32,394 nt of DNA from an uncultured Rhodospirillales bacterium. GTDB lineage: Bacteria; Pseudomonadota; Alphaproteobacteria; CAZCBM01. The position numbers were made by a program, and so were the translations under genes. Positions within the stretch are counted from its first letter, which is position 1. Each line of letters opens with the position of its first letter. The notes below the pieces were generated by a model. That model was not told the DNA's origin, ran no database searches, and worked only from the letters and a program-made list of their open reading frames with translations. The stretch lies in the NCBI GenBank assembly GCA_964496805.1, contig CAZCBM010000003.1:1-32394 (forward strand), in the 5' to 3' direction. Below, piece by piece: positions 1 to 32,394 of this stretch.

Positions 1-1
1 G

Positions 2-646
2 TTGTACACACCACGGCGCATCCGCGATGCGTTCACCCCGCCGCGTCCTGCTGGTTGCGTCAGTGCGGCCTGCGATCCGTGCAGCCATTGCCGATCAGGC
101 TATGCCCATCCGACCTATCCCACCTATGCCCATGGGAGCGCGGTGGAAGTAATCGACACCCACCCTCAGGACCAAACGACCATTGGCTATGCGCGGTTGC
201 CCCACAGTGCGGAGGGCGGTTTCGCCATCGTCATCGACAAGCGCCGCATCGAAGATGTCAGCGTCGGCGGCCGTCGCCACACCCACTATCGCTACTCCCT
301 GCAGATCCCCGGAGGAAGGCTGGCGCTGGTCTCCACGGACACCGCCCCCATCGTCGGGGAGTGCGTCAGCTATGATGCCCAACCGCTCTCAGCCCGCTTG
401 CGGGTGGTGCCGGGGCGGCAGTGCCCGGTGAACGCACCCGTGCAGAGCCACGACCGCTTCGTTCCTGCGACGTATCAACAGAGCATAACGGTGGGCGCCA
501 TCGGCCCCGGACCCTATTTGGGGCATGGAAGCTACGGCGGTTGCCAGGGGGCGGTTAGTCAGGCGCTTTCCACCCATCAGGCCGGCATGGGCCGCACCCG
601 TGCCATGGAGCAGGCCAGTTACGTCTGCGCCTTGCACGGCGGCTGA
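2..646 (+). CDS. hypothetical protein, probably 5'-truncated by the window edge
   Basis: The frame is open from the first codon of the window to TGA at 644-646. Third positions are G/C-rich like neighbouring genes. An intrinsic terminator follows at 718-747. The protein is Cys/His/Gly-rich, and I recognise no family motif or TM segment. Confidence 0.45.
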   Translation: MYTPRRIRDAFTPPRPAGCVSAACDPCSHCRSGYAHPTYPTYAHGSAVEVIDTHPQDQTTIGYARLPHSAEGGFAIVIDKRRIEDVSVGGRRHTHYRYSLQIPGGRLALVSTDTAPIVGECVSYDAQPLSARLRVVPGRQCPVNAPVQSHDRFVPATYQQSITVGAIGPGPYLGHGSYGGCQGAVSQALSTHQAGMGRTRAMEQASYVCALHGG

Positions 647-717
647 TCTGCCTTGCCCGACGGTCCGGGCACAGGAGATCCGGGCCCAGCAGGGCGCTAC
701 CCCTTGTGGACAACCCT

Positions 718-747
718 CTGCCCCCCTTTGTGGGGCAGGGGGTTTTT
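718..747 (+). terminator. rho-independent terminator after the first ORF
   Basis: Stem CTGCCCC (718-724) pairs with GGGGCAG (732-738) around a 7-nt loop, followed by GGGGTTTTT (739-747). Confidence 0.6.
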
Positions 748-772
748 CGTGGACCGAAGGCGCAGGTGCGGC

Positions 773-801
773 TTGATTTGCGCATAAAACATAGTTAAAT
801 G
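773..801 (+). promoter_or_regulatory. candidate sigma70-type promoter for the cysteine-synthase-like gene
   Basis: This is the most AT-rich stretch of the window. TTGATT (773-778) is followed by a 17-nt spacer and TAAATG (796-801), about 90 nt upstream of the ATG at 892. The -10 match is weak. Confidence 0.25.
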
Positions 802-891
802 AGAAAATATACATCTTTGCGCTGGGCAACGGTTCCGCACCCCCTATCTCCGCGGTACCCACCAGCCTCTCCTCTGCGAAAGAACGCTTCC

Positions 892-1956
892 ATGGACATT
901 CGTGACGGCCTCATTGATGCCATCGGCAATACGCCCCTGATCCGCCTCCACGGCCCATCGGAGGAGACGGGATGCACGATCCTTGGCAAGGCCGAGTGGC
1001 TCAACCCAGGGGGCAGCGTCAAGGACCGGGCCGCGCTGGCGATTGTGGAGGCGGCTGAGGCCGATGGCTCCCTTCGTCCCGGGGGCACCATCGTGGAAGG
1101 CACCGCTGGCAACACGGGCATCGGGCTTGCCCATGTGGCCAATGCCAAGGGCTACCGCACCGTCATCGTGATCCCGGAAACCCAGAGCCAGGAGAAGAAG
1201 GACGCACTGGTTCAGGCGGGTGCGCGGCTGGTGCAGGTGCCGGCTCTGCCGTACAAGAACCCCAACAATTATATTCGCCTGTCTGAGCGTCTGGCGGCCC
1301 ATCTTGCAGCCACTGAGCCCAATGGCGCCATCTGGGCCAATCAGTTCGACAACACAGCCAACCGGGACGGCCACTACCGCACGACGGGGCCGGAAATCTG
1401 GCAGCAGACCGGCGGCAGGATTGATGCCTTCACCTGCGCGGTGGGGACCGGTGGAACCCTGGCCGGTGTCGCCCAGGCCCTTAAGGAACGGGACCCGTCG
1501 ATCCAGATCGTTCTGGCCGACCCCCATGGGGCAGCCATGTACAGTTGGGTCAAGACAGGTCAGTTGGCATCCGAAGGGTCAAGCATTACGGAGGGGATTG
1601 GGCAGGGACGGGTCACCGCCAACATCGCTGATGCGCCCATCGATGACGCCCTGCGGATCAGCGATACCGACGCGCTGAAGGTGTTGTATCGCCTGATTGA
1701 GACCGATGGGATCATGCTGGGCGGCTCCGGCGCGTTAAACGTTGCCGCCGCCATGCAGGTGGCGCGAAACCTGGGGCCGGGCAAGACCATTGTGACGATC
1801 CTCTGTGATCATGCCTCTCGGTATCAGTCCAAGCTGTTTAATCTGGAGTTTTTGCGCGCCAAGGGGCTGCCCACCCCCGGCTGGCTGACGGCGCATGATC
1901 CGGCGGAGACCCGATCCTGGTTGGAGGCCGTGCGGGAAGTCCCGGTCGAGGCCTAG
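892..1956 (+). CDS. PLP-dependent cysteine synthase / cystathionine beta-synthase family enzyme (no Bateman domain)
   Basis: Motifs NPGGSVKDRAA (PLP lysine) and EGTAGNTGIGLA (Asn loop), with fold-type II PLP architecture throughout. I moved the start from the track's 799 to the ATG at 892 (MDIRDGLIDAIGNTPLIRL), because the 31 upstream residues are Pro/Arg-rich non-homologous sequence in the AT-rich promoter region. Confidence 0.85.
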   Translation: MDIRDGLIDAIGNTPLIRLHGPSEETGCTILGKAEWLNPGGSVKDRAALAIVEAAEADGSLRPGGTIVEGTAGNTGIGLAHVANAKGYRTVIVIPETQSQEKKDALVQAGARLVQVPALPYKNPNNYIRLSERLAAHLAATEPNGAIWANQFDNTANRDGHYRTTGPEIWQQTGGRIDAFTCAVGTGGTLAGVAQALKERDPSIQIVLADPHGAAMYSWVKTGQLASEGSSITEGIGQGRVTANIADAPIDDALRISDTDALKVLYRLIETDGIMLGGSGALNVAAAMQVARNLGPGKTIVTILCDHASRYQSKLFNLEFLRAKGLPTPGWLTAHDPAETRSWLEAVREVPVEA

Positions 1957-2123
1957 TGCCTTTCCGATGCTCGGACATCTCCTCGCAGCGGGTTCCTTTT
2001 TGGGTATCACGGCCGTCGCCCCGGCCGGATCACCTGTGCTATGGCACCGGTCGTGACCGTCGTGCGTGGCCCCTGATCTGATGGAGGGGCCAGCCGGACC
2101 CCGAGGATGAAGGTGAGACCCCG

Positions 2124-2981
2124 ATGCTTGATGCGCTGATTTCCACCGCCGAGCTAAACGACATGCTGGGCACACCGGAACTGCGTCTGCTGGACGCCCG
2201 GCTCTATGTCCCTGGCATGGGGCGCGATGGCAATGCCGAGTACCGGGAGGCGCACATCAACGGCGCCATCCGCTATGACTTGGATGAATTCTCCGATCGG
2301 GAGAGTCGCTATCCTCACATGCTGCCCAGCGCGGAGAGCCAAGCCTTTATTCTGGGGCGCTTGGGGGTGGCATCTGACCATGATGTGGTCATCTATGACA
2401 CCATCCCGGGTCTGGGGGCCATGCGCCTGTGGTGGCAGATGAAGGGTCTGGGGCACAAGTCTGTGGCTGTGCTGGATGGTGGTTACGAGAAATGGGTGGC
2501 CGAAGACCGCCCCGTCGATGACTTCCCTGCCACGGCCCGACCCACGGACTATGTGCTGCCCCTTCGCCCGGGTCCGGAGGTCTTCGTTGATCTCAGCGAC
2601 GTGCAAATCGCCCTCAGCACCGGCAACGCTCAGGTGGTGGATGTTCGTCCGGCGGATCGCTTTTCCGGCGCCATCAAAGAGCCGCGGCCGGAATGCCGGT
2701 CCGGCCACATCCCGGGCAGCCGCAACGTCCCCTTCGTGGAGATCTTTCAGCCGGATGGTACGGTGGCGCCAGCCGATGTCATCGGCCGCAGCCTTACCGC
2801 CGCAGGGGTGGACCCGGGGCAGCCCATGATCCTGAGCTGCGGCAGCGGCGTTTCGGCTGCCGCGGTGGCCTTTGGTTTGCACGTCAAGATGGGCCTGTCC
2901 AGCGTGCGGGTCTATGATGCAAGCTGGTCGGAATGGGGCAGCCGTGAGGACCTGCCCCTGGAAACGGGCCCTGCGGCTTAG
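2124..2981 (+). CDS. sseA: 3-mercaptopyruvate / thiosulfate sulfurtransferase (tandem rhodanese)
   Basis: 285 aa with a two-rhodanese-domain layout. The active-site loop CGSGVSAA sits in the C-terminal domain, followed by SWSEWG. A GAAGGTGAG RBS precedes the ATG. Confidence 0.85.
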   Translation: MLDALISTAELNDMLGTPELRLLDARLYVPGMGRDGNAEYREAHINGAIRYDLDEFSDRESRYPHMLPSAESQAFILGRLGVASDHDVVIYDTIPGLGAMRLWWQMKGLGHKSVAVLDGGYEKWVAEDRPVDDFPATARPTDYVLPLRPGPEVFVDLSDVQIALSTGNAQVVDVRPADRFSGAIKEPRPECRSGHIPGSRNVPFVEIFQPDGTVAPADVIGRSLTAAGVDPGQPMILSCGSGVSAAAVAFGLHVKMGLSSVRVYDASWSEWGSREDLPLETGPAA

Positions 2982-3082
2982 GGAAAAAAGCTCAAGCCTA
3001 TGGTGGGCGCTTGCGGTGGTGTCTTCCGGGCTGGCCCATGGTCGTTTTGGGCTCTGACGGCCTGTGAGGGAGGGAGATTATC

Positions 3083-3916
3083 ATGAGAGGCTTTCGGCGG
3101 AACCGGGGGGCTACCGCCCTGACTTATGGGTTGGTTGTCGGGCTTGTGGCCGTGGCCGGCCTTTCGGCCGTGACCCGGATGGGGGATGCGATCGGCACCA
3201 ATTTCACCAATGTCTCCAGTACCTTGACCGATGCCGCAGAGCGTGGCGGCGGGTCCGTGGCCACCCTACCCACACCCACACCGATCCCGGAGATCATCGG
3301 CACAAGCTGTGCGGACGGGCTCAGCAACTATCCGAGCCTTCAGGACCAGGATGGGGTGTACACGGTGGACATGACCGGTGGGGACGACAGTGATGCCGAG
3401 CAGGTCTGGTGCGACATGACCTCAGAGGGCGGAGGCTGGACCTATCTTTGGGCAGCCCCATCGACAGGGCTCAGCGAGCCTGCGCTTGGCGCCAGTATCA
3501 GCTATGCCGGGACCGGCTCTTCCGGGTGCCTCAGCACGCGTGTGATCAGCAATACGGAAAGCGATTTCCAGTATTTCTATGCTTACAACTGTGCTGCTGC
3601 CCGTGCGCAGCTCACCTTCACTTGGTCCAATCCCATTGCCGCAACAGAGGTCCGGTTCGCGGCCGTCGCTGGGGGGAATAATCGGCTGTTGCGGTTGAAC
3701 GGCACCAACGTTCAACAGCTGAGCAGCGGCAAAGCCTACTTCTACAACGCCAACAGCTACAGCTGCAGCACCAACAATTGCTGGCGCAGCGCGATCACCA
3801 GTCAGGAGCCTCGCGCGGCGGCCTTCAGTGGCACATTGACTATTTTTACCCGTGGCGACGGTGACAACAACCAGTGGGGCGGATCCGGTGGGATCTGGCT
3901 TGTATCGGTGCGTTGA
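3083..3916 (+). CDS. Flp/Fap-type prepilin-like N-terminus fused to a secreted Cys-containing fibrinogen-like (CDMxxxGGGW) domain protein
   Basis: A strong RBS (GGGAGGGAG) lies 6 nt upstream of the ATG. The N-terminus MRGFRRNRGATALTYGLVVGLVAVAGLSAVTRMGDAIGTNFTNV matches the Flp pilin core. A Pro/Thr linker follows, then DGVYTV...VWCDMTSEGGGWTYLW. There are six Cys. GC is lower than in neighbouring genes (lines 3541-3600 and 3721-3780 are 43% and 53% GC by my count). Confidence 0.75.
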   Translation: MRGFRRNRGATALTYGLVVGLVAVAGLSAVTRMGDAIGTNFTNVSSTLTDAAERGGGSVATLPTPTPIPEIIGTSCADGLSNYPSLQDQDGVYTVDMTGGDDSDAEQVWCDMTSEGGGWTYLWAAPSTGLSEPALGASISYAGTGSSGCLSTRVISNTESDFQYFYAYNCAAARAQLTFTWSNPIAATEVRFAAVAGGNNRLLRLNGTNVQQLSSGKAYFYNANSYSCSTNNCWRSAITSQEPRAAAFSGTLTIFTRGDGDNNQWGGSGGIWLVSVR

Positions 3917-4171
3917 CCGGCGCACCGTTTGCCCGGTGGGTGGTGTCCATCTGCGTCTACTCCCACCCCGTGAGCCGTGCCTGCCGATGCTAAGGTTTAG
4001 AAGAGCGCCAGTGGGCCGGAGCGAATGGTCCTCCGACATTGGCGATAGCTCTCAAAGCTGTCTACGATGGCCCAGCGAACCCACCGAAGCAGCGCGACGC
4101 CGCCGCCAATCGCTCGCGTTGCTTCAGGGGGGCCGATCATCCTTCCTCCCTTGCCTTGTGTTGGCTGCCCC

Positions 4172-5368
4172 ATGACCTCCGACCGCTCCCGTCACAAGCC
4201 GGCCACCCGGGCTGCGCACATCGCCCGCCCTCGCGACCTCACCCAGGGTTTGGTCAATCCGGGGGTTTTCCGGGGCTCCACTGTTGTCTTTGAGGACTCT
4301 CAGGCGCTCAAAACCCCGCCGACGCTGGGCGGCAAGCGCTATGGTTACGGGCGACAGGGAACCGCCAATGCCCGATTGTTGGAGGAGGCGCTGACGGATC
4401 TGGAGGGTGGGCACGACTGCCAGGTGGCCGGAAATGGGGTCCAGATCATTGCCACTGTGCTGCAAGCGTTTCTCGCCTCAGGCGATCAAGTCCTGCTGCC
4501 GGACAATGTCTATGTTTCCTCCCGCACCTTTGCGTCGAAGTTTCTGGCCCCCCGTGGAATCCAGGTCACCTACTACAACAGTCAGGACCCGGATCATCTG
4601 GCCCATGTGGCGACGGACCGGGCGCGGCTGCTGGTGCTGGAGGCGCCAGGCTCCATGACCTTTGAGGTCCCCGAGTTGTCGGCGCTGATCGCCTTCGCGC
4701 ACAAACGCGGGCTGGTGACCATGTTGGATAACACCTGGGCAACGCCGCTGTTCCTGCGGCCCTTGGACCTGGGGGTTGATATCAGCGTCCATGCGGGAAC
4801 GAAGTACATCGTCGGCCACTCCGATGCCTTCATGGGCGCGGCCATCTGCAATCGACAGACCTGGGATCAGGTCAACCAGACCGCCATTCTGACGGGCGCC
4901 ATTGCCAGCCCTGACGATTGCTGGCTGGCCCTGCGCGGGGTGCGGACCATGGTCACACGGGTGGAGCAGCATCAGCGCGCGGCGCTGGCGGTGGCCCGGT
5001 GGTTGGAGGACACGCAGCCGGAGGTGGTGCAGGTGCTGCATCCAGGGCTGCCGAGCCATCCGGATCATGATCGCTGGAAACGCTATTTCACCGGATCCAC
5101 CGGCCTGTTCAGTATGATCCTGGAGGGGCATGATCCCGCCGCCACGGCAGCTTTCGTGGATGGGTTGGACTTGTTTGGCATCGGCTATAGCTGGGGCGGA
5201 TACGAGAGCTTGGCGCTGCCCAGCGATCCCACGGCGATCCGCACCACCACGGGCTGGCAAGCGCCAGGGGATCTGGTGCGCCTGCACATCGGCCTGGAGG
5301 CGGTGGAGGATCTTCAAGAGGACCTGGCAGCAGGGCTCGACCGACGCCGACAGCAGCGTCAGGGCTGA
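4172..5368 (+). CDS. metC: cystathionine beta-lyase (Cys/Met-metabolism PLP enzyme)
   Basis: The family motif VHAGTKYIVGHSD (PLP lysine) is present, with MetC-like length (398 aa) from the ATG at 4172 (MTSDRSRHKPATR...). The track start at 4067 adds 35 Pro-rich non-homologous residues. Confidence 0.85.
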   Translation: MTSDRSRHKPATRAAHIARPRDLTQGLVNPGVFRGSTVVFEDSQALKTPPTLGGKRYGYGRQGTANARLLEEALTDLEGGHDCQVAGNGVQIIATVLQAFLASGDQVLLPDNVYVSSRTFASKFLAPRGIQVTYYNSQDPDHLAHVATDRARLLVLEAPGSMTFEVPELSALIAFAHKRGLVTMLDNTWATPLFLRPLDLGVDISVHAGTKYIVGHSDAFMGAAICNRQTWDQVNQTAILTGAIASPDDCWLALRGVRTMVTRVEQHQRAALAVARWLEDTQPEVVQVLHPGLPSHPDHDRWKRYFTGSTGLFSMILEGHDPAATAAFVDGLDLFGIGYSWGGYESLALPSDPTAIRTTTGWQAPGDLVRLHIGLEAVEDLQEDLAAGLDRRRQQRQG

Positions 5369-5456
5369 TCCACCACCGCAGAGGATACCCGTTTGGTTGC
5401 GGTGCCTGTCCTGCATAGCTCTCGAGCCCGTTTCGGTGAGATAGAGTCCACTCCAG

Positions 5457-5523
5457 CCCCGCGCGCCCACCCGGCCACCCATTGGTGCGATACTGGCGTG
5501 GGTGGCCGGGTGGGGGCGCGGGG
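5457..5523. repeat. GC-rich palindromic element (25-nt arms, 17-nt loop) between convergent genes
   Basis: The left arm ccccgcgcgcccacccggccaccca (5457-5481) pairs with the right arm tgggtggccgggtgggggcgcgggg (5499-5523) at 24 of 25 positions. There is no U-tract. A diverged second copy lies at 25532-25582. Confidence 0.7.
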
Positions 5524-5576
5524 TGGTCAAGGTAGGTGGGACAGGTTCTGGTGGTCGCTCGCTGCTCCACCACCCT

Positions 5577-5602
5577 GGGCGGCTGGTGTTTCGCCGCCCT
5601 TT
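5577..5602 (+). terminator. candidate terminator hairpin downstream of metC
   Basis: GGGCGGC (5577-5583) pairs with GCCGCCC (5593-5599) around a 9-nt loop, followed by TTT. The T-run is short. It lies just before the stop of the convergent ligase gene. Confidence 0.35.
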
Positions 5603-5605
5603 ACC

Positions 5606-7228
5606 CTACCCCTCAGCCACCTGCTGACGCAGGATGTGCTTTTGGACCTTGCCTGTGACAGTCTTGGCAATGGGTTCAAACCGGACTTCTGTGGGGCACT
5701 TGTAATGGGCGATGCTGGCACGGCAGTGGGCGATCAGATCCTCTGCTGTGGGTGCCGCGACCCCTTCTGCCAATTCCACAAACGCCACCGGTGTTTCGCC
5801 CCACTTAGGGTGGGGCTTCGCCACCACGGCGCAACTGGCCACCGCAGGGTGGGTGTAGAGGGCGTCCTCCACCTCGATGCTCGAAATATTCTCCCCGCCG
5901 GAGATGATAATGTCCTTCGACCGATCCCGAAGTTGGACATAGCCATCGGGATGGACGACGGCGAGGTCGCCGGTATGGAACCAGCCACCGGCAAAGGCTT
6001 TGTCAGTGGCGTCGCCGTCCTTGAGATATCCCTTCATGACCATATTGCCCTGCATCATCACCTCCCCCAGGGTTTCCCCATCGGCAGGCACGGGCAGCAT
6101 TGTGTCAGGGTCCGCCACCATCACCCCTTCCTGGGTGGGATAGGCAATGCCCTGGCGGGATTTCTTTTCTGCCTGCTGAGGGATCGGCAGGGCATCCCAT
6201 GCCTGATGCCACGCGCACACCATCGCGGGGCCGTAGACCTCTGTCAGCCCATAGGTGTGGGTGACGCTGATGCCTTTCTCGGCCATGGCCGCCAGGACGC
6301 TGGCCGGCGGTGGCGCGGCTGCAGTCATCATCTGCACCTTTTGATCGAAGGGCCGCGCCTCGGCTGTGGAAGCATTCAGGATCATCTGCATGACGATGGG
6401 CGCCCCACACAGGTGGGTCACCCCATGGTCGGCGAAAGCGTCATAGATGGGCTTGGGCGCCACCTTGCGCAGGCCCACATGGGTGCCGCCAAGGGCAGTG
6501 ATGGTCCACGGGAAGCACCAGCCGCTGCAATGAAACATCGGCAGCGTCCACAGATAGGTGGGCTGCAAGCCCATGCCGCCCCAGGCCAAAACGTTGCCCA
6601 CCGCGGTCAGATAGGCACCGCGGTGACTGTACAGCACTCCCTTGGGTCGGGCGGTGGTGCCGGAGGTGTAGTTGAGCGTCAGCGGGGCCCACTCGTCCTC
6701 CGGCAGGGACCACGCAAAATCAGGATCGCCTGCCGCCAGCAGGTCCTCATACTCGCAGTCCCCAAGCCGTTCGCCACCGGGGCCCACCGGATCGTCGATG
6801 TCGATCACAGGCGGTGGATTGTCCAGACGGGCCAGAGCCTCCTTCACAAGGGGCGCATGCTCGGTATCGCTCAGCAGCAGCTTTGCCTCGCCATGCTCCA
6901 GGATGGTGGCCACCATGCCAGGGTCCAGGCGGGTATTGATGGGGTTCAGGATGGCTCCCAGCATGGGAACACCGTGCAGCGCCTCCCACATGGCCGGGAT
7001 GTTTGGTGCCAGGATCGCCACCACATCGCCCTTGTGGATCCCACGCTGCCCCAAGGCCGAGGCCAGGCGCCGACAGCGGGCATAGACCTCAGACCAGGTG
7101 TGCCGGACGGGGCCATGGATGAAGGCCGGATGATCCGGATAGCCGAGGGCCGCTCGGGGGAGGAAGCTGAGCGGAGAGAGCGGCGCGTGGTTGGCTTCGG
7201 TGCGGGGCAGGGGATCAGGCTGGGTCAT
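5606..7228 (-). CDS. AMP-dependent acyl-CoA synthetase (medium/short-chain type)
   Basis: Adenylate-forming motifs are intact: YTSGTTARPKGV (A3), YGLTE, HTGD...RSKDIIISGGENISSIEVE (A7/A8) and KTVTGKVQK (A10). The N-terminus ANHAPLSPLSFLPRAA is typical of this subfamily. No SD sequence precedes the ATG. Confidence 0.9.
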   Translation of the reverse strand: MTQPDPLPRTEANHAPLSPLSFLPRAALGYPDHPAFIHGPVRHTWSEVYARCRRLASALGQRGIHKGDVVAILAPNIPAMWEALHGVPMLGAILNPINTRLDPGMVATILEHGEAKLLLSDTEHAPLVKEALARLDNPPPVIDIDDPVGPGGERLGDCEYEDLLAAGDPDFAWSLPEDEWAPLTLNYTSGTTARPKGVLYSHRGAYLTAVGNVLAWGGMGLQPTYLWTLPMFHCSGWCFPWTITALGGTHVGLRKVAPKPIYDAFADHGVTHLCGAPIVMQMILNASTAEARPFDQKVQMMTAAAPPPASVLAAMAEKGISVTHTYGLTEVYGPAMVCAWHQAWDALPIPQQAEKKSRQGIAYPTQEGVMVADPDTMLPVPADGETLGEVMMQGNMVMKGYLKDGDATDKAFAGGWFHTGDLAVVHPDGYVQLRDRSKDIIISGGENISSIEVEDALYTHPAVASCAVVAKPHPKWGETPVAFVELAEGVAAPTAEDLIAHCRASIAHYKCPTEVRFEPIAKTVTGKVQKHILRQQVAEG

Positions 7229-7458
7229 GGGGCAGTGGGTGGCATGTCAAAGGGTGGGGTGGGAGAGCGATAGGGCAGTGCGGCGATCGTGACCTGCTGG
7301 CTCGGCGACAAACAGAAGGGGGAAGGGTCGGGCCACCTGGATCGCAGACCGCGCCAGCCCCACCAGGAGGGGCAACGGAGCCTTCTGAGGAGCGAACGTT
7401 AGCGACCATGGAGGATGCCTCACGGATGCCCGCGGGACAAAGGGCTGCTGCACATCAG

Positions 7459-7468
7459 ATTGTACAAT
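7459..7468. promoter_or_regulatory. perfect 10-bp palindrome ATTGTACAAT in the 343-bp gap inside the liu gene string (candidate operator or promoter element)
   Basis: Read directly. It is flanked by two CATCTGGA direct repeats (7476-7483 and 7490-7497) and lies in a locally AT-richer patch. Confidence 0.25.
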
Positions 7469-7571
7469 GATGGGGCATCTGGAATGGGCCATCTGGATCA
7501 AGGCCCGCTATCCCTCTTCACCCTTTCCCCTATGGTTGCGTCCCCCATTCATCCCCGTCGGTCCGGTGATT

Positions 7572-8381
7572 TCACAGCGCCCAGGGTGGTTTCGCCCGCT
7601 CAAAGAAGGCGCCGATCCCGTCCGCGGCTTCTTGCGTTTCCCACGCGTCCGCCAGAGCAACGGCGGAGGCATGGGCGAGATCGACACCGGGCTGATCCGC
7701 AACGCTGTGCAGCAGGGCCTTGGCGCGGGCAACCGCGCCGGGGGCACATTTCATCAGCGCCTTGATCTCCTGCTCTACAGCCTGGTCCAGGGCGTCAGCC
7801 GGAACCACGCGGTGCACCAAGCCCAGCGTCCTGGCCTCCGCGGCGTCGAACAGTCGCCCATGCATGAACACCGTCCGCGCTGCTCCCGGGCCCATCCGGC
7901 GGATGACGAAACTGGAGATGTTGGCTGGAATGATGCCCAGCTTAGTCTCAGTGAACGCAAAGCGGGCCCCCTCGGCGGCGATGGTGACATCGCCCACGGC
8001 CATCAGGCCCAGTCCACCACCAAAGGCCTGCCCGTTTACCCGGATGATCAACAGCTTGGACAACCGATCCAGAGCGCGCAGCATATCGGCCAGGGTGCGG
8101 CTTTCCGTGATCCTGCCGTCGCGGCTGTTGGCCGCCTGATCCTGCATCCAGGCCAGATCGCCACCGGCGCAGAAACTGGTGCTGCCGGTGCCTGTCAAAA
8201 CCACCGCCCGCAGATTTTCATCGCCATCCGCCACCTCGGCCATGCGCTGGAGGTCGGCAATCATCTGCGGGTTCATGGCATTGTGCTTATCGGGGCGATT
8301 AAGGCTCACCCATGCAATGCCCCGGTCCTCGATGGTGACCGCCAAGCTGTCAAAGGACTGGGCCGCCAGTCCGCTGCTCAT
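7572..8381 (-). CDS. liuC: enoyl-CoA hydratase family; by context methylglutaconyl-CoA hydratase
   Basis: Crotonase motifs FCAGGDL and GGGLGLMAVGDV...FTETKLGIIP are present. The start overlaps the upstream ligase stop (ATGA at 8378-8381). It sits among the other liu genes. Confidence 0.8.
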   Translation of the reverse strand: MSSGLAAQSFDSLAVTIEDRGIAWVSLNRPDKHNAMNPQMIADLQRMAEVADGDENLRAVVLTGTGSTSFCAGGDLAWMQDQAANSRDGRITESRTLADMLRALDRLSKLLIIRVNGQAFGGGLGLMAVGDVTIAAEGARFAFTETKLGIIPANISSFVIRRMGPGAARTVFMHGRLFDAAEARTLGLVHRVVPADALDQAVEQEIKALMKCAPGAVARAKALLHSVADQPGVDLAHASAVALADAWETQEAADGIGAFFERAKPPWAL

Positions 8382-10012
8382 TGGCTTGCCTCTTGGATAT
8401 GCTGGGCCTGGATCTTCTTGCGATCCGGGCCGCCGGCGATGCGGGGGAAGTCCGTCACGAACCGGATGACGCGGGGATACTCATGGGCGCCCAACCGGCT
8501 TTTGACATAGCCCCGGATGGCCTCTTGCGTTTCTGTTGAGGGGTCAGCGCCCTCCTTCAGGACGATCCACGCGCCCACCACCTCAGTCCGCTTCTCGTCG
8601 GGAACGCCAAACACTGCCGCCGCCGCAACGGCCTCGTGGGTTTCCAGGTGGCGTTCGATCTCGGCCGGGCCGATGCGATAGCCAGCGGAGGTGATCACAT
8701 CATCCACCCGACCGGCCCAACTGACATAGCCGTCCTCATGCTGCACCCCATAGTCGCCCGTATAGAGCCAGCCGCCGCGGATCTTCTGCGCCGTGGCGTC
8801 GGGGTCGTTCCAGTATTCCAGCATCATGACCGGGTCCGGGGCCTTGATGGCGATCAGCCCCGTTTCCCCCACCGGCATGGGGTTGGCGTCCACATCCAGG
8901 ACCGCAACGGTGCGTCCCGGTGCCGGTTTGCCCAGCTTGAAAGGCTTGGCCTCCATGATCCGGGCATTGGTGCCGACACAGGCATTGCACTCGGTCTGGC
9001 CATAGTAATCGTGCATCTTGCAGCCGAAGACTTGCTCTGACCAGTCCTGCAACTCGGGTGTGAAGGGTTCGCCACCGCTGATGATCGCGCGGACCTTCAG
9101 GTCATAGCGTGCGCCGAGGTCCGGGTCCTCCCGCAGCACTTTGCTGGCGGTGGGGGGCAGGAACATGCAGGTGATGCCTTCGTCCTGCATCAACTGGAAA
9201 GTGGCGGCTGGCTCAAACCGTTGGGCGCGATTGGCAACGGTGGGCCGGCCCAGCAGCAGGGCGGGGAACAGGCAGCACAGCGAGCCGGCAATGAAGCCCC
9301 AGTCGGCGGGAGTCCAGAACACATCTGCCCCGTCCTCCGTGGGGAAATCCAGGCCCATTTCCACCCCAGTCATGCCCCCATGCACCACCGAATGCGGCAG
9401 CAGGGTGCCGTTGGGATCCCCGGCACCGGCGGCCGCGTAGTACAACAGTGCGGGATCGCTGGCCCCCGTGTCCACGCAGGGGAAGCTATCCGAATGGCCC
9501 TGGGTGGCCTCCCGCAGATCGCTGACACCCTCGGTCGCTCCGTCAATGCTGAAGACGGCTGTCAACGCGGGCAGGGTGCTGCGCACACTGGCCAGTTTCT
9601 CCACGCCGGACGCGTCAGTGATCAGGGCCTTGGCGCTGGCGTGGCTCAGACGGAATTGCAATGCCTCCGCCATGAAGATGGGGGCCAGTGGCATCAGGAT
9701 CGCGCCCATCTTCAGGACCGCCAGATAACCAGCGGCAGCCGCGAAACTCTGCGGCAGAAACACGCCCACGCGATCCCCGCGCGTGACGCCAGCGGCAGTC
9801 AGGGCATGGGCGATGCGACTTGCCTCCGCCTCCAATTGGGCGAAGTCGTAGGAGGCGCCCTCCGCCCCGGGCTCAACGATCGCAACCCGACCCGGGGCCT
9901 CCCCGGCCCAGCGGCTGCAACAGGCCTGCGCGATGTTCAGCCGCTCCGGAAGGGTCCAGCGGAAACCCTCTATCAGGGCATCGTAACTGTCGGCGGGGGT
10001 CAGCACGGGCAT
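8378..10012 (-). CDS. AMP-binding (acyl-CoA synthetase) family paralog with degenerate P-loop and A10 motifs
   Basis: It aligns along its full length with the ligase at 26702-28327. YGQTE and TGD...GRVDDVITSAGYRIGPAEIE are conserved. The A3 loop reads YYAAAGAGDPNG instead of YTSGTTGPPKG, and the C-terminal motif reads PRIAGGPDRKK instead of PLTATGK. Confidence 0.85.
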   Translation of the reverse strand: MPVLTPADSYDALIEGFRWTLPERLNIAQACCSRWAGEAPGRVAIVEPGAEGASYDFAQLEAEASRIAHALTAAGVTRGDRVGVFLPQSFAAAAGYLAVLKMGAILMPLAPIFMAEALQFRLSHASAKALITDASGVEKLASVRSTLPALTAVFSIDGATEGVSDLREATQGHSDSFPCVDTGASDPALLYYAAAGAGDPNGTLLPHSVVHGGMTGVEMGLDFPTEDGADVFWTPADWGFIAGSLCCLFPALLLGRPTVANRAQRFEPAATFQLMQDEGITCMFLPPTASKVLREDPDLGARYDLKVRAIISGGEPFTPELQDWSEQVFGCKMHDYYGQTECNACVGTNARIMEAKPFKLGKPAPGRTVAVLDVDANPMPVGETGLIAIKAPDPVMMLEYWNDPDATAQKIRGGWLYTGDYGVQHEDGYVSWAGRVDDVITSAGYRIGPAEIERHLETHEAVAAAAVFGVPDEKRTEVVGAWIVLKEGADPSTETQEAIRGYVKSRLGAHEYPRVIRFVTDFPRIAGGPDRKKIQAQHIQEASQ

Positions 10013-10038
10013 GAGAGTCAGGCTCCTCTGGCGACAAC

Positions 10039-10057
10039 TGATCCGGGGCCCGGATCA
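10039..10057 (-). other. intercistronic hairpin overlapping the HMG-CoA lyase stop codon
   Basis: TGATCCGG pairs with CCGGATCA (8 bp, 3-nt loop). No U-tract follows. The RBS AGAGGAG of the next gene comes immediately after. Confidence 0.3.
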
Positions 10058-10933
10058 GGAAACGGTTGCGGCAGCCGGGGTGATGAGACGGCGAATGTGG
10101 GTGGCGGCCAGGGTCAGGGAGTCCCTGTCGATGCCATGGCTGAGCCCCAGCTCCTCCACCACATCCAACACTGTTTCAGTGGCTACATTGCCCCGGGCGC
10201 CTGGCGCATAGGGGCATCCGCCCAGCCCCGTAACGGCGCTGTCCACATGGCGCAGTCCCCGCTCCAGACTAAGCCGCAGCGTCTCGGCGGCACGGCCATT
10301 GGTGTCATGATAGTGGGCTGCCAGGCGGTCCGCATCGGCCACCTCAAGCACGGCATCCAGCATGGCACCAATACTCTCCGGCGTGCCCCGTCCCACGGTG
10401 TCACCCAGGCTGACCTGCTCCACCCCTTCGGCCAACAGCCCTTCGGTGACGCGGGCCACCGCCTGGGGTGCGATGGGGCCTTCGTAGGGGCAGACCACCA
10501 CGGTGGAGACGTAACCCCTCACCGGTATGCCATCGGCCTTGGCGGCCGCAAGAATCGGCCGGAATCGCTCAAAGCTCTCGGCGATAGAGCAGTTTATGTT
10601 CTTCTGACTGAAGGTCTCGCTGGCCGCGGCAAACACCGCCACAGCGTCCGCCCGCGCCTCGCGCGCTGCTTCATAGCCCTTCATATTAGGCGTCAGGACA
10701 CTGTAGCGCACGCCCGGTGCCCGGATGATCGCGGCCATCACCGCCCCGGCATCTGCCATCTGCGGCACCCATTTGGGGCTGACGAAGGCCGTCGCCTCAA
10801 TCTCCTGAAAACCGGCCGCGCTGAGCAGGTTGATCAGCTGAACCTTGTCACTGGTGGACACCGGGGTGCGTTCATTCTGTAGGCCGTCGCGGGGGCCCAT
10901 CTCGTGGATGGTGACAAAGGCGGGGTCGGTCAT
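10055..10933 (-). CDS. liuE: hydroxymethylglutaryl-CoA lyase
   Basis: Motifs GPRDGLQNE, EATAFVSPKWVPQMAD and GLGGCPYAPGARGNVATE are present. The start overlaps the carboxylase alpha stop (ATGA). Confidence 0.9.
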   Translation of the reverse strand: MTDPAFVTIHEMGPRDGLQNERTPVSTSDKVQLINLLSAAGFQEIEATAFVSPKWVPQMADAGAVMAAIIRAPGVRYSVLTPNMKGYEAAREARADAVAVFAAASETFSQKNINCSIAESFERFRPILAAAKADGIPVRGYVSTVVVCPYEGPIAPQAVARVTEGLLAEGVEQVSLGDTVGRGTPESIGAMLDAVLEVADADRLAAHYHDTNGRAAETLRLSLERGLRHVDSAVTGLGGCPYAPGARGNVATETVLDVVEELGLSHGIDRDSLTLAATHIRRLITPAAATVS

Positions 10934-13020
10934 GGCGTTACCGGTGCCTCCTGTTCCTCCTCGGCGAGACGAATGAGGACAGTGCCTTCACTCACCAGCG
11001 CGCCCGCCTCCGCCCCGACGCTCTCCACCGTACCGGCGCGGGGGGCACGCAGGGTGTGTTCCATCTTCATGGCCTCAACGATGATGAGGGGCTGGTCCTT
11101 CTCTACGGCGTCCCCTGGCTTGACCAGAACATCCCGCACCACACCGGGGAGATCAGCCGTGATGACGGGTTCAGCCGCCAACTCGTCATGGTCCATCTCG
11201 CCGACGATGTTGTCCCGCAGCAGGAACAGGCGGTCCGTCAACTCAAAGAACAGCCGGCCATCCTCCAGCACATAGTCCCGCACATTGTAGGAGGGCTCGC
11301 CGTTTGCCGTGCCCTCATAGGAACCCCACTGGTTGGGTGCCCAAGCGGCTGTCCCTTCGCCAAGCCCTGGCACCGCCAGGGTGACGGTGATGGCCCGGTC
11401 CCCCGTGCGCTGGCATCGCAGCAAGCCCGATAGGCGCTGGCCATTGACCTCCGCCGCCACCGGATAGCTCAGGGTCCCAAACTGGGTGAAGCCCGCCTGG
11501 GAGGTCCAGGGCGAGGTGCTCCCCTCCTTCGGGCGTTTTCGCTGCTGCCACGCTGGCAAAAGCGAAAGTGCCATGTCCGCCAGATGGCCGGGGCTGGTGA
11601 CCTCTTGGATGGGTCCCAGAAGGCTGTCCCCATGCCGGTCGATGAAGCCGGTGTCGATGAGCCCCGCGCCGAAGTCCGGGTGCTCCAGACACTTTACCAG
11701 AAAGCTGCGGTTGGTCTTGCACCCTTCCACCAGGGAACAGCGCAGGGCCTCCGAGAGGGCCGTTACCGCGGACTCCCGATTGGGTTCATGGGCGATCAGC
11801 TTGGCGATCATCGGATCATAGAAGGGCGTGACGACGCTGCCGCGGACAACGCCCGTGTCCAGCCGGATGCGGTCGGATCCGCGCCCATGGGTGAAAGGGG
11901 TGGCATAGTCATCGACATAGCCGGCCAAAAAGGACAGTCGGCCGGTGGAGGGAAGGAAGCCGCTGTCCGGGTCCTCAGCATAGAGCCGGGCTTCGATGGC
12001 ATGACCTGAGATGGCAAGCTCATCCTGGGATTTGGGCAAGGGCTCGCCCTGCGCCACCCGCAACTGCCACTCCACCAGATCTTGACCGGTGATGGCCTCC
12101 GTAACCGGATGCTCCACTTGCAGGCGGGTATTCATCTCCATGAAATAGAAGCGGTCCGCCTGTAGACCTTCCGAGACGTCGGCGATGAACTCGATGGTGC
12201 CCGCCCCCACATAGTCGATGGCCTTGGCCGCTTTCACCGCCGCCTCACCCATGGCCGCCCGCATGGCCTCGCTCATGCCAGGGGCTGGCGCTTCCTCAAT
12301 CACCTTCTGGTGGCGGCGTTGCAGGCTGCAATCACGCTCGAACAAGTGCACGACGGACCCGTGAGTGTCCCCAAACACCTGGATTTCGATGTGGCGCGGT
12401 GTGGTCAGGAACTTCTCGATCAGGACCCGGTCATCGCCGAAACTGTTGGCGGCCTCGCGCTTGGCACCGGCCAGCGCCGACGGCAAGTCCGCTGGTTCAT
12501 CCACCCGCCGCATGCCCTTGCCACCACCGCCAGCCACGGCCTTGATAAGGACGGGATACCCGATCCGGCCAGCCTCTGCGGCCAAGGTCTCCGGCGCCTG
12601 ATCCTCCCCTTGATAGCCCGGAACAACGGGAACCCCGGCCTCAATCATCAGTCGCTTGGCTGCGTCCTTCAGGCCCATGGCGCGGATGGAGGATGACGAG
12701 GGGCCAACAAAGATGATCCCGGCGGCGGCCAGCGCGTCAGCGAAGTCCGCGTTTTCCGACAAAAAGCCATAGCCCGGATGGACCGCGTTTGCCCCGGTCT
12801 GATGGCAGGCGTCGATGATCCGATCTGGCCTGAGATAGCTTTCCGCCGCGGGTGGCGGGCCGATGGCCACCGCTTCGTCTGCCATGGCAACATGGCGGGC
12901 ATTGGCGTCAGCCTGAGAATACACGGCCACCGTGGGGATCTGCATCTGACGGGCCGTGTGGATCACGCGGCACGCGATTTCCCCGCGATTGGCGATCAGC
13001 AGCTTATGGATCTTTCCCAT
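10930..13020 (-). CDS. liuD: methylcrotonyl-CoA carboxylase alpha (biotin carboxylase + BCCP) subunit
   Basis: Has KLLIANRGEIACR, an ATP-grasp region and the biotinylation motif EAMKMEH near the C-terminus. I prefer the ATG at 13020 (GAGGAT RBS 7 nt upstream) over the GTG at 13035 used by the track. Confidence 0.9.
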   Translation of the reverse strand: MGKIHKLLIANRGEIACRVIHTARQMQIPTVAVYSQADANARHVAMADEAVAIGPPPAAESYLRPDRIIDACHQTGANAVHPGYGFLSENADFADALAAAGIIFVGPSSSSIRAMGLKDAAKRLMIEAGVPVVPGYQGEDQAPETLAAEAGRIGYPVLIKAVAGGGGKGMRRVDEPADLPSALAGAKREAANSFGDDRVLIEKFLTTPRHIEIQVFGDTHGSVVHLFERDCSLQRRHQKVIEEAPAPGMSEAMRAAMGEAAVKAAKAIDYVGAGTIEFIADVSEGLQADRFYFMEMNTRLQVEHPVTEAITGQDLVEWQLRVAQGEPLPKSQDELAISGHAIEARLYAEDPDSGFLPSTGRLSFLAGYVDDYATPFTHGRGSDRIRLDTGVVRGSVVTPFYDPMIAKLIAHEPNRESAVTALSEALRCSLVEGCKTNRSFLVKCLEHPDFGAGLIDTGFIDRHGDSLLGPIQEVTSPGHLADMALSLLPAWQQRKRPKEGSTSPWTSQAGFTQFGTLSYPVAAEVNGQRLSGLLRCQRTGDRAITVTLAVPGLGEGTAAWAPNQWGSYEGTANGEPSYNVRDYVLEDGRLFFELTDRLFLLRDNIVGEMDHDELAAEPVITADLPGVVRDVLVKPGDAVEKDQPLIIVEAMKMEHTLRAPRAGTVESVGAEAGALVSEGTVLIRLAEEEQEAPVTP

Positions 13021-13031
13021 GCCAGTGATCC

Positions 13032-14639
13032 TCACATGCGGAAGACGCCGGGGCGCCAGTCGGGGATGGGCTTGTTCAGCGCCGCGGAGAAGCTGAGCGC
13101 CACGACGCTGCGGGTGTCCCGGGGATCTATAATGCCGTCATCCCACAGCCGTGCCGAGGAATAGATCGGGCGCCCTTGGTGCTCGAACTGGTCTTGATAG
13201 GGGCGCTTGAATGCCGCCTCCTCCTCGGCGCTCCACGTGCCGCCCTTGGCTTCGATGGCATCGCGGCGCAGGGTCGCCAGAACCCCGGCCGCTTGGTCCC
13301 CGCCCATGACGCTGATCCGGGCGTTGGGCCACATCCACAGGAAGTTTGGGCTGTAGGCTCGCCCCGCCATGCCGTAGTTCCCGGCGCCGAAACTGCCCCC
13401 AATCAGCACCGTCACCTTGGGCACATTGGCCGTGGCCACCGCGGTCACCAGTTTGGCGCCGTCCTTGGCAATGCCGCCGCTTTCATATTTGCGGCCCACC
13501 ATGAAGCCGGTGATGTTCTGCAAGAACAGCAGCGGGATCTTCCGTTGGCAGCACAGTTCAATGAAGTGAGCGCCCTTGAGGGCTGCCTCGCTGAACAGGA
13601 TGCCATTATTGGCCAAGATGCCCACCGGCATGCCATGGATGTGGGCGAAGCCGGTCACCAGCGTCTGGCCGTAGAGGTGCTTGAACTCATCCAGTTCGCT
13701 GCCATCCACGACCCTGGCAATCACTTCCCGCACATCATAGGGCTGCTTGAGATCGGCGGGGACAACCCCATGAAGCTCCGCTGGATCGTGGATCGGTGGG
13801 CGCGGGTCCCGCATCACCAACTGATCGGGCTTGGCGCGGTTCAGGTGGCCGACGATCCGTCGGGCCATGGCACAGGCATCGGCATCGTCGGCGGCATAAT
13901 AATCGCTGACGCCGGACACCTTGGCATGGACATCCGCCCCCCCCAGGTCCTCGGCGCTCACCACCTCCCCAGTGGCGGCCTTCACCAGGGGCGGCCCTCC
14001 CAAGAAGATGGTGCCTTGGCGACGCACGATGATGTTCTGCTCGCTCATGGCGGGGACGTAGGCACCCCCGGCGGTGGAAGAGCCCATCACGACGCTGATC
14101 TGCGGGATGCCCGCCGCACTCATCGTGGCTTGGTTGTAGAAGATGCGGCCAAAATGATCCCGGTCTGGGAAGACTTCGTCCTGATTGGGCAGGTTGGCTC
14201 CGCCGCTGTCCACCAAGTAAACGCAGGGCAGGTTGTTCTGGGCCGCGATCTCCTGCGCGCGTAGATGCTTCTTCACCGTCAAGGGGAAGTAAGTGCCACC
14301 CTTCACCGTGGCGTCGTTCGCCACAATCATGCACTCCAGCCCCTTGATCCGGCCCACCCCGGTGATCATCCCGGCCGAGGGAACCTCATCGCCATACATC
14401 TCGGCGGCTGCAAACAGACCCACCTCCAGGAAGGGGGAGCCCCGGTCCAGCAGGTGGGCGATGCGATCCCGAGGCAGCAGTTTGCCGCGCGCCAGGTGCT
14501 TCTCCCGGGCACGCTCTGGCCCCCCGTGTTGGATGCGCTGGGCCAGGGCGGCGACGTCCTCCACCTGTGCCGCCATAGCGTCAGCATTGGCCTGGAACGC
14601 GGGCGAGGATGGATTGATTTTGGTGGGCAGCGGGCGCAT
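13032..14639 (-). CDS. liuB: methylcrotonyl-CoA carboxylase beta (carboxyltransferase) subunit
   Basis: 535 aa with a two-lobed carboxyltransferase layout ([26 protein letters not shown]; GGAYVPAM). The start overlaps the isovaleryl-CoA dehydrogenase stop by 1 nt (TGATG). Confidence 0.9.
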
Positions 14640-15811
14640 CAGGCGGTCTCTTGAAACAGCTCGCGGCCGATCAGCATGCGACGGATCTCGCTGGTGCCAG
14701 CGCCGATCTCATACAGCTTGGCGTCGCGTAGCAGGCGGCCGGTGGGATAATCATTGATGTAGCCATTGCCCCCCAGGGCCTGGATCGCCTCCAGCGCCAT
14801 CCAGGTTGCCTTTTCAGCCGCGTAGAGGATGGCGCCAGCCGCATCCTTGCGCGCCGTCTCCCCCCGGTCGCAGGCCTGAGCCACCGCATAGACATAGGCT
14901 TTGGTGGCGTTCATCGTGGTGTACATGTCAGCAATCTTGCCCTGCATCAGCTGAAATTCACCGATGGCGCGGCCGAACTGTTTGCGCTCGTGAATGTAGG
15001 GGATCACCACGTCCATGCAGGCCTGCATCAGCCCGGTGGAACCAGCCGCCAGCACCGCGCGCTCATAGTCCAGGCCACTCATCAAGACGCGCGCACCGCG
15101 GTTTAACTCCCCCAGGATGTTTTCCTCGGGCACTTCGCAATCTTCAAACACCAATTCGCCGGTGGGGCTTCCCCGCATGCCCAGCTTGTCCAGCTTCTGG
15201 GCAACGCTGAAACCCTTGAACTCCTTCTCGATCAGAAACGCCGTGATGCCCTTGGAGCCGGCGTCGGGATCGGTTTTGGCATAGACCACGAGCGTGTCAG
15301 CCTCCGTGCAGTTGGTGATCCAGAACTTGCTGCCGTTCAGCACATAGCGATCGCCCTTCTTCTCCGCCCGGGTTTTCATGGACACGACGTCTGACCCGGC
15401 CCCGGGTTCGCTCATGGCCAGGGCGCCCACATGCTCGCCGCTGATCAACTTGGGCAGATAGCGGGCCTTCTGCTCGTCGGTGCCGTTCAGATTGATCTGG
15501 TTGATGCACAGATTGGAATGAGCGCCGTAGCTCAGGCCGACGCTGCCAGAGGCGCGGCTGACCTCCTCCATGGCGATGCAGTGCTCCAGATAGCCAAGGC
15601 CGGTGCCGCCCTGCGCCTCCGGAACGGTGATGCCATGCAGCCCCAGGTCCCCCATGGGCTGCCACAGCTCCCGGGGGAAGCGATCGGTGCGGTCGATCTC
15701 TGCGGCCAGGGGAGCAATCTGTTCTTGGGCGAAGCTGGCCACGGTCTGGCGCAGCATCTCAGCGGTTTCACCCAGATTGAAGTTCAGCGTGGGATACTCG
15801 TTGGGGATCAT
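14639..15811 (-). CDS. liuA: isovaleryl-CoA dehydrogenase
   Basis: ACAD motifs [17 protein letters not shown] and [19 protein letters not shown] are present. It has IVD-like length (390 aa) and sits directly upstream of the carboxylase genes. Confidence 0.9.
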
Positions 15812-15859
15812 CGCGCGGGTGCCTTCTCGGCTGGGGTGGTTTGGGGGCGACGGGGCGAA

Positions 15860-16363
15860 TTAGACAAGCCGCTCGTCGCTCATGCCTTCCATTCGGATCA
15901 TGGTCATCAGGGCCTTGGCGATCAGGGTTCTCTGGCCATCTTTCTCTGCCTCCACGGTGCCGTCCACCACATTCAGGGTGCGACCAGGCTTGATGACAAC
16001 GCCGGTGGCAATCAGGCGCTCTCCCTGCGCTGGGCTCAGAAAATTGATCTTGTACTCCGTCGTCAGCGGCGCGGCCGTGGCCGGGTAGAGGCTCATGGCG
16101 GCATAGCCACAGGCGCTGTCGCAGATACAGGCCACGGCGCCGCCGTGGACATACCCATGCTGCTGCAACACCGGCTCGGCATAGGGCAGCACCACTTGGA
16201 AATAGCCGGGGGCAACAACGCCCACATGGGCACCAAGGGTTGCCATCAGCGGCTGTCGGCTAAAGCTGTCCCTCACCCGCTGCTCGAAGGCCGGATCCTT
16301 CGGCTCAAACGGCGGTGGCGGTGGGGCGAGGCTGGCTGCTGTCGCCACGTCGGCCGCCCTCAC
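15860..16363 (-). CDS. PaaI-family hotdog-fold thioesterase
   Basis: Motif QQHGYVHGGAVACICDSACGYAA with a hotdog-size domain. The GTG start overlaps the LivF-like stop (GTGA at 16360-16363). Confidence 0.8.
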   Translation of the reverse strand: MRAADVATAASLAPPPPPFEPKDPAFEQRVRDSFSRQPLMATLGAHVGVVAPGYFQVVLPYAEPVLQQHGYVHGGAVACICDSACGYAAMSLYPATAAPLTTEYKINFLSPAQGERLIATGVVIKPGRTLNVVDGTVEAEKDGQRTLIAKALMTMIRMEGMSDERLV

Positions 16364-17199
16364 AGCCAGCGCTTGCGACGGCGGAAACTCTTGATGTCCT
16401 TGAAGGACTTGCGCTCGCCGCTGCCGCCGCCCAGGTAGAACTCCTTGACGTCCTCGTTATTGCGCAAATCCTCTGCCCGGCCATCCAGAACGATCTTGCC
16501 CTGTTCCATGATGTAGCCGTACTGAGCGATGCCCAGCGCCATATTGGCGTTCTGCTCCACCAGCAGAATGGTGATGCCCAAGTCCCGGTTCAGCCGTCGG
16601 ACAATGGAAAACACCTCCTTCACCAGCAACGGCGACAGGCCCATGGAGGGCTCGTCCATCAACATCAGCTTGGGACGGGCCATCATGGCGCGGCCGATGG
16701 CCAACATCTGTTGCTCGCCGCCAGAGAGATACCCTGCCAGTCCCGTGCGCTCCTTCAGCCGGGGAAAGTAGTGGTAGATCTTCTCGATCTCTTCGCGAAC
16801 GTTGCTTTGCTTCTGGGTGAAGGCACCCAGGCGCAGGTTTTCCTGAATGGTCATGTCCTGGACGATGCGTCGACCCTCCATCACCTGGAAGATCCCTTGA
16901 CGCACGATCTTCTCCGGCGGCAGGTGGGTGATGCTCTGCCCTGCGAAGCGGATATCGCCGCGCTCAACCTCGCCATTCTCCGTGCGCAGGAGGCCACTGA
17001 TGGCCTTTAGCGTGGTGGATTTGCCGGCGCCATTGGCCCCCAGCAGGGCTGTGATGGATCCTGGCATCACCTGCAGGCTCATGCCGCGCAAGACCTGGAT
17101 CACATGGTCATAGACCACCTCGATATTATCCACCACCAGCATGGGCTCGGTGGCGCTTTCCCCTTTGGGGGTGGGATCAGCAGTGGTGTCCAGGGGCAT
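16360..17199 (-). CDS. ABC transporter ATP-binding protein, LivF-like
   Basis: Walker A GANGAGKST and the signature plus Walker B LSGGEQQMLAIGRAMMARPKLMLMDEPSMGL are present. It ends in an unusual basic C-terminal tail, KSFKDIKSFRRRKRWL. Confidence 0.9.
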   Translation of the reverse strand: MPLDTTADPTPKGESATEPMLVVDNIEVVYDHVIQVLRGMSLQVMPGSITALLGANGAGKSTTLKAISGLLRTENGEVERGDIRFAGQSITHLPPEKIVRQGIFQVMEGRRIVQDMTIQENLRLGAFTQKQSNVREEIEKIYHYFPRLKERTGLAGYLSGGEQQMLAIGRAMMARPKLMLMDEPSMGLSPLLVKEVFSIVRRLNRDLGITILLVEQNANMALGIAQYGYIMEQGKIVLDGRAEDLRNNEDVKEFYLGGGSGERKSFKDIKSFRRRKRWL

Positions 17200-17248
17200 T
17201 GGCGCAAGGGCTCCCAGCCGGGTTGGGGACCATCAACATTCACAAACG

Positions 17249-17285
17249 AAAAAACAGGGGGAGGGGCGGCAGGGCCGCCCCTCCC
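17249..17285 (-). terminator. strong intrinsic terminator or attenuator between the binding-protein gene and the LivF-like gene
   Basis: On the minus strand, GGGAGGGGCGGC-CCT-GCCGCCCCTCCC forms a perfect 12-bp stem (17259-17285), followed by CCTGTTTTTT (A-run at 17249-17254 on the plus strand). It begins 9 nt after the stop at 17294. Confidence 0.7.
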
Positions 17286-17293
17286 AGCAGATA

Positions 17294-18520
17294 TCAGCGG
17301 CCCAACCAGCGCGGGTCACGCTCCAGCACCACCGTGTCCAACTGCTCCAGCTCAGCGGCGCCGAAGACGAAGGACCCCCGGTTGATCACCACCTGCATGG
17401 TGCCGCGGTGGTCGCTGTCGGTCCAAATGGACGGCTGGCAGACGCCCTCCAGGCCGGCGGGCACCCAGCCGCCCTCAGCTGCATGGGCGGCGGAATGGGC
17501 ATACATGCCCTGACGGATACCGGGGCCGGTGATCTCCCCATTCTCCGCCTTTGCCCATTCCATGGCTTCCTTCATGTAATAGGCGGTGCAGACGCCACGC
17601 AGATAGTGGTGGGTGGGGTTGGCGTCGGTGGGCTTGCCCGCCTGCTCCAGGATCGCGGTGATGGTGGCCATGCCCGGCACGTCAGTGCCATAGGGCGGGT
17701 TGGCGGAGGGGAACATCAACTCGCTGGCCTCAGCGGCCTTGATCGTCTCCTCATCGCCGCCCCAGACATTGGCCATGAACTGGGTCTCAACGCCGGCGGA
17801 GGAGCAGGACTTCAGCAGCGCGACGACGGAGCCGCCCAGGTTGCCGATCCAGGTGTATTCCGCCCCGCTCTCGCGGATGGACAGGCACTGCGGGGTGAAG
17901 TCACCGGGGGCCAGCGGCACCACGATGGGCTCCAGGACCTCGAAGCCCAACTCAGCGGCCCATTCGGCGCAGGCTTCCTTAGGGGCGTTGGGGTAGGGGT
18001 GGTTGTCGCCGGTGTGCAGGAACTTCGGGTTCTCGATCCCGCGCTCCTTGGCATCATTGGCAGCCCACTGGACCAGCGCCCGGCAGCCATCGGTGTAGCT
18101 GGGGCCATAGAAGAAGTTGTACGGGCTGTTGGACGGGTCGGTCAGGTGCCCGGAGTAGGAGGCGGACCAGGTCGGGACTTGGTCGTTCTTGACGATGTCC
18201 ACCAGCGCTTCGGTGTCGGCGGTGCCCCAGCCCTGGAGGGCCACCATACCGCGGGCCTGCCAGTCACGATAATAGGACAGGGCTTGGTCCACCTTATAGG
18301 CGTAGTCGACCGTATCCATGTTGATGGTGGTGCCGTCGATGCCGCCATTGGCGTTGATGTAGGCAACAGCGTCGGCGATGGCCGGGCCATAGAAGCTGCC
18401 GACGAAGGCAGTGGCACCGGTGAAGTCCACCAGGTGGCCAACGAACACCTCGTCGGCCTTGGCGGCGGAGACGCCGGCGGAAAGGGCCAGCGCAGTGGTG
18501 AGTACAAGAGCCTTCTTCAT
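17294..18520 (-). CDS. periplasmic substrate-binding protein, LivK/type-I PBP-like
   Basis: From the ATG at 18520, the signal peptide is MKKALVLTTALALSAGVSAAKA|DE, with a GGGAGGA RBS 10 nt upstream. It has PBP-like length (408 aa). The track start at 18640 adds 40 non-signal residues. Confidence 0.85.
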   Translation of the reverse strand: MKKALVLTTALALSAGVSAAKADEVFVGHLVDFTGATAFVGSFYGPAIADAVAYINANGGIDGTTINMDTVDYAYKVDQALSYYRDWQARGMVALQGWGTADTEALVDIVKNDQVPTWSASYSGHLTDPSNSPYNFFYGPSYTDGCRALVQWAANDAKERGIENPKFLHTGDNHPYPNAPKEACAEWAAELGFEVLEPIVVPLAPGDFTPQCLSIRESGAEYTWIGNLGGSVVALLKSCSSAGVETQFMANVWGGDEETIKAAEASELMFPSANPPYGTDVPGMATITAILEQAGKPTDANPTHHYLRGVCTAYYMKEAMEWAKAENGEITGPGIRQGMYAHSAAHAAEGGWVPAGLEGVCQPSIWTDSDHRGTMQVVINRGSFVFGAAELEQLDTVVLERDPRWLGR

Positions 18521-18591
18521 GGCGATAGAGTCCTCCCAGGACAAGTTATGGTTGCTTTGGGCCAAGGGTCGGCAGGGGGGCGGAACGGATC

Positions 18592-19776
18592 TCAGTACGC
18601 AAAGGGATAGAGCTTCACATAGGCTTTGATCCGCTTCCACAGATGGTTGAGACCATCCGGCTGGAAGATCAGGAAGAGGATAATGGCAAGGCCGATGGCC
18701 ATGCCACGGATGTAGGCTTGGGCGCTGGACAGGTCGGTGGACATCTCATATCCGACCACGGCCACCACGCTGGCCGCCAGGGCAAACAGGCTGCCCACCA
18801 GCCAACTGGCGGCATAGGGCAGCATGGTGATGAAAATCGCCCCCATCACCGTGCCCTGGATGGACCCAAGGCCGCCGATGATGATCATGGACAGAAACTC
18901 GATGGATCGCCCAATGGTGGCGAACTTGTCCACCTGCTCCAGGTCGAAGCGACCATTGTAGAACATGAACAGCCCGCCAGCGATGGCACCGAAAAAGGCG
19001 GCAATGGCAAAGCCCATAATCCGGTACTTGGCCAGATTGATGCCCATGATCTCCGCCGAAAGATAGTGATCGCGGACGGCCACCAGGGCGCGGCCATCAC
19101 GGCTGCGGATCAGGTTTGCCATGGCGATGAAACTGATCACGGCCACCAGCAGAACGACATAGAGGAACACCGGCGTATTGTTGATGAACTCAATGCCGAA
19201 CAGGGTCACCTCCGGCATGGTCCCGGCCGTCTCCTCATCCACCAACCAATGGGCGCGCTTGAGGAAGTCGCCCAGGATCACGGCGGCGGCCAGTGTGGCG
19301 ATGACCAGATAAATCCCCTTGATGCGCAGCGCCGGCAGCCCGAAGAGCGCGCCAGCGGCGGCACCGATGATCCCGGTCAGGGGCAAGGCCAGCAGCGGCG
19401 GGATGGGCGGCAAGCTGACACTCTCGTCGGTAAAGGGCAGGGTGCCCCCACGGCACAGCCAAGCGAACACCAGCGCCCCAAAGGCGAAGAACGCCCCTTG
19501 GCCCAGGCTGATCTGGCCTGTGAACCCCACCAGAATATTCAGGCCCAGGGCGGCAATGGCAAAAATGCCGATGGTGACAAGGTTGTTCATCAGGCCCGCG
19601 GTGGCGCCCTGTTCCCCAATCAACCGGTCGATGCCCGGGGCCAAGATCGGGAACAGGAAGCACAGGGAGATGAACACGCACACCCGCCAGAAGCTGCCAC
19701 GGGTGTCGTACAGCGTCATGTCGCTGGCATAGGTCTGGCGGAAGTCGCCGGCAGGGCGGCGGGAGGCGGCTAACAT
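18592..19776 (-). CDS. ABC transporter permease, LivM-like
   Basis: Polytopic membrane protein with the HAAT-family motif GQISLGQGAFFAFGA. Confidence 0.85.
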   Translation of the reverse strand: MLAASRRPAGDFRQTYASDMTLYDTRGSFWRVCVFISLCFLFPILAPGIDRLIGEQGATAGLMNNLVTIGIFAIAALGLNILVGFTGQISLGQGAFFAFGALVFAWLCRGGTLPFTDESVSLPPIPPLLALPLTGIIGAAAGALFGLPALRIKGIYLVIATLAAAVILGDFLKRAHWLVDEETAGTMPEVTLFGIEFINNTPVFLYVVLLVAVISFIAMANLIRSRDGRALVAVRDHYLSAEIMGINLAKYRIMGFAIAAFFGAIAGGLFMFYNGRFDLEQVDKFATIGRSIEFLSMIIIGGLGSIQGTVMGAIFITMLPYAASWLVGSLFALAASVVAVVGYEMSTDLSSAQAYIRGMAIGLAIILFLIFQPDGLNHLWKRIKAYVKLYPFAY

Positions 19777-19782
19777 GGCGGC

Positions 19783-20871
19783 TCAGACCCTTTCAATATC
19801 TTTGGTGCCGAACAGCCCGTAGGGCTTGATCATCATCACAATCAGCAGGACCCAGAAGGGCGCCACCTCCACCAGGTTCATGCCCCCACCGAGGCCCAGT
19901 TCAATCCACGCGGAAAGGCGCTGAACCACCCCGATGATCACACCCCCGACGATGCCCCCGGCAATGCTGTCCAGGCCGCCGACGATGGCTGCGGGGAACA
20001 CCGCAATCCCGTTGGCTGCCAGTTCTCCGCTCATGGAGTTGATCAGCGCAAACTGGATGCCGGCCACGGCGGACACTAGGGCGCTGATCCCCCACGCCAG
20101 GGCGAACACGCTGCGCACCGAAACCCCCAGGCTGGCGGCCACCTGCTGATCGAAGGCGGTTGCACGCATGGCAAGGCCGTGGCGGGACATTCGGAAGAAG
20201 GTGTAGAACAGGATCGTGATGCCGATGGCCAGGACAGCGCCCAGCGCCAGGGAAGCATTCTGGTTGGTCCCCAGGATCTCCACGTTTCCACGGCAGACCA
20301 GTTGCAAATCCGCCAGGGTGTCGGCGGGAACATTCTCCTCCAGACGGCGGGCCAAGGACCTCACCTTCAGGTTATCGCAGAGGTCCTGGATGGTGAGGAT
20401 CCCCTCCTCCCGCGAGCGCGCCCCGGCACCGGCCCAATCAAATCGGCCAACGATGCCGCCCTGAAGCGTATCCGACACCCACTGGGAGACGTTGGGCATG
20501 CTCTGTGCGGCGGTGCCGAACATCCACTTCAGCAACGAGTTGAAGAACAGCGACAGGCCAATGGTCACCATGATCACGGAGATCAGCGGCTCGCCCAGCA
20601 GGGGGCGCATCACCACCACCTGGATCAGCACACCGATGACAAAGGTAAAACCCAGGGTGACCAGGAAGGCCAACCAGAAGGGTAACCCCACCTGCGCCAC
20701 CATGGCCCAACCGATCCAGCCCCCCAGGATCAGGAACTCGCCCTGAGCAAAGTTCACCACCTGCGTGGACTTGTAGATCAAGACAAAGCACATCGCGACC
20801 ATGCCATACAGCAGGCCCACCAGCACCCCATTGATCAGATACTCGGGTAGAACGCCAATGTTCTCAAACAT
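19783..20871 (-). CDS. ABC transporter permease, LivH-like, with an enlarged hydrophilic loop
   Basis: N-terminal VVNFAQGEFLILGG and C-terminal LivH-like TM segments are present. A hydrophilic segment of roughly 85 aa (residues about 120-207) lies between TM helices. As I remember E. coli LivH, its equivalent loop is about 35 aa. Confidence 0.85.
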   Translation of the reverse strand: MFENIGVLPEYLINGVLVGLLYGMVAMCFVLIYKSTQVVNFAQGEFLILGGWIGWAMVAQVGLPFWLAFLVTLGFTFVIGVLIQVVVMRPLLGEPLISVIMVTIGLSLFFNSLLKWMFGTAAQSMPNVSQWVSDTLQGGIVGRFDWAGAGARSREEGILTIQDLCDNLKVRSLARRLEENVPADTLADLQLVCRGNVEILGTNQNASLALGAVLAIGITILFYTFFRMSRHGLAMRATAFDQQVAASLGVSVRSVFALAWGISALVSAVAGIQFALINSMSGELAANGIAVFPAAIVGGLDSIAGGIVGGVIIGVVQRLSAWIELGLGGGMNLVEVAPFWVLLIVMMIKPYGLFGTKDIERV

Positions 20872-20910
20872 GCCAAGACCTCCCGGTTGCGAGGACGCTA
20901 AAGGGTTCGG

Positions 20911-22890
20911 TCATGCCAGCGCCTCCGCGGCAGGGGCTTGAGGGTGCAGAGAGTCGCCATCGGGTTCCCCCGGTCGCAGGTCGACAATGCGCAGTGAGGT
21001 CTTGATCCGCTGGCTGCTGCCGTCCTGGAACTGGATGGTGGTGTCGATGTCCACCATGTCCTGGCCTGTATAGAGGGAGTCAATAATGCCAGCGTACTTT
21101 TCGTCAATGACGGTACGGCGTACTTTGCGGGTTCTTGTCAGTTCGCCATCGTCGGCATCCAGTTCCTTATACAGCAACAAGAACTTTCGGATCTGCTGGG
21201 CCGGTGGCAGTGACTTGTTCACTGTCTCCACTTCCCGCCTAATCAAATCATATACCTGTGGCTTGGACGAGAGATCGGTATACGTCGTGTAGTTGATCCG
21301 CTGTTTCTCCGCCCATTTGCTGATAATGGACCAGCGAATACAAATCATCGTGGTGAGATAGGGTCGATTACGGCCCAGGACCACGGTCTCCCCGACAAAG
21401 GGCGAGAATTTCAGTTTGTTCTCAATATACTGCGGTGAGAAGCGGGTGCCTTGGGAGGTGGTGGCAAGGTCTTTCACCCGATCAATCACGATTAGATGGT
21501 TCTTTTTGTCCAGATAGCCGGCATCACCAGTGTGCATCCAGCCCTGGTCATCGTAGGTCTCGGCCGTTGCCTCCGGATTGCGGTAGTAAGCCTGCATCAT
21601 GAAGGGATGCCGGGTGATGATCTCCCCCAAGCCTTCGTGGTCCGGATTGTCAATGCGCAGTTCAACGCCGCGGAAGGGCAGGCCGACCGTCTCATAATCC
21701 ACCTGGTCGGCAGGATGGAGCGTGTACGCCCCCATCAATTCAGTCTGACCATAGAGTTGGCGGAGGGGCACGCCGATGGCCAGGAAGAACTTGAACGTAT
21801 CCGGCCCCAAAGCGGCACCACCTGTGGCGGCGGACCGCAGGCGGGTGAACCCCATGCGGTCACGCAGGTGCCATCCCACGGCCAAGTCGACCAGCTTAGA
21901 CTTTTTGCCATTCTCAACCGCAGCGATGCCCTTCTTCACGCCCCAATCAAACAGGCGGCGCTTGAAACTGTCGGCGTCCATCACCTTGGCACGAATATCG
22001 GCGGCCAATTGCTCCCAAACCCGCGGGGCAAACAGCGCGAAGGTGGGAGAAATCTCCCGCATATCAGCCATCAGCGTGGCTTCTTCTTCGGCGAAGTTGA
22101 CCTTCAGGCGCGCCAGCAGCCACCACCCCACCATGTAGATCTGCCCCATGATCCAACTGAGCGGCAAGTTGGCCACCACCTCATCGTCCGGCCCCATGGG
22201 GTCAGCCTCCAGGTACCGCTCGCAATGTTGCAGCAGCATCCGGTGGGTGATTTCCGCCAGCTTGGGGCGGGACGTGGTGCCCGAGGTGGTGCACAAAACG
22301 CAGACATCCTCCCCCTTGCCGGCGGAGACCATCTCGTCAAACAGGGCAGGTTTGTTCTGCTGGGTTGCCTCGCCATGGGCGACCAGGTCAGCCAAGCTAA
22401 TCAGGCGCGGATCGTCATATCTGCGCATACCGCGGGGGTCATCGAAGATGATGTGCTGAAGGGTCGGTATCTCGTCCTCAAGATTGAGGATCTTGTCCAC
22501 CTGTTCCTCATCTTCACAGAAGATCGCTTTCACATCCGCATAGGTCAGCAGATAGCGGATCTCATCTTCCAGGGCATCGCGATAGATCCCCAGGCTCATG
22601 CCCTGGATCGCGTGGGCAGCCAACTCTCCCATGATCCAGGCCGGGCGATTATCACCCAGAAGCGCCACCACATCGCCCTTGCCCAGGCCCAGGTGATGCA
22701 GGCCCAGTGCCATGCAGCGGACGCGGCGGAACACCGTGATCCAGTCGAACGTCTGCCAGATGCCATATTCCTTTTCGCGCAGCGCGGCGTCGGCACCATG
22801 GTGGTCAGCATTCTCCTGCAACACCTTCAGGGTGGTGTCGTGGACCTCCAGGTTGGGCAGACGGTGGCCGTTGGGCAGGGTCACACTCAT
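20911..22890 (-). CDS. long-chain-type AMP-dependent acyl-CoA ligase embedded in the ABC transporter operon
   Basis: 659 aa with TTSGTTSRPK (A3), YGQTE, HTGD and GELTRTRKVRR (A10 of the long-chain subfamily). The start lies 5 nt after the LivG-like stop. Confidence 0.9.
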   Translation of the reverse strand: MSVTLPNGHRLPNLEVHDTTLKVLQENADHHGADAALREKEYGIWQTFDWITVFRRVRCMALGLHHLGLGKGDVVALLGDNRPAWIMGELAAHAIQGMSLGIYRDALEDEIRYLLTYADVKAIFCEDEEQVDKILNLEDEIPTLQHIIFDDPRGMRRYDDPRLISLADLVAHGEATQQNKPALFDEMVSAGKGEDVCVLCTTSGTTSRPKLAEITHRMLLQHCERYLEADPMGPDDEVVANLPLSWIMGQIYMVGWWLLARLKVNFAEEEATLMADMREISPTFALFAPRVWEQLAADIRAKVMDADSFKRRLFDWGVKKGIAAVENGKKSKLVDLAVGWHLRDRMGFTRLRSAATGGAALGPDTFKFFLAIGVPLRQLYGQTELMGAYTLHPADQVDYETVGLPFRGVELRIDNPDHEGLGEIITRHPFMMQAYYRNPEATAETYDDQGWMHTGDAGYLDKKNHLIVIDRVKDLATTSQGTRFSPQYIENKLKFSPFVGETVVLGRNRPYLTTMICIRWSIISKWAEKQRINYTTYTDLSSKPQVYDLIRREVETVNKSLPPAQQIRKFLLLYKELDADDGELTRTRKVRRTVIDEKYAGIIDSLYTGQDMVDIDTTIQFQDGSSQRIKTSLRIVDLRPGEPDGDSLHPQAPAAEALA

Positions 22891-22895
22891 GGGGC

Positions 22896-23789
22896 TTACT
22901 CCGCGGCTTCGGCTTTGTCGGCAGCGCTGCCGGTCTCGTCCTCATCATCTTCCAGGGACTCACCCAGATAGGCGGTCTTGACCTGGGGATGGGCCATGAC
23001 ATCGGCCGGCAGGCCCTCGGCGATCTTTTTGCCGAAATCCAGCACCACCACCCGTTGGCTGATGTCCATGACGACGCCCATGTCATGCTCGATCATGATG
23101 ACCGTCATGCCCCATTCTTCATTCAGGTCCATGACGTAGCGGGCCATATCCTCCTTCTCCTCCAGGTTCATGCCCGCCATGGGCTCATCCAGGAGGATTA
23201 GGTCTGGCTTCAACGCAATGGCACGGGCCAGTTCCACGCGCTTACGCAGGCCATAGGACAACACACCAGCCGGCTGGTTGCGCACATGCTGGATTTCCAG
23301 AAAGTCGATGATGTCCTCAACCGCGCGTCGGTGCTCAATCTCTTCTTGCTGCGCCCCAAACAACCAATAGAAGCACCCTGTCAGTACGTTGTTTTTGATC
23401 AGGTGGTGACGACCCACCAAAATATTGTCCAGGACTGACATGTGGCCGAACAAAGCCAAGTTTTGGAAGGTTCGCCCGATGCCCAGATCCGCCCTGGAAT
23501 TGATGGATCGGCGGATCAAGTCCTCACCGCGATAGGTGATGGACCCCTCATTGGGCTTGTAGCGCCCCGAGATGCAATTCAGCGTTGAGGTCTTGCCAGC
23601 ACCATTGGGGCCGATGATCGATACCAACTCCCCCTTGTCCACATGAAAGGACAGGTTGCTCAGGGCCTTCAGTCCCCCAAAGCGCAAGGAGATGTTGTCG
23701 ACCGTCAGCAGTCGTTCCTTTGCGGAGGAAACGGCAGATGCGGCAGGGTTTGTGCCTTGATCAGGCAACACAGCAGCCGGGCTGGACAA
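22896..23789 (-). CDS. ABC transporter ATP-binding protein, LivG-like
   Basis: Walker A GPNGAGKTS and LSYGLRKRVELARAIALKPDLILLDEPMAGM are present. It has an acidic C-terminal tail, ESLEDDEDETGSAADKAEAAE. There is no in-frame ATG near the N-terminus. The TTG at 23789 has GAGGAGG 9 nt upstream, and a GTG at 23771 is an alternative. Confidence 0.85.
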   Translation of the reverse strand: MSSPAAVLPDQGTNPAASAVSSAKERLLTVDNISLRFGGLKALSNLSFHVDKGELVSIIGPNGAGKTSTLNCISGRYKPNEGSITYRGEDLIRRSINSRADLGIGRTFQNLALFGHMSVLDNILVGRHHLIKNNVLTGCFYWLFGAQQEEIEHRRAVEDIIDFLEIQHVRNQPAGVLSYGLRKRVELARAIALKPDLILLDEPMAGMNLEEKEDMARYVMDLNEEWGMTVIMIEHDMGVVMDISQRVVVLDFGKKIAEGLPADVMAHPQVKTAYLGESLEDDEDETGSAADKAEAAE

Positions 23790-23995
23790 AGGACCAGACC
23801 CTCCTCTTCAGCGTTGTTCCAAGCGGCCTATTGCTTAATTTGTGTCCTTGGCCGCCCTGGTTCCGCCCGCCGGGCGAAGAACCAGTCCCTTGTGCCTGAT
23901 AGTGCCGTTCCCTCTGTTGCGGCCCCCCCTCATATGTGAAGACGGCCATGGGGTTCGTGATCACCTTTCAGGCACCTCATGTCTGCTGCCCAAGC

Positions 23996-24016
23996 CGCTT
24001 GTCTGTCAAGCGTTTT
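23996..24016. promoter_or_regulatory. inverted repeat CGCTTG-N5-CAAGCG plus TTTT in the 304-bp region upstream of the transporter operon
   Basis: Read directly. On the minus strand the repeat contains TTGACA. There is no plus-strand gene it could terminate, so it is a candidate operator or promoter element. Confidence 0.25.
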
Positions 24017-24093
24017 GGTCAAACCGATCCCCCTGGAGTGAATAATTGCCCACGAAGGGGCGGACGAGGCGGGGGCGCTGTCCCCAAGGATGG

Positions 24094-25221
24094 TCAGCCC
24101 AGATGTCGGGCGATCAGCAGCTTCTGGATGTCGCTGGTCCCTTCGTAGATGGTGCATAGCCGCACGTCCCGATAGATACGCTCCACCGGATAGTCTGAGA
24201 GGTAGCCATACCCGCCCAGGGTCTGGATCGCCACGGAGCAGATGTCCTCTGCGGCCTCGCTGGCGAAGAGCTTGGCCATGGCGGCTTGCTTGAGGCAAGG
24301 CTCACCCGCATCCTTCATCCGGGCTGCGTTCAGCACCAACTGCCGGGAGGCCTCCAGTTTGGTGGCCATGTCAGCCAACCGAAACCCAACGGCCTGGAAA
24401 TCGAAAATGGGCTGATCGAAGGACCGGCGGTCCTTGGCATAGGCGATGGCATGGTCCAGTGCCGATTGGGCCATGCCGACGGAGATGGCGCCAATGCCGA
24501 TCCGCCCACTCTCCAGGGTCGACAAGGCGATCTTGTATCCTTCCCCCTCCGCGCCCAGCAGCAAGTCCCGGGATACCTTCATGTCATTGAACGCAAGCGC
24601 CGCCGTGTTGCAGGCTCGCTGGCCCATCTTCTCCTCCACGCGCAACACTTCATAGCCCGGCGTTTGCTTGGGCACGATGAAGGCACTGATCCCCCGTTTG
24701 CCGGCGTTGGGATCGGTGACCGCAAAGACAATGCAGACCCCCGGCAGGCCGCCGCCCGTGATGAATTGTTTTGCGCCATTCAGCACATAAGCATCGCCCT
24801 GGCGCACCGCGCGTGTCGTGAGCGCGGCAGCGTCGGACCCGGCGCCCGGTTCGGTCAAGGCAAAGCTGCCATAGAGGGCACCGGTAGCCATTGCCGGCAG
24901 GAAGCGTTGCTTCTGCGCCTCGGTCCCAAAGCGGGTGATGCAAGACGCCGTGGGCGAATTGTGGACGGAGACCAGGGTTCCCACCCCGCCATCACCACCG
25001 CCGATGGCCTCCAGCGCCAGCGCGTAAGAAACATAGTCGCTCCCCAGCCCGCCGAAAGCCTCAGGGATCATCATCCCCATAAAGCCCATCTCCCCCAATT
25101 GGCTCAGCAGCTCGGGTGGATAGTCCTTGGCCTTCTCCCATGCCTCTGCATGGGGTGCCAGTTGCTCCTGGGCGTATGCCTGAGCTGTGTCGCGCAACAG
25201 GATTTGGTCTTCGGTCAGCAT
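24094..25221 (-). CDS. short/branched-chain acyl-CoA dehydrogenase
   Basis: 375 aa with FALTEPGAGSDAAALTT and IYEGTSDIQKLLIARHL. An in-frame stop at 25237-25239 fixes the start at 25221. Confidence 0.9.
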   Translation of the reverse strand: MLTEDQILLRDTAQAYAQEQLAPHAEAWEKAKDYPPELLSQLGEMGFMGMMIPEAFGGLGSDYVSYALALEAIGGGDGGVGTLVSVHNSPTASCITRFGTEAQKQRFLPAMATGALYGSFALTEPGAGSDAAALTTRAVRQGDAYVLNGAKQFITGGGLPGVCIVFAVTDPNAGKRGISAFIVPKQTPGYEVLRVEEKMGQRACNTAALAFNDMKVSRDLLLGAEGEGYKIALSTLESGRIGIGAISVGMAQSALDHAIAYAKDRRSFDQPIFDFQAVGFRLADMATKLEASRQLVLNAARMKDAGEPCLKQAAMAKLFASEAAEDICSVAIQTLGGYGYLSDYPVERIYRDVRLCTIYEGTSDIQKLLIARHLG

Positions 25222-25225
25222 CGGG

Positions 25226-25273
25226 CAGGGTCTCTGTCAGGGTCTTTGCCAGGGTCTTGAGCAGTGTCTTTGG
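25226..25273. repeat. four tandem 12-bp repeats (consensus CAGGGTCTTTGN) abutting the dehydrogenase start codon
   Basis: The units are cagggtctctgt / cagggtctttgc / cagggtcttgag / cagtgtctttgg. A decaying 12-bp CAG periodicity continues to about 25309. Confidence 0.7.
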
Positions 25274-25398
25274 CAAGGGCGGCAGTCAGCGGGCCAGTCA
25301 TGCAGGGCATTGATCGGCGGAGCCATCGCAAGGGTCCTCCATACGCGAGGGCGATGGCCCCCACCAAGGGGTGATCATGCCCAAGGTTTCATCGGCCG

Positions 25399-25420
25399 TG
25401 TAAGGAAGCTTGTAAGGAAG
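25399..25420. promoter_or_regulatory. direct repeat TGTAAGGAAG x2 (12-bp period) in the divergent intergenic region
   Basis: TGTAAGGAAG occurs at 25399-25408 and 25411-25420, separated by CT. The patch is locally AT-rich and lies between divergent genes. Confidence 0.4.
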
Positions 25421-25531
25421 ACGGGCTTGCCGTGGAATGGCCCTTCTGCAGGCTCATTGTCCCCTTGATGCTGCCATGGCTCAGCGGTAGAGCGCTTTTC
25501 CATCAGTCTGGCCCTTTCCTATCTCCCGTCT

Positions 25532-25582
25532 GGCCACCCGTTGCGACGATGCTGCCGTGAGTGGTCGGGCAGGGGAGAGGGA
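25532..25582. repeat. diverged second copy of the 5457-5523 palindromic element
   Basis: Ungapped alignment of 25532-25582 with 5473-5523 gives 38 of 51 identical positions by my hand count, covering arm, loop and arm. The hairpin GGCCACCC / GAGTGGTC is still possible with one mismatch and one G-U pair. Confidence 0.45.
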
Positions 25583-25658
25583 GGGAGATGACCCCTTTGC
25601 CCAGCTAACGGCTCTACTGAGGGAGCCTGTGCTGTCTTTGCCCAGGTCGCTGACCATC

Positions 25659-26546
25659 ATGACCGATGCCAACCTGACACCTATCTCTGCCGATGCCGCC
25701 AAGCGGGTTATCCAATGGCTGCGGGATCATCCTGGGGAGCGCTTCCAGCCGACCTTGTTTTTCGACCGGGCCTGGATCAAGCACAAGATCGTCGTGGTGG
25801 GCGAACGCCATGTGGAAGGGCCTCAACGGGACTTCATCGCCGAGCGGGTGAGCCATTGGGGCGGACCGCTCAATACCCTGGCGCTGGAGATCACCGCTGA
25901 CCATCAGGAGGATATGGATGCCTTTCTGCGCGGTGAGAGGGCGGCCCCGCCCGATGGGTGGTTTGCGCGCCAGCGCCGGTTCGCCAAGATCTTGATGGCG
26001 GCGCGCCAGGCGCGGATGCCCATCGTCTGCATGGACAAGAAAACCCGGCGCCTGCATCTCCCCAAGCCAACCGCCGAGGCCGGTGCCGGCGAGACAGCAG
26101 GGGAGAGGTCAGCAGGGGCTGGGCCGCATCTGCCGGAGCCCAGGATTTCTTTGCCAACCGCCGGCGGCGGCAACCGCAATGACACCCGCGATGATGTCAT
26201 GGCCCGCGCCATCCTTGGCACCGCCGGTCTGGCCGGGCGCAACAAGGCCCTGGTGTTCGTGGGCATGGGCCACGCCAAGGAAATCCGGGAGGGCCGCAGC
26301 GCCAATCTCGGGATGCAACTGATCCAGTCCTACGGCAAGGCGGTCTACACAATCATCGCCATCACGGCCCTCACCGCCTCTGGCGATCCGTTCTTCCGCG
26401 CCATGAACCGTGCCTTCCCCCACGAAAGGGCGCTGGCCTTCGACATTGACCGGTCACCGCTGGCCACAGAAACCTTTGTCGATGTGGATCGCGCGACCCT
26501 CTATGCTTGGCGTCAGGTGGCTGACGGCATGATGCTGTTTTTCTGA
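25659..26546 (+). CDS. ChaN / Tiki-superfamily (haem-binding-uptake-like) protein, no signal peptide
   Basis: Ordered motifs VVVGERH (GExH), LALEITADHQEDMDAFL, RDDVMARAI and VFVGMGHAKE (GxGH) match the ChaN-like family as I remember it. A Gly/Ala/Pro low-complexity insert lies between the halves. The start is uncertain. The ATG at 25659 is preferred because the track's GTG at 25557 lies inside the repeat element. Neither start has a good SD. Confidence 0.55.
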   Translation: MTDANLTPISADAAKRVIQWLRDHPGERFQPTLFFDRAWIKHKIVVVGERHVEGPQRDFIAERVSHWGGPLNTLALEITADHQEDMDAFLRGERAAPPDGWFARQRRFAKILMAARQARMPIVCMDKKTRRLHLPKPTAEAGAGETAGERSAGAGPHLPEPRISLPTAGGGNRNDTRDDVMARAILGTAGLAGRNKALVFVGMGHAKEIREGRSANLGMQLIQSYGKAVYTIIAITALTASGDPFFRAMNRAFPHERALAFDIDRSPLATETFVDVDRATLYAWRQVADGMMLFF

Positions 26547-26701
26547 CCAACGGCACCCGTCATCGGTCCACCCCATCCCTCCTCTCTCCCCTCCCGTCCA
26601 GGCGCGGCCAGCGCAGGCCGCGTGGAAGGGAGCGCGGGGTCAGGCGGTTCTTACTGGCCCCGCTGAAAGAGTATGGACCGGGCGGTAGGCTGGGGTCCGC
26701 C

Positions 26702-28327
26702 TCAACCGCTCTCGGCTTCCTGATCCCGCAGCACCCGGCGCATGACCTTGCCCGTTGCTGTCAGCGGCAGGCTGTCAACGAAGCTCAGCAAGCGGGGATA
26801 CTCGTGGGCCGCGAGACGCTGGCGCACCCAATCCTGAAGGTTAGCCTTCAAGGCGTCGCTGGGGTCATGGCCTTGCGCCAAAACCACGAGGGCCTTGATC
26901 GCCTGGGTGCGGAGCGGGTCCGGTACGCCGATTACCGCAGCCATGGCAACGGCCGGGTGGCCGATGAGGCAGTCCTCAATCTCTCCGGGTCCGATGCGGT
27001 AGCCCGCCGAGGTGATGACATCGTCATCACGGCCGACATAGCGCAATAATCCCTCTTCCTGCACCCCCACGTCCCCGGTCAGCATCCAGTCGCCCCGGAA
27101 CTTGTCGGCGGTGGCCTCAGGATTGCGCCAATAGCGCAGAAACATCACTGGGTCTGGCCGATGAACCGCGATGGCGCCCTCCTGCCCCTCGGGCACGGGC
27201 CTGCCCGCCTCATCCACGATGGCAAGACGATGCCCCGGCACGGCTGGACCCATAAAGCCCGGGCGATGCTGCCCCAGCGCACTGCATGAACTGACGATCA
27301 TGTTGCACTCTGTCTGGCCATAGAATTCGTTGATCGTCAGACCGAACGTCTCCCGTCCCCAGTCCAGCAACTCCGCCCCCAGGCTCTCTCCTCCGCACGC
27401 GATGGACCGAAGGGTGGGGCCAAAGCGTTGGCCAGCCTGGGGGACCTGACGCATCAGTTTCAGTGCGGTGGGCGGCAAGAAGCTGTTGCGGACACCGTGT
27501 CGGCGGATCAGCGCAAACGCCTCCTCCGGATCGAACTTGGTCATGCGATGGCACAGAACCGGTTGGCCCAGGAACCATGCTGCCATCAGCAGGTCAAACA
27601 GCCCGCCAATCCATGCCCAATCCGCCGGTGTCCAGAACAGGTCGCCCGGTTGCGGCATCAGATCGTGGGAGAGGATAACCCCCGGCATGTGCCCCCGCAG
27701 CACCCGATGGGCATGGAGCGCGCCCTTGGGGGGACCCGTGGTGCCAGAGGTGTAGAGGATCAACCCGGGATCATCCGGACCCGTCTCCACCGCCTCAAAG
27801 CAATCGGACGCCCGGGCCATTTCGGCCGGCAGGTCCAGTGCCCCCTCCGCCGCCCCATCAACGCACAGGATGACTGCCAGATCGGGCACTTGATCCCGGA
27901 TTTGCGCCACCTTCTGGGCCCCGGCGCGATCCGTCACCACCGCGCGGGCTCCGCTATGGGCCAAGCGGTAACTCAGTGCCTCTGCGCCAAAAAGGGTGAA
28001 CAGGGGCAGGGAGATCATCCCCGCCCGCCACGCGGCCAGGTGGGCAAAAGCGGTTTCCGGGCGTTGGGGCAGCAGTACCGCCACGCGATCCCCGGCCGTC
28101 AGGCCATGCCCAGTCAACACCCGGGCCAGGCGCGCGCTCTGGGCCTTCACAGTATCAAAGCTGTGGTGCACGGGATCGCCCCTGCCGGTGAGGTGGATCA
28201 GCGCTAGCCGTCCGCTGCCATCCGCCCATCGGTCGCAGGCCTCTACGGCCATATTGCAGCGTGCGGGCAGATCCCACTGGAAGGATTGAGACAGAGCGGC
28301 AAAGTCGGCGGCATCGGAAGGAATCAT
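26702..28327 (-). CDS. AMP-dependent acyl-CoA synthetase (medium-chain type), canonical paralog of 8378-10012
   Basis: YTSGTTGPPKG, YGQTECN, TGD...GRDDDVITSAGYRIGPGEIE and PLTATGKVMRR are all intact. The start is moved to the ATG at 28327 (MIPSDAADFAAL...). Confidence 0.9.
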   Translation of the reverse strand: MIPSDAADFAALSQSFQWDLPARCNMAVEACDRWADGSGRLALIHLTGRGDPVHHSFDTVKAQSARLARVLTGHGLTAGDRVAVLLPQRPETAFAHLAAWRAGMISLPLFTLFGAEALSYRLAHSGARAVVTDRAGAQKVAQIRDQVPDLAVILCVDGAAEGALDLPAEMARASDCFEAVETGPDDPGLILYTSGTTGPPKGALHAHRVLRGHMPGVILSHDLMPQPGDLFWTPADWAWIGGLFDLLMAAWFLGQPVLCHRMTKFDPEEAFALIRRHGVRNSFLPPTALKLMRQVPQAGQRFGPTLRSIACGGESLGAELLDWGRETFGLTINEFYGQTECNMIVSSCSALGQHRPGFMGPAVPGHRLAIVDEAGRPVPEGQEGAIAVHRPDPVMFLRYWRNPEATADKFRGDWMLTGDVGVQEEGLLRYVGRDDDVITSAGYRIGPGEIEDCLIGHPAVAMAAVIGVPDPLRTQAIKALVVLAQGHDPSDALKANLQDWVRQRLAAHEYPRLLSFVDSLPLTATGKVMRRVLRDQEAESG

Positions 28328-28388
28328 TGTAAGTCGAGACCGGCTGAGGACGGGGACAATCCCCAGCCAAGACACAGCGTCCGGTGCA

Positions 28389-28458
28389 GGTCCAGTCTAC
28401 GATTTGGCCAACGGCGCGGCAGGCGCTTGAAGCACCCCGGTCTTTGGTCCAGTTTATG
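28389..28458. promoter_or_regulatory. two copies of GGTCCAGTYTAYG in the divergent promoter region
   Basis: ggtccagtctacg (28389-28401) and ggtccagtttatg (28446-28458) share 11 of 13 positions. They lie between the divergently transcribed ligase and dehydrogenase genes. Confidence 0.3.
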
Positions 28459-28561
28459 GGCATTGTTCAAACGTGGCTGACGGGAGCCTCGCACAAGCGG
28501 GCATACGTCAGGCGCACCAGGCTGATGGTCGTTGCAGCCACGAGTTCCCCGGAGGACCCCC

Positions 28562-30208
28562 ATGGATTACAAGGCGCCCCAGGCCGATCTGTTGTTCGCT
28601 CTTCGTCATGGCGCTGAGTTTGAGCGCTTGGACGGGATGGATCAGGATATGGCCGAGGCAGTGGTTGCCGAGGCTGCCCGACTGGTGGAGGCCGAAGTTG
28701 CGCCCCATGATCCCGTGGGCGATGCGCAAGGGGTGACCCTGCGGGATGGACGGGCCCACGTCCCCGAAGCGTTCAGGTCCGCTTACCGCCACTATTGCGA
28801 CGGCGGCTGGGCCGGCATCTCTACGCCGGAGACGTTTGGCGGTCAGGGCCTTCCCCATGTCATGTGGGGGGTAATTTCCGAAATGCTGTCGGGCGCCTGC
28901 GTCAGCCTGCAGGTGATGTTGGCCCTGTCCCAAGCGGCCCAGCGTACGCTGCTGTTGAACGGCACCGAGGAACAGCAGAACACCTATCTGCCGCGGCTGG
29001 CCAGCGGCGAATGGATGGGCACCATGTGCCTGTCCGAGCCGGGGGCGGGCTCTGACCTGTCTTTGGTGCGCACCTCCGCCACCCCGCAGGATGACGGGCG
29101 TTGGCGCATTAACGGCCAAAAGGTCTGGATCACAGGGGGCGACCAGACCATGAGCGACGGTATCCTGCACCTGGTGCTGGCCCGCTGCCCGGATATGCCG
29201 CCGGGGCTTAAGGGCCTGGGCCTGTTCATTGTGCCGGTCCTGTTGCCGGATGGGTCCCGCAACGCTGTGACCTGCGCGCGGGTGGAACACAAGATGGGCC
29301 TCAACGCCTCCCCCACCTGCGAGTTGCTGTTCGAAGATGCCGTGGGCGAGATCGTCGGCCAGCCGGGCGAAGGCTTGGCGCGGATGTTCACCATGATGAA
29401 TGCCGAGCGACTGGACGTTGCCATCCAAGGCGTTGGCCTCACCAGCATGGCCTTGCAACGGGCTGCCGCCTATGCCGCGGAGCGCAAGCAGGGTCGCACC
29501 GCAGGCGCCAAGGAGCCAGTGAGTATCAACCAGCACGGCGACGTGCAGCGCCAGATGATGGAGCCGCTGAGCCTCATGATCCCGGCGCGGGCGCTGTGTT
29601 TGCGGACCATGGTGGACCTGGAGTTGGATCACGATACCCCGATGGCCCCCCTGATGACGCCGATGCTCAAGGCCTTGTGTACCGATCTGGGCTGTATGGC
29701 GGCCGATCGCGCCATCCAGATCCATGGCGGCAACGGCTACACCCGGGAATATCGGGTGGAGCAACTCTATCGCGATGCACGGATCACCCCGATCTATGAA
29801 GGCACAAACGGCATTCAGGCCATGACCCTTGCCGGTCGCGTGCTGAAGGCGGACAATGGGCGCGCACCCAAGGCGTTTGCCGCCTTTGTGGGGCCGCTGG
29901 CTGACCAGGCGGCCGACTTGGGGGAGGCCTTTGGTGCCTGGGAGCGGGCCACCGCCCAATTGCTGGAAACCGCTGATCCTGGTCTGGCCGCCGCCTCCTA
30001 TCTGCGCCTCACCGGGCTTGTGGCCCTGGGCGCAACCTGGGCCAAGCTGGAACCGGTTCTGGACCAAGCCCCCGACCCCGCCCTCTATCGCGCCGCCCAT
30101 ACCTTCTTCCGGCGCTGGCTGCTGCCGGAGACCCGGCATCTCGCCTACCAGGTCAGTGTGGCCTGCGAAGGCCTGGACCTGGCCCCACTGGCCACGGCCG
30201 CTCAATAA
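28562..30208 (+). CDS. large acyl-CoA dehydrogenase with N- and C-terminal extensions (DmdC/FadE-like class)
   Basis: The N-terminus MDYKAPQADLLFAL matches the AcylCoA_DH_N type. [16 protein letters not shown] and IYEGTNGIQAMTLAGR are present, followed by an extra C-terminal domain of about 120 aa. A GGAGGA RBS lies 5 nt before the ATG at 28562. Confidence 0.9.
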   Translation: MDYKAPQADLLFALRHGAEFERLDGMDQDMAEAVVAEAARLVEAEVAPHDPVGDAQGVTLRDGRAHVPEAFRSAYRHYCDGGWAGISTPETFGGQGLPHVMWGVISEMLSGACVSLQVMLALSQAAQRTLLLNGTEEQQNTYLPRLASGEWMGTMCLSEPGAGSDLSLVRTSATPQDDGRWRINGQKVWITGGDQTMSDGILHLVLARCPDMPPGLKGLGLFIVPVLLPDGSRNAVTCARVEHKMGLNASPTCELLFEDAVGEIVGQPGEGLARMFTMMNAERLDVAIQGVGLTSMALQRAAAYAAERKQGRTAGAKEPVSINQHGDVQRQMMEPLSLMIPARALCLRTMVDLELDHDTPMAPLMTPMLKALCTDLGCMAADRAIQIHGGNGYTREYRVEQLYRDARITPIYEGTNGIQAMTLAGRVLKADNGRAPKAFAAFVGPLADQAADLGEAFGAWERATAQLLETADPGLAAASYLRLTGLVALGATWAKLEPVLDQAPDPALYRAAHTFFRRWLLPETRHLAYQVSVACEGLDLAPLATAAQ

Positions 30209-30246
30209 AGGCGGGACCGTCTCCCTTCCGCGCAGGATCACACGCC

Positions 30247-31008
30247 ATGGATATCAACGGATCAGTGGCTCTGGTGGCGGGTGGTGCCAGCGGGCTTGGC
30301 GCCGCGACCGCCCGGATGTTGGCGGCCAGGGGGGCCAAGGTGGCCTGCCTGGATCGGCATGCAGAGGCGGCTGCCGCCACAGCCGAACCGCTGGGGGGGA
30401 TCGGCCTCGCCGCCGATGTCAGTGATGCCGCAGCGGTGGAGGCCGCCGTCGATCGCCTGGTGGATAGCCTGGGTGCACCGCGCATCCTGGTGAACTGCGC
30501 GGGCATCGCTGACGCCGGCCGCATGATCAGCCGGGAAGGCCAGCTAAACCTGGACCTGTTCAGCCGCGTGGTTCAGGTCAATCTGATCGGCAGCTATGTG
30601 GTCATGAGCTATGCCGTGCGGGCCATGAGCACCCTGGAGCCTCTGGCGGAGGGGGAGCGGGGTGTCGTGATCAATACTGCGTCCATCGCCTATCAGGACG
30701 GGCAGATTGGGCAGGCCGCCTATGCCGCCAGCAAGGGGGGCGTCAGCAGCATGACGCTACCCTTGGCCCGGGAACTGGCCGGGCAGGGCATCCGGTGCAT
30801 GGCCATTGCGCCGGGACTGTTCCTCACCCCCATGATGGCGGGCCTGCCTCAACCGGTGCAGGAGAGCTTGGCGCAGCTTCCCCCCTTTCCCAAACGCTTG
30901 GGCGAGCCGGATGAATTTGCCGCGCTGGCCTGCCACATCATTGAAAACCGGATGTTCAATGGGGAAACCGTCCGCCTGGATGGTGGGGTGCGGATGCCTG
31001 CCCGTTGA
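30247..31008 (+). CDS. short-chain dehydrogenase, 3-hydroxyacyl-CoA dehydrogenase type II (HSD17B10-like)
   Basis: Has VAGGASGLGAAT (cofactor loop), NTASIAYQDGQIGQAAYAASKGGV (Ser...YxxxK) and C-terminal NGETVRLDGGVRM. Confidence 0.85.
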   Translation: MDINGSVALVAGGASGLGAATARMLAARGAKVACLDRHAEAAAATAEPLGGIGLAADVSDAAAVEAAVDRLVDSLGAPRILVNCAGIADAGRMISREGQLNLDLFSRVVQVNLIGSYVVMSYAVRAMSTLEPLAEGERGVVINTASIAYQDGQIGQAAYAASKGGVSSMTLPLARELAGQGIRCMAIAPGLFLTPMMAGLPQPVQESLAQLPPFPKRLGEPDEFAALACHIIENRMFNGETVRLDGGVRMPAR

Positions 31009-31060
31009 GCACGCTTCCCCCGTCCCCTCACACCCCCAAAGGCAAGGGAGCTGACACCCC

Positions 31061-32227
31061 ATGGATGCCCGCATTGTAGGTTGGGGGCACACCCCCTTTG
31101 GCCGCCTTCAGGACAAGAGCCTGGAGGACCTGATTGTGGATGCCGCGCGCGAGGCGCTGGACCATAGCGGGGTGGACCCGGCGGAGGTGGACGGCATCTG
31201 GCTGGGCCATTTTAACGCCGGGCTGGTGCCCGATGGCTTTGCCTCCTCCATGGCGTTGCAGGTGGACCCGGCCCTGCGCTTTACCCCGGCCACCCGCCTG
31301 GAGAATGCCTGCGCCTCCGGCTCCGCTGCCGTCTTCAACGCCCGCAATGCCATCCGCGCCGGCACCGCCAAGGTGGCGCTGGTGATCGGCGTGGAAAAGA
31401 TGACCAGCAAGGACACCGCCGGCGTGACCAAGGCCCTGGCCGGTGCCGCCTATCAAGCCGAAGAAGGCGACTTGTCCTTCCCGCAGATTTTCGGGCGCAT
31501 CGCCCAAACCTATTTCCAGGCCCATGGCGACCAGTCGGAGGCCTTGGCCCGTATCGCGGCCAAGAACCATCACCATGCGCTCAGCAATCCCCTGGCCCAG
31601 ATGCGCAAGGAGGTGCCGTTTTCCTTCTGCAACACGGTCAGCGACAAGAACCCCATGGTGGCGCCGCCGCTGCGGCTGACCGATTGCTCCCTGATCACCG
31701 ACGGTGCGGCAGCCTTGGTGATGGTGGCCGATGATCGTGCCGCCTCCTTCGACACCGCCATCCGCTTCCGAGGGGCGGCGCAGATCAATGACCTGCTGCC
31801 CCTGTCCCGGCGCGATATCCTGGCCTTTGAAGGCCCGGCCAAGGCCTTTGCCACGGCTTTTGAAGAGGCGGGGGTGAGCGTTGCCGACCTGGATTTTGCG
31901 GAGGTCCATGACTGCTTCACCATCGCTGAGTTGATGATCTACGAAGCCATGGGGCTGGCCGAGAGGGGGCAGGGGGCCCGGGTGGTGGCCGAGGGTCGGA
32001 CCACCCGCGGCGGTGACCTGCCCATCAACCTCTCCGGCGGCCTGAAGGCGAAGGGTCATCCGGTGGGGGCAACGGGGGTCAGCATGCATGTTCTGGCAGC
32101 ACAGCAACTGGCGGGTGCCGCGGGCGATATGCAGGTGGCGGATGCCCAGTTGGGGTGTGTGTTCAACATGGGTGGCTCTGGCGTCGCCAACTATGTCTGC
32201 GTCCTGGAGGCAGATAGGGCCGCCTGA
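31061..32227 (+). CDS. thiolase, SCP-x / nonspecific lipid-transfer-type
   Basis: Has the nucleophile motif ENACASGSAA, plus GHPVGATGV and NMGGSG near the C-terminus. An AAGGGAG RBS lies 9 nt upstream. Confidence 0.85.
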   Translation: MDARIVGWGHTPFGRLQDKSLEDLIVDAAREALDHSGVDPAEVDGIWLGHFNAGLVPDGFASSMALQVDPALRFTPATRLENACASGSAAVFNARNAIRAGTAKVALVIGVEKMTSKDTAGVTKALAGAAYQAEEGDLSFPQIFGRIAQTYFQAHGDQSEALARIAAKNHHHALSNPLAQMRKEVPFSFCNTVSDKNPMVAPPLRLTDCSLITDGAAALVMVADDRAASFDTAIRFRGAAQINDLLPLSRRDILAFEGPAKAFATAFEEAGVSVADLDFAEVHDCFTIAELMIYEAMGLAERGQGARVVAEGRTTRGGDLPINLSGGLKAKGHPVGATGVSMHVLAAQQLAGAAGDMQVADAQLGCVFNMGGSGVANYVCVLEADRAA

Positions 32228-32239
32228 CCTCGCGGGCGC

Positions 32240-32270
32240 GCAGACGCCAACCCCGTCTGCTTGCGGTATT
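32240..32270 (+). terminator. candidate terminator after the thiolase gene
   Basis: GCAGACG (32240-32246) pairs with CGTCTGC (32254-32260) around a 7-nt loop, followed by TTGCGGTATT. The U-tract is interrupted. Confidence 0.35.
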
Positions 32271-32394
32271 CGGTAAAAGGTCACCCCTGCGACAGGCTCC
32301 GCCAAGGACGCCGAAGGGGAGGCCTTTGCTTGGGGCCACCTAGCTGCTGGTCGCTGCGGGCTAGCCGCCCTGCACCCATCCCGGTGGCCGACTT

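Follow-up and report, generated by a model that had tools for sequence, protein, structure and literature searches.

A Flp-type pilin leader without Glu5, joined to fibrinogen-like and other predicted surface-binding modules in uncultured alphaproteobacteria

Flp pilins are the smallest pilins; they consist of a single helix and are treated as pure building blocks. The window analysed here, which is the whole 32,394-nucleotide stretch of DNA from an uncultured Rhodospirillales bacterium, contains in its list of open reading frames a gene (3083..3916, + strand, ATG start, 277 aa) that the initial annotation described as a Flp prepilin module fused to a fibrinogen-like GGGW domain. The locus raises the question of what such a pilin is and what it could be doing there. 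The two-part architecture was upheld by HMM, profile and structure tests, and the gene belongs to a rare, previously undescribed family in uncultured alphaproteobacteria, in which one conserved leader lacking Glu5 is placed on varied surface-binding modules.

The open reading frame at 3083-3916 is a real gene under purifying selection, because its dN/dS ratio is 0.08 overall and 0.06 for the leader. It is preceded, as had been claimed, by a ribosome-binding site of its own, a Shine-Dalgarno-like GAGGGAGGGAG (3066..3076, + strand) read from the sequence 6 nt upstream of the ATG. No convincing call was obtained for a promoter or terminator adjoining the gene, and no Rfam family matched at the locus. 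The gene had also been described as AT-richer than its neighbours, which is true but modest: at 0.614, its GC content lies slightly below the mean of 0.635 (z = -0.9), and its GC3 of 0.727 is the lowest among 24 genes (z = -1.95).

Upstream of the pilin-fusion gene lies a rhodanese/3-mercaptopyruvate sulfurtransferase-like gene (2124..2981, + strand; Pfam Rhodanese and synteny), and downstream there is a MetC-like PLP enzyme of Cys/Met metabolism (4067..5368, + strand, its start being probably downstream of 4067; Pfam Cys_Met_Meta_PP and synteny). Of 80 related genomes, about 25 have a rhodanese gene that ends 0-150 bp ahead of metC. Since both genes directly abut in these relatives, the pilin-fusion gene has been inserted into a widely conserved rhodanese-metC pair, in agreement with the suggestion that it interrupts the cluster and was acquired. 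Flanking direct or inverted repeats were not found around it. Neither tad/cpa nor prepilin peptidase genes are present in the 32 kb window, where every other ORF is metabolic; this had been noticed from the beginning. The same genes were looked for within 10 kb of nine family loci, in the flanks only, and none was found.

Sequence comparison shows that the pilin module formed by residues 1-53 is genuinely of the Flp type, because the leader profile retrieves Flp pilins and its PDB matches are confined to Tad pilins. This module is composed of a short basic prepilin leader, M1-G9 (MRGFRRNRG; 3083..3109, + strand), with a predicted TadV/CpaA-type cleavage site at G9/A10 (leader-profile alignment to 8U1K and 8U2B; Flp_Fap match), and a complete Flp-type pilin helix from A10 to about E53 (ATALTYGLVVGLVAVAGLSAVTRMGDAIGTNFTNVSSTLTDAAE; 3110..3241, + strand; Pfam, profile and PDB matches). 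The leader-profile search over 5.8 billion proteins gave 1,222 matches, essentially all of them short PF04964 Flp pilins, and the sole matches in the PDB were the pilins of Tad filaments solved by cryo-EM, 8U1K PilA and 8U2B/8UCR. The alignment spans 36 residues and begins at residue 1 of the mature Tad pilins (ATAIEYGL), which corresponds to A10 here; thus, the likeness to the core of Caulobacter PilA proposed in the initial annotation, including the G/A context, was confirmed with 8U1K. Prepilin peptidase would be expected to cut at G9/A10, removing MRGFRRNRG, because the profile alignment starts exactly at residue 1 of solved mature pilins. The Pfam Flp_Fap family (PF04964) matches residues 8-47 with E = 2.4e-7, but the score of 30.9 bits is 1.3 bits under the cut-off of 32.2, so membership is backed by the E-value and falls short by the threshold.

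In length, the Flp helix module equals a complete mature Flp pilin (median 43 aa), whereas the precursor has 277 aa against 54-85 aa among the canonical Flp matches. A full-length AF2 model from a mixed alignment had low confidence (pLDDT 47) and was used for secondary structure alone; it contains a single helix over residues 13-53. The initial annotation was also right about the residue at mature position 5, which is Thr (T14, nt 3122-3124) instead of the usual Glu, while Tyr6 (Tyr15) is kept. Among 119 canonical Flp pilins, 117 have Ala at +1 and 117 have Glu5, versus none of the 16 family members for the latter residue.

The helix is followed by a flexible Gly and then Pro/Thr linker, R54-T74 (RGGGSVATLPTPTPIPEIIGT; 3242..3304, + strand), read from the sequence and modelled as coil both times; P/S/T-rich linkers are found at the equivalent position in all leader-family members. 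Six Cys come after it (residues 76, 110, 149, 170, 228 and 233), so that the Pro/Thr linker and the six-Cys domain reported earlier are both present. Residues 75-121 (3305..3445, + strand) form a fibrinogen-like A-subdomain plus CDMxxxGGGWT strand according to NF040941 and the domain-family profile, and the C76/C110 pair is placed where the first FReD disulfide falls. The FReD signature proposed for this segment holds for NCBIfam NF040941 GGGWT_bact (residues 75-121, 45.3 bits vs a cut-off of 30), whose name, 'fibrinogen-like YCDxxxxGGGW domain', is the RefSeq family name brought up in the initial annotation; it does not reach the threshold of Pfam Fibrinogen_C (PF00147), with 16.8 bits vs a cut-off of 22 over residues 88-122 and profile positions 14-46 (33/221). 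The domain-family profile also matches fibrinogen beta, tenascin, intelectins, ficolins and angiopoietins with E = 1e-10 to 1e-5, these matches to FReD structures being confined to the A-subdomain/GGGW part (profile positions 5-69).

The rest of the domain (residues 122-277; 3446..3913, + strand) is a beta-sandwich in the AF2 model, includes Cys149, 170, 228 and 233, and ends in a conserved strand, ...WLVSVR. The model of the C-terminal domain has a pLDDT of 86.6 and a pTM of 0.86. Foldseek gave only weak matches to CBM, COLFI and phage receptor-binding beta-sandwiches, and the TMq was 0.28 with fibrinogen fragment D and 0.36-0.39 with COLFI (procollagen C-propeptide); fold searches in the PDB and BFVD yielded no confident assignment, with no PDB match at E <= 1e-3. 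The label of canonical FReD fold was rejected on these fold searches, in line with the earlier remark that the remainder does not resemble canonical FReDs. The opposite label, unrelated to FReD, was dropped as well because of the significant profile matches to FReD structures and an hhalign alignment of the domain to the full FReD (96% probability over 145 columns). The terminal ...V.VR strand is reminiscent of the FReD C-terminal strand ..MKIRP. Among the 431 relatives of the C-terminal domain, those with the full domain are secreted proteins that have it as their very last part, with ..V.VR as the end; hundreds of proteins contain this module but no pilin leader, and homologous modules close secreted, adhesin-like multi-repeat proteins. 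On sequence grounds, the region past the GGGW motif is a widespread conserved C-terminal module that may be remotely FReD-derived. The module is probably extracellular, since its homologues end secreted adhesin-like proteins and its weak fold matches are carbohydrate- and phage receptor-binding sandwiches.

The gene had been considered an orphan, which is correct as far as the lack of tad neighbours is concerned, but it is one of a multi-paralog family and not a one-off. The survey of homologs revealed that fusions of the same leader to modules recur, with Glu5 missing in all 16 relatives. The modules found on this leader are the divergent FReD-like domain, a canonical FReD, an ALK-type glycine-rich domain and other Cys-rich domains. 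A single MAG has at least 7 family copies, which are dispersed and in no case adjacent to tad genes, and the carriers include assembly GCA_054603435.1 and sequencing runs SRR7048222 and SRR28027657. Flp_Fap matched all 15 leader-family members tested. Gly-1, Ala+1 and Tyr+6 are kept in nearly all members; as exceptions, position +1 is Val in P0059 and Ser in P0012, and P0012 also has Thr in place of Tyr at +6.

The first 15 residues of the leader are identical among paralogs, whereas identity at third codon positions is just 31-64%. Because these residues are the same despite scrambled synonymous sites, it is the peptide itself that is under selection; this would be expected if a peptidase or an assembly machine recognises it, but not if it were a membrane anchor of the generic kind. 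The scrambled synonymous sites were also the reason to reject gene conversion and the shuffling of leaders as cassettes. Conservation covers the whole helix of about 45 residues, including its amphipathic C-terminal half (AVTR.G.S...LF..VSSTL).

Homolog searches with the S5/G5 leader variants found three more truncated fragments (P0285, P0286 and P0289) and, beyond these, only canonical Glu5 Flp. P0059, which had been a candidate for a canonical short Flp from the MAG, was rejected as such: it turned out to be a G5 member of the family, truncated and containing an in-frame stop. The pattern [RQ]GATAL[TS]Y[GR]L had no locus in 185,579 species-representative genomes, and the JGI metagenome scan for the leader gave a single weak 22-residue match (L005). 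The same sequencing run contains P0288, a Flp gene of the canonical Glu5 type whose GC matches and which has a strong terminator; it is a candidate major pilin.

The preferred reading, held tentatively and at somewhat less than an even chance, is that the protein, as a modular Flp pilin lacking Glu5, serves as the cap or primer of a Tad pilus and presents the predicted binding module. In its architecture, a full-length Flp helix of the type IVc/Tad class would be connected by the flexible Pro/Thr linker to an extracellular module that disulfides stabilise, and this module would be made of the fibrinogen-like A-subdomain and the GGGW strand on a beta-sandwich. The hydrophobic helix would put the protein into the inner membrane, where a TadV/CpaA-type prepilin peptidase would cut off MRGFRRNRG at G9/A10. 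The bulky subunit would then enter the Tad pilus first (as the distal one) or within a priming complex, because it has no Glu5 to neutralise the N-terminus of a subunit above and carries a bulky module. The filament of ordinary Glu5 Flp subunits would drive it through the secretin, so that the module would be shown at the tip, and paralogs with the same leader and different modules might serve as alternative tips with different ligand specificities. It has been described that the tip complexes of type 4 filaments end in a capping subunit without Glu5 (PMC10191384; PMC9934059), and bulky modular pilins are thought to be tip-located (PMC8179133). The idea of a tip or minor-pilin adhesin, already put forward in the initial annotation, fits the established biology of type 4 filaments in the same three papers.

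The evidence counted for the preferred reading comprises the purifying selection on the gene, the Flp homology, the complete helix module, the missing Glu5 together with the literature on tip caps, the selection on the leader, the extracellular-type module and the candidate major pilin P0288. Counted against it are the following: i) no tad/cpa or peptidase gene lies in the window or in the nine locus flanks, ii) the Flp_Fap score is just under the Pfam cut-off, iii) the Tad tip subunits TadE/F, CpaJ/K/L and KilLMN have TadE-like folds and not Flp helices, and their genes are usually in or near tad/tip operons, iv) the Flp helix has no globular head for docking into a tip complex. A broader and rather doubtful proposal is that the Glu5-less leader (G/ATALTYGLVVGLVA...) defines a new sorting/assembly class of an alphaproteobacterial lineage without cultured members, in which one Tad-type machine takes at least 7 alternative module-bearing Flp subunits. 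If this were true, a cell could change what its pilus tip binds or use a pilin-like route to export the modules, which would be carried without minor pilins of the TadE/F/G type.

These readings have to be weighed against others that do not involve a pilus. One of them is that the leader acts as a class III sorting signal, the protein being cleaved and then released or displayed via a Tad-like or type-II-secretion-like route without becoming a structural subunit of a pilus. Archaeal proteins with class III signal peptides, such as sugar-binding proteins, are a precedent for this; alternatively, the protein could be a cargo pushed by a short pseudopilus. The presence of one leader on many unrelated modules, with those 7 or more copies per MAG dispersed and always outside pilus operons, would be well explained in this way, and as polymerisation requires Glu5, its loss suits substrates that do not polymerise. 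However, a mere cleavage signal would not require conservation of the whole ~45-residue helix, and after cleavage the protein would stay anchored to the inner membrane by that helix unless a filament or piston extracts it. This explanation is considered unlikely. It is also improbable, and to the same degree, that the N-terminus is simply an uncleaved signal anchor, or a Sec signal processed by signal peptidase I, with the module tethered in the periplasm or released into it and no participation of the Tad machinery. The generic basic-then-hydrophobic layout of the N-terminus, the Flp_Fap score under the gathering threshold, the loss of Glu5, itself a hallmark of functional pilins, and the lack of Tad genes near family members in the flanks inspected would all be compatible with it. 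Nevertheless, generic anchors vary residue by residue, whereas here 15 consecutive residues are identical between old paralogs with saturated synonymous sites, and Gly-1, Ala+1 and Tyr+6 persist in nearly all members. Besides, the profile finds essentially only Flp pilins, both in the 5.8 billion proteins and in the PDB, and the relatives of the module are extracellular adhesin-type domains with no obvious periplasmic ligand.

Within a Tad filament, the protein could instead be a minor pilin that decorates the shaft, sparsely incorporated and with its module hanging off via the 20-residue linker. In favour of this are a complete Flp module and a long, flexible linker, and a position in the filament body is possible with a flexible linker according to the PilB paper (PMC8179133). 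Against this, the N-terminus of the next subunit up cannot be neutralised where Glu5 is missing, and in the systems described by PMC10191384 and PMC9934059 Glu5-less subunits are restricted to the distal end. A shaft position is considered highly unlikely.

The Glu5-less modular pilin can be compared with several known systems. It shares with the Flp/Fap Tad pilins (Caulobacter PilA 8U1K and Aggregatibacter Flp1) the basic leader ending in Gly, Ala+1, Tyr+6 and a hydrophobic stretch of about 20 residues followed by an amphipathic helix; unlike them, it has Thr for the near-invariant Glu5, a mature length of 268 aa vs about 43 aa, a linker and a 200-aa module after the helix, and no adjoining tad/cpa genes. 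Streptococcus sanguinis PilB (vWA) and PilC (lectin) also consist of a pilin module, a short linker and a binding module that is not pilus-specific and is proposed to be at the tip, a layout that recurs here with Flp (1-53), linker (54-74) and FReD-like/beta-sandwich (75-277) parts; a lectin-type module is plausible in this protein. However, in pilins of the PilB/PilC type the class III signal peptide is of the type IVa/b kind, with the N-methylation motif IPR012902, and the pilin part has a globular head; PilC has the typical Glu5, whereas the family described here has a bare Flp helix without it. A survey of modular pilins that included more than 1,200 IPR012902-based proteins covered none of the Flp type (PF04964) and mentioned Flp or Tad 0 times (PMC8179133).

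Caulobacter crescentus CpaL (TadG-type) and Myxococcus KilN combine a pilin-like N-terminus with a large C-terminal domain and are predicted at the tip, and the four interchangeable tip sets of Myxococcus parallel the paralogs with different modules. On the contrary, CpaL and KilN have TadE-like folds (helix plus beta-sheet) and are predicted to form heterotrimers with two other minor pilins, and kilLMN lie in dedicated gene clusters, whereas in this family the Flp helix itself is used and the genes are single and scattered. The absence of Glu5, an accepted mark of the most distal subunit, is shared with the capping minor pilins GspK/PulK, PilK and S. sanguinis PilA; those proteins are nevertheless unrelated in sequence, belong to T2SS or type IVa systems and form a HIJK-type complex encoded in one operon. 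As for the C-terminal part, the N-terminal segment Cys...Y.(I/V)D......(V/F/Y)CDM...GGGWT is common to NF040941 proteins and to animal FReD lectins (ficolins, tenascins and intelectins), but unlike in the latter, Fibrinogen_C remains under its cut-off and homology past the motif is suggested by hhalign alone.

No relevant report of Flp fusions, nor of an NF040941 protein with a prepilin leader, was found in the literature searched. If a bare Flp helix carries a 200-residue binding module, it would be the simplest known 'carrier plus effector' pilin, and the modular-pilin principle, demonstrated so far in type IVa/b and TadE/G-like proteins, would reach subunits of the type IVc major-pilin type. 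The consistent loss of Glu5 in combination with a bulky module would be a natural experiment on the Glu5-less capping rule of type 4 filaments. How Tad tips gain their specificity is a topic of current research, on CpaL in Caulobacter and on the Kil tips of Myxococcus, and the family is a testable case with many interchangeable modules, its leader being similar enough to Caulobacter PilA for heterologous testing. At present, the genes of the family are either unnamed or bear only a weak Flp_Fap or Fibrinogen_C tag.

The open reading frame proposed at 3083..3916 (+) is present, encodes 277 residues from an ATG start and has its own predicted ribosome-binding site (GAGGGAGGGAG, six bases 5' of the ATG), as claimed in the initial annotation. 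An ortholog with 92% identity occupies the same genomic position in an independent sequencing run (SRR28027657), and this one pairwise comparison gives dN/dS = 0.079 at dS = 0.55 (leader 0.063, linker 0.043, domain 0.087), with a dN about 14 times that of the neighbouring rhodanese gene. The low ratio and the ortholog rule out a chance reading frame in GC-rich DNA, and the sequence comparison thus indicates a real, constrained gene.

The N-terminal part of the protein appears to be a genuine Flp pilin module, as had been proposed. Pfam Flp_Fap matches residues 8-47 (E = 2.4e-7; 30.9 bits, 1.3 bits short of the curated threshold), and a 52-column leader profile, built from this protein together with its relatives, matched 1,222 of 5.8 billion proteins at E <= 1e-3, the matches listed being PF04964 'Flp family type IVb pilins' of 54-89 aa with 41-65% identity. 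Among all PDB sequences this profile found two entries only, the mature Tad pilins 8U1K (PilA) and 8U2B/8UCR, known from cryo-EM filaments. The alignment begins exactly at residue 1 of the Tad pilins (ATAIEYGLIVALIAV... against ATALTYGLVVGLVAV...), which puts the predicted cut by prepilin peptidase at G9|A10 and agrees with the G|A processing context noted earlier. Since this register starts at the mature residue 1 and canonical Flp pilins have a median mature length of 43 aa, residues 10-53 are the equivalent of one whole mature Flp pilin; a full-length model of low confidence has a single helix at residues 13-53, followed by coil.

The gene had been taken for an orphan, a status that the homolog survey does not sustain, placing the protein in a multi-member modular family. 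The first search retrieved only 14 proteins, which share with it residues 1 to ~120 only, the ortholog excepted: a common leader (RGATALTYGLVVGLVA.AGL.AVTR.G.S...LF..VSSTL) is followed by a P/S/T-rich linker and then by differing modules. When these relatives and the window protein are aligned, Flp_Fap is matched by 15/15, Fibrinogen_C by 8/15 (best E = 1e-34) and the ALK/LTK glycine-rich domain (ALK-GRD) by 4/15 (E = 3e-31). In the alphaproteobacterial MAG GCA_054603435.1, three contigs together carry no fewer than seven members, two of which form a tandem pair and one of which is broken by an in-frame stop; the ortholog's sample also contains ALK-GRD and glycine-rich members, and that of the window protein one more FReD-like member. 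Each time the surrounding genes are unrelated ones with housekeeping or metabolic roles, such as groESL, aspS, GTP cyclohydrolase I and a set of bufferin-like genes. The family is very rare, with about 20 protein clusters among 5.8 billion proteins, one weak match in JGI metagenomes and no locus in 185,579 species-representative genomes.

The copy with the in-frame stop (L004:10001-10840) combines a G5 leader with a FReD-like CDMTRNTGGWT domain, is interrupted after residue 85 and represents a pseudogene or else an error of assembly; the fragment is listed in the database as an 85-aa 'Flp' protein (P0059). The ALK-GRD member P0006 lies directly 3' of a bufferin-like RiPP set (BufA1, MbnB/TglH/ChrH, HvfC_N) on the same strand (L089:206-2272), which may reflect coincidence or co-regulation with metal stress.

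In type 4 filaments the N-terminal amine of the subunit above pairs with Glu5 (PMC10191384, PMC9934059). Among 119 canonical Flp pilins pulled in by the leader's own profile, Glu is found at +5 in 117, Tyr at +6 in 118 and Ala at +1 in 117, the truncated P0059 being one of the two Glu5 exceptions. The replacement of this Glu by Thr (T14) had already been noticed; in all 16 long relatives the +5 residue is Thr, Ser or Gly, and Gly-1, a small +1 residue and Tyr+6 are retained in nearly all of them (P0012 has Thr at +6). Loss of Glu5 thus appears to be a trait of the whole family.

As regards the C-terminal domain, the fibrinogen-like signature and the fitting RefSeq family name were borne out by NCBIfam NF040941, which matches residues 75-121 with 45.3 bits (cut-off 30); Pfam Fibrinogen_C and COLFI are both sub-threshold and confined to this segment. 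With residues 60-277 as query, an exhaustive phmmer search gave 431 relatives, many of them giant proteins in which the GGGW segment recurs up to about 15 times. Five of these (P0135, P0136, P0138, P0146 and P0167; 3,100-4,500 aa) have 9-17 copies, spaced ~250 residues apart in P0135, so that whole arrays of the FReD-like module exist in secreted adhesin-like proteins. About 30 relatives match the full 200-residue domain (P0137 with 42% identity, for example); in nearly all it forms the extreme C-terminus, ending in ...V.VR, and it is preceded by Sec-type signal peptides, Cys-rich repeats or Asp-rich DGDG-type repeats. AlphaFold2 with the relatives' alignment produced a confident model (pLDDT 86.6, pTM 0.86) in which a short helix and the FReD-like strands lead into a beta-sandwich of about ten strands. 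The domain-family profile matches solved FReDs (intelectin-type serum lectin, fibrinogen beta, tenascins, XEEL, FIBCD1, ficolins and angiopoietins) at E = 1e-10 to 1e-5, limited to profile positions 5-69, and by this comparison the A-subdomain and first strand are clearly homologous to FReD. The remainder had been described as unlike canonical FReDs, and the sandwich model is consistent with this. Foldseek of the model against PDB gave no match at E <= 1e-3, the top sub-threshold ones being beta-sandwiches of carbohydrate-binding modules; procollagen C-propeptides reach TMq 0.36-0.39 and fibrinogen fragment D 0.28. The core of the domain appears to have diverged too far for a canonical FReD, and that label was rejected. 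A viral structure library gave weak matches to phage receptor-binding modules. A remote link is provided by hhalign against P0008, a family member with a full canonical FReD (96% probability over 145 columns). It is concluded from profiles and model that the domain is a predicted extracellular binding module of the FReD/COLFI superfamily.

The terminal strand (window 3890-3913) reads (hydrophobic)-x-(hydrophobic)-R/K, with no residues after it, in nearly all full-length domain homologs (KLFVR, VAVR, VSVR), and members with canonical FReD or ALK-GRD modules end likewise (MMMR, YRFR); it may close the structure or act as a C-terminal signal.

Among type IVa/b pilins the modular kind is well known, with PilB and PilC of S. 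sanguinis as examples, and a survey based on the IPR012902 motif lists more than 1,200 such proteins, Flp not being considered (PMC8179133). The Tad module-bearing tip proteins described so far, CpaL and KilN, have TadE-like pilin folds and partner minor pilins, whereas the window protein has an Flp helix. No description of a globular module on an Flp helix, or of a prepilin leader on an NF040941 protein, was found in the literature searched; what is new here is therefore the use of a known modular principle on an Flp helix, and the earlier interpretation is partly supported and widened from one gene to a family.

The most economical reading, which is held tentatively, is that of a Glu5-less modular Flp pilin used at the tip of a Tad pilus. 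The helix would insert into the membrane, a TadV/CpaA-type peptidase would cut at G9|A10, and the protein would serve as the distal, priming subunit, showing its binding module at the tip via the flexible linker, with alternative tips supplied by paralogs. The two-part make-up, the loss of Glu5 and the modular family favour the tip or minor-pilin adhesin suggested initially; its cleavage, incorporation and tip position are inferred. That the leader is a plain signal anchor seems less likely: among paralogs the first 15 residues are identical and the third positions of conserved codons only 31-64% so, which excludes recent gene conversion and points to purifying selection on the peptide itself; this speaks against an unspecific membrane anchor or a Sec signal. 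A class III sorting signal acting independently of any pilus is given the same low probability, and decoration of the Tad pilus shaft is less probable still.

The run that yielded the window protein also contains a canonical Glu5 Flp gene of 57 aa (L088:1267-1440) whose GC matches; a TerB-domain gene lies before it and a textbook intrinsic terminator (GGGGCGGGAAACCGCCCC + TTTTT) after it. The 1.85-kb contig of this Flp gene carries no tad genes, and the gene shows only that a conventional Flp occurs in that community.

The window likewise contains no tad/cpa genes, as stated before, and its other genes are purely metabolic. Besides the CysK-like PLP enzyme, the rhodanese and the MetC-like enzyme, they comprise a contiguous leucine/isovalerate-type catabolic cluster (5606-15811, minus strand; two AMP-binding acyl-CoA ligases, enoyl-CoA hydratase, HMG-CoA-lyase-like gene, biotin carboxylase with biotinyl carrier, carboxyltransferase and acyl-CoA dehydrogenase), a branched-chain-amino-acid-type ABC transporter (16360-23789, minus strand; two ATPases, two permeases and a periplasmic binding protein), and further acyl-CoA ligases, acyl-CoA dehydrogenases and a thiolase. 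In ~25/80 related loci metC follows the end of the rhodanese gene after 0-150 bp, and in the window and the sister strain the 834-bp gene lies between them, so it is an insertion into a conserved pair, in line with the interrupted sulfur-amino-acid cluster described initially. The AT-richness also claimed is mild (lowest GC3 of 24 genes, z = -1.95), and no flanking repeats were found around the gene. Among the 185,579 species genomes the closest MetC relative reaches just 51% identity and matches spread over several alphaproteobacterial orders, which places the organism in an alphaproteobacterial lineage unrepresented among them.

A 659-aa AMP-binding enzyme is embedded in the transporter cluster between the permease and the second ATPase; these two genes show the lowest GC of the window (0.57-0.59). 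A 329-aa ORF (25557-26546, +), flanked by acyl-CoA dehydrogenase and acyl-CoA ligase genes, shows no more than a weak and partial similarity to ChaN/Tiki-type haem-binding proteins (E = 4.8e-7, without any stretch that passes by itself). Finally, the ORF at 2-646 (+; 214 aa) has high GC3 and lacks a Pfam match. Gene calling on Logan contigs from the two strains recovers it as well (L003 2-619, L087 2-622), so that it is probably a real conserved hypothetical gene.

Follow-up and report, generated by a model that had tools for sequence, protein, structure and literature searches.

A putative non-adenylating relative of acyl-CoA synthetases conserved in the leucine-catabolic (liu) operon of an uncultured alphaproteobacterial lineage

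Introduction

The ANL enzymes form a very large and well-studied superfamily and, to our knowledge, mutation and reversible lysine acetylation are so far the sole means by which the two half-reactions have been separated. Across 374 class I adenylate-forming enzymes, five residues are invariant, among them the lysine of the A10 motif, and the lysine of the P-loop (A3 motif) reaches 97% conservation (PMC6122825), with single mutations at P-loop or A10 sites crippling adenylation in the members studied (PMC6122825, PMC11255334). Loss of the A10 lysine is selective in its effect, disabling adenylation while the thioester half-reaction remains (PMC11255334). Examples include the K609A and acetylated forms of Acs (2p2j, 1pg3) and the A10-lysine mutants of PrpE and luciferase, which are laboratory mutants or, in the acetylated case, reversible regulatory states of ligases that otherwise function. 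Here we describe ANLx, a protein encoded in the liu operon of an uncultured microbial-mat bacterium, which is a natural equivalent of these forms at the A10 position but differs from them in that the loss is fixed, extends to the P-loop and is conserved. ANLx has the two-domain fold of the superfamily's medium-chain and branched short-chain acyl-CoA synthetases, which include human ACSM2A (3b7w/2vze/3c5e), Staphylococcus aureus MbcS (NF047394), the Brucella canis ACS (5u2a) and AcsA (9g79). It shares with the ACSM/MbcS enzymes (i) the N-terminal FRWxxPERxN motif and (ii) the WTPADW, YGQTECN, TGD and A8 motifs; unlike these enzymes, it has replaced the P-loop hydroxyls and lysine as well as the A10 lysine, and carries the pocket substitutions W240F, G242A and L244S. 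Our literature search found no ANL pseudo-ligase in a liu operon and no paper tying such an ANL protein to liu.

Results

The window (the whole 32,394-nt stretch of DNA that was analyzed) belongs to a MAG of 498 contigs that is 93% complete. Both domains that define an ANL protein were detected in ANLx, the AMP-binding N-domain (PF00501, 216 bits) and AMP-binding_C (PF13193, 61.5 bits). The gene is flanked on the same strand by those of HMG-CoA lyase (upstream) and methylglutaconyl-CoA hydratase (downstream), and the position directly after the lyase and the ATGA overlap with the hydratase reported in the initial annotation were both confirmed, with a gap of 42 nt after the lyase stop codon (Table 1). 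The liu genes further upstream (10930..15811) overlap at their stop and start codons by 1 to 4 nt, and ANLx is co-directional and tightly spaced with the genes for isovaleryl-CoA dehydrogenase, both methylcrotonyl-CoA carboxylase subunits, the lyase and the hydratase, as expected of a liu operon member. The GC3 of ANLx (0.80) is similar to that of neighboring genes and its codon-position GC pattern is normal. A canonical acyl-CoA synthetase of the PRK08162 family is encoded 344 nt downstream of the operon.

Table 1. Positions of ANLx, its motifs and related genes in the window
Feature	Positions	Strand	Basis or remarks
ANLx (P0001), ACSM/MbcS-like acyl-CoA-synthetase derivative, ANL superfamily	8378..10012	-	544-aa ORF and Pfam
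ATGA overlap, ANLx stop/hydratase start	8378..8381	-	Sequence
GGAG ribosome-binding site, 10 nt ahead of ANLx ATG	10023..10026	-	Sequence
Methylglutaconyl-CoA hydratase-type crotonase, LiuC-like	7572..8381	-	Pfam ECH_1 and NCBIfam PRK07468
HMG-CoA lyase (LiuE)	10055..10933	-	NCBIfam PRK05692, 418 bits (cut-off 246)
Methylcrotonyl-CoA carboxylase alpha	10930-13035	-	Pfam; upstream liu operon
Methylcrotonyl-CoA carboxylase beta	13032-14639	-	Pfam; upstream liu operon
Isovaleryl-CoA dehydrogenase-type ACAD	14639-15811	-	Pfam; upstream liu operon
Canonical acyl-CoA synthetase, PRK08162 family	5606..7228	-	NCBIfam, 843 bits (cut-off 677); A3 and A10 intact
Canonical ANLx paralog, widespread family member	26702..28375	-	43-44% identity to ANLx, full length
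Degenerate A3 P-loop, residues 191-202, YYAAAGAGDPNG	9407..9442	-	Canonical YTSGTTGxPKG in paralog and all relatives
A4/acyl-pocket segment, residues 233-246, WTPADWGFIAGSLC	9275..9316	-	Clade-specific W240F, G242A, L244S, N/D246C
Intact A5 YYGQTE, residues 336-341	8990..9007	-	T340 = Acs T416, E341 = Acs E417; AMP phosphate and Mg
Intact A7 TGD, residues 418-420	8753..8761	-	D420 = Acs D500, ribose-binding Asp
Intact A8, residues 435-453, RVDDVITSAGYRIGPAEIE	8654..8710	-	Ribose Arg, hinge Asp, pantetheine-tunnel Gly, Arg
Degenerate A10, residues 523-533, PRIAGGPDRKK	8414..8446	-	Adenylation lysine (Acs K609) = Pro529

The initial annotation had described ANLx as a full-length paralog of a canonical ligase encoded in the same window, and the comparison bears this out in both identity and shared motifs; the paralog ORF, first given as 26702-28327, spans 26702-28375. 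FRWTLPERLN, FWTPADW, YGQTECN and TGD...GRVDDVITSAGYRIGPAEIE are all present in ANLx. The two motifs reported as degenerate were then compared with the consensus. At A3, the loss of every Ser/Thr hydroxyl and of the lysine was confirmed: AAAGAGDPN stands in place of [ST][ST]G[ST][ST]GxPK, with the Ser/Thr and Lys residues replaced in all three orthologs (T264A, S265A, G266A, S267G, T268A and K272N in Escherichia coli Acs numbering). None of the five hydroxyl/lysine phosphate ligands remains in the P-loop, which gains an acidic residue (D/E199) and keeps its length, G198, P200 and G202. At A10, G528-P529 replaces Gly-Lys in 3/3 orthologs; the degeneracy of this motif thus stood, including the K529-to-Pro change, but the 13-residue string first given for it exceeds its own interval by 6 nt. 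A compensating lysine after P529 was considered and rejected, because the downstream basic residues (532 and 533) sit at positions that are basic in canonical members too.

These deviations are far beyond ordinary variation, as 119 canonical family members show no exception at T193, S194, G195, T196, T197, K201 or K529 (100% conservation at each position). The A3 motif was canonical in 36/36 family copies inspected from other genomes of the class, and the A10 Gly-Lys was found in every family copy with its C-terminus inside the locus (out of frame in G039). Also as annotated, the other three ligases of the window retain an intact P-loop and C-terminal lysine motif.

When mapped to E. coli Acs, the AMP, ribose, Mg, hinge, pantetheine-tunnel and CoA residues were all found to be retained in ANLx, including G387/E388/P389, Q415/T416/E417, D500, R515, D517, G524, R526 and R584 (as K). 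The A5 consensus YGxTE is represented by YGQTE at residues 337-341, and the A7 (S/T)GD and A8 Rx(D/K)x6G signatures are likewise present (R435 = R515, D437 = D517, G444 = G524 and R446 = R526). The acyl pocket differs: F240 and A242 occupy the positions of Acs W309 and T311, respectively, and the pocket changes are fixed in 3/3 orthologs, among 83 clade-specific positions that are all in-frame substitutions. A glycine at the Acs W414 position indicates that the predicted pocket is larger than acetate.

Two metagenomic orthologs were identified, P0121 (94% identity) and P0002 (76%), in which the degenerate motifs are the same save one or two residues. Of the two outcomes that the initial annotation had foreseen, conserved or strain-specific motif changes, the orthologs show the former. 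The clade consists of these three metagenomic sequences from one uncultured alphaproteobacterial lineage, and each retains an uninterrupted frame of 544 aa. P0001 and P0002 are 76% identical compared with 64% for the corresponding hydratase pair, and they differ at 8 of 130 family-conserved columns (6%) versus 116 of 402 others (29%; Fisher P = 9.7e-9), statistics that rest on one deep ortholog pair because the clade is defined by three sequences only. Judging from these alignments, ANLx shows no less constraint than the adjoining hydratase and is probably under selection, retained as it is in all three known carriers. Linkage was also assessed: P0121, the hydratase P0122 and the lyase P0391 (97% identity) come from 4966-bp contigs, and P0002 and the hydratase P0123 from 6841-bp contigs. 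Based on these equal sizes, the ANLx and hydratase orthologs appear to share a contig in both cases, and the lyase in one. A related strain is represented in run X3 by contigs that include no more than the final ~57 nt of the ANLx gene. In a representative search of 1.8 billion proteins, P0002 was the only close representative among the matches listed, which were mostly multi-module NRPSs.

Members of the canonical paralog family were found in 54 of the 301 class genomes sampled, with full-length identities to ANLx of 43-47%. In the tree ANLx is sister or basal to the canonical alphaproteobacterial family, and a clade of ANLx with the window's own paralog was not rejected (AU P = 0.16). The ANLx stem branch measures 0.85 substitutions per site, with the two ANLx lineages 0.39 apart, and the history of ANLx is, as read from these branch lengths, presumably one of burst and then stasis. 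Unlike ANLx, the members of this family all carry canonical A3 and A10 motifs and usually lie apart from liu genes: none of 29 loci examined with 1.5-kb flanks placed a member beside liu genes, and the one exception seen was G034, with a canonical member within a liu cluster.

The AF2 model of ANLx (pLDDT 90.3, pTM 0.83) has a single segment with pLDDT <50, the degenerate A3 loop. By Foldseek its best PDB matches were ACSM2A and Acs, with TM scores of 0.85-0.88 to ACSM2A, 3etc and 8biq; the best PDB matches by sequence were 9g79 (Bacillus subtilis-type AcsA), 5u2a and ACSM2A. The model scored a TM of about 0.86 to the thioester-forming structures 1pg4, 8rpl and 8bit versus about 0.7 to the ATP-bound 3c5e and 4fut, a preference that was rejected as an ANLx-specific signal because the modeled canonical paralog matches likewise. 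A complex prediction for ANLx with the hydratase scored 0.00, which is evidence neither way.

ANLx scored far below the equivalog cut-offs of MbcS (NF047394, 285.5 versus 850) and PRK04319 (NF003313, 348 versus 729), and the canonical paralog also fell short of both (343 and 404, respectively). The five classical steps of the leucine pathway are all covered by other operon genes, and none is assigned to ANLx. Acetoacetyl-CoA synthetase (TIGR01217), like ANLx a member of the ANL superfamily, has a function that would suit an operon position after HMG-CoA lyase; ANLx is not a member of this family (47.6 bits, cut-off 520.9), and the true enzyme of this genome, AacS, is encoded on another contig (C4:17729-19645, 875 bits versus cut-off 521). 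No CoA-transferase of PF01144, the alternative route for acetoacetate, was detected in this genome (93% complete). With AacS elsewhere and the PRK08162 ligase just downstream, there is no pathway gap for ANLx to fill.

Discussion

We consider it somewhat more probable than not (about 0.55) that ANLx is a selected, non-adenylating pseudo-ligase derived from an ACSM/MbcS-type acyl-CoA synthetase, which would have kept AMP/acyl-CoA binding and taken on an accessory role. A duplicate of the canonical family would have become part of the liu operon in a single uncultured alphaproteobacterial lineage; along one long stem branch its pyrophosphate-binding P-loop and adenylation lysine would have disappeared and its acyl pocket been remodeled, and it would have been conserved ever since. 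From the residue roles described in the literature, ANLx would be unable to form acyl-AMP from ATP and would not serve as the ligase of the pathway. Since the residues for AMP, the hinge, the pantetheine tunnel and the CoA side are retained, binding of AMP and/or a pathway acyl-CoA most likely persists, and the likely function is that of a holder or sensor, a ligand-binding accessory to be produced along with the hydratase. The ATP-use residues are lost yet the gene has been kept by selection in all three carriers, which most likely reflects a re-purposed, non-ligating protein. The initial annotation had suggested either a pseudo-enzyme or an altered chemistry for which normal ATP binding is dispensable, a proposal that the ortholog motifs, the constraint and the selective residue loss all support.

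Two explanations that deny ANLx a function can be set against this pseudo-ligase. A sequencing or assembly artefact might be suspected in so fragmented a MAG, but it is effectively refuted: the Logan assembly of the probable source run covers 7572-10933 in one contig with a single difference that lies outside ANLx, and assembly error is ruled out because this independent assembly is identical across the gene and two independently assembled orthologs share the motifs; moreover, the clade-specific changes are in-frame substitutions spread across 83 positions. That ANLx is a decaying relic, a recently inactivated and functionless duplicate awaiting deletion, would be consistent with the lost catalytic motifs and with a clade that is very small and lineage-specific, but we consider it very improbable, as the gene retains an intact frame and a normal GC pattern across codon positions, the motifs differ by no more than one or two residues while the hydratase has diverged to 64%, ANLx is the more conserved of the two and its substitutions avoid the family-conserved columns (P = 1e-8 when rounded).

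Catalysis of some kind must also be weighed. A complete ATP-dependent acyl-CoA ligase (e.g., for isovalerate, 3-methylglutaconate or acetoacetate) with non-canonical binding of the beta/gamma phosphates would fit the operon position, and the canonical family does have a member inside the G034 liu cluster; an unusual phosphate site in the loop is conceivable because the loop length, two glycines and the proline (G198/P200/G202) are kept. We nonetheless find this unlikely, given that five phosphate ligands are gone, residue 199 is acidic, proline replaces the A10 lysine with no substitute lysine nearby, single mutations at these sites are crippling (PMC6122825, PMC11255334) and the genome already encodes AacS and the adjoining canonical ligase. 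Less doubtful, although still improbable, is an altered catalysis in which ANLx would be confined to reactions independent of ATP at the AMP/CoA site that it retains, e.g., (i) the second, reversible half-reaction, acyl-CoA + AMP <-> acyl-AMP + CoA, by which a pathway thioester would undergo AMP-dependent thiolysis or hydrolysis; or (ii) a new reaction that draws on pocket residues specific to the clade, S244 and C246 among them. The residues of the thioester half-reaction (A8 Gly/Arg, hinge and CoA-side K504) and of AMP binding are all kept, the A10 lysine is dispensable in the second half-reaction (PMC11255334), and W240F, G242A, L244S and the new C246 are fixed in 3/3 orthologs, a pattern more suggestive of retuning for a ligand than of simple loss. 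Counter to this, the literature searched yielded no ANL enzyme that acts physiologically in this stand-alone manner, the liu pathway has no known step needing ANLx, and the kept binding residues are equally expected of a non-catalytic binder. It is a more speculative idea, to which we give low probability, that ANLx is the first natural 'half-ligase', an enzyme that dispenses with ATP, works through the AMP/CoA half-site alone and catalyzes AMP-dependent thiolysis or exchange of a reactive leucine-pathway thioester, e.g., 3-methylglutaconyl-CoA or HMG-CoA.

In ANLx, evolution removed the adenylation-specific elements and kept the AMP- and CoA-side residues, after which purifying selection probably acted in a catabolic operon. 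Should ANLx prove to bind a pathway thioester or to turn it over, it would represent (i) a natural, ATP-free reuse of the ligase fold as sensor, holder or half-reaction enzyme; and (ii) an unexpected extra component of the textbook leucine pathway. Were the half-ligase idea true, leucine catabolism would include an unrecognized proofreading or detoxifying step.

The GAGDPNG stretch of the degenerate loop resembles a Rossmann-like GxGxxxG, a likeness judged to be chance because the strand-loop context of the P-loop is unchanged. The P-loop of P0341, a protein 39% identical to ANLx, is mildly odd, and both lysines are kept.

A leucine-catabolic operon encodes an ANL protein with degenerate A3 and A10 motifs

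The first six genes of the table form, in that order, a tight operon for leucine/isovalerate utilisation (liu) on the minus strand of the window, and 344 nt separate its downstream end from a PRK08162-family ligase gene. The fifth gene encodes ANLx (P0001), a 544-aa AMP-binding (ANL) protein. The initial annotation had placed ANLx directly after the HMG-CoA lyase gene and described it as coupled to the hydratase gene, and the coordinates agreed on both counts: the stop codon of ANLx and the start codon of the hydratase gene share the sequence ATGA, while the ANLx ATG lies 42 nt from the lyase stop and is preceded by GGAG at 10 nt. The genes upstream of the operon encode a Liv-type ABC importer, in which a long-chain-type ligase (659 aa, FadD11-like) and a 4HBT thioesterase (4HBT/PaaI type) are embedded. 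This importer region (15860-23789(-)) meets the liu operon head to tail and encodes two ATPases, two permeases and one binding protein; a terminator-like, GC-rich 12-bp hairpin is located between the binding-protein gene and a LivF-like gene (17285-17259).

Genes of the liu operon and the adjacent downstream ligase
Feature	Coordinates	Strand	Remark
Isovaleryl-CoA dehydrogenase-type ACAD	14639-15811	(-)	operon gene
Methylcrotonyl-CoA carboxylase (MCC) beta	13032-14639	(-)	operon gene
Methylcrotonyl-CoA carboxylase (MCC) alpha	10930-13035	(-)	operon gene
HMG-CoA lyase	10055-10933	(-)	operon gene; PRK05692, 418 bits vs cut-off 246
ANLx (P0001)	8378-10012	(-)	operon gene; both ANL Pfam domains
Methylglutaconyl-CoA-hydratase-type crotonase	7572-8381	(-)	operon gene
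Canonical acyl-CoA synthetase, PRK08162 family	5606-7228	(-)	843 bits vs cut-off 677; intact A3 and A10

P0001 was found to align over its full length with the canonical ligase at 26702-28375(-) at 43-44% identity, in keeping with the paralogy proposed earlier. The A3 motif, or P-loop (residues 191-202, nt 9407-9442), reads YYAAAGAGDPNG where the family has YTSGTTGxPKG, and the A10 motif (residues 523-533, nt 8414-8446) reads PRIAGGPDRKK where the family has PxTxTGKxxRR. When the translation was aligned with 119 canonical relatives, T193, S194, G195, T196, T197, K201 and K529 were each 100% conserved among the relatives; thus, the loss of both motifs stated in the initial annotation held, as did its observation that both are intact in each of the window's other three ligases.

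Residues lost and retained in ANLx

The family was aligned with E. coli acetyl-CoA synthetase (Acs), whose numbering is identical to that of the structurally studied S. enterica enzyme. The P-loop losses of ANLx correspond to T264A, S265A, G266A, S267G, T268A and K272N, the variable P-loop position 270 is acidic, and K609 is replaced by Pro. Retained in all three ANLx orthologs (P0001 and the metagenomic P0121 and P0002) were (i) the adenine residues G387/E388/P389; (ii) A5 Q415/T416/E417; (iii) A7 D500; (iv) R515 and the hinge D517; and (v) A8 G524 and R526; R584 is Lys in all three. According to the literature, the P-loop of ANL enzymes positions the beta and gamma phosphates and takes up the leaving pyrophosphate, and the ribose is held by the A7 Asp and A8 Arg. 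The wall of the pantetheine tunnel is formed in part by the A8 Gly (PMC11255334). Across 374 class I enzymes five residues are invariant, among them the A10 Lys, and activity is severely inhibited when the P-loop is mutated (PMC6122825). Considered with these motif roles, the residues lost and kept indicate that the predicted loss is selective for the first, ATP-using half-reaction. At 83 positions the ANLx clade has fixed a residue that is rare (<2%) in the family, including W240F (= Acs W309), G242A (= Acs T311), L244S and a new C246 in the acyl-pocket segment. The AF2 model of ANLx was confident (pLDDT 90.3), falling below 50 only at P-loop residues 195-197. Its thioester-like conformation was rejected as an ANLx-specific sign, since the control model of the canonical paralog was likewise thioester-like.

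Conservation and origin of ANLx

In a search of 5.8 billion proteins, the only close relatives of ANLx were P0121 (94% identity) and P0002 (76%), all further matches being at most 46% identical and canonical; P0002 was the only close match among 1.8 billion cluster representatives. The two orthologs come from independent Logan assemblies (public assemblies of sequencing runs). Whether the degenerate motifs are conserved, a question raised by the initial annotation, can be answered in the affirmative: A3 and A10 are essentially the same in both orthologs, with D199 being Glu in P0121 and I525 being Leu in P0002. P0121 and P0002 are carried on contigs of 4966 and 6841 bp, exactly the lengths of those carrying the two hydratase orthologs (93-94% and 64-66% identity, respectively), and an HMG-CoA lyase ortholog (97%) is likewise carried on a contig of 4966 bp. 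Because the homologs sit on contigs of matching length, the ANLx-hydratase linkage appears to be conserved. At the deeper split ANLx is less diverged than the bona fide hydratase (76% vs 64% identity), and P0001 and P0002 differ at 8 of 130 family-conserved columns compared with 116 of 402 others (Fisher p = 9.7e-9). The GC3 of ANLx is 0.80 (operon range 0.77-0.82), and the gene is identical in the Logan assembly of the probable source run. The ortholog evidence contradicts the view that ANLx is a decaying, non-functional relic, which we consider very improbable, and likewise the view that its odd motifs stem from sequencing or assembly error, for which the likelihood is close to nil.

The canonical family, comprising the widespread relatives of the 26702-28375 ligase, was detected in 54 of the 301 sampled genomes of the class. 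The canonical A3 was present in all 36 inspected copies, and the A10 Gly-Lys in every inspected copy whose C-terminus falls inside the locus; one locus is cut short by the end of its contig, and in genome G039 the motif lies in another frame. This G039 member (L014, G039:C1:1342909-1347465, complete genome) has a canonical P-loop and an A10 of PMTATGKIKRK in a different reading frame, suggesting a frameshift close to the gene's 3′ end. Inspection of 29 loci found no liu genes beside canonical-family copies (0/29). At L010 (G034:C12:2000-21999), a canonical family copy is located within the liu cluster of another genome of the class, ordered IVD, second ACAD, ligase, MCC beta, hydratase, MCC alpha and HMG-CoA lyase; G034 shows that recruitment of the active form of this family into leucine catabolism is possible. 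In a maximum-likelihood tree, the three ANLx sequences formed one clade (100% support), sister or basal to 44 canonical rows, with a stem of 0.85 substitutions per site, the longest inner branch, and a P0001-P0002 separation of only 0.39. A topology that groups ANLx with the paralog at 26702-28375 was not rejected (AU p = 0.16), making a lineage-specific duplication possible. P0341, a distant representative of the family (39% identical to P0001), has a mildly unusual P-loop, TSGTEGPPK, and an A10 of PKTATFK, and is placed outside the ANLx clade because both lysines are retained.

The source genome is a MAG (93% complete); among the genomes searched, none was related to it more closely than at the level of class, and the named best matches of its genes are alphaproteobacterial. 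Window DNA was found in microbial-mat metagenomes, and an aquatic metagenome from another study contained a strain whose short contigs match at 95-99% identity. The window and the Logan contig assembled from the probable source run differ at a single base, a C>G at 10277, within the HMG-CoA lyase gene.

Possible functions of ANLx

A genuine acetoacetyl-CoA synthetase is encoded on another contig (875 bits, cut-off 521), a canonical ligase lies directly downstream of the operon, and every classical liu step is accounted for, which leaves ANLx no pathway gap to fill; for acid activation in the pathway (e.g., isovalerate), the PRK08162-family ligase is the better candidate. Judged by its sequence and context, ANLx is a real, conserved and selectively disabled ANL paralog inside a leucine-catabolic operon, predicted to be either a pseudo-enzyme or a re-purposed ligase; its clade is tiny, and no counterpart was described in the literature searched. 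We rank first (probability about 0.55) a selected, non-adenylating pseudo-ligase: a duplicate of the canonical ligase family would have been stripped of its adenylation residues and then selected, still binding AMP and/or pathway acyl-CoA and serving as an accessory produced together with the hydratase. Ranked second, and doubtful, is an enzyme operating on the retained half-site alone, through AMP-dependent thioester thiolysis or exchange or a new chemistry of the remodelled pocket. A still-working ATP-dependent ligase is less probable again, as ANLx has lost the invariant Lys as well as every phosphate ligand, and no compensating change is visible.

Other features of the window

A 277-aa protein (3083-3916(+)) combines a Flp/Fap pilin-like N-terminus (PF04964, below cut-off) with a subsequent non-pilin domain; its gene lies in a cluster that also encodes a rhodanese and PLP-dependent sulfur-amino-acid enzymes. 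The 577-aa minus-strand ORF at 28508-30241, which had no Pfam match, is the shadow of a 558-aa acyl-CoA dehydrogenase with an Acyl-CoA_dh_C extension (28532-30208(+)); long ORFs of this shadow type are found over most genes of the GC-rich window. On the flanks of the canonical paralog, in a region that takes in 24094-25221(-) and 30247-31008(+), there are two additional acyl-CoA dehydrogenases, a ChaN/Tiki-like protein (25557-26546) and a short-chain dehydrogenase; this neighbourhood suggests a second acyl-CoA catabolic cluster.
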